Shown: in pieces, positions 1 through 64,000 of the stretch
Layout: every line of letters starts with the position of its first letter
How positions within the stretch are numbered: the stretch's first letter is position 1
Notes under the pieces: model-generated
What the model saw: the letters and a program-made list of their open reading frames with translations, nothing else
Told to the model about the DNA's origin: nothing
The model's database searches: none
Position numbers and translations under genes: made by a program
Origin: Squalus acanthias
Taxonomy: Eukaryota
Assembly (NCBI GenBank): GCA_030390025.1
Contig: CM059432.1
Span: 38,194,001-38,258,000 of the forward strand
Direction of reading: 5' to 3'
DNA: 64,000 nt

Positions 1-1937
1 CACAATGGTACACCCTGTTAAGGTGTTTTAATTTACACTTTGGAAAGAAACACAGAAAATTAAGAAACATATGCCTTCGTAAAAATGACATCAAATGAAA
101 CACAGGAGACATGATTCTGTGTTACAACCAGCTGAGGTAACTAAGAATTACATAGATCACCCTAGTTGAGGTGTTTTAATTTACACGTCGTAAAAAGACA
201 CAAACAGAAGACCTTGGTAAAAATGACATCAAATAGATGCACCTGCTGTTACATCATTTTTATGGTGAGCTTCGAACACCTAGGGTAGAGACATAGGGGT
301 AAAAATTCAGTTGGTTGCGCCTCCTGTTAGCGCCTTAAGAGGGCGCTAATGGGGCGCAAAGCCGCTAACGCCCGGGCGCAGCGATTTTTGCGCCGCTCGG
401 GAACTTAACTAGAGATTGTGCGGCGGCGCTAAACTTTACCGCTGCGACCACCTGCACGCGCAGATTGTGACGTCATTCCATGGTGCAACGCCCTTGTGGC
501 GCCCCGGAGCGTAAATTGAGTGGCGCCCCCTGCCTTACCGCCTGGCGCATCCAACGACCAGAAGACTGGAACGCTATCAATCGCTGTGGGGCTGGGGGGG
601 GGGGCGCTATTTAAAGGGGGCCTCTTCCTGTCTTTTATTGTTGGTGGCATTTTTGAACTACGCATTCTGAGAGAGAGAGGGAGAGACTTCTGGAGAGATT
701 CAACGTTGTGTGAAGGAGTTTTGGGGACTGAGCAGCACTTTGCAGGTTCATTTTGATTTGCCATTCCTTGTATCGATTTAGCAGAGACTGTGGGAGCTGC
801 ACTCTGAGCTCTTTGCCTGGTACTCTCCATTGTTCTTTCCAGCACATTTGATGTGCAAGTCTCTCCAGGCCGAGATTCAAGGCTGCAATGAACAGGATGT
901 GGATGGAAAGCAAGATTAACCATCCCCTTTAAGAACTGGCCCGTGCCATTGTGTGTGTGTTCCATTGCTGACTGACATTACATGAGCTTCGCCAGCGCTC
1001 TGAGTTGGCGCCTCACTCCTTGGCCTTTGCGCCTTAAGACAGGTGTGCAGCGCCTGATTTAGCGCTCCACTCACCTCCCGGGGCGGTAAAAGTGAAGTTT
1101 CCAGTCAGTGCCGATAATTAGCGCCAGGCGCTAATATTTGCGCCCCAAATGGGGCGCGACCTAATTTTTCCCCCATAATTCTTAATGCTACCAGCTGATC
1201 TGACTGTAAGAATAGCAGGGGTCAGCAGAAAAATGACTAGAGATAATTAGTTTACATCAGCAGAAAACTTCAAAGGAAATACCACTGAAAAAGGATATAA
1301 ATATTGAACTTTCAAATGGGATGATAGTCTCGCTGTAAAGGGGCAAAGCGATTCTCAGCTTCAGAGGCAAGCTCTGTAAGTCTACAACTCTTTGTATCTC
1401 AGGGATCAAGGTATTGTACTGTATTTGATTTTGGTGGATATTCTGGAATAAACTAAGAACTGTAAAACTAGCGAAGTTAAGATTTGAGAATAAGAATCTC
1501 TGCTAATAGAATTGTAAGCTTTTTGTATTTGGAACTGTTAATGTTGCGATTGAAACACCTACTGTAATTACATGTCGGTTCTTTAATAAATCTATATATT
1601 TTTAGAATTATCTCACATAATACTTCTGTATCAAACTCGCGAACTCAATCTCTGTACGCTCCTTGGTGAGGAGTTGCAGAATTCTGGGGGAGTTATCCAG
1701 ACCCTCATAATATCTGGAACGTTACAGTCTAGCTAAACTTATTAAAAGTGCTATCTGGAGGACGGTAACATCTTCAGGTTGTTCCTTTCCTTTAGGGAGA
1801 GATAATCTGAACCCTTAGACCCAATTAAGGGTCTTTAGGATTCGGATACCTCAAACATTAGTTGAAAGTGAACATCTGGGGAATACACCTGATCTTGGGT
1901 AGCTCTAAATGGACTAGGACTAGTAATTATCCCTTCA
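1..1937 (+). repeat. 5' LTR of foamy-like element (truncated by window edge; interrupted by Harbinger MITE at 296-1174)
   Basis: Colinear with 4885-5919 apart from the insertion; ends ...CCCTTCA just before the PBS. Confidence 0.9.
296..1174. mobile_element. Non-autonomous Harbinger/PIF element (MITE-like)
   Basis: TIRs GGGGTAAAAATT / AATTTTTCCCCC, 3-bp TSD ATA, empty site AGAGACATAATTC visible in the 3' LTR, second copy at 19235-20126. Confidence 0.9.
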
Positions 1938-1939
1938 GT

Positions 1940-1953
1940 TGGCGCCCAACGTG
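1940..1953 (+). promoter_or_regulatory. Primer binding site, tRNA-Lys(1,2) type
   Basis: TGGCGCCCAACGTG, 2 nt after the LTR end; matches the first 14 nt of the foamy-virus PBS TGGCGCCCAACGTGGGGC. Confidence 0.9.
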
Positions 1954-2200
1954 TGTGTTAATGAGTTGATACCGAACCTATACTTATATTTATATCTATA
2001 TCCATCTTGTAGATTGTTAAGTATAGAAGGAGTGTTTTACTGACAGTGGTACTAAGATCCAGATTTAAGTCTCTAGAGATGACAAGTCCCTGATCAGGCC
2101 TTGTAGAACTTAAATCAGAACTCCCTCAATATACCATTGAGGTCTAGAAATTTCTTATAAAGTTCATATTAAACCCTAACTTAGGTTAGGTCCTGACAAA

Positions 2201-4164
2201 ATGGCAAACCCTGTAGGAATTGGCCAAGTCTTTTTATTAGGAATTTCAAACGATTGCTTTATTAGGGGAAATAATCCTATCCCGATACCTCCACAAGACC
2301 AAGTAATAATTTTTGATGGCTCGTCAATGACGATTAAAAAAGGGGCATCCCAACAATCCTCAGCTGGGATAGGGATAGTAGTAGGGACTTTTCAAGATTC
2401 GTATTCTTTTTATCCAGAAGAATTACTGTCCATACCCCTTGGCCATAAGACAGCGCAATATGCTGAAGCCGCAGCATTACGGTATGCTTTAGAAAAGGCA
2501 GACCCTATTAAACCCATACTAATCTGTATGGATAGTGGCTACTGTAAAAGAGGATATAACCAAGATTTAGTTTTCTGGTAACAAACAAATTTTTACCAAT
2601 CATAAGGGTAAACCCATAAAACATATGTCATTGTGGGAAGACATTCTCCATTCGAGAATGGAGAAACAGAATTGTCAGGTGATTCATGTAAACGGGCATA
2701 CCACTGGGACAGTACACTCAAAAGGAAACAGTCTTGCAGACGAACAAGCAAAACGTTCAGGTCTGCATGACACCCCCTCGAGAGGGGCCTGTCAATATTA
2801 GTGTAATCACTAGGGCAGAACGGGCAGCTAAACAGGATGAGGAACTGATTCAGCTAATGGACCCAACAAAAGAGAATCCACCAGGATATCCATCAAAGTA
2901 CTTTTACTCAGAAACCCCTACGGGTATTGTGCTAGTTAAGTTGCCCAAGGGAAACTGAGAAGTACCCCCGAGACACAAACAAGAACAGCTTGTAAAAGAA
3001 GCACACGAGGGCATAGGTCAAGCACATTGTGGTGCCAGAACAACATTCTGCAAATTGACCCCCTTATATTGGTGGCCAGGCATGCTTAAGGCCTGTAAAA
3101 CATACGTGGCAAATTATGAGCCATGCTATTTAACCAATAAGTCATCACTAATTAAGCCACCACCATTGGCTCCTGTGAAAGCTGATGAGCCAATGGGAAA
3201 ATTATTTATTGACTTTATTGGACCACTTCCCCCGTCTTTGGGATACAGACATGTTCTTGTTTGTGTAGATGGATGCACTTCCTTCTGCTGGCTGGTCCCC
3301 ACAAAAACTGTATCAGAAAACGCACTCGCCAATGCTATTACTGACATAATTTCTGTAGCTGGTGCACCCAAAATCTTACACTCCGATCAAGGCGGAGCCT
3401 TTGTCTCCAAGGTCTTCAAAGACTACTGCGAACAAAGGGGGATTGGGTTAGAGCACAGCACGCCACATCATCCGCAATCAGCGGGGCTGGTGAAACGTAA
3501 AAACCAGGAAGTAAAAAAGCTATTGGTCAAACTGTTGAGAATCAGGGGAACTAAGTGAACCACCATCATTCCGGAGTTGCATTTATCACTTAATAATGTG
3601 CCCGCATCTGCATCAGGGACAGTGTCCCCTAAAACTCCATATTATCTGATGTATGGGGTTGAGATGCATACACCGTTTATTCATAGTTCTTTTATTGCCT
3701 CTACACTCTCAGATTCCTTGACCCGACAGCGACAGTTAGATTTAAAAAAAGAAGTAACAGAGGAGATTCATCAAATTGATCAGAGGATAAGGGAGGCAAA
3801 TAGGCAGAAAAAATTGACAAACAAAGCATGGCAACCCCTAGCAGGAGAATGGGTACAGGAAAAGAAGTTCGAGCAAAAACCTGGTTTAAGACCGAAGTGG
3901 AAAAAACCTGTTCAAATACATTCTGTTACTAACGAAAGTACAGTTAAAATACATATTAATCAGCTGAATGGCAAGCATATTCTTAAAACTGTCTCCATAG
4001 ACAATCTCAAAAGATGTCCTGTGGGATACCGAAATGAAAGAACAATACAAGGTGCAGTCGTACACTGTCTTTCAAGACCCAGCTTGGAGCACGACACAGG
4101 AAATGGATGCGATCGAACTACTGATGCCGGTCAGTCAGACGGTGTCGCCGACTCCTCCAGATGA
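2201..4164 (+). pseudogene. pol: Foamy-virus pol remnant: RNase H and integrase (frameshifts and stops)
   Basis: RNase H motifs DGSS, SIPLGHKTAQYAEAAA, KGKPIKHMSLW and GNSLAD; integrase motifs GYPSKY, YWWPGM, FIDFIGPLPPSLGY, LHSDQGGAF, STPHHPQSAG, LRPKWKKP and TVSIDNLK all parallel prototype foamy virus Pol; catalytic Glu appears mutated (VKRKN). Confidence 0.9.
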
Positions 4165-4360
4165 TGCTTGGCAACGCCTCAGGAATTGGATTCGCGAAAA
4201 GCCACAACCGAAACAAGGAAAGATCAACGAGTTACTTCAACGAAGGAGGAAAACACCGCGGATGAAGAAGGAATCAACTGAGCGCCTGGCAAGGCCTTTA
4301 CGAAAACAAGAATCTGTCCACACGCTGGATCGAAGGAACAGCGTGTCAAGCTTCAGCTAG
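4034..4360 (+). pseudogene. ORF overlapping the end of pol at the foamy env-start position (possible env leader or accessory remnant)
   Basis: ATG-initiated 108-aa ORF overlapping the integrase tail; support is positional only. Confidence 0.35.
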
Positions 4361-4667
4361 TTCCAAATGACGTCTCCTTCACTCGTATGAATAACTCACC
4401 TCTACGGAACATACATCTGCTGATTGGACATTCTAAGTACATGTTGTTTCGCTAATTGCATGACAATGTACCTATCATCCTTTTAAATTGTGTTCAATTT
4501 AAAATAAGGCAAAACATTGTCCTAGGATGACTTAAAAGGAATTTTCATGTAGCACATGATTAGGCTCTTGTGAATCTCGTGAAATTAATGTGCTATTGTA
4601 ACCTTATTAGTAACATTGACCAAACTCTGTCTTGATGCTCGAGTTCATTTTTTGATCAAGAGGGGTG

Positions 4668-5919
4668 TGTGAAGGAATAAGCCATATTCAGAAAAATACT
4701 CCATTCTTTGAAAGAATTCTAGCCTTATTAAAACATGACATACTGGGTTTGGAAATCTGAAGGCCTAACACTGGAGAAGCTGTAGCAGCATTCAGGCTAT
4801 TGAGATAAGATGAAGTTGTTGACACTGAATCAATAACCTTATTGAAACAGGAGGTTGGAGGTTCCTGATAGTCTGAAGCTTTGGAAAGGTGTTTTAATTT
4901 ACACTTCGGAAAGAAACACAGAAAATTAAGAAACATATGCCTTCATAAAAATGACATCAAATGAAACACAGGAGACACGATTCTGTGTTACAACCAGCTG
5001 AGGTAACTAAGAATTGCATAGATCACCCTAGTTGAGGTGTTTTAATTTACACGTCATAAAAAGACACAAACAGAAGACTTTGGTAAAAATGACATCAAAT
5101 AGATGCACCTGCTGTTACATCGTTTATGGTGAGCTTCGAACACCTAGGGTAGAGACATAATTCTTAATGCTATCCAGCTGATCTGACTGTAAGAATAGCA
5201 GGGGTCAGCAGAAAAATGACTAGAGATAATTAGCTTACATCAGCAGAAAACTTCAAAGGAAATACCACTGAAAAAGGATATAAATATTGAACTTTCAAAT
5301 GGGATGATAGTCTCGCTGTAAAGGGGCAAAGCGATTCTCAGCTTCAGAGGCAAGCTCTGTAAGTCTACAACTCTTTGTATCTCAGGGATCAAGGTATTGT
5401 ACTGTATTTGATTTTGGTGGATATTCTGGAATAAACTAAGAACTGTAAAACTAGCGAAGTTAAGGTTTGAGAATAAGGATCTCTGATAATAGAATTGTAA
5501 GCTTTTTGTATTTGGAACTGTTAATGTTGCGATTGAAACACCTACTGTAATTACATGTCGGTTCTTTAATGAATCTATATATTTTTAGAATTATCTCACA
5601 TAATACTTCTGTATCAAACTCGCGAACTCAATCTCTGTACGCTCCTTGGTGAGGAGTTGCAGAATTCTGGGGGAGTTATCCGGACCCTCATAATATCTGG
5701 AACGTTACAGTCTAGCTAAACTTATTAAAAGTGCTATCTGGAGGACAGTATCATCTTCAGGTTGTTCCTTTCCTTTAGGGAGAGATAGCTGGACCTTTAG
5801 ACCCAATTAAGCGTCTTTAGGATTCAGATACCTCAAACTTTAGTTGAAAGTGAACGTCTGGGGAATACGCCTGATCTGGGGTAGCCATAAAGGGGCTAGG
5901 ACTAGTAATTATCCCTTCA
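4668..5919 (+). repeat. 3' LTR of foamy-like element
   Basis: TGTGAAGG...CCCTTCA, preceded by PPT; TATA-like TATAAATA ~5279-5286; duplicated U3 blocks containing AAAAATGACATCAAAT. Confidence 0.92.
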
Positions 5920-6900
5920 AGCCCTCCTCCCCATTTACTAGTTTAAAGTCCTTGTGACTGCCCTATTTATCCTTTCTGCTAGAACCCTGGTCCCAGACCG
6001 GTTCAGGTGGAGCCCGTTCCAATGGTACAGTTCCTTCCTGTCCCAATACTGGTGTCAGTGCCCCATGAAATGGAATCCCTCTTTCCCACACTATTCCTTT
6101 AGCCACGTGTTCGCTTCCCTAATCATCTTATCCCTACGACAATTTACATGTGGCTCAGGTAATAATCCAGAGATTATAACCCTTGAGGTCCTGTTCTTTA
6201 ATTTAGCTCCTAGATCCTGGTACTCCCCAAACAGGACCTCTTGTCTACTCTTCCCTATGTTGTTGGTCCCAACATGGACCACAACGACTGGATCCTCTCC
6301 CTCCCCCTCCCATATCCTTTCAAGCCAGTTTGAGATGTCCCTCACCCTGCCACTAAGTAGGCAACATACCATGTGGGACTCTCAATCCTGCTTACAAAGG
6401 ATGCCACCTGTCCGCCTAATTATAGAATCCCCTACAATGACCACATTACGCTTCCTCTCCTCATCCTCATCCTCCTCCCCCCTTAGGACAGCCTCCTGCT
6501 CCAAAGTGCCATGGCCCGCATTCTGGCTGTCCTTCCGACAGTCTTTATCTTTATCCTCACAGATAGCAAGTACATTGTACCTGTTGGATAGGATCAGTTT
6601 CTGTGGATCCTCGTTCCCTTTCTTACCTGGGTTCCCCTTACTCTGCACACTATCAGTCACACCAACCCCATTCTGATCCTGCACCTCTCTACGAGGTGTG
6701 ACCAAAGTCTGGAGCAAACTGTCCAGATACTCCTCCCCCTCCCTTATGAGTCGGAGTGCCTCCAACTCGCACTCCAACTCAATGACTCTGAGCCGGAGAG
6801 ATTTGAGACGGAGACATCTCCTGCAGGCGTGTTCGCTCGGGACAAACTCCCACATACTGCAGTCCAGACACACAACTGCCCTGCCATATCTTAGTCTAAC
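5920..6900 (-). mobile_element. CR1 LINE ORF1 remnant (Cys finger, coiled coil, SGNH esterase); host site of the foamy element
   Basis: CLDCSMWEF..CRRC, VVIVGDSIIR, VVVHVGTNNIG, VIISGLLP. Confidence 0.85.
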
Positions 6901-7599
6901 CTTCTTTTATTTATTTAATTAGTTAAAATCTTTATTCAATGATTATTTATAGTTACATTAATTAGTTTATCTAGTTAAGTTTTTAATTTAATAAAGTACG
7001 TTATTGTTTCCCGCTCTTAGTTTAAACCATCATATGTATTTTTCACAATGAAATAAAGCTGTCAATCCTGCTTAGGTTTTAAAAATCAGAAGCTGCCTGC
7101 TGCAACAGACTGCCCCTCATGGTGTGGCAGCAACCCCAAATGATTAGCTTTCTTTTCTTCCTGTGATCAGATTTAACTCTTTCTAAAATCTAGATTGCCT
7201 GTAAATCTTCTCTCACTTGCTAAACAATAAAATGATAGACCCAAAGCTGTATGCCCATTAGCAACAGGGGATGTGACTGCCAAAACTCACTTTAGATTGA
7301 ACACTTGGTGCAGCATAAATGCCAGGATTGTTCTGTTTGGAAACGTTGCCTGCACCACTGTGGGCCCACCTTGGGTGAGCACCAGAACACAGAGGGCAGG
7401 TATTGTAGTGTAGTCCTGCTGCATCAACAGTCTGAAGGAGCTGCAGCTCCAGCAGACTTCTATTAATGCCCTATGTGCCCTTTTGTAAAGGGATTTGATT
7501 GCTAAATTCTGCCTGCGTTTTATCTTCCAGAGACTAGGCCAGGACCCAAGCCTGGACCCCAATCAAAGTGGCCCTAACTTCTGCTAGCCAGGAGACCAA

Positions 7600-7915
7600 T
7601 ATAGAATCATCGAATGATACAGTACAGAAGGAGGCCATTGGGCTCATCGTGCCTGTGTTGGCTCTTTGGAAGAGCTATCCAAATAGTCCCATTCCCCTGC
7701 TCTTTCCCCATAGCCCTGAATTTTTTTTTCCTTTTCAAGTATTTATCCAATTCCCTTTTGAAAGTTACTATTGAATCTGCTTCCACCACCCTTTCAGGCA
7801 GTGGATTACAGAACCTAACAACTTGCTATGTAAAATAATGCTTCCTTATGTCGCCTCTGGTTCTTCTGCCAATTCAGCTGAAATTTGTGTCGTCTGGTTA
7901 TCAACCCTTCTGCCG
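7600..7915 (-). mobile_element. CR1 LINE 3' fragment
   Basis: VEADSIVTFKRELDKYL motif and CR1-type 3' tail. Confidence 0.75.
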
Positions 7916-8999
7916 CTGGACTAATGCCTGTTTTTAACTGGTGTACCAGCAGCCCAGTGGATCCCAGGCCCTGGGCCAGGAGTTCCCTCTTTCCAGCCAC
8001 ACCCCCTCTGAGGTAGGAGACCATGCTTGGGGTAAACGGAGGTTCCGCTCCGAAACGGTCCCCGAGGAAATGCTCAGCGTAGGTCAGGACCTTGCATATC
8101 CAGATCCAGCTTAATTTACAGGCCTCCTGCTGCACTCCCATCTGGATTATGTTTCTTTATCTTGTATGCTTTGACTAACAGCTAAATCCTTTCTATCTGG
8201 GCAGGAAGATAATCCTCTCTCAGCACTGCATTGTTTCAGAGAAGGATGCAAAGTTAAGCCATTTGTCCAATGTAACTGCATTCTAAGCTCTGACATCTGC
8301 TGAATCATACGTACAAGAATGCAAATACCATAATCACTCCAGCTACGATATTAAATGGGTTATATAAAGTATAAATGGGTAATTTTTGAAATAGTGCTTG
8401 ACAAATATAATAGCGTGAACTACTAATAATAGCAGAATACCTTTTTTGCCAGAATGCAGTTAAGCAGTCTGGCATTATTTCATGCTTTAAGGTATTCACC
8501 CATTTTGCTGTCAAAATCCATTAGCCTGATTGAGAAATGCAATTTCTGCACCACAATGGACAATCAAACTAACAGACCATTGTGAAATGCATTTCGAAAT
8601 GAATCTTCTGGGGTGGGGAAAGGAGCTGCTCTGTTTAATGATAATGCATGAGAGCAATGAAATCAAAAAAAGTAATTTGCAATTTCCTTCCTCAATCACC
8701 AGGCTGCTGAAACATGAATGGAAGCTAATGACAGTACCTGCTGCTCTACTGCTTCTCTGACTAGGACACTCTAGACAGACAAGGGGGGTTATTTTGGTGA
8801 AAGGGTGAAAACAGGAGCTATGTGGGTGCTGTTCTAATAAGACACGCCTGTTTGAAAGTCTGGTTTTAGCACGCAATTTTTTTCCTAATTGCTGATTACC
8901 ATAATTTCAACTTGCCTGGAAGTGCTAAAGCAGAGACGCTTGCAGGTTTAGCACTCAAGCACTGTGTGACGCAATTTCCATGGAGCAGTATACGTGAGG

Positions 9000-9458
9000 T
9001 CCACTCACCCACATCCACTGAAGGTGTGGAGGGTGCTGGCTGACACACAGCGGCATCTTTCAGGGTGGCTCAGGGATCGAGTGAGAGGGCGCACAAGTTC
9101 TCGGACACAGCACTGGAGGTCCTGGTGGAGGAAGTCCTGCGGAGGAGGGATGTCCTGTACCCGCAGGGAGGTTTTTTGTTACAGGCGTTCTGTAGGCGTC
9201 CCTGGGTGCAGCCAGCGATGGTGGTGGCTGTCTCAGGGCAAACCAATCTTGCAGCATTGCGTGCCTTATTTGCATATGAAAAAGACCTAACGCCTGATTC
9301 AAAAGTGGGTAAAATACATCTCTTGATTGTCATCACCGAATATGTTGGGCGCACTTCCGGTCCGAAATGTGCGCACGCTTCCTGCAGGCCATTTTGGGGA
9401 CTGAGGAGTACATGTAGCGCCTGCACAACGGGTGCTACACAACCCAATTTCTAGGCCC
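9000..9458 (+). mobile_element. Truncated Harbinger derivative with Myb/SANT-like gene start
   Basis: ERAHKFSDTALEVLVEEVLRRRDVLYP; ends in TIR-like AATTTCTAGGCCC; left boundary uncertain. Confidence 0.6.
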
Positions 9459-9822
9459 ACGAGTCACAGGGGGAGAAATTCGGTATCGACCATTTTGGGG
9501 CGCTAACATCGGCCGGCCGTAAACTTTAGCGCCTGGCGCAAATTAGCACCTGCGACCACGAAATTCGTCTCCAGCGCCCCTGGAGGTGATTGGAGCGCTA
9601 AATCAAGCGCTACACACTTCTCTTAGGGCGCTAACGTCGGGAAACGGGGCACTACCTCAGTGTGCTACTCAAGCTCAGGCGATGTCAATCACCTTGTACT
9701 CAGACATACTGCCGCTTTCCAGTTCTTAAAGGGGAGGGTCCATCATGCTGTACAGCCTCACCCTGCTCATTGCTGCTTTTGACCTGGGCCTGCAATTCTT
9801 CAATTCTTCAACCAGCAATATC

Positions 9823-11713
9823 ATGGCTGCTCAGAGGCCCAGGGAGAGAGCTCGCCGGTTTAGCGACCAGGCATTGGAGGCTCTGGTTGGTGCTGTGGAA
9901 CGCCGACGGGCAGTGCTGTTCCCAGACACTGGCAGGAGGCCATTGCCCCGGGAGTTCACAAGGGTGTGGAGGAGGTTGCCCATTATGGCTCCTCCAGAAG
10001 CCTGCTCCAAAGGACTCACACCCAGTGCCGCAAGAAGTTCAACGACCTCACTCGGGTGGTCAGGGTGAGTAGATGCTTGAAAAACCTCTACATCCCATCA
10101 TCTCAACCTCACTCTGTGCACAGACGGTGTAAAGTCCCAAATCCCCAACACTCACCCAACAACCAGGGCCATCTACTAAAAGTCACATCCACATCTCACA
10201 CATTGCAGACATTAACGACTATTCAACTATGGGAGGCACATCTGCCAAACACATGGCTGCACACTCACTCACATGCTGTCCTTTTTCTTGCAGGCCAAGC
10301 TTTCACATAACAGGAGGGAGCAGCAACACACGGGAGGAGGTCGGGCGGAGCTGCACCCCCTCACACAGCTGGAGGAGTTAGTGCACAGAATCATCGCGAG
10401 CCATATCGTGGGCGCTGTGGCAGTCGAAGAGGTCGACCCCTTGGGGACAGCAACGGTATGTTCATCATCTCTCCCTCCTCTCTCATACCACTTCCCCCTC
10501 ACAACACGAGCCCTTCCCACTTTCCATCTAAGTATACAGTCTCCATTCCTTGCTCCCTTCCTGCCCCCCTCCCCTGACATTAAACCCACTCTTGTGCCTT
10601 CCTGCTTTCAGATAGTGAGCCACCACCTGAACAGCCTGTCCCTCAGCCTCCAGTGGAAGCGACGCGGGAGAGGATCAGGAACACCAAGTCGGAGGCTCAC
10701 TGCCTGCGTCTCCCGAGGGCGACACATCGGATATTGGGGCCACGTGGTCACTGGAGGGGAGCAGAGGATTTGGCTCTGATGTGGGTGAAGCTCTGGGACC
10801 CAGTGGGCTGCAGCAACGCCATGGGGAAAGGGAAGCTCGGGGGCCATCTCCCTGGAGGGTGAGTGTACGCATGGGTTCTGCTGCACAGGACTCGGATGAG
10901 GACCTCGATATCGTGGCCACGAACACTCAGGCGATGAGCATGCATACGGAGCTCATGGGTGCAATGGCAAGGGTGCCCGACAACATGGATGCACTGGCTA
11001 GGAGCGTGGAGGAGTCCGCCGCCAGCACAGCGGTCATCTGTGCACAAACCCTCGAGCCCATCCTTGCCTCTTTGCAGAGGATGATTGACTTGCAGGGAGA
11101 CTATGGGGACCCAGACCCCATGCTGCATGTAATGGGTGAGGTGTCAGCATCTATTGCAGCACAGGCTGAGGCAATGCAATGGCTTAGTGCTGGAATCAAG
11201 TCATTGGTTGGTGCCATCCAATCTCAGACTACTCTGATGCAGTCTCAGATTGATGCCACACAAGCGCTCACTGCTGCCATCGTAGCTGGGGTGACCACTG
11301 TCCACCGGGGATCTGACGGTGCAGCAGCAGGCCAGCAATCTCTGCTCGATCAGATTGCACCAGATGCTGTCCCGGGAGAGTGGCAATGTGTTGGTCGAGC
11401 AGGGAGCTGCTGTCCTCTCTCAGGATGACAGCATTCCTGCTCCCACCACTGCCACTCCGCCATTGCACTTGCCGCAGCCTGTAACCCAGCCAGCCCAGAC
11501 TGCTGCCGCCTGTTGGTGCAGTCTGCAGCCAGGCCCTCCTGGCCCAGAGCTGGTCGAGGGTGTCCTGCAAGGCCATCTGCAGTCTCTGGCTCCCAGACTC
11601 AGCAGCCTTCCACCAGCCTTGCTGCAGCCACTGGAGCCACATTACGGAGGAGCAGTAGGATTGGGAGGGGAGAAGTGCGAAGGGGAGGGAGAGCATTGAA
11701 CAAGGCCCACTAA
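9823..11713 (+). pseudogene. Harbinger Myb/SANT-like DNA-binding protein gene, 3 exons (9823-10064, 10294-10455, 10612-~11713), frameshifted
   Basis: RERARRFSDQALEALV, QCRKKFNDL; canonical GT-AG junctions conserved in the paralogous copy at 62584. Confidence 0.82.
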
Positions 11714-12011
11714 CTAAAATTTTTAGACCAAATGGGGGGATTGTTCGTAACAAAGTTGGATGTGTTTGTAAATATATTGTTCACTTTGTTAAGAATTATT
11801 TTGATGTGCTAAGAACCAGTTAATAAATTGTTGCGTTTGCTTGTTATTGGTTGTGCTTAATAAGACACAGTTATTCATAATAATAATTTTTTTTATTTAA
11901 ACGTTACAAATTTCCTCATGTTTCTCATTGGAACTTTGGACCGGTCACAAGGGGCTGCGGGATGGCTGTAATGATTTGGTTGTTGAGCCCAAATGCCATC
12001 TGCTCTCTCAT

Positions 12012-13201
12012 TCATCGGCAGCGCTGTGTTATGAGACGTTCACGAATGGCCCTTGTAGAAGCAACATTGAGCGCCTCCCTCCCACATTGTTGCTGCTCCT
12101 CCTCCTCTTCATCCTCCTCTCCATCTCCTCCTCCTCCTCCTCCTCCTCCCCCTCTTCCTCCTCCTGAGGTGGTCCACCAATTCCTGGTGGCAATGGCTGG
12201 GTCCTCAGAATTGCGAGGTTGTGAAGCATGCAGCACACAACTACGAAAACCGATACTCGATCAGGGGAGTACTGCAGGGCTCCTCCAGAGTGGTCAAGAC
12301 ACTGGAACCGTTGCTTCAAGACTGCCGATCGTCTGCTCAATGAGGTTCCTAGTAGCGCTATGGCTCTCATTGTATTGGAGCTCAGCAGGAGTGTTGGTGG
12401 TTACGGAGCGGTGTCATCAGCCAGGTGCAGAGTGGATAACCCTTGTCCCCGAGGAGCCAGCCACGAGGTTGATGCGGTGGTTGGAACAGTGCTGGGACAC
12501 CAGTCTGGCACAGGATGAATGAATCGTGGCTGCTGCCAGGATAGCAGGGCATTGACGGCGAGGATGCGCTATCTGTGGTCGCACACCAACTGGACGTTCA
12601 GAGAGTGGTAACCTTTGTGGCTGCGGAACACCTCTGCATTTTGATGAGGTGCCCACAATGCCACGTGCGTGCAGTCAATGGCGCCCTGAACCATGGGGAA
12701 GCCCGCTATCCTAGCGAAGCCACATGCGCATTCATGCTGTTTGTCTCGGGTCATGGGGAATGAGATGTACTCCCTTCTCCTTCTGTAGAGAGCATTTGTG
12801 ACCTCCTGGATGCAGCAATGGACAGCGAACTGGGAAATGTTCGCAATATCCCCATTTGAAGCCTGGAAGGAGCCACTGACGTAGAAATTGAGAGCCACCG
12901 TCACCTTCACTGCCACCAACAGAGACGTCCTGGTCCTGAGCTGAGGTTGGAGCTCTGGCTGCAGGAGGTGGCAGAGCTCAGTGACCACCTCCTTGCTGAA
13001 GTGGAGCCTTCTGAAACACTGCTCCTCGGACAGATGAATATAGGAGAACTGCTCCCGGAATACCCTGGGAGGGTAAGGTCTCCTGTGGAGAGCCCTGTTG
13101 GCCCTCCTCCCTCTGGCCACGTTTTCCACTCTCTCTCTCCGCCTCCGCTGCCTCCGACGGTGAAGCTGGAGGGTGAGGACCTGTGCCAGTACAGCCCCCA
13201 T
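12012..13201 (-). pseudogene. Harbinger (HARBI1-like DDE) transposase, disrupted
   Basis: [71 protein letters not shown], acidic tail. Confidence 0.92.
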
Positions 13202-14114
13202 TTAATCTTCTAAATGTGGTAGTACCAAAGGTAACAGAAATGGGAACCTCATAAGACTTGTTGACAACCAAAATGCCTTCAAATAGGAAACCGTTAAATC
13301 TCTCCAAACGCCTCTCTCCCTCTCTCAACCTGTGTAGGCAGAATTGATTGCCAACAGGAAAAAAGCAGGAAGCGTACGCCTTTAAATAACGTTCCCCCAG
13401 CTCCCAGCCGACTGCAAACCATCCCCCTCTACCTGTCGTTCCTAGTGGCAGGCGCTAAGGCAGGGGGCGAAAATCAATTTCCGGTCCGGGGCGCTACCGG
13501 GGCGATGCGTGCTTGGATGACATCACGATCTCCGCGCGCAGGAGATCGTGGTGGTAGTGTTTAGCGCCACTGCAAACCACCAGTTCAATTTTGCGGGTGG
13601 CGCTAAAATTGCCGCGCACAGTCGGTAGCCGTTAGTGCCCCATTAGCGCCCCCCGGAGGCGCTAACAGGAGGCGCTAACCAACCAAATTTTCCCCCATAG
13701 TATATACAAGAACAACAGCAAAAACTTGCATTTATATAGCACCTTTAACGTAGAAAAACATTCCAATATTCTTCACATAGGCGTATTCAGACAAAAATGG
13801 ATGCCGAGACAAAGCAGATATTAGGAGGGGTCACCAAAAGCTTGATCAAAGAGGTGAGTTTTAATGAATGCCTTTAAGGAGAAGGAAGTAGAAAGGTGGA
13901 AGGATGTAGGGAGGGAATTCCAGAAAGTGGGGCCTCGACGGCTGAAGACACAACCGCCAATGGTGGGGTGCAGGGATGAGGGTTGCATAAGAAGAGGAAT
14001 GGAGGGAGGGGAGGGGATGTAGGGCTGGAGGAGATTATAGAGATGAGATGGGGCAAGGCAATAAAGGGATTTAAACATGAGGATGAAAATTTTAAATTTA
14101 AGGCATTGGCTCCC

Positions 14115-16336
14115 CGTCCCTCAATGTAGGTCACCTCCATTCACCTCGACATTTCTGCAGCTACCGATCTGCTCAACCACTCCCTCACCACCAGCTTTTA
14201 TGTCCTAGACCTTATTAAAACCATTACTCTCTCTCACCCTGGCCGCTCCCTGGTATGGCCCTCATTTTCGCTCCCTTAAGTTCAAGGGATGCAGACTTGA
14301 ACTGATATGGCGGACAACTGGTTTAGCCATTTACCGCCAGATCTGGCTGGACCACATAAAGCATTATCGGGTCCTGCTCTCGTCTAAAAGTGCTCACTAT
14401 TCCAGGATCATTCTGGAATGTATAAATAACCACCGGCTTCTTTTCTCTACTGCAAGCCATCTTCTTAAACCCCTCTTCCCTGTTTCCTCCACCCTCATCT
14501 CCAACAACAAGTGCGAGGAGCTCATGGACTTCTTTGTCTCTAAGATTGAGACCATCCGATCAGCTGCCTCTGCCACTTCCCTTCCTTCCCCTAGCCCACC
14601 GGGCCAAACTTCCTCTAAGGCTCCCCTCGCCCTAGCCCTGAACTCGCATCATTCTCAGTTTCTCTCCGATCTCCCCTCATGCCTTCTCCGAGCTCATCTT
14701 GTCCATGAGACCCACTTGCTGCTCCCTCGACCCTATTCCCACTAAACTGCTGACCACCCAACTTCCTCTTCTGGCTCCATGTTAGCTGATATTGTTAACG
14801 GTTCTCTCTCCTCAGGTATTGTCCCCCCATTCCTTCAAATCTGCCATCATCACCCTCTCCTCAAAAAAACAACTCTTGACCCCTCCGTCCTTGCAAACTA
14901 CCGCCCCATCTCCAACCTCCCTTTCCTCTCCAAAGTCCTTGAACATGTTGTCGACTCCCAAATCCGTGCCCATCTTTCCTGGAGCTCCATGTATGAATCT
15001 CTCAAATCAGGATTCTGCCCCGGCCACAGTACCAAAACGGCTCTTATCAAAGTCACAAATGGCATCCTATGTGACTGTGACAAAGGTAAGCTATGCCTCC
15101 TCGTCCTTTTCAACCTGTCTGCAGACTTTGACACGGTTGACCACTCCATCCTCCTCCAACACCTCTCCACCGTCGTCCAGCTGGGTGGCACTGCACTCGC
15201 CTGGTTCCATTCTAATCTATCTAATCGTAGCAAGAGAATCACCTGCAATGGCTTCTCTGCCCACTCTCGCATTGTTACCTCTGGTGTCCGCCAAGGATCT
15301 ATCCTTGGCCCCCTCCTATTTCGCATCTCCATGCTGCCCCTCGGCATCATCCGAAAACACAGCATCAGTTTCCACATGTGCGCTGACGACCACCCAGCTC
15401 TTCCTCACCACCACTGCTCTCAACCCCTCCAATGTCTCTAAATTGTCAGACTGCTTGTCCGACATCCCAGCACTGGATGAGCAGAAATTTCTTCCAACTA
15501 AATATTGGGAAGACCGAAGCCATTGTCTTCGGTCCCCGTCACAAACTCCATTCCCTAGCCACTGACTCCATCCCTCTCCCTAGTAACTGTCTGAGGCTGA
15601 ACCAGACTGTTCGCAACCTTGGTGTCATATTTGACCCTGAAATGAGCTTCCGACTACATATCTGCAGCATAACTAAGACCACCTATTTCTAACATTGTCC
15701 GTCTCCGCTCCTGCCTCAGCTTATCTGCTGCTGGAACCCAAATCCATACCTTTGTTACCTCTAGACTTGACTATTCCAACGCACTCCTGGCTGGCCTTCC
15801 ATGTTCTACCCTACGTAAACTTGAGGTCATCCAAAACTCGGCTGCTCATATCCTAACTCGCACCAAGTGCCGTTCACTCATCACTCCTGTGCTCACTGAC
15901 CTACATTGGCTACCGGTTAAACAATGTCTCGATTTTAAAATTATCATCCTAGTTTTCATATCCCTCCATGGCCTCGCCCCTCCCTATCTCTGTAATCTCC
16001 TCCAGCCTCACAACCCCCCAAGATATCTGTGCTCCTCTAAATCTAGCCTCTTGAGCATCCCTGATTTTAATCGCTCCACCATTGGTAGTCGTGCCTAGAG
16101 CTGCTTAGGCTCTAAGCTCTGGAATTCCCTCCCTAAACCTCTCTGCCTCTCTACCTCTCTATCCTGCTTTAAGACGCTCCTTTAAACCTATCTCTTTGAC
16201 CAAGCTTTTGGTCATCTGCCCTAATTCTCCTTGTGTGGCTCGGTGTCAAATTTTGTTTTATAACACTCCTGTGAAACACCTTGGGACGTTTTACTACATT
16301 AAAGGCGCTATATAAATACAAGTTGTTGTTGTTGTT
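14115..16336 (+). mobile_element. L2 LINE, 5'-truncated, with RT domain
   Basis: NYRPISNLPFLSKVLE, FDTVDHSILL, GVRQGSILGPLLF, CADD, LHWLPV; tail TATAAATACAAGTTGTTGTTG. Confidence 0.9.
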
Positions 16337-16781
16337 CTGCTCAGCAAGGACGGGGTGATGGGTGAATGGGACATGTTGTGGGATTGGATACGAGCAGCAG
16401 AGTTTTGGATGAGCTAAGGTTTACAGAGGGTGGAGACTGGAAGGCTGGCCAAAAGAGCATTGGAACGAATAAAGTCTGGAGGTGAGAAAGGTTAGGGTTG
16501 CAGTGGCAGATGGGTTAAGGCAAGCGTCGAGGTGGGTGATGTTACATAAGTGGAAGTAAGGGGCTTTTGTGATGCAGAGAACATAGGGTCAAAAGCTCAG
16601 CTCTGGGCCAAATCGGATGCTGAGGTTGCGAACAGTCTCATTCAGCTTGGCTGTCTGGGTGGGGAAAAGCAAACAGTGGCGAGATAACAGAATTTGTGGT
16701 GAGGGCTGAGACAATGGCTTCAGTCTTATCAATGTTTAACTGAAGGAAATTGTAGCTCATCCAAGACTGGATATCAGACAA

Positions 16782-17465
16782 AAGTGAGAAGTCGCACAAC
16801 ACCAGGTTATAGTCCAACAGCTTTATTTGATATCACAAGCTTTCGGAGCGCTGCTCCTTCGTCAGGTGAAGTGAAGAAATACAAATGGGCACAGCATATA
16901 TAGACAGAGAACAATGCCAGACAACTACAGTTAATCTTTCTAACTGCCCTTTATCACACCTCGGCAGAGAGACAATCACGGCAATCAAAGGTGTGGATGG
17001 TGTCCAAACAGGTCAGTCAGGGAGACATTACATCAAAGACAATAGCAAAATACAACAAAGACAATGAGGTGGGGTCACAAGGGGTCAAATGTGGCAGCTG
17101 GAGTCTGTATGGAAAACAAATTTGACCCATTGTGACCCCACCTCATTGTCTTTGTTGTATTTTGCTATCGTCTTTGATGTAATGTCTCCCTGACTGACCT
17201 GGTTGGTCACCATCCACACTTTTGATTGCCGTGATTGTCTCTCTGCCGAGGTGTGATAAAGGGCAGTTAGAAAGATTAACTGTAGTCGTCTGGCAGTGTT
17301 CTCTGACTATATATGCTGTGCCCATTTGTATTTCTTCACTTCACCTGACGAAGGAGCTGCGCTCCGAAAGCTTGTGATTTCAAATAAAGCTGTTGGACTA
17401 TAACCTGGTGTTGTGCGACTTCTCTCTTTTGTCCACCCCAGTCCAACACCGGCATCTCCGCATCA
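16782..17465. mobile_element. Fold-back Penelope-like insert with two hammerhead ribozyme motifs
   Basis: ~314-bp inverted arms (16777-17090 / 17120-17433), 14-bp TSD TGGATATCAGACAA (16768-16781, 17466-17479). Confidence 0.8.
17341..17377 (+). ncRNA. Minimal type I hammerhead ribozyme motif (mirror copy on - strand at ~16833-16869)
   Basis: TCAC-CTGACGA-A-GGAGC-TGC-GCTCC-GAAAGCTT-GTGA: conserved core, stem II, palindromic stem III, 4-bp stem I. Confidence 0.75.
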
Positions 17466-18639
17466 TGGATATCAGACAAGCAGTCTGACAGTACAGAGGC
17501 AGTTGATGGGTCCAGAGAAGTGGTGAAAAGAGGTAGAGCTGGGTGTCATTAACCTAGATGTGAAAAGTGACCCATGTCAGTGGATGATGACGCCGAGGGG
17601 CAGCATGTAGATGATGATCAGGATGGGGCCAAGAACAGATTTTTGCGGGACTTTGGAGGTGACAGTGCAGGGTTGAAAAACAAAGCAATTGTTGGAGATG
17701 CTGTGGCTATGATCAGATAGAATCTGAAAACCTTCACAAGAGAGCTAGACCAGTTCCTCGAACGATTGGGGAATCCATGATTTCCTTAAGAAGTGGACGT
17801 CAAGAATACTCTCTGAAATCAGTGCATTCACAATTTTTGGTTGCATTCAGAGACTATTTGTAACTTGCTCTGTTAATTAACATCATGGCATGTTGCACAG
17901 ATGGCCAGATGGGTGCAGCCTGTGATGTTATTCTGTGTTTTCAAATCTAGTTCCAGTATATGGCACGATTTCTTTGGTGAGACGTAAACCTTGGAATTGG
18001 TGTTGGCGTAATAAGTTATACAGGCAGCAGTGTGAGTATGGGGAAGACATTTGCAAGTTGTTGGACTCATGCGCTTTGCACCCAAAGAGCATTGCACTTG
18101 AAATTACTGCATGGTTTCTCAGTGGGTGGTATGCTTTCTCATGTGGAATTTGTGCTATGATCATTTCCCATACAAATCTTCTCATTAGTGCTACTTAAGT
18201 GGGTAGCCTGCAATATTGCTGCCTGCACGCACGGCACATACACTGGCATAGACCAGTTGTGGCAAATTGCCTGTTTCCGTGCTGTAAATTCTATGTAACC
18301 TCATCCATTTGAAATGGATGCTAGGAGACCAGCCAGGTTCTCACAGGTTAGGAACGCTAACCTAACAGCAGCAATAGAAATTTGTTTTCACTGGCAGACA
18401 CTTATCAAACAAACAGATTGCTTTCAGTGCTTCTCTGTCCTTTGATTTAATACAGGAGAATGAAAAGGAACAAAGCACGACCGCCAGAGATGTCAAATAG
18501 CACCAAGACTGCACTGTTTGCACCAGTCAATCTGCCATCCATCATATCTACAGAGAAAAGGCACATCTAGGTATCAATGACTGAGAATCACGCCCTCTGG
18601 AAGGTCAGGTTTAGCAGGCGGTTACAGAGCTGCACCATC

Positions 18640-19215
18640 TGATGCTGAAGACTTGTGCTCCAGAACTAGCCACACCTCTAGCCTCAAGCTGTTCCAGTAC
18701 AGCTACAACACTGGCATCTACCCGACAAAATGGAAAATTGCCCAGGTATGTCCTGTCCACAAAAAGCAGGACAAATCCAATCCAGCCAATTACCGCCCCA
18801 TCAGTCTACTCTCAAGAAGACCTATAGCCAACATGAAACACAAGGGAGTTGCTAGTGGCTGTCAAGGTAATGACAGCCCTCAATTTTTATATTCTGGCTC
18901 CTTCCAGGCATGTGCAAGGGAAATTTGTCATGATAGACAATTTGTTGTCTAAGATGTAACAAACAACCGAAAAGTTAGCTGATGCTTTTTTCAGCACCAC
19001 CAATAACTTCATCTCCTTTCCTACTGAACAGGAACAACAGCATGGCAGTTTGTCAAAGGTCACCCCTTTGCTGGATTTCCCAAAGGGTCATTGGTGACAT
19101 CAACATGGCCATCTTCATCCCATGGCATGATTAAATGGCCTACATGAACAGAAAAGACTTCTATTCCATTAATGTGCGGCAGGACAGTGATCACCAACAC
19201 TGTATCATGCAGATC
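18640..19215 (+). mobile_element. Short LINE RT fragment joined to a highly decayed Harbinger transposase fragment
   Basis: KWKIAQVCPVHKKQDKSNPANYRPISLLS followed by FLYSGSFQA and remnants resembling the transposase. Confidence 0.55.
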
Positions 19216-19234
19216 ATATAATCATAGAATCATA

Positions 19235-20126
19235 GGGGGAAAAATTCAGTTGGTTGCGCCTCCTGTTAGCGCCTTAAGAGGGCGCTAATGGGGCGCAAAG
19301 CAACTAGCGCCCGGGCACGGCGATGTTTGCGCCGCTCGCGAAATTAACTAGACATTTTGCGGCGGCGCTAAACACTACTGCCACAATCTCCTGCGTCAGC
19401 AGATCGTGACGTCAGTCGAGTGCGCAATGCCCCGGTTGCGCCCCGGAGCGGATATTGAGTGGCGCCGCCTGCCTTACCGCCTGCCACTAGCAACGACAGG
19501 TTGAAGGGAGCATTTTGCAGTCAGGAAGGGACTGGGGGAGCGCTATTTAAAGGCGACCGCTTCCTGCCTTTTTTTGTTGGTGACATTTTTGAACCACTCA
19601 TTCTGAGAGAGAGAGAGGGACTTCTGGAGAGATTCAACGCTGTGTGAAGGAGTTTTGGGTACTGAGCAGCACTTTGCAGGTTCATTTTGATTTGCCCTTC
19701 TTTGTATCGATTTAGAAGAGACTGTGGGGGCTGCACTCTGAGCTCTTTCCCTGGTACTCTCCATTGTTCTTTCCAGCAGATTTGATGTACAGGTCTCTCC
19801 AGGCCGAGATTCAAGGCTGCAATGAGCAGGATGTGGATGGAAAGCAAGATCAACCCTCCCCTTTAAGAACTGGTCAGCGCCATTGTGTCTGTGTTCCATT
19901 GCTGACTGACATCACATGAGCTTCGCCAGCGCTCTGAGTTAGCGCCTCGCTCCTCAGGCCTTTGCGCCTTAAGACAGATGTGTAGCGCCTGATTTAGCGC
20001 TCCAATCACCTCCAGGGGCGATAAAAGTCAAGTTTGCAGTCGAGGGCGATAATTAGTGCCAGGCGCTAATCTTTGCGCCCGGCCGATAATTGCGCCCCAA
20101 ACGGGGCGATACTGAATTTTTCCCCC
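19235..20126. mobile_element. Non-autonomous Harbinger MITE (same family as 296-1174)
   Basis: TIRs GGGGGAAAAATTCAGT / ACTGAATTTTTCCCCC; colinear with 296-1174. Confidence 0.9.
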
Positions 20127-20930
20127 GTGGAATCTTACAGCACCGGTCCACTGTGCCTGTGCCGGCTCTTTGAAAGAGCTGTCCAATTAAGTCCCATACC
20201 TCAGTTCTTTCCCCATAACCCTGAAAATTAGTCCTCTTCAAGTACATGCCCAATTGTCTTTGGGAAGTTCCTATGGAATCTGATTCCATCACCCTTTCAG
20301 GTAGTGTATTCCAGATCTTAACAACCCTTAGTGTGAAAATTCTCCTCATTTCCTTTCTAGTTCTTTTGCCAATTATTTTAAACCTGTGACCTCTGGTTAC
20401 TGACCCACTTGCCAGAGGAAACAGTTTCTCCCTACTTGCTCCATCAATACCCCTCATAATTTTGAACACCTCTATTGGGTCTCCCCTTAACCTTCTCTGC
20501 TCTAAGGAGAACAATCCCAGCTTCTCCAATCTCTCCTCATAACTGAAGTCCCTCATCCCTGGTATCATCCTGGTAAAATGCCTCTGTACCCTCTCCAAGG
20601 CCTTGACATCCTTCCTAAAGTGTGGTGCCCAGAATTGTACACAATACTGCAGATGAGCCCTAACCAGGGATTTGTAAAGGTTTAGCATGACTTCCTTGGT
20701 TTTGTATTCAATGCTCCTATTTACAAAGCCAGTATCCTATACGCTTTCTTAACCGCCATATCAACTTGTCCTGCCACCTTCAAAGATTTGTGAATATGCA
20801 GCCCAGGTCCCTCTACTCTTACAACCCCTTAAACTGTTGTTCCTCCCAAAGTGCTTCACTTCACACAAATTTAAATTGCATCTGCCTTATGTCTGCCCAT
20901 TTCACCAGTCTGTCTATGTCTATGTCCTAC
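20127..20930 (-). mobile_element. CR1 LINE 3' portion
   Basis: LYKSLVRAHLQYCVQFWAPHFRKDV, LGLFSLEQRRLRGD. Confidence 0.88.
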
Positions 20931-20954
20931 TATCATGCTCACTATTTACTACAT

Positions 20955-21753
20955 TGTCAACCCTGGATAAGTGATATAAATTAAACTTCGTAAAGATGGC
21001 ACATAAGATAAGAAAAATCTGCCTTCGTAAAGATGACACATAAAATAAGGGGCATCTACCCTTCACACCTTCTATATGGTGAACCCAGAACACCTGGAGA
21101 TGTGGCAGATTCTGGAATATTACAAGCTGATGTGGCAGTAAAGAATTGCAGAGGTCAGCAGAAAGATGAATAGTGATAATTAACTTGCATCAGCAGAAAC
21201 CTTAAGGAATACAACTGAAAAATGGTATAAATATTGAAGTCTCAAATGAGATTTCAGAGTCGCTTTAATCAGGCAAGGTTATTCTCGACTACAGAGGTGG
21301 CGCTGTGGTCTTCTACTCTTTGTACCTCGGGGATCAAAGGTATTTTGATATTGCTGGATATCCTGGATAGAAAATTTTAAGAACTGTAATACTGTAGCGA
21401 AGTTAAGATTTAAAAGTAAGATTCTCTGTTAAAAAGATCATATTTTTTCTCTTTTTAGAACTGTTAACGTTGTGATTGACTAATTCACCAACTGTAAATT
21501 GCATGTTGGTTCTTTTAATAAATCTCTATACATTTTTAGAATTGCCTCACATAAGTCTTCTGTATCAATAACTCTTTGGTGAAGAATTACATTTCTGAGG
21601 GGAGATCTCCAGACCCTCATAATATCCGGGACGTCACAGTCTAGCTAAACTTATTAAAAGTACTATCTGGAGGATGGTAACATTCTCAGGTTGTTCTTTC
21701 CTTTAGGGAGAGATAGCCCGGACCTTTAGACCCAGTTAAGCATCCTTAAGATC
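20955..21753 (+). repeat. Diverged, truncated LTR related to the foamy-like LTRs
   Basis: Shares TATAAATATTGAA, CAGTCTAGCTAAACTTATTAAAAGT and CCTTTAGGGAGAGATAG blocks in the same order; boundaries approximate. Confidence 0.8.
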
Positions 21754-22559
21754 AAAAACATTGCGATCAATTTATTTCTTTGTTTGGTGTCATGTGTCAG
21801 CATTGATAGTGTCTCTTGACTCCACTTCAAAGGTACTTAATTGGCTGTAAAGCGCTTTGAGACGTCCGGTGGTCGTGAAAGGTGTTATATAACTGCAAGT
21901 CTTTCTTTTCTTCTCACAATGCTTTTCCTTAGTGATGTGTATTATGTGTCACTTCTAATACCTAACCTGTGAATTCTTCCAAACGATTCCCCAGTAGAAG
22001 GAACAAGTGACCTGGCAGGTTTCAGGGACCGCTTGTCATTCAGGTGGCCCTGTACTTCCTTGTGCTGCTTCCTGAGATTGTCTTGCAATGATTCAGCTAT
22101 GTCTGCTGCTGCTGTGTTTAGCTGGTCCTGTCCACTGTAACTTGCACATGATGCTGGATGGGCAGCCTCACCCTGACAGACAGCAACCTCACCCATGCTT
22201 ACCTCAGCCACTCACTCAGCATGTTCATTGGTTTGTGTGAGAGTAGGCCTGAGGGAAGTATTGAGGTCTGTGAAGCCCTGCCTCATCTCCATCTCCTAGC
22301 ATGTTGAGTCCAGACAAGAGAACCTCTTGTAGATTGGTGCCCAAAGTCTTCTATAGCAGCAGTAGGAGTCTTTGTGTGGAATACTCTGACTGTACTTAGG
22401 ACATGTGCCACTGAGGGCGCCACTGCAGATGTCTCTGGAATTGCCATACACTCTATGGCAAACTGCGGTGTAGAAAATTCTTTCTCCCTGACTGCAAAGA
22501 TGCAGCTGGTAGACTCCTTCGCACTCCTAGCGTAACTTTGCTAATAACTTAGCTAATAA

Positions 22560-23230
22560 CTCCATTATTTAATAGAGGTGAGAGAGAGAAACCAGGCAAT
22601 TATAGACCTGTTAGTCTAACATCTGTTGTGAGGAAGTTATTGAAATATATTATTAAGGACAGAGTGACTGAGCACTTAGAGAAATTTGAGCTGATTAGAG
22701 TCAACATGGATTTGTAAAGGGTAGGTCATGTCCAACGAACCTAATTGAATTTTTTGAGGAAGTAACTAAAGTAGTAGACAGGGTAATGTCTATGGATTAA
22801 GTTTATATGGACTTCCAGAAGGCATTCGATAAGGTTCCACATAAGAGACAGTTAACTAAAATTAAAGCTCATGGAATTGAAGGCAAATTATTGACCTGGT
22901 TAGGAGATTGGTTAGGCGGTAGAAGACAGACAGTAGATATAACGGGTATGTACTCAAACTGGGAGGAAGTGACTAGTGGTATCCCACAAGGATCTATGCT
23001 AGGGCCTTCTCAACTATTCACTATATTTATTAATGAGTTACATAACACAATAGTGAGCCATATATCCAAATTTGCCGATGACAAAAAGATTGGTGGTAAA
23101 GTAAGTAGTGTATGGGAGCATAAATTTACAAAGAGACGTTGATAGATTAAGTGAGTGAGGTGTGAGGTCATCCATTTTGGACCAAAAACGGATAGATTTG
23201 AGTATTTTTAAATAGTGAAAAGCTAGGAAT
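22560..23230 (+). mobile_element. CR1 LINE RT fragment
   Basis: DFQKAFDKVPH, GIPQGSMLGP, KFADD. Confidence 0.85.
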
Positions 23231-23679
23231 GATGGTGGGAGGCGACATGCAAGTGGGGGCTCCTCTCCAAACGCTCATACTTCCATCCCTTTGCCAACCC
23301 CTCGGTCAGAGCCCCAGATGGCCGAGTCTGCCCCTGCACAGCCACAGAGGTAGCACCACATAGAAGCATGCATAAAAGAAAGTTCCCACATAAATAGTAG
23401 GGTAGTCACTTGGGTGATTTGCTATAAATGAATGTTAAGTTTCTGTTCTTTTACTTTGTTGTAATAAATTACTTTATCCTGATTGTTTGCATTCGATGCC
23501 ATATGTGTGCTCACAATTGGAAGTGGCAGAGTGAAGGGTAAGGGTACCGTTTATGTCCAACAATGGTGGTGACAGTGCAAAAAATGCACAGTTCATTGTA
23601 GAGATGCTCTATGGTGTTGAAGTGGGGTGATGCCAACCTTCATGCACATGTGGCAGCCACATGTCTGTGCTGCATAAAG

Positions 23680-24918
23680 TTAGGTGAATCTGGCATTGAT
23701 TAGGCCATTCCTGGTGTTACGGGCAGGAATGTGCTCGCGTGCTGATCGAACTGGGTCAGCTGCCTCCTCCAGGTCTTCCTCATGCTGAACCTCATTCTGC
23801 TCCTCCTCCTCCTCCTCTGAAGAGGCTGTGCGCTCTGCACCTTCTTCCTCATGCAGCGCTAATCCTCGCTGCAGTGCGATGTTGTGCAGGGTGCAGCAGA
23901 CAATGACGATTCTCGAGTCCCTGGCTGGTGCGTACTGAAGGGCTCCACCAGATCTGTCCAGGCATCTGAAGTGCATTTTGAGCAACCCTATTGTTTGCTC
24001 TATGAGACTTCTGGTAGAAATGTGGCTTTGATTATAACGCTCCTCAGACTTGTTTGATGGCCTCCTCATCGGTGTCATTAGCCATGTCTTCAGGGGATAG
24101 CCCTTGTCTCTAAGGAGCCAGCCGGAAAGTTCATTTGGCGGTATGAAGAGCTGAGACACAGTGGAGTGGCGCAGGATGTAAGAGTCATGGCAGCTGCCAG
24201 GGAACTTGGCTCACACATGCATGATGCTCTTCCTGTAGTTACACATCAGCTGGACATTAAGGGAGTGGAAGCCCTTGCGGTTGACAAATACTGCTGGGTT
24301 CTGATGGGGTGCCCTGATGGCCACATGTGTGCAGTCGCTGACGCCCTGCACCCGTGGGAAGCCAGCCAGATTGACAAAGCCGAGTGCCCGCTCGGTAACA
24401 CTGGCTTCATCAGTGGAAAAGTGGATGTAATTGGTGGACTTGTCAAAGAGGGCATCGGTGACCTGCGTGATGCATCTGTGGGCGGCCGACTGGGAGATGC
24501 CGCTAATGTCTGCAGCAGATCCCTGGAAGGACCCTGAGACAAAGAAGTTGAGGGCTGTGCTGACTTTGACAGCCACTGGTAAGGCATGTCCACCCGCTCC
24601 TCTGGGCTGCAGGTCTTGATTGAACATTGTGCAAATATCTGCGACTACTGTCGCGAAAGTCTCAGCCTCCTTTGGCACTGCTGCTCAGTCATGTTGAGGA
24701 AGCTCATCCTCTGCCTGTAAACCCTGTGTTGGGGGTATCTCCTGCGGCCCGGTGGAGCCCTGCACTGATGGCCTCTGCCCTGTGCAGCAGCAGGTGGTTG
24801 AGGAGAAGGTTGTCGCTCTTGTTGTTGGTGCTGCTGGTGTGCCTGGTTCTGCTGCTGCTGCGGGATGATCATCTTCCAATTCTGAGGACCAGGATGAGAG
24901 AGAATAAATCGCTCCCAT
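23680..24918 (-). pseudogene. Harbinger transposase of a second family, frameshifted (element extends to a TIR-like end near 25697)
   Basis: [65 protein letters not shown]. Confidence 0.9.
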
Positions 24919-25114
24919 TCTGCTGTTATATATGGCAGGTGAGGATGAGATGTTAGAAGCAATCAGTCAATGGGGAGAGAAGTTATTCCAAGGAGGTAAC
25001 AGTGGATATAGAGTTTACAGCACACACTTACAGCTTCAATAAGATCAAATGTGTCTTCCAAATCCTGAAATTAGCAACTTCTGACATTGGAAAGTGAACA
25101 GATGTGAAAGGTTA

Positions 25115-25340
25115 AATAACAACAGAAAACGCTGGAAAAACTCAGCAGGCCAGGCAGCATCCGTGGAGAGAGAAAAAGAATTAACGTTTCAGGTCGAAGA
25201 CCGTTCGTCAGACGAAAGGTCTTCGACCTGAAACGTTAACTCTGTTTCTCTCTCCACGGATGCTGCCTGGCCTGCTGAGTTTTTCCAGTGTTTTCTGTTG
25301 TTATTTCGGATTTCCAGCATCCGCAGCATTTTGCTATTGT
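25115..25340. mobile_element. Short fold-back Penelope-like insert with hammerhead core
   Basis: ~96-bp arms around a 1-nt centre at 25210; 15-bp TSD AGATGTGAAAGGTTA (25100-25114, 25341-25355); minus-strand CTGACGA..GGTC-TTC-GACC..GAAACGTT at 25183-25211. Confidence 0.8.
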
Positions 25341-28300
25341 AGATGTGAAAGGTTAGCTTTTATACTACAGTTGCAGCTGTGAACTATTCAGCTCGATGGA
25401 ACTCCCAACATACTTACCTGATGTAATTTCCGAACGACGTGAACCCCATTAAAAAGTGGTAAAATAGAAATATGCTGCCATAATAGTTGTTAACAAGCAC
25501 TTAACAAACATTTAACTATCTTAAATGCCTCCCCCGCCGCTTGGTGTCGGGTCTGTTCTGAAATCGCAGACCCAACACTTTGGAAACTTACATGGAGGCG
25601 GGTTCGGTGCGGGCTCCCAACCCACTGTCAATCATTTCGATTTTGACAGTGGACCCGCCTCTGAATCCGCCCTATGAGCGCCAGCAAAATCGTGGCCAAA
25701 GAGTCTGTTCGTTACCCAATTGGCATGGGAAGGCGGTGCTCCGTGAGGGTGGATGTGTTGGGCGACCAATGGCGTGAGTGTGGGGGCAGGGCAGTTGGAG
25801 GCAGGAGGTCATGTGATGAAACCTCCCGGAGTACGTCCAACCAGAGTTGTCAACCCTGTCTGTGAATCACCTGGTGGTACCTCCTTAAGGTCATTATCTA
25901 CATTCTATTGGGTGCGTATAGCTGTGCTCGTGCTTGCAACAGTTGTCAAAAATAATACAGGGTGTCGGTTTGCTTGTGGCCACTGGCAGGTTGTTCTTCC
26001 AGGCCTACAAAAAACAGAAGAGTAGCATATGTCCAAATACTTGTGCCAAGAGACACTTTCAAACAGTGCTTGCATTGCAGTATCGCGCATGTTATGTTTT
26101 GTGGTTAAATGTATAGCTTGGATTTTCCTGCACTATCCCACCCCAAATCAGGCAAAATGACAGGGCAACCAGCGGGAAAATAGGATTGCCAGGCCTAGCG
26201 ACCGACCTTAATTTTACTCCCCCACCCCATGCGATATGGCTACTGACTGCCGTTCCCGCCCCGCCCCCTCCCATATGAATGGTAGCAGGAAGGTTGCACC
26301 TGGCAAGCACCCCATTTCCCTGCCTTCTGCCAGGGAACACTGGGGGGGCGGGGGCGGTCTTTGAGAGCAGCAGATGGCCTGCTGATGCCCCTTTCGGAGG
26401 GAGAGGGGCCAGTAGTGGGCACCCCTCTTTCGCCTCAGACCTCAAAACCTTGCTTTTGTTAAGCCTCAGCTCAGTCCAGGGGCTAACACTAAAATAGCCC
26501 TTCGATCTTCTAGCCCAAATTTCCCTGAATTTAAAATTTTACTTTTTACCTTTTGAATTCTGACCCACAACAAGATGCCTCTGACGAGCTGAAATCCACA
26601 ACACAGTGGAACGAGCTGAATTTACTGGATTGAGTGAAAAGAAAAAGGCTGTCAAAAGTCAGAGATTATCAGTCAAAGATTTTAACATCAGCAGATCAAT
26701 TGTTCTGGCTGCAGTGAAATGTGACAACATATCGAGAAAGTGTACACAACTTTTGTACATGGCTTTCAATTTTGATGAAATTCACAGGCTGCGCTGCCAG
26801 TGGTTTTGATGAGCCTTTGAGCTGAGTCCTGCTGTCTGATCCATCCTTCCCTGCATGAGGAGAACATTTTCAAAAATCACATCACCATTTTTTCCTGCAG
26901 ATTTCAGGCCACATTTGATACTGGAATATCACTTAATCTATTCTGTTTCAAGAGCACTTCTAAGGATAAGCTGCCAGTGATCTATTCTGCAGTAGGTCCA
27001 CAGCCATGAAAGTGCGTGGGAGTGCATTTTGTCATAAATATCAAGATGTGCCCACCTAGGACCTCTGCCACTGAATCTGACAAAGTTTGTGGGATCAGGA
27101 GGAGGTACCTTAATGGAAGTGCCCGCCATTAGAAACATGCTGGAAAGTCCAGTAGAGGAGGGGGAAGTATGTCGACCATACGCCAGATCCCTTTGAGCTC
27201 TTGGACATGGGAATTCCCACTGCAAGGAGTCTCCACCCGTTGGCCCCCCCCCCCCTTATGACAACAGCCTTGTTTGGGGACAGGCTGAGGCTTCGCCCTC
27301 GCCCTTTCAACCACACACACAAGGCCATCCAGATACTTCAGCTGTAGGTCAGGGCCCGGCATATCCAGGTTTCTGGTTGTTCCGGTAGACTCTTACTGGG
27401 GTTTCTGTGGCTCTTCTGCTGACATTCCAGTGGATGGGTGGGAGAACACCTGTCGAAGTTCACCCCTGACCTCCCTGTCTTCAAGTCTTGCATCTCTGTG
27501 TTGCTGTTTTTGGCCGAAGCCTTTATTACATTATCAGACTGTACTGTACATTGACGCCAGAGCACAAGAGTTTGTCCATTTCCTGTTATAAATCAGTTGA
27601 GGTAAACTGCTAAATATTAAAGTTAATAAAGCATCAAATATAATAATCTGCTTCACATGCTGTGTTCAGAAACAGTCACCAATTATCTCCATGAAACAAA
27701 TGAAACTTTCACTGTTTTCTTCCAGATTTCCTAATTTGTCCTTTTCACCTTTCAGAAATTGAAGGCATCGTGGTTATCACACCACCATTCCCTGCAGCGT
27801 CTCTTACTTGCCCATCTAACTGTTTACTGGTTGCCAATTATTACTCTGTGTACCCTGTTATTACTAATGTCTAACTACAGTATATTGTTTCCATTGTGTT
27901 ATATGAGCTGCCTCCCACTTCTGACTAATTGTGACTGGATAGCTTGAAAATTCATTTAGCCAAGTATGAAGTGTTTAAGATCAGGGAACGGCTTCAGCCT
28001 CAAATACTGTTTCTTTCACAAGTGACTCATAGAGCTAGTATGAATGTTTCATTCCGTGACTCACTTGTCAACTTCCTGACTCACTACTTTGAATATTTAA
28101 TTCAACAATGGCACACAATACAAAGTGTAAGCATCGCTGTCCTATTCTCAGGCTTGTAGTTCGTTTTGACCCGTGAATTAAAAAACAAATTACAAGGGAA
28201 ATAGTTAATGAATCACCCAAAAGCTCTTAAGTTAAATAAGTTTGTTTATTAAAGAAAAAGAAGAGAGAAAATGAAAAAAAAACGCTTATAGATTTAAATG

Positions 28301-28880
28301 ACAATACAATGCCCTTCTTACTCTACTCTTGGCAATAAAGATGCTCTAGCAATACAATGCCCAAATATTTTCTGAGTAAATGGTCATACAATCACCCCGA
28401 AGTGACCAGCTCCTGTTGATTGCAGCTCTCTCCTTCCAATGATCGGTTGGGTTCCCTCCTTGTTGACTGCAGCTCTCCTTTCGACCCCTCAACTGCAGTA
28501 ACAAAGTTACCTTAACAGCTTCTTTTATATCTTTTCCTTTCAATGGTGGACACGATGTTACATCGCCAAGTCCTCAGTGACCTATCGAACATAGCCTTAG
28601 ATCATGATAACCAACAATATATCGCGGTTTTTGTTTAAAACTTAAAGTTAAAGCCCGCATGATACTGTCCATCTTACTTAAACCTCCTTTCAGTAAATTT
28701 TCATCATGTGAGGACCACAGTAACAGTTGATTGGCTGGATAACTCACGCAAATCTCAACCATCTAGCTTGCAAACTTTCTGATAAGGATTGTTTATTGAA
28801 GAGGCCCATTGAGTTCTGTATTATCTTGTCAAGGCCTAATTCCTCATTGTTTACACAGACGTCTCCTTTAGCTACACAAT

Positions 28881-29660
28881 GGGCTGGATTTTCATTGACC
28901 CGTGGAGGTGGGTTTGGAGGCGTGTGGGGGGTTAAAATTGCGAAAACTGGCGGGCGGGCACAAGCCCGCCTCCATCCCACCTCCACGCAATTTTCATTAA
29001 ATCGTGTCTGCTGGTCCCGACTCCTTCCCGCCTCTAAGAGGCGGGATAGGCTGTTAAGGCCCTTAACAAGCACTAAATTGGCTCTATAATGCCATTTTGA
29101 AAGGCCTTTGTGATTTTAACACTTGTTCTACGTGAAGCACACCTGTTCTGAACCACGAATGTGAAACCTGGCGGGAAGCAGAACGATCGAGCTGGCTGGA
29201 TCGAGCTGGCTGGATCGAGCTGGCTGGATCGAGCTGGCTGGATCGAGCTGGCTGGATCGAGCTGGCTGGCTGGCTGGCTGGCTGGCTATTGGGATGCATA
29301 TATGGATGGCTATGTGGATGGATGCATATATGGATGGATGGGGAGGAGACATATCTGGGAGTGGTGGTGTAAAAATATCTGGGAGCAGACTTAGGGCTGC
29401 TGCTCATTTTGCATCCAGGTCCTCTCACAGCAAAGGCCAGGCAGTCTCTGAAGACCTTCAATGCAGCAGCAATGATGACATCATCAGAGGCGACTTTCAG
29501 ACTGAAAACACTAATTGGGTCATGGGTTCCCACATGCTGGAACTCAATTGCCCAATTAGATGAAAATTGCATCAATCTCCCACATCCAATTGCAGTCGGG
29601 TGGATAACACGTAAAGTGGATGACACGGCCCCAACCCACCCCAGTATCAAAATCCAGCCC
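28881..29660. mobile_element. Harbinger-type MITE with internal 14-bp tandem repeat
   Basis: TIRs GGGCTGGATTTT / AAAATCCAGCCC, TSD AAT; about six copies of GATCGAGCTGGCTG at 29185-29270. Confidence 0.85.
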
Positions 29661-30029
29661 AATGTCTTTGTTCCTACTTGATAGCACTGTCTGGTTTTGC
29701 TGCTTTGCCACAGCTCAGCAGGTTTTAATTTTAAAAACAAGCTTTTCCCCCATCAGCACTGTTCCCAGCTTCCCAAAGCATGCTGATTGAATGTCCAGCT
29801 TGAAAATTGTATCAAAAAGGGCTTCTCTTTCTTACAAAGCCAAAAATATGCCAATGCCTACTGTATGAAAAAACAATGCAACATTCAATTCCATACATCA
29901 AGCCATAATTGAGCCAGTATCTGTATTATATTTTTGAATATAGGTTTAAGACAGGAGGTAGAGAAATGTAAATAGTTCTGGTATTAATGTTATTGCACTA
30001 TAACATGTTATTACACTCCAGTGTTTTTT

Positions 30030-31170
30030 TTTTGTTATTTTATTCGTCTATGGGATGTTGGCGTCACTGGCAAGGCCAGCATTTATTGCCGATCCCTAAT
30101 TGTCCTTGAGAAGGTGGTGGTGAGCTGCCTTCTTGAACCGCTGCAGTCCGTGTGGTGAAGGTACTCCCACAGTGCTGTTAGGGAGGGAGTTCCAGGATTT
30201 TGAACCAGCGACGATGAAGGAACGGCGATATATTTCCAAGTCAGGATGGTGTGTGACTTGGAGGGGAACTTGTAGGTAGTGGTGTTCCCATGCACCTGCT
30301 GCCCTTGTCCTTCTATGTGGAAGAGGTCGCGGGTTTGGGAGGTGCTGCCAAAGAAGCCTTGGCGAGTTGCTGCAGTGTATCTTGTAGATGGTACACACTG
30401 CAGCACCGCTGGTGGTGGAGGGAGTGAATGCTTAAGGTGGTGGATGGGGTGCCAATCAAGTGGGCTGCTTTGTCCTGGATGGTGTCGAGGTTCTTGAGTG
30501 TTGTTGGAGCTGCACTCATACAGGCAAGTGGAGAGTATTCCATCACACTCCTTACTTGTGCCTTGTAGATGGTGGAAAGTCTTTGGGGAGTTAGGAAGTG
30601 AGACACACGCCACAGAATACCTAGCCTCTGACCTACTCTTGTTGCCATAGTATTTATGTGGCTGGTCCAGTTAAGTTTCTGGTCAATGGTGACCTCCAGG
30701 ATGTTGATGGTGGGGGATTCGGTGATGGCAATGCCGTTGAATGTCAAGGGGTGGTGGTTAGACTCTTGCTTGTTGGAGGTAGTCATTGGCACTTCTGTGG
30801 CACGAAAGTTACCTGCCACTTATCAGCCCAAGCCTGAATGTCGTCCAGGTCTTGTTGCATGTGGACATGGACTGCTTCATTATCTGAGGAGTTGTGAATG
30901 GCGCTGAACACTGTGCAGTCATCATTGAACATCCCCATTTCTGATCTGATGTTGGAGGGATGGTCATTGATGAAGCAGCTGAAGGTGATTGGGCCTAGGA
31001 CACTGCCCTGAGGAACTCCTGCAGTGATGTGCTGGGGCTGTGATGATTGACCTTCAACCACCACAACCATCTTCCTTTGAGCTAGGTATGACTCCAGCCA
31101 GTGGAGAGTATTCCCCCCAATTCCCATTGACTTCAGTTTAACTAGGGCTCCTTGATGCCACACTTGTGAC
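30030..31170 (-). mobile_element. CR1-clade LINE, 3' part of RT ORF
   Basis: GVPQGSVLGPITFSCFIND, YKAQVRSVMEYSPLA. Confidence 0.85.
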
Positions 31171-32293
31171 ATTAAATTTCTTGCATAGGGCACCGATTTA
31201 ATAAGTGAATGTCATTGTATGACTAATAAAAAATGATTGAGTTTCTAAAGCATGAATTATGTTATCATACTGTTTTACTGATAATTTCTAAACACTGATT
31301 TTTTGGTGCTTTCCAAAAATGACATTAATTTTTATTTGTTTTGAACTAAAGCATTTTATATGCCTTTAATTTAATTCCTTATACCATTCATTACCCAGAA
31401 ACCAATGCCTTCCACATGATTATACAAATTTGCGACACCGACTGGTTGCAGCAACCACATGGCCTGCTTCATGATAGATTAAAGCTTGTTTACTGCCACT
31501 GCCTGCTTCCAACACCTGATCACATTTTCAGATGTCTACTTTTCCTGAGGGACATTCTACATTATTGGAACACTATACCCCCATTATTTTAACATTACAT
31601 ATTGCATATTTGTTTAGACTTATGCAGTGAGACTTAAACATTTGTGTCTGAGTGCTGAAGGCACCAAGAGTACTGGATATAATGACTGCAGGGAACGATA
31701 CATCCAGAAACTGTGGTGCAACGAGAAGGAGACATCATTTACCAAAGCACATATTCAAATGTTATTTGTAATTGAGTGTTTCAAAAATGACGCATAAGGA
31801 ATGAAATTGCTCTTTTAATGAAAAACAAGAGAATGCTTGTTTTATTTGTGTAATGACCCACTAACAAAATCATCTGCTCAGAAATCCCATGCTTCAAAGC
31901 TGTGCAACTTCATTAGCAGGCAACCTGGAGAAAAATGTGCAGACTTCTTTTTTTTAAAGGGGTATTTCACCCCATAGTTTGGTGTAGGGATGGAGCAACT
32001 TACTGGGGCTCCAACACTCCTTGCCATGGAGTGGTAGAACACAGGCCTGTACGTATTTCCCCAATCCCAGATGTGTCACCTTGAGGGCATGTTAATCAGA
32101 AACCAAGTGATTTTTTTCCCCAGGGAATATGAAAGGTAAAACCAATCTGGCCTATGCTGCTCTCGCACACCTCTTAGGGGTCAGATACAGTGGAGCATTG
32201 TCAGAGTCAGGAAGCAGGCAGCCAGCCCTTCTTCTCAACAAGAGTATGGGCACAGCAAAAGGTGATGGAGACAATTTTTAATAAAAATATAAA

Positions 32294-33054
32294 GGGGCAG
32301 AAATTAGGCTCGCCACGGGTGAGTACGCACTATGTACTCACCTGTGGACGGAACGAAAGTGCCAGTTTCTTGCATGCACTGCGCATGTGCGGGAAACCGG
32401 CACTTCCGTTCCCCTGAAGGAAGGGACTCAGAGGTCGAACGCGCACGCCGGAGAGGCAGCGCGTAGACCTCGCACTTCGTGTTTTTTTACAGGTTCCTCC
32501 GTGAGGGTAAGCACGGAGAAGATACACTTTGAAAAAGGAGGTGCAAGGCCTTCTTTTAACAAGGTAAGTGGTGATTTTATTCAAATTTAAACATTTTTTT
32601 CACAGATTTATCTTTTTTAATTACTTTAAAGAAAGGTAAGTTTAGTTTTAGCCCCGTTAAAAAGTGTAATTATTTTTTTCAAAAATTTAAATTTTTGTTT
32701 TAAATAGTTAATTTATGTTATTTATAGTTATTTTAAAAATGTAATTTTTTAAAACATTTATTTGTAGTTTTAGGGAGGTTTTGGGGCCGATTTGTATTCA
32801 TAGATTTGACAGGTCCTGTCAAATCTATGAATGAAAGATGGTCTGCTGCCATTGGCTCTCCATGGCCCACGTGATCCCAGGGGATGCATCGCACTAACTA
32901 CACCCCTGGGATACGCAAGCACTGCGCGCCGGCAGCTGGAGGAGGCCCAGGAGCCGAATTCCCCGCGGGCCCAGAGGTCAACGGCAGGCGCGGTAGGTAG
33001 GTGCGCGCGCGATCCTTGCACCCGCGGGAAGCCAGGGAGCCGAATTTCTGGCCC
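32294..33054. mobile_element. Harbinger-type MITE
   Basis: TIRs GGGGCAGAAATTAGGCTC / GAGCCGAATTTCTGGCCC, TSD AAA. Confidence 0.8.
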
Positions 33055-34429
33055 AAAATGTACAAAATTTCAAAGAAAAGTAAACAAAAAATGACCAAAA
33101 TGTGTCATCCATGCTGACATATTTTGCTAGATTTTTCAGACTTTAGGTCATATTTTAGTTATCAAAAATAACAAGGTTTTTTTTATAATTGAAGCAGCCT
33201 ATTGGTCTGAAATACTAATGGTCGACAAAGAACTTACACGTATTTTTTACTGTAGAATAGTGTATTTTATCCTACAACAGTTAAATGTGGGGGTTGAATG
33301 ACTTGATAGATTCAATTAATGGTTAAAAAGTATGTCCAGATGGCATTAATAACAAATGCTATTATCATCGACTGCAATAAAACAACTCAATCTTGTTAAT
33401 TTTATAAAAAATCTTTTCATGTTACACGTTTTTGTGCTCTGTCAAAATCAGCAACAAAAACGTAAAGCGACATTGTTGCAAGGGTTTACTGTGATGTCTC
33501 CAACCTAGTGCTGCAGGGAGCTGGCAATCATCTGCTACTGCCCAACTCTTCTGAGCCATACTTACCCTTGTCCCTTTCCCCTTTTCCTAGGTCCATCTGA
33601 AGATCTGGAGGCTGCATAACATCAATGGGAGGATAACAATCCTCCCGAAGAAGCACCGGCACACAATCACCCCGTTAAGTTCGGCGGGACTTCTGCTTCC
33701 CGGGCCTTGCCGGGTTCTTCGGCAGTTTTCAGCCTCTCCGCACCCTCCCCACCTCCCCATACATATTGGGGCCTGTATTTTCTAAGACCTCCTCTGTGAT
33801 TTTAAACCAAAGACTTTGTTGCTGAAATCTATTTTAAGTATGATTACAAAAGACAATTTTCATACAAAACTCAGCTTCCTGTTATTTTGCAAACTGTGCT
33901 GGCGCAGGTAACTGTTCGTGTTGTAACTGTGACAACAGGATTAATGTCATCAGCTACACTTTATCCCATTGCTGACTCTTGTTAGCCCAATGGATAGCAA
34001 ATGATGTCAACCAGCAAGTGTCTGCTTATATGTCACACCAGACTAATGTGAATCTGCCATTTGCCTAAAAACACACGTGGCATTGGTAGGTGAAGATATG
34101 GGTGAGATTTTCCGAAAACCCTGCACCATGGTTTCATGAAAAAGTGTGGGAGCACATCCTGCAATTTTCCGTCCATTGATCTCAGTTTGCAAGACGGCAA
34201 ATTTCATCTCTCATACTTGGTTAAGATGGAGATTTACACGATTGACAGTAGTTCATCCAAAGCCAGGGAAACATACCACTGTTCTGTGTATACTGCTTGC
34301 TCAACTGGTGGCAGGTTTCCCCGGAGTTGGGCGTCTGGATCAACTCTTGGATCAGCATGATGTTGCAGCCCCCATTAAAATGACAGCAGAAACTGGGACA
34401 AAGCTGGCTTCTTCTCACTTTTCAGAAGT

Positions 34430-34680
34430 TAAACTTCTTTACCCAGAGAGTGGTGAGAATGTGGAACTCGCTACCACAGGGAGTGGTTGAAGCGAACAGT
34501 ATGGATGCATTTAAGGGGAGGCTTTACAAGCATATGAGGGAGAAGGGAATAGAGGGTTGTGCTGATAGAGTTAGATGAGGAAAGACGGGAGGAGGCTCGA
34601 GTGGAGCATAAACGCCGTCATGGACTGGTTGGGCCGAATGGCCTGTTTCTGTGCCGTATATCTGATGTAATCCTATGTAA
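34430..34680 (+). mobile_element. CR1 LINE 3' end
   Basis: GTGGTGAGAATGTGGAACTCGCTACCACAGG and GGGCCGAATGGCCTGTTTCTGTGC, typical CR1 terminal sequence. Confidence 0.75.
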
Positions 34681-36076
34681 TGTGCAGTGTGCAATGGACG
34701 ATGAAACCCTAACTGAAGGGTTAATGATGGTGATGCAATCACTTATTGAGCGATAACCTGTGGTTGATTTCCTGAAAATAATGGAGTCACCATATATTAT
34801 AGCATTTTAAACATTGCTTAAAATGATCTTTCAGCTTTGGAATGAGTTCCCTTAAATCAAAGGCTCTCAATTGCTGTCAGGGGATGGCCCTGAATTGTGT
34901 CTTATTAACCACAAACTATTTTTTTCCAACACATGATGAAAGGCAGTCATATTCACAGTCTCATGACACCAGTTAAGCAGCATTCAATCATCAGTCAAAA
35001 TGCTGTGGGAATGATGGTAAAATCATACCTGTTTTTGTCAGCACTCCTTGGCAAATAACAACAGGAGACCGCAGGGTTTGAATGTAATTATCTTTGGAGG
35101 TAGAACACTTTGCTTCAGGCAACATGGCTCGAGCAAATTGTTCTTTTTCTGAAAATAAAATCCGTGGTGAAACTTGTTTTCATTACTGCTTGCACACCGC
35201 GCAAACAATTTTGTTAGTGGCTTAATGGTTGGTCTGTGCTTGATTTTAACAGAGGGGAAAAAGTAGGGATCACAAGCATTAAATTAAATTCTGAGATTGT
35301 TAGTAATGTCACTATGTTCACTGCCTGGCACTATAGCTTTCTATTATTTTTCCCTAAATGACGATTCAGCAGGGAGTTAGATGATAAGGTACATATTTTA
35401 TGGTCTTTCCTAGTGTGAGCAGAGAGATAGTTGCCCCGATATTAATCTAAAGGTGGCTTCGAGCGGGGGTGAAGGGGGGGCGTGGAATTGCGTGGGGGAA
35501 ATATGGAAGTCAACTCAGTGGGTCGCAATCTGCCATCTCAACTCAATTGTACCAATTAATTTTGACTTCTGTAAGGGGGCGTGTCTCAGACGGTGCTGGT
35601 GCGAGGTTAGGCCTTCGTTGCCTATACTATTGCTTGCTCTGGTCTCCGGCCAGCCTTTTTGCAATAAGCACCTGTGAGTGGTTCGACCCACTCGCCCTTA
35701 CGGTTCTGACACCTGGACTTAGATGCAAGGAGCAGTAATGCAGAGAAAACTCAAATAGACCCGGTTGAATAGCACGAAATGAATATCTTTATTGCATGGC
35801 GTCTAAAATCATGAAATACATGTCATAGGCGCAAATCAAAGAGAGTACAAGTATACACACGTTCATAAAGCTTGGTCTATGGAAATGGAGAACACACGGC
35901 ACATCGTAAAAAGGGGAACACATTATACCTTAACCTTATTAAAAAACCACCCTCCCTTAACAATATACCTAAACTACGTCTGGATTTGTAGGATCGTAAA
36001 ACATGCTCACCACTCGGTTTACTTCGGAGATTTTAAAATGAGGCACTCAGCTCGTTTCGCTGCAGCGCCTGAGTTC

Positions 36077-37793
36077 TGTAAGGGTTTTTGTCTCTCAGCC
36101 TGTGAGATTCGTGTGGCTCTGTGCAGCCCGGATGCTAGTGCGGGTTTAGGCCTTGTTGCCTGTTCTGGTCTCCAGCCAGTCTGGGAGCACTAGACACACC
36201 TGTGAGTGGTTCGACCCACTCGCCTTACGGTTCTAGACACTGGACTTAGATGCGAGAGCAGTAATGGAGATGAAACTCAGGTAGACTCGGTTGAATGGTA
36301 CGAAATGGAAAATCTTTATTGCATAGTACTTAAGATTACGAAATACATGTCATACGCACAGATTAATGACAGTACAATCTTACACGCAGTTATGTAATTA
36401 ATTTCAGGGAAACGAGGAACGAACGACACATCGTAAATGGGGGCACACATTACAATTATCCTTAATACTTGAAACCCTCCCCTATCAATATCTGTCCTAA
36501 GCTAGATTCGTAGGATTCGAGACTCATGCTCACCACTCGTGATAACTCGGAGAATTCCGAAAACTCTGATCGGATGTTTTTCACTGCAGCGCCCACGTGT
36601 CGATCAGGGGGTCTCCTGGCCCCACTTGTTTACTCGTTTCTGCTCCGGCGAGCAGGCTGGAACGTCTGCTGTCATGAAGATCTGTGTTGTCCTCGGAGTT
36701 CCGACTCTACTCAAAAAAGAGTCTTCCTGTGCCCTCGCACTGATGCGATAAAATTTGAAGAAGAGTCTTCCTGTGTCAGTTCTGTAGAACTCAAAGAAGT
36801 CTTCCTGGCAAGGAAAATGTCGATTCGACCTACAGGCGCGGTCGGGGCTTACTGACCGTGGCGATAAGTATGGTCTTCTTCTCTTCTCATCTCATCTCAT
36901 CTCATCTCATCTCGGGCCTTCGGTTCCAACACCGTTTACCGACTTATCGGAATGGTGCGCCCGCTTCAAGGCTTCAGAGCCCAGTTCTACACAGGTCTTC
37001 GCGACACGACACGAGGCAGATCCGAGCGGATCGTAAAGTTCAACAGTCTTTTGAAAAGAGACACGAGGCGAGCAGGAACAAGACGGCGAGTCAAGAGCAG
37101 CCACGAGGATAAACACCAGCAAGATAAGAGTCAACCGAATAAGAGCCAAGAGTCAAGAGAAAGATGGACGGTTTGGAGCTTGTAATTATAGTGTAAAATC
37201 TTCCGTTTCCCGCCCAACCTTAATGTCTTTTCTTTTGTTAGGGTTTGGCGCTCAAAATGTCTCGTATAGGGTGATCTTCGTTTTAATGGGTTTCGGGGCT
37301 ACTCGTAAATGTCTGAGTACCTGTTAATATTTCTCCCATTGTTTAATCGGTCGGTGTTCTCCCCGGAGGGGTTTTGGGGCTTCCAAGTGTTTTCTGTAAC
37401 TACCCACTAACGGCTCTCTCATCGTAGAGTCGTTGGGATTTTACATATTAATGTCTTTGGATGGGTTCTTGATTACTTGGTACAATAGCTTTTATTCGTA
37501 CCTGGGAGACCGGTTTCAGTATTTATGTGTATACTGTAAACCCATGATGTCTCGTGTATTATCTTAAATGTGCTGAGTCTTAATCGATCTTGCACAAATG
37601 TTTACTGGAACGCCATCTTGTCTGCCTGTCGAAAAGTCTAGAATGTTCTGCCACGAGGTGCGGTGGCCATTTTACAAGCTGCTTGTGTCCACTTTAAAAA
37701 CCTGACAGCATTCTGCTGAAATAAAAGCTGTTTGAACGAAACTATGTGTTTTTCTCCTTATTAATAAAATCGCGATATATTGCGAATTCTACA
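36077..37793 (-). repeat. 3' LTR of provirus
   Basis: Minus-strand TGTAGAATTC...CCCTTACA; PPT AGGAGGG at ~37796-37802; nearly identical to 47273-48982. Confidence 0.93.
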
Positions 37794-37970
37794 GTCCCTC
37801 CTGTTGATGCGAATAACTCCGCTTATCGTATCAAAAATATTGTGGTGAGCAATATTATCTCGATTTTCTCCGAATCCAGAAAATTTAATCCCATAACTTA
37901 AACTATCTAGGGTCTTTGCGTCGTCCTTATTTCCCAAGAAAATTACATTTTTTATCACCGTAGGCATCAT
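37761..37970 (-). CDS. Small 69-aa ORF crossing the PPT into U3 (possible accessory ORF)
   Basis: ATG-initiated, between env and the 3' LTR; no recognisable homology. Confidence 0.25.
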   Translation of the reverse strand: MMPTVIKNVIFLGNKDDAKTLDSLSYGIKFSGFGENRDNIAHHNIFDTISGVIRINRRDCRIRNISRFY

Positions 37971-38241
37971 TTGCCTTTAAACTTACACCACTTGTTTTCC
38001 TTCCAGGTGTAACCAGGCCGATGCCTCTCGTATCACCTGTATATTCATCTTTTATTTAGGGAAAGGAAAAACAAAACCCAAACCAAAACAATCATTTTTA
38101 ACTACAACACCATCACCAAAATAATCAACACCAACTCTTAAAACATGTCGAGTTCCAAACGTATTTACAGTCTTTGAAAATCATGATCGAGTACAAACTT
38201 CCGCGGCGCACGTGGCGAGCGGGAGTGACGCCATTTTCCGA

Positions 38242-40594
38242 TCACACGGTGCTTTCGTCGTGCACGCGCACGTAACGTTCTCGCCACTCTCCCGTGTTTT
38301 CATGCTTGGTGAGGCGTTTGCCTCTTTTACAATGTACGATCAATAGGTACACTACGATAAAAACTTGGCATACGACTAAAATGTGGGAGGCTATTCTGAT
38401 CCATGAAGGCACTTCAATATTGGTGAACAGATTCCACCACGGTGGAATTACTATATCCAGAATGTCTGTTCCTATTTCGACAGTTTTCTGTTCTAATGTG
38501 TAAAAATGTTTCTGTGACACCGCGACGGCTTTTAAAAGCTTGGTGAGGTGTTCAGGGAGAGGGGGAATGAGGTATCCAAAATGCGCGACGAATCGCTGCA
38601 AGTCGGTGAAATTCTCTTTTACTGTTAGATGAACAGTGGATGGTTCAGGGATTGGGACAATTCGCCGTTGTGCTACTTGAACTTCCGCCCTGGGTTTGAA
38701 ACAGAAACTGCTGTCACTCACCGGACACCGGCTACGGTTTCCATGCTGGTAGTGTTGCGCTGCAGTGGTAACACAATATGTTCCACCCCCGATGTATGCT
38801 ACCTGCGGAGGCACATGATCTTGTGCCATTGCCTCCATGGTGCAATTCATGGACTTGGCGCCAGCCGTTCTGAACCCGCACTGTGGTGTTAAAAAGGCAT
38901 TCAAGTGCTGGGGACACAGTATTATGTGTGCTCCCCTGCCACGACAACCAGAGAGATCTGTACCTGTCATCGTTTGCTCCCAGCGGATGACGTAAGGTGG
39001 AACCGCTGCATAGCGAATGTGGGCTCCCCCCTGAATGACACCAATGTTCTCTACCCGATACACCAGGGCGGGCTTTGCTGTGTCGCCCAAAACCGGCATA
39101 CGTAATACTATACCCATGATAGTATGGTTTGATCGTCCGCAGTCCACGGGGACTGGGTAAGCTTCTGAAGCTAGCCTGAGCTGGCACGGGCTTAATGCGT
39201 TCTGAAAAGGCTGGAGCGCCCGCAGGTGTTTGTTACTTATCCAGGACGGGACCAAACCTTGTTTTAAATCCTCCAAATTACTGCGGCCCTCGCCCAGTAA
39301 CCACGCCCCGTAAAGCACGCACACCTCGTTCTGCGCAGCTTGATCGGATGCATTCCGATCTTCCCTAATCAGGGCATTTACCGTCTTTGCATGTTTCTCC
39401 AACTCTGCTATAATTTCCTTTAAATGGAGAGTCATGGCTTGGTCCTCGTGTAAACCCGACCCAACCATTTTATTCTCATCTGTTAGAATGTCTTTTAATT
39501 GCGTCTTTAAACCATTAATCTGGGTCTGCAGCTCCACACTGTCTAGAGCGTTGACCGCAGATGTACCCGTGTTAAAAGCAGTGAACACGTCGTTCACTAC
39601 ACCCCTTCTTTGCCTCCCTACTTGATCCAAAACTTCATGTGGTGCGGTGTACAAACTTGTTTTATCAATTTCCGCGAAATCGAATTCGTAAAATTGTCTG
39701 AACATCTTGGTCAACAGGACCTGATACAACTGTTCCGTCTTTTTGGGGCACCACTCTGGTAACCGCACCTCGGTGAGATTTAAAATCACCGAGGCCACCG
39801 CGTAATGTACCCCCTGAAATAGTATATGGTCTGTGGGGGACCAGTACCAAACCATTCCCGGGTCCCTTACTAGTTTTAGGGCACCCTTCCTCTTCAGCTA
39901 GAACCACCGGAATCGTGGGCGGGGCTTTGCGTGGGCGCGTAATGAGCTCAGTGGCATTTACCGGGATCGAAGAGTATGGGTCTCCGCACCCCCTGGTGCT
40001 CGCATCCCACCTCATCCCCTGTCCGTTATCCTGCCATTGGTTAATGAAAAATATGGAGATGCCTTTGGGGCAAGCGTACTTTGACCCCCACATGCATACA
40101 TAAATTCCCTCATCCGGTTCCCACCATTTGTCCCAACAGACTCTCACTTGTCCGTTTGTCCCCGTAATTGTTCGATGGGTATTATTACCCAGTCGTTCCC
40201 ACTCGACCGAAGAGTTCCTCATGTTTTTACTCAGCTTTCGCAGCCACCACCATCGGCTCAATGGGACATTCCCATTACAAGTCAAACAAATCTGTTTGCC
40301 GACGGTGACGCTGATCCTAGGTGCGATGATCCGTACTTTGGGGCACATTAAAGAAGTCTCTTGGTAGGCAAACCCCGATGTGCTAGAATACTCCGTTGAG
40401 TTTGTTCCCAGCCATCCTGGCCACCTTCCCTTGTGGAAATAGGTGGTGGTCTCCTCAGCCTCCCGTCTTCCGGTCCCATCCACCGCGATGGGGACCGTGT
40501 CCCCGGAGCATCCAAACACCACGACATCCTTGGTGCGACCTCGATAGGCCAATCCACATCCAATTGCCGCGAGCAATACTAGAATTCGTTCCAT
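38242..40594 (-). pseudogene. env: Envelope glycoprotein (~783 aa once repaired; one +1 frameshift in the homopolymer at 39835-39839)
   Basis: Signal peptide MERILVLLAAIGCGLA, splice acceptor AG at 40609-40608, furin site RQRR (39604-39615), fusion peptide and heptad region, Cys-rich region, TM IASHILVVCQVFIVVYLLIV, basic tail. Confidence 0.88.
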
Positions 40595-40894
40595 CCTTCC
40601 TTGGTTCCTGTGATCAGATAGAATGAGGTAGCCAGCCTCGCAAGAGTCTCTGGCTTTTGTGAAGGGTGAGCGGGTCCCCTGACCTCGCCTCACGTAAACT
40701 TCAATGTTCACTGAATAAACTTTAACTAGACCTATCTCTAAAGCTCCCATCATTTTACCATTTTCTGTTAAAATTAAACTACAAACTTAACCTTATTTAA
40801 AACTATAAACTTATTCTTAACCTTAAGCTATAAACCTAGAAACTTATCCTAAACTTATTACTGTACAGCGCCGCCCGTTCCCAGGGCGGCCCCT

Positions 40895-43800
40895 TTAAAT
40901 TCTGAGAAGGCTGCTGCGAGCTCTTCCCGACGGTGGGAGGGCACTGACCCCTTCCTTTGATCTGCCGCAGCCTGTTGCTGCACTGACCCCTTCCTTTGAT
41001 CTGCCGCAGCCTGTTGCTGCACTGACCCCTTCCTTTGATCTGCCGCAGCCTGTTGCTGCTGCGATGGGACTGGGCCCTACCTGGGCTGCCTTAACCTTAA
41101 GCCTGCACCTTGGGGCAGTCTGGGGACATGACCACATTTTCCTGGGCTGGGGTGCTCGACCTGACCTACGAGGAGTTGTCGGGGGCAGGAATCCCAGGAC
41201 CGACGGACCGGGTTCCGAGACTTCCACCGGGACGACCTGTGGTCCCACCACAGTCGCTGGCTCCGCCCCCCCCTGACTCCGCCTCCCTGACTCGGGACTT
41301 GCAGCTTGTGGCACCGCCCTGCTCAGCCCAGCAGGCGGCCCTTCACTCGCAATCCCTACCTCCCCCGAGGGCAGGACGTTCAAGGTGGGCGGCTCGGGCT
41401 CTGAGGTTTTCACCATCACGCCCTGTGGTCTCACAGTGGCTGGCTCCGCCTCCCCTAGCTCCTCCCTCCTGTGTTCGGGACCTGCAGCCTCGGTGTCCAC
41501 CCTGTGTGGATCTCTATCTGCAGCCCCTGTCCTCCCTATACCTGAATCGGGGGCGACCCTTGCGTTCCCCGATTCCCACTCGCCCTCATCACTATCCTCA
41601 TCTGACTCGAGTTCCGGGAACTCTCCCTCATCTGACTCCCAACCCCACAAAAATGTTTCACAATTTTCCAGGATGTCTCCTCCCCTGATGCAAGCTGCTT
41701 TGCCTGCCTGTGTGCCTTGTGGTCCTACCTGGGGCTGCGAGTCTCCACTCGCAGGGTTTGCCCCTGTGGTTTTCCCTTGTGCACCTGGCTTGTACAGTTT
41801 GCACTGGTTTACATGGAACCACTTAGTGCGCCGAGGTACCTTTACGGCGTAAACCATGGGACTCGCCTTATCTACAATGTTGTAGGGCCCCATATACAGT
41901 GGTTCCAGACTCCCTACTCTGGCGTAGTTTCTGACCATGACCTGGTCTCCTACTTCCCACTCCCGCGTTTTGCGGGGTTCCAGCAACAGGCGATTGCCCT
42001 GATGCTGCCTTCCCATGTTCCCAGCCGCCTGCTCATAAACCTGCTTCAGGCGCTCCAAGAGGGTCTGGGCGAACTTGTCCCTGCTTATCTCTTGGAGCTG
42101 ACCCTCAGTGAGCACCGGCGCTAGCACATGGGTGGGGGTTCGCATGATCCTCCCAGTCATCACCTCGTGCGGGGAATACCACGTACTTTTCGACTGACTG
42201 GCCCGGACCCCCATGAGGACTAAAGGCAGAACCTCCGCCCATTTTTGGGGCGAGTTCCTAGTCTCTTTCCTCAATTTCTCCTTCAGGGTCCGGTTCATGC
42301 GTTCAACAATCCCGGATGACTGGGGATTGTGTGCTACGTGCCACTTCCCTTCAATGCCCAAAAGCATGAGGGTGTTCTGCATCACCTGGCCGGTGAAATG
42401 ACTCCCTTGGTCTGACTCCACAAAACGGGGAAGTCCCCACCGCGAGAACACTTCCCGACCAAGATTTTTGCAGTACCCAGTGCCGTAGCTGTTCGACAGG
42501 GGAAGGCTTCCACCCACTTGGAAAACACATCCACCAAGACGAGGCAGTATTTATAGCCTCCCTGGGTGGTGGGCAGGGGCCCTATATAGTCGATCTGTAT
42601 CGACTGCCATGGTCCCTCTACCCTTCTTACGTGCCCCATGGGCACTTTCCTTTTCTGGGGGTCTGGGTTGTTTGCAGCGCACACGAGACAGTTTGCACAG
42701 AACTCTCGGACCTGTTCCCTGAGCCCTGGCCACCATCCCGCTTGCTCTACCCGTTGCCAGGTAACCTCGGGCCCGGGGTGCCCTGCCCCTGGTCCCTCGT
42801 GAGCCAACTGGAGGAATTCCCTCCTGTGCTGCTGCGGCACAACCCACTGCTCCTCGCGGAACAGCATGCCTTCCTTAACTGAGAGGGTTGCCGTACTGTA
42901 CGGACCCTCTACGTGCTTCCCCTCAGCAATGGTTTTTAGGACTGCTTTTAGGGCGGGATCCTGGGTTTGGACGGTCTTAAGGTCTAGGGGCAATGCTACC
43001 CTGGAGTTCCCGGGATTCCCGTCCCTGCCTTGGATCGCTGCCATGGGTCTGGTCCCATAGGGGTCCCAGAAAATGCCGTTGCGGGCACCTTCCCTGGCTA
43101 GCGCATCCGCCTGCTGGTTGCCCTCCCCACGGGGCTCTGTGGAGGAGTGAGCCTTCACCTTATGGATGAAAATCTCCCCTTCCTCCCCTACTGCTGCTAG
43201 GATCTTTTCCAGCAAGGGCTTCACCGTTAAAGGTCGCCCGTCCGCGGAGGTGTATCCACGGCGGGACCAAATGGCCAGGTATTCCGTACACGAATTACAT
43301 GTGAACATACTGTCCGAGCAAATCGTGTATGGGGTTGGGAAAATGTCTGGGTGGGTAACAACGTACACCACTGCAGACAGCTCAGCCTGCTGCGCGCTCA
43401 TGGTGCTAGGGAGCTTGATCGCCAGGGCAAGGTTTGCCGCAGGGTCATAAACTCCACACCCTGTGAGTCGTTCGCCAGCAGATACTGTGCTAGAACCATC
43501 AACATAAATCTCGCGCCCAGTGGGATGTATCCCGGCCCGCAAACCTATGTTGACGTCCCACACCCCTTCCACCGAACATTGGTGGGCTGTACCGGGGTAT
43601 ACCAAATTGGCCGCAAGCCTGGGCTCGCAAAGACCTTTTACTCTAAGATCCATCTGGGAAAGAAGAAGGGTCCAGCGCGCAATACGCACGCTGCTTACGG
43701 TCCCATCTTTAATTCTCCCATCTAAAAGCATCTTAGTTGGTGTGTGATGGGTGAGGAGAGTGATGGGAGAGAGCCCTGTGAAGATCGCTGATCTTTTCAC

Positions 43801-45459
43801 AGCCCAATGCGTGGCTAAAAGGTGCCTTTCGCAATTGGAGAAACTTCTCTCCACATCCGTTAACACCCTGGACGAATAGACAACCGGCCTCAGCTTGCCG
43901 TGGCGCTCTTGGAGCAGCACAGCGCTCAAGCTGTCCCCGCTGGCAGCTACCTCCAGGAAAAACTCCTTCCCCCCATCTATGGCCCCTAAGGCTGGCGCGG
44001 TCTGCAGATCCCTTTTTAACTTCTCGAAGGCTGCTTGGCAGCCCTCGTCCCAAGACCACTCCACTCCCTTATGGAGGAGTCGGAGGAGCGGCGCCGCTGT
44101 GGCCGCATAGTCTTCGATAAAATCCCTGCAGTAACCGGTCAGTCCCAAGAAGGACCTCACACCCCTTAAATCGTTAGGAATTGGTAACTCTTGCACCGAC
44201 TCCCTCCTAGCCTTATCTATGGCTCTTTCCCCAGCGCGAATGGTCAGCCCCAGGAATTTTACTTCCTGCTGACCGATACGTGCTTTCTTAGGGTTTACTT
44301 TAAAACCCTTTCTCGCTAGCAGCTCCAATAACTCGGCCAGCAGTGATCCATGCTCCTCCCTTGAATCCGTAAATAGGAGCAAATCATCCACGTACTGCAC
44401 TATCTGATTGGGCTGACTAAACTCCTTTAAACTTCCTGCCATACATTGATGGAAAATACTGGGGCTGTTGTGGAAACCCTGTGGCAGACAGTTCCATGTG
44501 TACTGTTGTCCTTTGAAAGTAAAGGCAAACTTGTACTGGTCCTCTCGCCGTAGCGGGATGGACCAAAAACCGTTCGAGATATCCAGCACCGTGAACGTGG
44601 TCGCGGACGCTGGGATACTCCCTATTAGGTCAGCAACTGCTGCTACCGTGGGCGCGCAGGCGGGAATGTTACTGTTAAGGACTCTGTAGTCCACCGTGGC
44701 TCTCCACGAATTATCCGGCTTCCTAACCGGCCATAATGGGGAGTTCACGTGTGTGGCTATCGGCCTCAACACGCCCTGCTGCACCAAGGAGGACATTGCT
44801 GTCTCCATATCGGGTTCTGCTTCTTTGGGGAAGTTATACTGTTTTTGGGGCCGGGTCATGAGGTCCCCATCTACGCTGACCTCAAACCCGGCAACCCTCC
44901 CACAATCGTGCTTGTGGGTTGCAAACGCGTGCATATTATCTGACACGTACGTTTGCATGTCCGTTGGGACATCTGCGACCATAAGCCCGAGGTCGTAGCC
45001 TCCGGATGGCTGCATGGTACACAGGACCCCTGTTTCTTCCTCCCCCGGAATTACCACTACCTTACCTTTTTCACTCTTAGCCCCCCAGAGACAATGATTT
45101 CTGAGGTCCACGAGGATCCCGTGTCCTGATAGGAGATCGGACCCGAGGATACCTCTACCACCCCCCTCCTGCCATTCCATCAATATGCACTTCCACTTGA
45201 TGTGAAGTGCCCCCAAACGAATGGATAGCGGAAAGGAGAACGCGCCAGCCTGTTCTTTTCCCGTGAACCCCGCTAATGTGAATGGGACCTTGGTAGATAG
45301 CGGTGAGTCAAAAGGGCTATCTGTATGAATCACGGTGCAAGAAGCTCCCGTGTCCAACAAATAACTACCCTTCTGTTTCTCTACCTCCATCTCCACCAAG
45401 GGTCGCTTCCACGCATCATAGCTGAGCGGACACAGGTAGACGGGCTGCGCGGGCTCTAG
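40895..45459 (-). pseudogene. pol: Pol polyprotein PR-RT-tether-RNaseH-IN; one 1-bp deletion near 42456
   Basis: LLDTGAS, LPQGFHNSP, YVDD, tether LEVAAS, RNase H YVDGSS/AQQAEL/CSDS/GNQQAD, IN HHCC, IDYIGP, SDQGSHF, VERMN, GPY. Confidence 0.93.
40941..41057. repeat. Three exact 39-bp tandem repeats in the pol 3' extension
   Basis: GCACTGACCCCTTCCTTTGATCTGCCGCAGCCTGTTGCT x3. Confidence 0.95.
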
Positions 45460-47268
45460 TCATTGGGTATGGTTAGACGGGCCTGCGGCACCTATGGGGC
45501 CGGTAGCAACCGCCACTTTTCCATGTGCACTCATGAAGTTGCGCATGGCTCCCAACACTGATTCGAGGTCGTCGGGAGGGGTGGGTGCACTAGCTTCCCT
45601 AACAGAGACAGGCATCTGGGCTTGGGCTGCGGGATTTTTATCCCTGGAATCCTTCCAAGGGTTCCCGCAGTTCTTGCGCCAGTGCCCTGTCCTCCCACAC
45701 CCGTAACAAGCATTACTTGCCTGCGGGGCGCGGTTACCCTCCTGATGCCACTCCTTTTGAGCCGGGGCTGCGGGTCGTACCTCATGTACTTTTCCCTTAA
45801 GGGGACGTGCTCCCATACCCCTTATATTGCGGTATCCTACCGTGAGTCGATTTAAGACCGACTCTTCCATAATGTTGGGGTCAGTGGGATCAAACCACGC
45901 TTTTGCCTGCTCTCTGACGGCTGGCAAACTGTTGGCTACTATGCACCTAAGCCAATGAGTTAAACCGACGCCGTCCACAGCGTCGCGCTCTGGCGCACCT
46001 GGACAGCTGCGTTGATATACTGGCCACAGCCTGTCGGCAAAAACCTTCGGGGGTTCTCCCTCCATCTGCACTGTCTGTCCCACTCTAGCAAACGGACCTT
46101 CATCGTCCGTCCCCAACACTTCTAGGACCTCATTTTTTAATGCCTCATATGTCTTGGTTCCCCTCTTGCTCTCGTCCGAGAGACACTGAAGGATTGAACT
46201 GCCTAACGAAAATAACAGCATTTTTGCTGTTTCCCCATCATCGCAGCCGTTAATGGCTGCGGTTTGCTCAACTTCTCTGAAATGTACGGAAGGGTCGTCT
46301 GACTCGGTCAGCTTCCGTACGTGATTTATCATAACTCTCAGCTGGTGTGAGCTGTGAGGCAACACAAGCTGGTTGAGGAGAACCCCTGGTTCCTCCCCAC
46401 CGTTTCTGTTTGGGCCCCTTTTTATACCCGTAACTGGACACAACGGTCCCTTTTCCACTTCTTCCTCAGTGGGCTCTTTTGTTTCTTCTACTACTTCCTC
46501 CCTTACCCAGGTTTCCGAATAGCTGGGTGGCGCGGAGGGCGTAGTGGCTACTACTTCCTTTGCTTTACTTGGTGGGAATTTCTGAAACTCCTCATCTACT
46601 AGCGGCTGGTGTGCTGACGGACTGATAAGGCACACCATGCCGTGCGCTTTGTTCACGGCCCTTTTAAGGTGCTCTATCTCCTTTTGGCAGGCGCTATGAT
46701 CGGCCCCCTGAAATTTATCCTCAAGGGCCATCTTATATGCCGCCCTAACCCCCGTTAAGCTCTCTTCCTGGGCTCTTATCTGGGCAGCTTGGCGGGCACA
46801 TCGTTCCTTTAGTCTGCCCTCACTTAACTTTGCCTCAGTGACCTGGCACTCGAGGTAATCTATTTTTGCTTTGTGGTGACTGGTGATTTCCTGGCGTTCT
46901 CGGTGCAGCGCACTTAAATTCCTAATGAGCAACTCCCCTCCAGAGACTTTCTCATCCATTTCCTCCTCTAAATGCCTGATCCGAGCTGTTTGCGCTGTAA
47001 TGACCTGGTTTGAAATCTGGACCTGCCTTTTGTAACACATTAACCAGACTGCTTTCTCGACTGTCTTTTTATGTTCCTTACTATCTGTCCACCTCTCGGC
47101 TGCCTCTAGTGGACTCTTATCCGCTAACAGGTCACTTATCCATTTCTTAGTTAAATTTACCTTTCCGAACACATAATCTGCTATCTTTTCCTGCATAACA
47201 TTTCGCACATTCACACCAAAGTCTAACACACTACCCTCTCGCTGCCAGTGTCCTGCCGCGGTCGCCAT
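45460..47268 (-). CDS. gag: Gag (602 aa, intact): coiled coil, PSAPPSY late domain, capsid-like region, CCHC knuckle
   Basis: Open ORF between LTR and pol; CYGCGRTGHWRKNC; ends TGA-CTAG in frame with pol. Confidence 0.92.
   Translation of the reverse strand: MATAAGHWQREGSVLDFGVNVRNVMQEKIADYVFGKVNLTKKWISDLLADKSPLEAAERWTDSKEHKKTVEKAVWLMCYKRQVQISNQVITAQTARIRHLEEEMDEKVSGGELLIRNLSALHRERQEITSHHKAKIDYLECQVTEAKLSEGRLKERCARQAAQIRAQEESLTGVRAAYKMALEDKFQGADHSACQKEIEHLKRAVNKAHGMVCLISPSAHQPLVDEEFQKFPPSKAKEVVATTPSAPPSYSETWVREEVVEETKEPTEEEVEKGPLCPVTGIKRGPNRNGGEEPGVLLNQLVLPHSSHQLRVMINHVRKLTESDDPSVHFREVEQTAAINGCDDGETAKMLLFSLGSSILQCLSDESKRGTKTYEALKNEVLEVLGTDDEGPFARVGQTVQMEGEPPKVFADRLWPVYQRSCPGAPERDAVDGVGLTHWLRCIVANSLPAVREQAKAWFDPTDPNIMEESVLNRLTVGYRNIRGMGARPLKGKVHEVRPAAPAQKEWHQEGNRAPQASNACYGCGRTGHWRKNCGNPWKDSRDKNPAAQAQMPVSVREASAPTPPDDLESVLGAMRNFMSAHGKVAVATGPIGAAGPSNHTQ
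47250..47267 (-). promoter_or_regulatory. Primer binding site, tRNA-Ser-like
   Basis: TGGCGACCGCGGCAGGAC, 5 nt after the LTR end; resembles Ser PBS patterns (TGGCGTAGTCGGCAGGA, TGGCGACGAGG). Confidence 0.6.
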
Positions 47269-47272
47269 TTTC

Positions 47273-48982
47273 TGTAAGGGTTTTTGTCTCTCAGCCTGTG
47301 AGATTCGTGTGGCTCTGTGCAGCCCGGGTGCTAGTGCGGGTTTAGGCCTTGTTGCCTGTTCTGGTCTCCAGCCAGTCTGGGAGCACTAGACACACCTGTG
47401 AGTGGTTCGACCCACTCGCCCTTACGGTTCTAGACACTGGACTTAGATGCGAGAGCAGTAATGGAGATGAAACTCAGGTAGACTCGGTTGAATGGTACGA
47501 AATGGAAAATCTTTATTGCATAGTACTTAAGATTACGAAATACATGTCATACGCACAGATTAATGACAGTACAATCTTACACGCAGTTATGTAATTAATT
47601 TCAGGGAAACGAGGAACGAACGACACATCGTAAATGGGGGCACACATTACAATTATCCTTAATACTTGAAACCCTCCCCTATCAATATCTGTCCTAAGCT
47701 AGATTCGTAGGATTCGAGACTCATGCTCACCACTCGTGATAACTCGGAGAATTCCGAAAACTCTGATCGGATGTTTTTCACCGCAGCGCCCACGTGTCGA
47801 TCAGGGGGTCTCCTGGCCCCACTTGTTTACTCGTTTCTGCTCCGGCTAGCAGGTTGGAACGTCTGCTGTCATGAAGATCTGTGTTGTCCTCGGAGTTCCG
47901 ACTCTACTCAAAAAAGTGTCTTCCTGTGCCCTCGCACTGATGCGATAAAATTCGAAGAAGAGAGTCTTCCTGTGTCAGTTCTGTAGAACTCAAAGAAGTC
48001 TTCCTGGCAAGGAAAATGTCTATTCGACCTACAGGCGCGGTTGGGGCTTACTGACCGTGGCGATAAGTATGGTCTTCTTCTCTTCTCATCTCATCTCATC
48101 TCATCTCATCTCGGGCCTTCGGTTCCAACACCGTTTACCGACTTATCGGAATGGTGCGCCCGCTTCAAGGCTTCAGAGCCCAGTTCTACACAGGTCTTCG
48201 CGACACGACACGAGGTAGATCCGAGCGGATCGTAAAGTTCAACAGTCTTTTGAAAAGAGACACGAGGCGAGCAGGAACAAGACGGCGAGTCAAGAGCACA
48301 GGAGCACCACGAGGATAAGAGTCAACCGAATAAGAGCAAGAGTCAAGAGAAGATGGACGGTTTGGAGCTTGTAATTATAGTGCAAAATCTTCCGTTTCCC
48401 GCCCAACCTTAATGTCTTTTCTTTTGTTAGGGTTTGGCGCTCAAAATGTCTCGTATAGGGTGATCTTCATTTTAATGGGTTTCGGGGCTACTCGTAAATG
48501 TCTGAGTACCTGTTAATATTTCTCCCATTGTTTAATCGGTCGGTGTTCTCCCCGGAGGGGTTTTGGGGCTTCCAAGTGTTTTCTGTAACTACCCACTAAC
48601 GGCTCTCTCATCGTAGAGTCGTTGGGATTTTACATATTAATGTCTTTGGATGGGTTCTTGATTACTTGGTACAATAGCTTTTATTCGTACCTGGGAGACC
48701 GATTTCAGTATTTATGTGTATACTGTAAACCCATGATGTCTCGTGTATTATCTTAAATGTGCTGAGTCTTAATCGATCTTGCACAAATGTTTACTGGAAC
48801 GCCATCTTGTCTGCCTGTCGAAAAGTCTAGAATGTTCTGCCACGAGGTGCGGCGGCCATTTTACAAGGTGCTTGTGTCCACTTTAAAAACCTGACAGCAT
48901 TCTGCTGAAATAAAAGCTGTTTGAACGAAACTATGTGTTTTTCTCCTTATTAATAAAATCGCGATATATTGCGAATTCTACA
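47273..48982 (-). repeat. 5' LTR of provirus
   Basis: TG...CA termini, near identity with 36077-37793. Confidence 0.93.
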
Positions 48983-50196
48983 GTGTCACGTGTTTGGAAC
49001 GGTTTCTGCACCCTATCTGTTTACTCTCGCTGCTGCAAAAGGCAAGCCAGACTCCCTGATGTCATGAAGCAGTCGATGGACTCAAACCGTCTTAGAATTC
49101 AAAGAAGAATCTTCCTGTGTTACGGTACATGTAGAAGTCGGTAGAACTCAAAGGAAAGTTCTGTCGTTATATTTTCGGGCGCGGTCGGGGTTTACTGACT
49201 GTGGCGGCACGTGGAATTTCTTCTCGTCTTTCTTCTCGTCTTTCTTCTCGTCACTCGGGCCTCTGGGTCCAGACACCGTTTACCGACACTCGGGATGGGG
49301 TACCCTGTTACTTGCCCTTGTCGAGGCGGCTCGTTCCGATTGAGCTCCACCCAACACTCGAATAACCGACCAGCACGGCTAAGAGTCAAGAGTCAAGAGA
49401 GTCCAGAGAATCAAGCGACCAAAAGTCCAGCCCCAAGGAAGAGTTCAGGAAGAGAGAGAGGGTTCAGCCCGAGTCAAGAGAGTCAAGAGACCGATGGACA
49501 TTTGTCCTCTATAGTTATACCGTTCTGTCTGCTTTATCTCCCGCTCAAATCTAAATGTTTATCCTTTGTGTGATTTTGGCGCTCAAAACTCCCAGCATGG
49601 GACGATTATCTTCTTAACGGGTTTCGGTAGCACCTGAAACTGGCCAACTATCTGTTAATGTCTTCCCCATTGTTGAGCCAGCCAGGATGTGTATGAATCG
49701 TCTCCTCGACTGGTTTTGGGGCCCCCCGAATACTGGCTTAATCACCCACCAATGTCTCTCTCATTGTTGAGCCGGGGGGGCATTTGTGTATTGATGTGCC
49801 TAGATGGGTTCTCGATGGCCCAGTTCAATGATCCTTACTGTGCATAGGAAAATGATTCCAGCACTTATATCATTGATATTGTTCAAAATGCAAACGGGTT
49901 GCATCCTGTCTTTATCAATGTGTACCGAGTATGATCCAATCTCATACTGAATGTATATTCGACGCCATCTTGTCTGCCCACTGTGTCTCTGGAAGCTTCT
50001 GCCACGATGCGCGGCGGCCATTTTACAGGCTTCTGTGTCCTTTATTATCAGGACAGCATTTCGTTTAATAAAACTGATCAATTGAATCTGCTTCTCTCAT
50101 GTTATTTTGAATCGCGATAATTGCGAAACTCTACACTTCCGGGTTTCGCGTCTCCAAGCTGCGCAGCAGGCATGACGTGCACCCGCATGATGGGAG

Positions 50197-51858
50197 CTCT
50201 CTCCCGTGCACCTCTCTCCCGTGCACCTCTCTCCCGTGCACCTCCCACCCGTGCACCTCTCTCCGTGCACCTCTCTCCCGTGCACCTCTCTCCCGTGCAC
50301 CTCCCTCCCGTGCACCTCTCTCCCGTGCACCTCTCTCCCATGCACCTCTCTCCCGTGCACCTCTCTCCCGTGTACCTCCCTCCCGTGTACCTCTCTCCCG
50401 TGCACCTCTCTCCCGTGTACCTCCCTCCCGTGCACCTCCCTCCCGTGCACCTCTCTCCCGTGCACCTCCCTCCCGTGTACCTCCCTCCTGTGGACCTCCC
50501 TCCCGTGTACCCCTCTCCCGTGCACCTCTCTCCCGTGCACCTCTCTCCCGTGTACCTCAATCCCATGCACCTCTCTCCCGTGTACCTCTCTCCCGTGCAC
50601 CTCTCTCCCGTGTACCTCCCTCCCGTGTACCTCTCTCCCGTGCACCTCTCTCCCGTGCACCTCTCTCCCGTGCACCTCTCTCCCGTGCACCTCTCTCCAC
50701 CTCTCTCCCGTGCACCTCTCTCCCGTGCACCTCTCTCCCGTGTACCTCAATCCCGTGCACCTCTCTCCCGTGTACCTCTCTCCCGTGCACCTCTCTCCCG
50801 TGCACCTCTCTCCCGTGTACCTCTCTCCCGTGCACCTCTCTCCCATGCACCTCTCTCCACCTCTCTCCCGTGCACCTCCCTCCTGTGCACTTTCCTCCCG
50901 TGCACCTCTCTCCCGTGTACCTCTCTCCCGTGTACCTCTCTCCCGTGCACCTCTCTCCCGTGCACCTCTCTCCAGTGGACCTCCCTCCCATGGACCTCCC
51001 TCCCGTGTACCTCCCTCCCATGTACCTCTCTCCCATGCACCTCTCTCCACCCCTCTCCCATGCACCTCTCTCCCGTGCACCTCTCTCCACCTCTCTCCCG
51101 TGCACCTCTCTCCCGTGCACCTCTCTCCCGTGCACCTCTCTCCCGTGCACCTCTCTCCCGTGCACCTCTCTCCCTTGTACCTCTTTCCCGTGCACCTCTC
51201 TCCCGTGCACCTCTCTCCCTTGCACCTCTCTCGACCTCTCTACCGTGCACCTCTCTCCCGTGCACCTCCCTCCCGTGCACCTCTCTCCACCTCTCTCCCG
51301 TGCACCTCTCTCCCATGCACCTCCCTCCCGTGCACCTCTCTACTGTGCACCTCTCTCCCGTGCACCTCTTTCCCGTGCACCTCCCTCCTGTGCATTTTCC
51401 TCCTGTGCACCTCTCTACTGTGCACCTCTCTCCCGTGCACCTCTTTCCCGTGCACCTCCCTCCTGTGCATTTTCCTCCTGTGCACCTCTCTCCTGTGCAC
51501 CTCTCTACCGTGCACCTCCCTCCCGTGCACCTCTCTACTGTGCACCTCTCTCCCGTGTACCTCTCTACTGTGCACCTCTCTCCCATGCACCTCTCTACTG
51601 TGCACCTCTCTCCCGTGTACCTCTCTACTGTGCACCTCTCTCCCGTGTACCTCTCTACCGTGCACCTCTCTCCCATGCACCTCTCTCCCGTGCACCTCTC
51701 TCCACCTCTCTCCCGTGCACCTCTCTACCGTGCACCTCTCTCCCGTGCACCTCTCTCCTGTGCACCTCTCTCCACTTCTCTCCCGTGCACCTCTCTCCTG
51801 TGCACCTCTCTCCCGTGCACCTCCCTCCTGTGCATTTTCCTCCTGTGCACCTCTCTCT
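50197..51858. repeat. 15-bp minisatellite, left block (CCCGTGCACCTCTCT)n
   Basis: Direct reading; about 110 units with occasional 10-bp variants. Confidence 0.97.
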
Positions 51859-51866
51859 TTTTCTCT

Positions 51867-53428
51867 TCAGCATCCCAGAGTACTAAAAGAGGTAGCCATG
51901 GAAATAGTGGATGCATTGGTTGTCATCTTCCTAAATTCTATAGATTATGAAACAGTTCCTGCAGATTGGAGGGTGGCATATATAACCCCACTATTTAAAA
52001 AAGGAGGGAGAGAAAAAACAGGGAACTACAGACCGGTTAGCCTAACATCAGTAGTAGGGAAAATGCTAGAGTCTATTATAAAGGATGTGATAACAGGACA
52101 CTTAGAAAATATCAACGGGATTAGACAAAGTCAACATGGATTTATGAAAGGGAAATTGTGTTTGACAAACCTACTAGAGTTTTTTGAGGATGTAACTGGT
52201 AGAATAGATAAGGGAGAACAGTGGATGTGGTATATTTGGATTTTCAGAAGGCCTTTGATAAAGTCCCACATAAGAGGTTAGTGTGCAAAATTAAAGCACA
52301 TGGGATTGGGGGTCATATACTGGCATGGATTGAAAATTGGTTAACAGACAGGAAACAGAGAGTAGGAATAAATGGGTCTTTTTTGGGGTGGCAGGCGGTG
52401 ACTAGTGGGGTACCGCAGGGATCAGTGCTTGGGCCCCAGCTATTCACAATATATATCAATGATTTGGATGAGGGAACCAAATGTAATATTTCCAAGTTTA
52501 CTGACAACACAAAATTAGGTGGGATTGTGAGTTGTGAGGAGGATGCAAAGAGGCTTCAAGGTGATTTGGACAAGTTGAGTGAGTGGGCAAATACATGGCA
52601 GATGCAGTATAACGTGGATAAATGTGAAGTTATCCACTTCGGTAGAAAAAACAGAAAGGCAGAGTATTATTTAAATGGTGCTAGATTGGGAAATGTTGAT
52701 GTACAGAGGGACCTGGGTGTCCTTGTACACCAGTCACTGAAAGCAAACATGCAGGTGCAGCAAGCTGTTAGGAAGGCAAATGGTATGCTGGCCTTCATTG
52801 CAAGAGGATTTGAGTACAGGAGCGAGGATGTCTTACTACAGTTATACAGGGCCTTGGTGAGACCACATCTGGAGTACTGTGTGCAATTTTGGTCTCCTTA
52901 CCTAAGAAAGGATATACTTGCCATAGAGGGAGTGCAGCGAAGGTTCACCAGACTGATTCCTGGGATGGCAGGAATGTCGTATGAGGAAAGATTGGGTCGA
53001 CTAGGCGTGTATTCACTAGAGTTTAGAAGAATGAGAGGGGATCTCATTGAAACGTATAAAATTTTGACAGGGCTAGACAGACTGGATGCAGGGAGGATGT
53101 TTCCCCTGGCTGGGGGGGTCTAGAATGAGGAGTCACAGTCTCAGGATACGGGGTAGGACATTTAGGACTGAGATGAGGAGAAATTTCTTCACTCAGAGGG
53201 TGGTGAACCTGTGGAATTCTCTACCACAGAAGGCTGTGGAGGCCAAGTCACTGAATATATTTAAGGAGATAGATAGATTTCTAGACACAAAAGGCATCAA
53301 GGGGTATGGGGAGAGAGCGGGAATATGGTATTGAGATAGAGGATCAGCCATGATCATATTGAATGGCGGAGCAGGCTCAAAGGGCCGAATGGCCTACTCC
53401 TGCTCTTATTTTTCGATGTTTCTATGTT
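51867..53428 (+). mobile_element. CR1 LINE, 5'-truncated, inserted in the minisatellite
   Basis: GNYRPVSLTS, DFQKAFDKVPH, GVPQGSVLGP, LVRPHLEYCVQFWSP; TTTCTATG-type tail. Confidence 0.93.
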
Positions 53429-54296
53429 TCTCTCCTGTGCACCTCTCTCCTGTGCACTGCTCTCTTGTGCACCTGTTTCCTGTGCATTTTCCTCCTGCGC
53501 ACCTCCCTCCCGTGGACCTCCCTCCCGTGGACCTCCCTCCCGTGGACCTCCCTCCCGTGCACCTCTCTCCTGTGGACCTCCCTCCCGTGCACCTCTCTCC
53601 TGTGGACCTCCCTCCCGTGGACCTCCCTCCCGTGGACCTCCCTCCCGTGCACCTCTCTCCTGTGGACCTCCCTCCCGTGGACCTCCCTCCCGTGGACCTC
53701 CCTCCTGTGGACCTCCCTCCCGTGGACCTCCCTCCCGAGGACCTCCCTCCCGTGGACCTCCCTCCCGTGCACCTCTCTCCTGTGCACCCCTCTCCTGTGC
53801 ACCTCTCTCCTGTGCACCTCCCTCCTGTGGACCTCCCTCCAGTGGACCTCCCTCCTGTGGACCTCCCTCCCGTGCACCTCTCTCCTGTGCACCCCTCTCC
53901 TGTGCACCTCTCTCCTGTGCACCTCCCTCCTGTGGACCTCCCTCCAGTGGACCTCCCTCCTGTGGACCTCTCTCCCGTGGACCTCCCTCCTGTGCACCTC
54001 CCTCCTGTGGACCTCCCTCCAGTGGACGTCCCTCCTGTGGACCTCCCTCCCGTGCACCTCTCTCCTGTGCACCCCTCTCCTGTGCACCTCTCTCCTGTGC
54101 ACCCCTCTCCCGTGGACCTCCCTCCCGTGGACCTCCCTCCCGTGCACCTCTCTCCTGTGGACCTCCCTCCCGTGGACCTCCCTCCTGTGCACCTCCCTCC
54201 TGTGGACCTCCCTCCAGTGGACCTCCCTCCTGTGGACCTCCCTCCCGTGGACCTCCCTCCCGTGCACCTCTCTCCTGTGCACCCCTCTCCTGTGCA
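53429..54296. repeat. 15-bp minisatellite, right block (CCYGTGGACCTCCCT variant dominant)
   Basis: Direct reading. Confidence 0.97.
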
Positions 54297-55379
54297 TGTA
54301 CTGATCCCACCACAGCACATCATTGCTGCCGTAGATGGTGATGGTCTTCCTCTTCTGATGTGCTGTCAAACACATCCAACGCACCTCTCATCCTGATCTT
54401 GTAAGTTTGGAAGTCTCCAAATTTGAGAAAAGCTGTATCCACATAAGAATTCTCTTCCAAACGTTTGCCAGAGGGAACTGAGACACCAGCTGTAATCAGT
54501 GAGGTTTTATTCAGGTGGGGCAATTACAAGTTTAATACCCACCTGAACTGTGGCTCAATCTCGCCTCCATTCCACTGGTCAGTTTCCCGAGCCCTGGGAA
54601 ACCCGTGCTGGGATCATTAAATTTAAAGCTAAGTTAAATTAAATTTAGATACACCTCATTAACATCTCTTAAGGATGTTAATTGCAACTATAACTATTCA
54701 CCCACCTGCAATAATTAAAGCCCCGATTTCGGCAAGTCGGTTACTCGCAGGCATCCAAACGTACCTCTGTTAAACCCAGAAGTGGGCGCGTTTGAGTCGG
54801 GTTGCGGTCACGATCCAAAACTAATTAATTTTAAGTACCCACCCGCCCCCAAACCCACATGTTCTTGGGAGTTAAATCTCCCCCCAGTGTAATTAGAAAA
54901 GAGTGTCCCAAAGAAAAAGAAAGACTTGCATTTATATAGCGCCTTTCACGACCACCGGACGTCTCAAAGCGCTTTACAGCCAATGAAGTACTTTTGGACT
55001 ACTTTTACACTCACATTTACATTTTTGCTAAAATGAGTCAATCCAGGAAAATAAAGCCCTACATCGATATGATTTTTTACCCCCGAACACGTAGCTAGGC
55101 AAATATGACGACCTGCGCTGCAATGAATACTTGTTGATATTACAGTGCGGTAGTGGTGTTGCAATATAAACAAGGTGGGGCAGCTGCCACTGGAGGAGCA
55201 GAGAACCACTTCAAGAGCTGGTGTTTGGCTAATCCTCCATAGGCAGCGATGCTGCCAGTCATGCAAACCGCAACATTTATTAACACAGTATAATCACAAT
55301 AACCAACATTTAAAGCTTACATATTAATTCACATATAGCTGAAAAGTTAAAAAGCAAGTGTGGATCGGGCAGTTAATTG

Positions 55380-55842
55380 GTGCTGATCAGTGGGTAGCAC
55401 ACACGCCTCTGAGTCAGAAAGTTGTGGGTTCTAAGTCCCACTCCAGGGACTTGAGCACATAAAGCTAGGCTGACACTCCAGTGCAGTGCTGAGGGAGTGC
55501 TGCACTGTCGGAGGTGCCGTCTTTCGGATGAGATGTTATACCGAGGCCCCGTCTGCTCTCCCAGGTGAACGTAAAAGATCCATGGCACTATTTCGAAGAA
55601 GAGCAGGGGAGTTATTCCCGGTGTCCTGGCCAATATTTAATCCTCAACCAACATAACAAAAAACAGATTATCTGGTCATTATCACATTGCTGTTTGTGGG
55701 ACCTTGCTGTGCACAAATTGGCTGCCACGTTTTCCACATTACAACAGTGACTCCACTTCAAATAGTACTTCATTGGCTGTAAAGCGCTTTGAGATGTCCG
55801 GTGGTCATGAAAGGCGCTATATAAATCCAAGTCTTTTTTTTT
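55380..55842 (+). mobile_element. tRNA-derived DeuSINE (SacSINE1-like) with L2-type tail
   Basis: tRNA-like head, Deu-domain-like TGCTGCACTGTCGGAGGTGCCGTCTTTCGGATGAGATG, tail GAAAGGCGCTATATAAAT plus T-run. Confidence 0.75.
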
Positions 55843-56299
55843 TGATTGTCACTTTGAATAGATCCAGCGACGCTCTAATCCATCAATTCCCCATTCTGTG
55901 CATTAGAAGGTTCCGATCTCCTGGCTCTTTTCTTCCTCAAACAGCACACGCCACATTGTTCTGTACACTCTTTTGTTTCTGGCGTTCAGCCACCAAGACA
56001 GCATTGTAATACGAAGGGGGCAATACTGTGCTGCGACCTTCCTCATGACAAGTGGGTTGAGTTTGAATTGAACTCAGCTGCAGATGATGCTTCATGGTCA
56101 TTGGTCATGATTAAAATTTAAACAAGCCATGCAGTTTTATTCTAGTAGCTACGTGAGATTAGTATACAATTGTGATTTATTTTTAAAGTTTGGGAGGAAA
56201 TTGGTTCAAAGGCTGATTTCACAACATCACTGTAAACAGAACTTAGGGATAAGTGACACTGGCTGTCCAGAGGAGAAAGGTCACAAAGGAGAAGCCTCT

Positions 56300-58440
56300 C
56301 TTAGGCAGTCCCTCGGAACCGAGGATGACTTGCTTCCACATTAAAAATGAGTTCTCAGGTGACTGATGAACCCAATGCGAGAGCTACAGTCTCTGTCACA
56401 GGTGGGGCATGTGAAGGAATAAGCAATATACCTATTCAGAAAAATACACCATTCTATAAAAGAATTCTGACTTTATTAAAACATGACAAACTGGGTTTGA
56501 AAATCTAAAAACCTAACAATGGAAAAGCTGTGAACAGCATTCAGGCTATTGAGATAAGATAAGTTGTTGACACTGAATCAATAGCCTTATTGAAACAGGA
56601 GGTTGGAGGTTCCTGAAAGTCTGAAGCTTGGAAAGAACACAATGGTATACCCTGTTAAGGTGTCCTAAATTTCACTGTAGAAATCATCACATAAAATTAA
56701 GAAACATATGCCTTCGTAAAAATGACATCAAATGAACCACGGAAGACACGAGTCTGTGTTGCAACCAGCTGAGGTGACTTAAGAATTGCATAGAAGACCT
56801 TGGTAAGAATGAAATCAAATAGATGCACCAGCCATCACATTGTTTTTGTGTTAAGCTTGAGACACCTACACAGGAGACATAATTCTTCATGCTACCAGCT
56901 GAACTGACTGTAAGAATAGCAGAAGTCAGCAGAAAAATGACTAGAGATAATTAGCTTACATCAGCAGAAAACTTCAAAGGAAATACCACTGCAAAAGGAT
57001 ATAAAAATTGAACTTTCAAATGGGATGATAGTCTCGCTGTAAAGGGGCAAAGCGATTCTCGGCTTCAGAGGCAAGCTCTGTAAGTCTACAACTTTGTATC
57101 TCGGGGATCAAGTACTTGTATTTGATTTTGGTGGATATCCTGGAATAAGACTAAGAAATGTAAAAATATAACGAAGTTAAGATTTGAGAATAAGGATCTC
57201 TGATAATAGAATTGTAAGATTTCTGTTTTTGGAACTGTTAATGTTGCGATTGCGATTGAATCACCAACATGTCGGTTCTTTAATAAATCTATATATTTTT
57301 AGAATTGTCTCACATAATACTTCTGCATCAAACTCGCAAACTCAATCTCTGTACGCTCCTTGGTGAGGAGTTGTAGAATTCTGAGGGAGTTTTCCGGACC
57401 CTAATAATATCCGGAACGTTACAGTCTAGCTAAACTTATTAAAAGTGCTATCTGGAGGACGGTAACATCTTCAGGTTATTCCTTTCCTTTAGGGAGAGAT
57501 AGTCTGGACCTTTAGACCCAATTAAGCGTCTTTAGGATTCGGCTACCTCAAACTTTAGTTCAAAGTGAACGTCTGGGGAATACGCCTGATCCGGGGTAGC
57601 CCTAAAGGGGCTAGGACTAGTAATTATCCCTTCAGTTGGCGCCTTCACAGGGCAGACGGTGGTTGAAGGGGCGGGTAGGTGGGGTGCTTGGGTTGATGTG
57701 CGCTCCTTGCGCTTGGCTTCCGCTTGCTCCCGGCGAAGAGACTCGAGGTGTTCGGCGCCTTCCCGGATGCTTCTCCTCCACTTTGTGCGGTCTTGGGCCA
57801 GGGATTCCCAGGTGTCAGTGGGGATGTTGCACTTTTTCAAGGAGGCTTTGAGGGTGTCCTTGAAGCGTTTCCTCTGCCCACCTGGGGCTCTCTTGCTGTG
57901 TCGGAGCTCCGAGTAGAGCGCTAGTTTTGGGAGTCTCGTATCGGGAATGCGGACGATGTGGCCCGTCCATCGGAGCTGATCGAGCGTGGTCAAAGCTTCG
58001 ATGCTGGTGATGTTGGCCTGAACAAGAGCACTGATGTTGGTGCACCTATCCTGCCAATGGATTTGCAGGATCTTGCGGAGGCAGCGTTGGTGGTACCTCT
58101 CCAGTGCTTTGAGGTGCCTGCAGTACATGATCCATGTCTCTGAGGCATACAGCAGGGCGGTATCACTGCTGCCATGTAGACCATGAGCTTAGTGCCGGGT
58201 TTGAGGTCCTGGTCTTCAAACACTCTCTTCCTCAGGCGACCGAAGGCTGCACTGGCACACTGAAGGAGGTGTTGGACTTCGTCATCGACGTCTGCCCTTG
58301 TTGACAGTAGGCTCCCGAGGTATGGAAAGTGGTCCTCATTGTCCAAGGCCTTGTCGTGGATTTTGATAATCAGGGGGCAGTACTGTGTGGTGGGGGCAGG
58401 TTGGTAGAGGACCTTTGTCTTACGGATGTTTAGTGTAAGG
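56300..58440 (-). mobile_element. RTE-clade LINE 3' portion, interrupted by a foamy LTR
   Basis: HFPYLGSLLS, QLRWTGHIVRIPDTRLPK, GGQRKRFKDTLKASL. Confidence 0.85.
56410..57649 (+). mobile_element. Single foamy-like LTR (56410-57634) plus PBS remnant and inverted U3 end
   Basis: TGTGAAGG...CCCTTCA-GTTGGCG-CCTTCACA; 5-bp TSD GGGCA (56405-56409, 57650-57654). Confidence 0.88.
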
Positions 58441-59514
58441 AGAAGCCACTTAAGGACTAAATGAGCTTTTAGATGTAAAGGCTGTGGTCATCAGCAAACA
58501 CGCAGGCCTCCCACCATCAGCTGCAGTCAGAAGCATAAACAACCTCCTCACCTTGTTGCTTGTGGTAGCAGAGATCTATTCTTTCATGGGTCTTGCAAGT
58601 CGTTACCATGATTCGCCTACTCCATTCCTGACCTGCTGCCTGATGCAGACTGAACAGGTAGAAATGTAAACAGGTGAGAGCGCAGCAAGGGGGACTCTCT
58701 CCCAAAGCCAGCGCTACAATGTAGAAGCATTTTAAGTTGGTTCCAACTGATATCTTACAACCCAAGAAATTTCCAGCTGCTTTGAAGGATTCTGCTCTTA
58801 TCTATAAGCAGTTCAATTCAAGTTTTCGTGAAAACTCTTTCACAGATTTAAAAATGCACACCAAGGCACATCAACGTGATTAACGCTTGATCCCCTAGTA
58901 CCCTCACTTTCCCAGCTTAGTGACCACCTGCATTTTGGATGCCCCTCATATCTTTGTCTCTGTCACACTCCAAATATTTGCACCCTTTGATTTAAATTAA
59001 CTTTTCATTCATTTAAAACCATGCTCACATGTCCTACTAGCCTGACTTAATTTGAAATAATATTTTGAGTTTAAGTATTTAATATTTTATAAAGCTCAAT
59101 GAGGTTCCCCCTTACCTTTCTCTGTAGAGATTAAACATGTTTAACCTTTCTTCATAACTCCTTTACACTTAGAATATCTTTTGCTGCTCTTCTCTGTACC
59201 CTGACTAATGCATGCACATCCCTTAATGGTGTCCCAACCAAAACTGAACATATTAGAGGATGTTCCTGGGTCTGCACCCAAGCACACTGGATCATCTGGG
59301 CACCCTGTAATAGAGGCAAGCATGGCAGCCAATTTGTACAGAACAAGACCCCACAAACAGAAATTAGATAAATGGCATGATAATCTGTGTTAGTGATGTT
59401 AGTTGAGGGATAAATGTTGGCCAGAATATCAACAGAGCTCCCCTGCTCTTCATCAAACTGTGCCATTGGATCTTTTAGGTACACCTCAGAGAGTAGATGG
59501 AGCCTCAGTTTAAC

Positions 59515-61830
59515 ATGTTAGCCTTTATTGCAAGGGGGTTGGAGTATAAGAGTAAGGAAGTCTTGCTGCAATTATATAGGGCTTTGGTGATACCACATCT
59601 GGAGTACTGTGTACAGTTTTGATCTCCTTACCTAAGGAAGGGTATACTTGCCTTAGAGGGAGTGCAACAAAGGTTCACTAGATTGATTCCTGGGATGAGA
59701 GGACTGTCCTATGAAGAGAGATTGAGTAGAATGGGCCTATACTCTCTGGAGTTTAGAAGAATAAGAGGTCATCTCATTGAAACATATAGAATTCTTAGAG
59801 GGCTTGACAGGGTAGATGCTGAGTGGCTGTTTCCCCTGGCTAGAGAGTCTAGAACTCGGGGGCATAGTCTCAGGATAAGGGGTTGGCCATTTAGGACTGA
59901 GATGCGGAGAAATTTCTTCACTCAGCGGGTTGGGAATCTTTGGAATTCTCTACCCCAGATCGCTGTGGATGTTCAGTCATTGTAGAATTCGCAAAATTAT
60001 CACGATTTTATAAAATAAGAAGGAGACATAAAGTTTCGTACAAACAGCTTTATTTCAGCAGAATGCTGTCAGGTTTTCAAAGTGGACACAAACAGCCTGT
60101 AAAATGGCCGCCACGCCTCGTGGCAGAACGTTCTAGACTTTCAATGAGCAGACAAGATGGCGTTCCAATAAACATTTGTGCAAGATCGTACAGGACTCAG
60201 CACATTTGAGATAATTGACAAGACATAATGGGTTTGCATTTTATACATAAATACTGGAATCGGTCTCCCAGGTGCGAATAAGGGCTATTGTACCGAGCGA
60301 TCAAGAACCCATCCAAAGACATTAATATGCAAAATCCCCACGACTCTACGATGAGAGAGCCATTTGCGGGTAGTTACAGAAAGCATTTGGAAGCCCCAAA
60401 ACCCCTCCAGGGAGAATACTGGCCGGTTCCACAATGGGAGAAGTATTAACGGGTACTCAGACAGTTACAAGTATCACCGAAACCCATTAAAAACGGAGAT
60501 CACCCCATACAAGAAGTTTGAGCGCCAAAACCCTGACAAAAGATAGACATTAAGATTGGGCGGGAAAAGAGGAATTACAGCACTATAACTGTAAGGTACA
60601 ACCGTCCATCTGTCTCTTGCCTCTTGATACTCTTGCTGCTGACTGCTGCCTCTGCTTCTTCTTGCGCTTGCTGTTTTGACTCGCTGGAAGACTATTGAAC
60701 TTTTATTCTCTTGCCTGACGGCTCTGGACTCTGATCCGCTAGGATCAGCCTCGTGGCTTGCCGCGAAGATCTGTGTAGAACTGGGCTGTGAGGCCTTGAA
60801 ACGGGCACACCATCCCGAGAAGTCGGTAAACGGTGTTGGAACCGAAGCCCCGAGAGGAGATGAGATGAGATGAGATGAGATGAGAAGAGAAGAAGACGAC
60901 AATACGTATCGCCACGGTCAGTAAGCCCCGACCGCGCCTGCAAGTCGAATAAACACTTTCCTTGCCCAGGAAGACCATTCTTCGAATTTTATCGAACCGG
61001 TGTGAGGGCACAGGAAGACTTTTTTTGAGTAGTGTCGGAACTCCGAGGACAACACAGATCTTCATGACAGCAGACGGTCCAGCCTGCTAGCCGGAGCAGA
61101 AACGAGTAAACAAGTGGGGTACAGAGACCCCTGATCAACACGTGGATAGTCAGGTGCTGCGGGAAAAACATCTGAGCAGAGTTTCGGAATTCTCCGAGTT
61201 ATCACGAGTGGTGAGCATGAGTCTCGATCCTTCAAATCTAGTTTAGGACAGGTATTGATAGGGGAGGGTTTGAGTTTTTAAGGATAATTGTAATGTGTGC
61301 CCCCTTTTACGATGTGTCATGCGCTCCTCGTTTCCCTAAAATTAGTTACATAACTGTGTGTAAGATTGTACTGTCATTAATCTGTGCTTATGACATGTAT
61401 CTCGTAATCTTGAATAATATGCAATAAAGATTTTCTATTTCGCACTATTCAACCGGGTCTACCTGAGTTTTCTCTGCATTATTGCTCTCGCACCTAAGTC
61501 CAGTGTCAGAACCGTAAGGGCGAGTGGGTCGAACCACTCACAGGTGTCTAGTGTTACCAGGCTGGCTGGAGACCAGAACAGGCAACAAGGCCTAACCTCG
61601 CACTAGCACCCAGGCTAAGCACAGAGCCGCAGGTCACGCCCTTACATCATTGAGTATATTCAAGTTGGAGATCGATAGATTTTTGAATATTAAGGGAACC
61701 AAGGGATATGGGGATAGTGCAGGAAAGTGGAGTTGAAGGAGAAGATCAGCCATGATCTTACTGAATGGCGAAGCAGGCTCGAGGGGCCGTATAGCCTACT
61801 CCTGCTCCTATTTCTTATGTTCTTACGTTC
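59515..61830 (+). mobile_element. CR1 LINE 3' portion, interrupted by a solo LTR
   Basis: QRFTRLIPGMRGLSYEERL, NFFTQRVGNLWNSLP; resumes at 61647. Confidence 0.85.
59981..61646 (+). repeat. Solo LTR of the lokiretrovirus-like family
   Basis: TGTAGAATTC...CCCTTACA, 4-bp TSD TCAT, AATAAA at 61423-61428. Confidence 0.92.
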
Positions 61831-62002
61831 TAACTTCTCATTCAAAAGATGGCACCTCCAATAATACAGTACCCCCTCAGAACTGCACTGAAGAGTCAGC
61901 CGACATTATATGCTCAAGTCTTTGGAGAGGGCCTTACACCCACAACCTACTAACTCAAAGATACTGCAGATACTGCGAAAAGCAAAATAAAACCTGCTGC
62001 TT

Positions 62003-62168
62003 GAAGTTCCGTGGAGGTTCACCCAATCTACTGCTGTAACTTCAGCAGAAGATCAGAGGAAACCCTGGAGAAATAGTGTAAACGGCTAAAATCAGCCGTT
62101 CCACCAGGGGTTGCACTGATCCTCCAGCACAGTTACAGTAGTAGATTGGGTGAACGCCACGGAAATTC
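62003..62168. mobile_element. Small palindromic MITE-like element
   Basis: Imperfect inverted arms CCGTGGAGGTTCACCCAATCTACTGCTGTAAC / GTTACAGTAGTAGATTGGGTGAACGCCACGG. Confidence 0.65.
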
Positions 62169-62230
62169 TTCGGTTTGAAATTTAAATTTTATACTAATCT
62201 GAATGACAGCTTTTAAAAAACAAACTCTAA

Positions 62231-64000
62231 GTGCTAGAAATTTGGTATCGCCCTGGTTGGGGCGCTAAATTTTAAAAAGTTGTAGAATTAGCGCCAGGCG
62301 CAAATCCTTCTGACCTCCCGCTAAATTGATTGTTAGCGCTCCGAGAGAGAACTGGAGCGCTAAATCGAGCACTAATCACCTAACTTAGGGTAATACACAC
62401 AGAGCGGGGCGCTACCCACAGAGCGATAACCAGTTTCAGGTGCAGTCCAATCGGACTCATCATTCACACTGGCTCCTTCCAGTTCTTAAAGGGGAGGTTG
62501 AAGATTCAGCACAACCTCATTCTCAACATTGCTGGCTCTGAAGGCGACCTCCAAGCAACTCAACAGCTACACCTCTTATCCTCATGGCTGATCCCAGTCC
62601 CAGGGAGAGAGCTCGTCATTTCAGCAACCAGGCATTGGAGGCAATGGTCGTAGCGATCGAAAGAAGGAGGGCAGTGCTGTTCCCGGCCACTGACAGGAAG
62701 CCATTGCCCCAGGTCTTCAGGACAATGTGGAGGGAAGTGGCCCAGGACATCTCGGCCAGCAGTGTGGTCCTCAGGACCCTCACACAGTGCCATAAAAAAT
62801 TCAACGACCTCACTCGGGTGGTCAGGGTGAGTCCATGCTTCAACAAGTCCTACATACCAGCATCTGAACCTCAGTCTGTACACACTGCACAAACCACCAC
62901 ACCCCCATCACTCACCCACCAAGCATCTCCACCTACTCAAACTCACATCCACATCTCACGCCTTGCCTACAATCACAGCTATTCAACTATGGCAGGCACA
63001 TCTCCCAAACACATAGCTGCACGCTCACTCACACACTTTCCTTTCTCTTGCAGGCCAAACTGGGCCACAATAGGAGGGAGCAGCAATGAACAGGCGGGGG
63101 TGAAGTGGACATCCAACAGCTTACAGACCTGGAGGAGTGAGTGCTGAGAGTCATTTGGTGCCAGGTGGTGGGCACCGTGGCCGTCGGCGACGTTGACCCC
63201 TTTGGGGACAACAATGGTATGTCCACCCCCCCTCTTTTTCTCATCCCACACATCACCAGCCTTTCTCACTTTCCAGCTCATTATAATGTCTACATTCCTT
63301 GCTCCCTTCCTGCCCCCCTGCCCTCACCTTAACATGAGTCTTGTGCCTTTATGCTTTCAGGTAATCAGCATCCAGCTGACCAACCTGTCCCTGAGCCTCC
63401 CAGTGAGAGTGAGGCGGGAGAAGAGGAGGAGGAAGAAAGCACCGCGTCACTGCATGTTACACCCGCAGGCGCCACCTCAGATACTGGGACTACGTGATCT
63501 TTAGAGGCAGGTTTAGTAGAGGGGTCTGCACTGGGTGATGCACCGGGGACGAGTGGGCTGCAGCAAGGCCAGGGGGAAAGGGTAGCTCGGGAGACAGATC
63601 CCCAGAGGGCTAGGTCGCACGCGAGTTCTGCTGCAGAGGACTCAGATGAGGACCTCGATGGGGAGGCGTTCACAAGAAGGGTGATGGCCATGCACACCGA
63701 GATGATAGGTGCAATGGCAAGGGTGCCCGGGAGTCTGTCGGAAATGGTAAGGAGCGTGAAGGAGTCCACCTTCAACATTGCTCAGAGCTCTGCGCACGCC
63801 ATGGAGCCCATCCTTGGCAGTCTGCCAAGGATGGTGGACTCCCAGAGAGACCGTGGGGACCCAGACCTCATGTCGCGTGTCCTGGGCGATGTGACAGCAT
63901 CCATTGCAGCACAGGCAGAAGGTAGGCAACGTCTTAGAACTGCAATGCAGTCTATGCTTGGTGCCATCGATTCTCAGACTGCTCTCATGCAGTCTCAGCT
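62231..64000 (+). mobile_element. Harbinger transposon left part with Myb/SANT-like pseudogene (exons 62584-62826, 63054-63216, 63361->64000)
   Basis: RERARHFSNQALEAMV, QCHKKFNDLTRVVR; same intron positions as the 9823 copy; TIR-like GTGCTAGAAATTTGGTATCG. Confidence 0.85.

Follow-up and report, generated by a model that had tools for sequence, protein, structure and literature searches.

The first part of the window (the whole 64,000-nt stretch of DNA that was analysed) carries a member of an amplified, non-autonomous family of foamy-type elements, which is almost certainly real. Our reading of the family as a whole, which we consider likely, is that a subfamily deleted for capsid, protease, reverse transcriptase (RT) and env would have been copied in the germ line by env-less gag-pol relatives acting as helpers, while RNA of the integrase region would have been kept as a cis signal. 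In this scheme, deletion A would have a single origin, in which reverse transcriptase switched templates at a short repeat; in germ-line cells, helper Gag and Pol would have packaged the RNA of the resulting form A, reverse transcribed it and integrated the product; and the retained 3' block would act like foamy CAS-II, in packaging of the genome and/or in central priming of the plus strand.

Structure of the element at the locus

An earlier note, made from the sequence of the window, described an element at 1..5919 with two LTRs, a Lys PBS, a leader of about 260 nt, an ATG at 2201 leading into RNase H and then integrase, and a PPT. Every listed part was found; however, the window opens inside the provirus, and the real start lies 222 nt upstream of window position 1. 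All viral features are on the forward strand. The 5' LTR (1..1937, with its upstream start at -222) is directly preceded by the target duplication AGCC, and the 3' LTR (4668..5919; 1,252 nt) is followed by the 3' copy of this 4-bp duplication (5920..5923). The 5' LTR contains an 880-nt MITE-like insertion (296..1175, no strand assigned), a later, non-viral arrival that is flanked by a TA duplication and has terminal inverted repeats of imperfect match. The two LTRs of the window copy are 97.0% identical over 763 nt; over 517 positions of U3, they differ by 13 mismatches and 27 gap positions.

The PBS (1940..1953) is complementary at 14 of 18 nt to the 3' end of the host tRNA-Lys(CTT), the tRNA genes being taken from the same genome. 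It lies in a 5' leader (1938..2200) of about 261 nt up to the ATG at 2201, where the gag 5' end (MANPVGIG...; 2201..2316) contributes its first 38 codons. Deletion junction A (2314..2316) marks the in-frame loss of 3,330 nt; it falls on a TGA microhomology that is part of an imperfect 18-nt repeat. The RNase H domain (2314..2810) begins at the first catalytic Asp and is followed by the integrase coding region (2811..4281), the core of the block spared by amplified deletions and a candidate cis RNA element. The end of pol at 4281 was judged from relatives and overlaps the stretch that holds the env 5' remnant and the env deletion junction (4034..4343), where about 3.2 kb are absent after 4310 and a 35-nt piece of mid-env remains. 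An 11-nt purine run at the VQE site (3857..3867) aligns with the VQERV motif of PFV integrase and differs from the 3' PPT (4658..4667; AAGAGGGG+TG). The latter forms the GGGTG PPT/LTR border, a motif described in section 3.4 of PMC5210030.

RNase H, integrase H2C2, rve and SH3_11 domains are recognizable in the window element. The frame proposed from the ATG into RNase H and integrase holds as to the domains but not as to the window copy itself, in which frameshifts across RNase H-integrase and premature stops in the integrase region have broken it; this copy is dead. Similarly, the described absence of most of gag, protease, RT, env and accessory genes is correct as to capsid, protease, RT and env, but large accessory genes may never have existed in the parent, because the gap between the env end and the LTR is only about 0.5 kb (in one env-bearing copy). 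The same gap is what bears on the tas/bet genes and internal promoter that mark Spumaretrovirinae in the strict (mammalian) sense.

Affinity to foamy viruses

By the grouping of its integrase, the family belongs to the foamy-virus lineage (Spumaretrovirinae and foamy-like ERVs). The best PDB match of the window integrase is PFV integrase (E 3e-54), with Ty3 at only 1.5e-10, and the integrase core is 46-48% identical to that of PFV. In the integrase-core tree, the window sequence, seven mammalian foamy rows and protein P0009 form one clade (SH-aLRT 99), so that the foamy placement suggested earlier is borne out; the sister relationship to the mammalian foamy rows has an SH-aLRT of 85 only. It should be noted that this is a quick IQ-TREE analysis of 91 rows picked by alignment length, with no orthoretrovirus or named fish foamy ERV rows. 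P0009, which is basal in the foamy clade, is a single open Gag-Pol-like frame of 1,687 aa. A search with the short integrase for homologues among longer proteins yielded no match.

Other genes of the family point in the same direction. Parent copies carry the foamy Gag central domain PF20672 (E 5e-13) and the A9 protease PF03539 (E 2e-7), and env-bearing copies have the foamy Env family PF03408 (E 1e-21). The foamy hallmarks of a 4-bp target duplication, a tRNA-Lys PBS and a GGGTG PPT/LTR border are all present in the family.

Copies of form A and their independent insertion

Searches of the 3.7-Gb host genome with the junction region gave 40 scored matches, all over nearly full length, including 39 other loci at 93-96%; all 19 of the other junction loci that were retrieved are colinear with the window across the junction. 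An exact 24-nt motif of junction A has 38 matches in the genome, compared with 0 for the control, and two rough overlap estimates place the copy number at 100-190. We also took a census of 95 of the first 100 of 105 matches to an LTR-PBS motif, a sample independent of internal structure although biased towards the LTR type of the window, and mapped it on a natural copy (L021, hereafter the ruler). Form A accounts for 24 of the 95 census copies, and env was found in none of the 95.

Exact 4-bp target duplications flank 17 of the 23 form A copies with scorable ends, and 16 of these duplications are distinct; in the family overall, 31 of 39 scorable copies have one. The deletion is, therefore, not unique to this locus. 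The spacing at the junction is identical in 36 of 43 A copies, with a 6-nt shift in four, another length in one and two unmatched. Two variants in 5' gag near the junction are shared by 42 of 42 A copies versus a minority of the long copies. Splicing was rejected as the origin of junction A, as the deletion lacks GT-AG ends, and the remaining shared junctions are likewise located at short repeats.

These data bear on the possibility that the copies result from segmental duplication, or from recurrent deletion at a hot spot after insertion. The shifted junction in four copies could be taken in its favor, as could the star-like integrase tree, in which A copies are not monophyletic and interleave with long copies. 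However, such interleaving is expected from a burst and also from recombination with co-packaged helper RNA, the flanks of the copies differ, and the distinct duplications and linked variants already contradict this explanation, which we regard as extremely improbable. Since form A has neither capsid nor RT and is incapable of copying itself, it must have been mobilized in trans. This agrees with the proposal of the earlier note, as against a random deletion: one junction is found at many loci, each with its own duplication, alongside likely helpers of equal age that have the same LTR.

The parent and the likely helpers

The genome contains 49 matches to the spumavirus protease family, and all 20 loci retrieved share LTR or internal sequence with the window; a helper with the same LTR was, indeed, to be found among these gag-pol relatives. 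Protease-bearing loci with both sides covered typically have about 3.3 kb extra at window 2314-2316. This segment encodes foamy Gag, protease and RT, and the Gag of the long copies opens with MANPVGIG, which confirms the suggested identity of this peptide as the N-terminus of the parental Gag. The foamy Env family was found at no fewer than six loci, with gag and pol 86-94% identical to those of the family, and these loci hold the env of about 3.2 kb that is missing after window 4310. The same env junction is contiguous in 78 of 79 env-less copies that cover both sides.

The likely order of events is from an env-bearing virus to an env-less gag-pol element and then to the deleted forms; the form in the window, which is not the only deleted subfamily, arose stepwise after its lineage had lost env. 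Median LTR-LTR divergence is 3.8% in form A (n = 26) and 3.7% in RT-intact copies (n = 12), and the env-less gag-pol relatives of equal age are likely to be the helpers. Retrotransposition of env-deficient PFV vectors in cells is described in PMC3185757, a review that calls the conditions artificial.

Purifying selection on pol in long env-less copies, which is expected of helpers, was found. In RNase H-integrase of the long copies, the N,S counts are 32,41 for shared variants versus 402,120 for private ones (p 3e-8), and in protease-RT, where the frame used retains one modal stop, they are 14,19 versus 362,158 (p 0.002). All RNase H-integrase tests start at the RNase H Asp and cover 570 codons, the end of pol being about 80 codons further. 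For shared gag variants in full copies, constraint was not significant (p 0.24). A division of labor between a Pol-only E lineage and a Gag-only C/D lineage showed no significant lineage-specific constraint, with too few changes.

Map of deletions across the family

Eight deletions are common to several loci: A, B, C, D, E, F and small ones in protease and RNase H. Form B is a second minimal form, in which 3,366 nt have been removed at breakpoints other than those of A; it is represented by six census copies, a seventh recognized by its junction, and 40 exact motif matches. A count of 135 motif matches was rejected as a measure of long copies because form B has the same motif. Form A keeps 115 nt of gag and form B keeps 58 nt. 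The census counts of the other deletions are 18 for C, 6 for D, 10 for E (in gag), 3 for F, 7 for the protease deletion and 22 for the RNase H deletion. The last of these is 111 nt long, so part of RNase H is dispensable. The earlier description of the kept block as RNase H-integrase consequently stands for the integrase part but not for all of RNase H.

Sequencing-run contigs contain junction B in the organisms labeled A, E and F, and C together with E in organisms A and F; one contig of organism A spans junction A. Such matches indicate presence only, and the run types were guessed.

Among the 60 census copies that reach the 3' end, the leader is covered in 60 (its first 20 nt being kept in 60 of 60 by sample selection), gag-RT in 19-36, and the sequence from ruler 3601, the start of RNase H, onward in 56-60; the remaining 35 census copies break short of the 3' end at unshared points. 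None of the eight shared deletions removes the leader or extends past ruler 4011, and the integrase-to-PPT block is untouched by all of them, in line with the proposal that 3' pol was kept in independent deletions. The ends of four large deletions cluster in a stretch of less than 100 nt (ruler 3600-3697). Under a null model of uniform placement, the sparing has p 0.004 for ruler 4012-5700 and p 0.012 for the integrase core, with the protected boundary set post hoc and the eight events partly dependent (D nests in C). The corresponding null for ruler 3699-5412 (p 0.0008) was discarded because the RNase H deletion lies inside that span. The edge of the env deletion, which begins about 30 nt past the pol stop, was rejected as evidence for a cis element, because the helper's own need for Pol explains it.

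The sparing may, alternatively, require no cis signal: the elements would still be mobilized in trans, with 3' pol spared by more frequent template jumps in the 5' half or by the chance nature of founder deletions. We consider this unlikely. It is favored by the comparison of shared with private deletions, in which 0 of 8 versus 8 of 19 touch the 3' block, a difference that is not significant (p 0.06), the private count being inflated because A and B copies expose mainly 3' sequence. It is also favored by the small number of events, only eight and partly nested, and by the position of every junction at short repeats, since a uniform placement null is blind to repeat density. Conversely, the null model itself (p 0.004-0.012), the clustered ends of the four large deletions, and the fact that private deletions do enter the 3' block, one of them a 2,067-nt deletion in a single copy, argue against it.

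Selection on the retained reading frame

Another explanation is that A and B retained RNase H-integrase for its coding capacity, either as a fusion protein, Gag(1-38)-RNase H-integrase, or as an open frame that protects the RNA against nonsense-mediated decay. Both deletions are in frame, for which the chance is 1 in 9, and in both the first Asp of RNase H is present. Neither form has a fixed frameshift; one 2-nt deletion shared by 6 of 43 A copies is also present in long copies. Constraint is suggested by the variants common to at least three form A copies (N,S 38,28; p 0.0009). However, the A-specific shared variants, which are few and partly homoplasic, look neutral (N,S 60,13 versus 388,93 for private variants; p 0.87), so that the evidence for protein-level constraint in form A, as judged from these counts, is mixed. 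Moreover, deletions C, D and F are out of frame. In the C/D lineage, a +1 frameshift before the first catalytic Asp is common to 16 of 21 copies and the lineage-specific changes are N,S 21,2; this lineage nonetheless spread, its integrase frame broken and a long tail left untranslated, and retained the integrase region. Judging from these sequences, the kept block is not maintained for its protein in the C/D lineage, and coding capacity is an improbable explanation, considerably more so than sparing without a cis signal.

The absence of amplified deletions of the leader or of the integrase-to-PPT block, even in a lineage with a broken frame, favors a cis RNA element. We think it probable that 3' pol was kept as such an element, in the manner of foamy CAS-II.

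Comparison with the CAS elements of PFV

According to PMC3196705, PFV requires CAS-I (nt 1-645) and CAS-II (nt 3869-5884), and CAS-I takes in about 200 nt of gag (also PMC3185757). CAS-II contains packaging elements, the Pol encapsidation sequence and the central PPT, as described in PMC5035957 and PMC7828637. In our alignment, PFV Pol aa 599 corresponds to junction A, whereas aa 752 falls at ruler 4194. Counted from the start of PFV pol, the equivalent of CAS-II would presumably lie at roughly ruler 3410-5520. Form A retains most of this span; its 5' edge would lose about 170-290 nt in deletions A, B, C and D, and the 111-nt RNase H deletion of 22 copies sits inside it. No internal sequence repeats the 3' PPT perfectly: the aligned site holds only the 11-nt purine run, at the VQERV position, which is the central PPT site in PFV.

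The match proposed earlier to the CAS I/CAS II architecture applies, therefore, insofar as leader/5' gag and 3' pol are retained, but is only approximate because of the loss at the 5' end of CAS-II, the tolerated loss of 111 nt in RNase H and the lack of a PPT copy at the central site. From this pattern of retained sequence, we infer that the block may be functionally identical with foamy CAS-II.

Gag-Pol expression in the parent

In 12 of 12 matched long copies, the gag-end codon lies 87 nt before the protease Asp and in frame with it, and no in-frame ATG occurs between the two in four of four copies. A by-eye count of the gag-end codon in the first 100 of 148 matches gave 80 TGA, 15 TGG, 4 TGC and 1 TAA; two env-bearing copies that cover the site have one TGA and one TGG. 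An 8-bp stem at +14 to +47 is predicted in five of six folded copies, with a weak z of about -2. In Spumaretrovirinae in the strict (mammalian) sense, Pol is translated from a spliced mRNA and has a separate start codon in a different frame; this trait appears to be lacking in the parent. Gammaretroviruses and epsilonretroviruses produce Gag-Pol by stop suppression. On balance, we favor the possibility that the parent, too, made Gag-Pol by readthrough of UGA; a splice that supplied an ATG to pol is possible.

In the known foamy viruses, Pol is the product of a spliced mRNA, hence the requirement for an RNA tether (PMC3705302). The earlier suggestion that 3' pol was retained for Pol incorporation is doubtful, given a parent with gag-TGA-pol in frame and without a pol ATG. 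Readthrough Gag-Pol would remove the need for a tether, so that, in our reading, the kept block would act in packaging or in plus-strand synthesis; it was probably unnecessary for tethering free Pol, as the parent would read through the TGA.

Comparison with known systems and significance

Form A resembles PFV vectors in that a Lys PBS, the leader with 5' gag, a 3' pol segment, the PPT and the LTRs occur in vector order, and the parent is like PFV in its Gag central domain, A9 protease and Env families and in its 4-bp target duplication. Unlike PFV vectors, the family is natural, endogenous and dead, and its gag remnant measures 115 nt in A and 58 nt in B, versus about 200. It further differs from PFV in that part of RNase H is dispensable, a perfect central PPT copy is lacking, and gag-TGA-pol is in frame without a pol ATG, whereas PFV uses a spliced pol mRNA.

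The pattern of env loss followed by amplification, with internally deleted partners copied by helpers, is that of MusD/ETn, IAP deletion forms, VL30, MaLR and ERV-L. The family described here follows the same env-less/helper pattern, but those elements are not foamy; their packaging signals are mainly 5', and they are not known to require integrase-region RNA. Endogenous foamy viruses have been described as rare, and so far only deletions made in mammalian viruses in cell culture have revealed the two-part packaging signal.

Foamy-like ERVs of fish, coelacanth, amphibians and elephant shark share the GGGTG border, the Lys PBS, 4-nt duplications and the lack of a Cys-His box (PMC5512871, PMC5210030, PMC3386198; cited in part). 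In the portions of these papers used here, such ERVs are low-copy and either env-bearing or fragmentary; no amplified env-less lineage, shared-deletion subfamilies or readthrough layout is described, and trans complementation is suggested as a possibility for AciFLERV and AliFLERV. XtERV-S, a class III ERV of Xenopus, is like our parent in that a TGA, with predicted suppression, separates gag and pol within a single frame, and in having no Cys-His box (PMC8278194). It is unlike our family in being ERV-L/S-like, with a dUTPase and a class I env, and is called not particularly foamy-like by its authors; our family groups with true foamy viruses, where XtERV-S does not belong. A literature search by title and abstract, with most subscription journals outside its coverage and only the supplements of PMC5512871 included, found no non-autonomous foamy family or readthrough foamy ERV.

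The family represents a foamy lineage turned retrotransposon, with parasitic derivatives of its own. Its eight natural germ-line deletions, which spare a 2-kb 3' block, provide a natural boundary for tests of the packaging signal, and the gag-TGA-pol layout makes it possible to test at what point spliced Pol entered the foamy viruses and what the reason for CAS-II is. We tentatively propose, as an idea with less than even prospects, that foamy viruses had their bipartite packaging signal from ancient times, before they had spliced Pol, i.e., that a basal readthrough lineage already needed integrase-region RNA and that Pol tethering came later. If this is true, CAS-II would have begun as a genome-packaging or plus-strand element and gained its role in Pol tethering only in later foamy viruses.

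Surroundings of the provirus and the host tRNA-Lys motif

On the minus strand at window positions 5942-6922, next to the 3' LTR, there are ORF fragments with SGNH-esterase-like motifs that resemble ORF1 of a CR1-type LINE; the provirus was inserted into or beside this sequence. The 5' LTR itself contains a MITE-like element with a TA duplication (window 296-1175), relatives of which were found in inverted orientation at ~9.5-9.8 kb of the window (9469-9792) and within other proviral copies of the family (L002, L007, L010, and L018).

The tRNA-Lys motif has 211 matches in the searched 3.7-Gb genome, with big clusters and a 1.8-kb tandem array in C21 (9.9-11.0 Mb) and C26 (39-44 Mb). Only two matches were confirmed as tRNA genes, both outside these clusters.

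Aberrant and nested copies

The copy L118 (~1500-1535) has, after its LTR-end motif, the full 18-nt primer-binding site and further tRNA-complementary bases in place of the viral leader. Copying may have run past the primer end here, or a tRNA gene may have been joined on by chance. In five other copies (L072, L090, L120, L122, and L124), the internal region is joined directly to the end part of an LTR, at points that are not shared; one of these, L122, is flanked by a proper 4-bp duplication. The env-bearing copies L043-L044 (C6, 123.32 Mb) and L041-L042 (C20, 14.48 Mb) harbour an inserted LTR that belongs to the younger, env-less type, a sign that nested insertion took place later.

Reading frames across gag and pol

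In most of the long copies, the 3' region of gag also has an alternative frame that is open for ~150 codons (L034:6126-6581 and the corresponding positions in other copies). A Pfam search of this second frame returned no match, and base composition may account for its being open.

The TGA codon that ends gag is replaced by TGG or TGC in several long copies (L034:4810-7665, L036, L038, L022, L030, L033, L074, and L088). The codon is TGG in all five copies that combine an in-frame 993-nt gag deletion with an intact RT, and this codon would lead to a short Gag-Pol fusion; selection on this fusion was not demonstrable. P0009, a divergent protein of the foamy clade (1,687 aa, from a 10,956-nt contig), has a Gag-like N-terminus and a full Pol in a single open frame, which is a second hint of a fused Gag-Pol at the base of foamy viruses.

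Follow-up and report, generated by a model that had tools for sequence, protein, structure and literature searches.

A probable immunoglobulin-like domain ahead of the predicted F-type fusion core in the envelope protein of an SnRV-like endogenous retrovirus of Squalus acanthias

The window analysed here is a stretch of 64,000 nucleotides of Squalus acanthias DNA (assembly GCA_030390025.1, contig CM059432.1, positions 38,194,001 to 38,258,000), and the positions given below count from its first letter. It contains a retrovirus-like element on the minus strand, bounded by two LTRs, whose envelope (Env) gene encodes an F-like fusion core and, before it, what is very probably an immunoglobulin (Ig)-like domain. 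From 5′ to 3′, the element is organised as follows:

47270..48984, minus strand: 5′ LTR of about 1.7 kb with TG...CA ends (ends read from the sequence; LTR-LTR alignment)
45460..47268, minus strand: gag ORF with one CCHC zinc knuckle (ORF list; Pfam zf-CCHC, E 0.024)
42382..45459, minus strand: pol part 1, with protease, RT, tether-type RNase H, second RNase H and the N-part of integrase (Pfam RVP, RVT_1, RT_RNaseH, RNase_H, Integrase_H2C2, rve)
40895..42550, minus strand: pol part 2, in another frame, with the remaining integrase, a GPY/SH3 region and a long low-complexity tail (ORFs; Pfam)
40544..40594, minus strand: predicted signal peptide, Env residues 1-17 (hydrophobic leader read by eye from the sequence)
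40346..40543, minus strand: conserved N-flank, residues 18-83, with C29 and predicted beta strands (model; dN/dS 0.18)
40043..40345, minus strand: probable Ig-like domain, residues 84-184, with C106, W117, G163-x-Y165-x-C167 and the extra conserved C84, C103, C153 and C175 (Pfam, ESM, profile, model, alignment)
39884..40042, minus strand: linker, residues 185-237, with C203 and a Pro/Thr-rich stretch (sequence; dN/dS 0.46, the least constrained part)
38242..39897, minus strand: F-like fusion core frame (RQRR furin-type site at 39604-39615; fusion-peptide-like stretch; TM helix at about 38320-38412)
36074..37795, minus strand: 3′ LTR with a purine-rich tract ahead of it (LTR-LTR alignment; ends read)

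The two LTRs are 98.2% identical over 1725 nt (47270-48984 against 36074-37795). In the window copy both pol and env are broken: pol is split over two frames (42382-45459 and 40895-42550), and env, which runs from a Met codon at 40594 to 38242 on the minus strand, occupies two overlapping ones. The frame with the Ig-like module spans 39665-40786 and most of the F-like core lies in 38242-39897, the overlap being 39665-39897; the first residues of the core (C238 onward) are encoded in the upstream frame. An earlier reading, made from the sequence alone (the sequence-only reading), had placed the module at the N-terminus of an F-like Env. This arrangement is found in a single frame, N-terminus and core together, in the three other family copies that were fetched (3/3), although in the window it is divided between the two frames. 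Of 5,908 first-look candidates for the Env N-terminus, 150 were scored, and all of these are 97-100% identical, which places at least 150 near-identical copies in the genome, and open frames of at least 800 codons are present in 8 of the best 20 matches. The family is thus a young and abundant retrovirus-like LTR element. No matching target-site duplication was found at the element flanks (36069-36075 and 48983-48989), and the window element may be a recombinant of two copies.

Some further observations concern the element and its surroundings. An older LTR-like piece (35630-36030), 77% similar to the element LTR, adjoins the 3′ LTR. The first ATG of the gag frame is located 4 bases past the CA end of the LTR, within a TGG-starting 18-mer (47251-47272, minus strand) that resembles a primer-binding site; consequently, gag probably starts further downstream. 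The long low-complexity integrase tail includes 13-residue repeats encoded by a perfect 39-nt repeat (3.1 copies, 40941-41059). Env is covered in 28-30 of 30 bins by contigs of four sequencing runs from related organisms, three presumed to be RNA and the fourth of unknown type; these contigs are not counted as evidence of expression. Elsewhere in the window there are two different 15-nt tandem arrays (50197-51857, 113 copies; 53432-54294, 57 copies), with open frames on both strands and an RT-bearing frame (52212-53123) between them. Additionally, positions 2959-4164, 12569-13201, 23680-24210 and 62542-63147 carry remnants of a different retroviral integrase, which has SH3_11, as well as two pieces of DDE_Tnp_4 transposase and a Myb/SANT protein, the latter two kinds presumably belonging to Harbinger-type elements.

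The combination of LTR-gag-pol-env, a tether and second RNase H and an F-like Env is a layout shared with lokiretroviruses, for which the available parts of PMC7947760 describe dual RNase H and an Env resembling the F protein of Mononegavirales. The lokiretroviral Env likewise has a leader, a furin site, a fusion peptide and a TM, and a similar GP-x-x-G-x-x-L core start (PMC7947760, in part). A lokiretroviral assignment, first suggested by this layout and by Env, was dropped after comparison of RT motifs. By eye, all seven lokiretroviral RTs shown in the accessible supplement of PMC7947760 carry PFGY-x-NSPAEF, whereas the window RT has LPQGFHNSPSIFH; at the same motif, the snakehead retrovirus (SnRV) has LPQGFHASPGIFHQ, against LPQGFHNSPSIFHQ in the window element, also compared by eye in the published excerpt. 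Lokiretroviral RT motifs occur in none of the 49 nearest RT matches and, in the screen reported in the part of PMC7947760 at hand, lokiretroviruses were present in 0 of 6 cartilaginous-fish genomes. Apart from one 92% relative, the nearest RTs belong to uncharacterised proteins of coelacanth and amphibians (52-55%), and the window RT shares 45% identity with P0094, the start of whose RT agrees with the printed SnRV sequence. The best PDB matches of the RT are foamy-type and MLV RTs, and several of the nearest Pol matches have the automatic name NYNRIN-like, a label rather than a placement in a tree. In an RT tree built without Loki, ERV-L or foamy rows, a group of 27 rows splits from the gypsy rows at 100/100, with deep forks unsettled and the SnRV-like row not sister to the window. 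Judging by motifs, the element would be an SnRV-like, class III-like ERV with an F-type Env, comparable at the RT motifs to SnRV and clade Huo (PMC6001957 and PMC4299795, available portions). The Gag zinc knuckle and the GPY motif are also found in some unclassified SnRV- and Ovex1-related ERVs, while the ERV3 and ERV4 of Chong et al. have no Gag zinc finger, no GPY/F and a 5-bp target duplication, unlike the window element, with its zinc knuckle and GPY and no matching duplication (both from the part of PMC4299795 consulted). By contrast with the window Env, the envelopes of SnRV-related ERVs are gamma-type in what is accessible of 10.1101/2021.11.23.469661, and no F-like or Ig-bearing Env was found among described SnRV-related ERVs in the portions of the literature available.

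Env begins with the leader, followed by the module, the Pro/Thr linker and the F-like core, the last with a furin site and a TM. No useful match to the window core itself came from Pfam or from PDB sequences, and one relative matches Baculo_F at E 0.0011. The ESM features of the core resemble Gypsy/Baculo_F clusters (0.94-0.96) and paramyxovirus Fusion_gly clusters (0.93), with a recognition value of 1841, below the 2300 mark, i.e., good but not final. Together with the leader, furin site, fusion peptide and TM, this similarity to F-family features makes the core a predicted F-type class I fusogen. By the same ESM features, the core is like the F-type Env of errantiviruses (PMC13524379, in part) and the F proteins of paramyxoviruses and baculoviruses, although errantiviruses are Ty3/gypsy elements and the other two are exogenous viruses.

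Regarding the module, the motifs on which the sequence-only reading was based (ISVTVGKQICLTC, WWWLRK and DEGIYVC) are present in one minus-strand frame from Met 40594, and C106 (40277-40279) and C167 (40094-40096) are 61 positions apart, as it had counted. The usual distance between the B-strand and F-strand cysteines of Ig domains is about 55-75 residues, and C106, W117 and C167 follow the Cys/Trp/Cys order of the superfamily at this spacing of 61. Some of the earlier measures need correction. The distance between leader and core, given as some 250 residues, is about 220 (residues 18-237), and the range proposed for the domain (40085..40342) lies within it but covers only residues 85-170, as the domain probably begins at about 84 and, with its last strand, reaches 184-189. 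Similarly, G, Y and C of the D-x-G-x-Y-x-C motif are kept, but the acidic position is mostly E (29 of 38 aligned rows), with D in 8 and K in 1. The rows derive from 35 N-termini of this genome, 3 of skate and sawshark and 1 other; one of them contained a stop and was left out. All 38 rows conserve C106, W117 and G163, C167 is found in 37 and Y165 in 36, and the extra cysteines at 84, 103, 153 and 175 are present in 35-38. It is possible that these four form extra disulfides, and the pairs C103-C153 and C84-C175 would fit the Ig register.

Among eight natural open frames of different subfamilies, median dN/dS is 0.12 for the module (20/28 pairs usable), 0.11 for F2 (10/28), 0.09 for F1 (26/28) and 0.46 for the linker (27/28), with pairs that are not independent and after dropping those that were saturated. 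The Ig-like domain is a maintained part of the protein, under purifying selection.

The Pfam search proposed in the sequence-only reading returned Ig_3 (E 0.012) with 16.5 bits on the single sequence, below the cut-off of 30. Ig_3 was also matched in 18 of 20 relatives (best E 0.002), and where bit scores are shown (13.4-17 bits) the curated cut-offs of Ig_3 (30 bits) and V-set (26 bits) were not reached. The ten best family-bearing matches by ESM are all in the Ig clan, with a top score of 0.92. Aligned globally with hhalign to host Ig_3 domains, the family profile scored 20.0 over 88 columns, against a mean of 2.5 and a maximum of 7.1 in 60 shuffles, and non-Ig modules and a cadherin used as control scored at most 7.3 on the same host profile; in local mode the score is marginal (19.5 against a shuffle maximum of 19.0, n=40). 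The module is nearer to host Ig_3/I-type than to V domains by global profile (20.0 against 5.0), and its weak PDB sequence matches are V domains, including CD8alpha and CRTAM (E 0.5-1.3, not significant). In structure searches, 49 of the best 50 VIA rows are Ig-domain chains or entries, judged by title, and with Foldseek the model had no match in PDB or BFVD at E<=0.001. Structure prediction, another check suggested beforehand, yielded an AlphaFold model whose strand order fits A-B-C-D-E-F-G, although strands of the flanks are predicted to interleave with the domain; the single-sequence prediction of the Env N-terminal part has a pLDDT of 33.9. Motif, profile and ESM evidence thus agree with the original proposal, and an Ig-like domain within an F-like Env is very probable, with residues 84-184 predicted to fold as an Ig beta-sandwich. 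That the module might be a duplicate of a beta-sandwich of the F core found no support, as core windows score no higher than 17 when compared with the host Ig profile.

Searching 1.84 billion proteins with a profile produced 56 matches, of which 27 were looked up. Sources are named for 24 of the 27 (sharks, coelacanth, frogs and an eel), and the closest named proteins come from skate and sawshark. Four annotated shark proteins (P0006, P0009, P0012 and P0033) contain env pieces joined to Niban, zinc-finger, cadherin or F-box genes, which may be annotation artefacts or exonisation. All related Envs showing the region start the core with a CP...P-x-x-G-hydrophobic motif, while the part preceding it differs. 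In fact, a survey of related env genes, also advised by the sequence-only reading, revealed that the same slot holds other Ig-like domains, unrelated domains or nothing, and that near-identical core starts carry unrelated N-modules. Of eight distant sets compared with 15 shuffles each, three (the P0014 family, L057 and P0035) carry other Ig-like modules that score above the shuffles. The L060 family is related to P0014 (92%) and does not score alone, and the frog pair and Bombina gave no score. P0014 is automatically named "Ig-like domain-containing protein", and P0035 carries a different Ig-like domain (local probability 80%). Non-Ig or Cys-rich modules are found in P0013/P0025 and in families L068, L074 and L076, some of their cores being 0.03-0.07 substitutions from a common node, and P0047, P0052 and P0057 have no module. 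Within the same genome, L068, L072, L077 (upstream of the core), L074 and L076 show non-Ig, Cys-rich or novel N-modules on closely related F-like cores. In a quick F-core tree (36 rows, midpoint root, careful search unfinished), the window module marks one clade of 9 rows (support 100), with non-Ig modules on the sister side. Among 10 stretches from other families, 6 have an RT upstream; five of these RTs are of retrovirus type and one is gypsy-like, the last probably unrelated.

As for the origin of the module, the sequence-only reading spoke of a captured Ig domain. The Ig-like domain in an F-like Env is supported, while capture is the likely but indirect part of that claim: no donor gene was found among 60 host Ig domains compared (of about 300 listed), the best giving 8.2 bits, and for this reason any capture must be old. 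The domain is likely an ancient acquisition from an Ig-superfamily gene of the host. The window-family and P0014-family modules are linked with a probability of only 1-4%, whereas the P0014, L057 and L060 families are interrelated (92-95% through P0014); profile comparison gave no link between the frog, Bombina or P0035 modules and other Ig-like modules. Residues of about 10-130 in P0035 form a V/I-type domain without canonical cysteines on an F-like Env, which strikes us as reminiscent of CEACAM/CD2 N-domains, and P0035, in which the domain seems to have diverged the least, is the best candidate for a recent, traceable capture.

The nearest precedents in the sources at hand are the lokiretroviral Env, F-like and without a module, and the nectin3 capture of CrocERV31. 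In PMC7947760, as far as available, all 22 informative lokiretroviral consensus Envs (of 23, one being truncated) differ from the window Env in starting the core right after the leader. CrocERV31 is similarly a non-class-I/II ERV with a host Ig-superfamily sequence under purifying selection, for which its authors suggest a receptor-binding role; there, a whole three-domain nectin3 mRNA, about 76% identical to the host gene, replaces env (PMC4299795, available text). Unlike it, the window has one highly diverged domain, with no identifiable donor, fused inside the fusogen. An Ig module with an F-type Env was not met in the available parts of PMC12440569, PMC9040795, PMC8672886, PMC12813294, PMC10072453, PMC11089739, PMC8922424, PMC12690878, 10.64898/2026.05.06.723177 or 10.1101/2024.07.05.601823, and "Immunoglobulin" and "Ig-like" occur 0 times in the accessible text of PMC13524379. 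The sequence-only reading did not recognise the architecture as described, and the literature covered agrees, although subscription papers, Repbase or bioRxiv supplements could hold a description.

With confidence a little above even, we propose that a probable Ig-fold domain, likely an old host capture, occupies the N-terminal slot before the predicted F core of this young SnRV-like ERV and is likely its attachment module. No separate attachment gene was seen between the LTRs among the ORFs and domains of the window element, and hence the Ig-like domain would be the attachment or trigger part. Additionally, targeting domains have this kind of layout, with a conserved fusogen carrying an exchangeable or droppable module on a Pro/Thr hinge. 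Once furin had cut Env, each N-terminal subunit would retain its module, giving three on a spike. There the module might recognise a conserved protein of the host surface, in the manner of Ig adhesion domains, attaching the virus and perhaps triggering the F fusogen. In paramyxoviruses, F leaves attachment to a separate H/HN/G protein, and gammaretroviral SU consists of a receptor-binding domain and a proline-rich hinge; captured N-terminal domains are also known on viral spikes. By analogy, the module would do the job of H/HN/G or of the gammaretroviral receptor-binding domain and hinge. The likeness to SU and captured spike domains, an exchangeable N-module on a Pro-rich hinge before a conserved fusion machine, would be one of function only, as the folds and the fusogen of SU are different.

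We consider it unlikely that the Ig-like domain is instead an immune modulator or decoy on the virion or cell surface, with the F core attaching alone. Large DNA viruses use captured Ig domains as immune decoys, module-less F-like Envs indicate that the core can work alone, the PDB matches include CD8alpha and CRTAM, and high conservation would fit a conserved host ligand; nevertheless, those matches to immune proteins are not significant (E 0.5-1.3), and the unrelated non-Ig domains that also fill the slot suit a general targeting slot. Quite unlikely, too, is a structural cap or folding aid that would stabilise or shield the prefusion trimer with no host binding. Such a role would be in line with the eight conserved cysteines across Env residues 29-203, a constraint equal to that of F2, the predicted interleaving of flank strands with the domain and the four N-x-S/T sites, but the Pro/Thr linker that joins the module shows poor conservation, and in close relatives the module is exchanged or missing. 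Finally, that this is a virus-derived beta-rich domain, with nothing captured and a C/W/C pattern that is Ig-like by chance or convergence, is about as unlikely, given the full-length, in-register global match far above shuffles, the first or near-first rank of Ig in sequence, language-model and structure searches, and the more evident Ig domains that related Envs (P0035, the P0014 family and L057) carry at this slot.

More tentatively than for the attachment module itself, the related Envs could belong to undescribed true retroviruses outside the lokiretroviruses, present in sharks, rays, coelacanth, frogs and eels, whose F-type fusogen has a plug-in N-terminal slot. Host Ig domains would have been captured more than once in this slot, alongside unrelated domains, setting receptor choice and merging the two-protein entry of paramyxoviruses into one chain. 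Surveys of Env that start from gamma- or beta-type TM domains (10.1101/2021.11.23.469661, available part) would likely miss the window family, despite its at least 150 near-identical copies. As an isolated domain of 100 residues, the module makes the question of the receptor testable without virus. If the proposal is true, it would place an F-type Env on SnRV-like RTs, with a bearing on how often retroviruses acquired env, for which four scenarios are described in the available parts of PMC7947760 and PMC9040795. It would also mean that an F-type fusogen, usually dependent on a partner or binding by itself, has gained a built-in targeting domain by domain capture.
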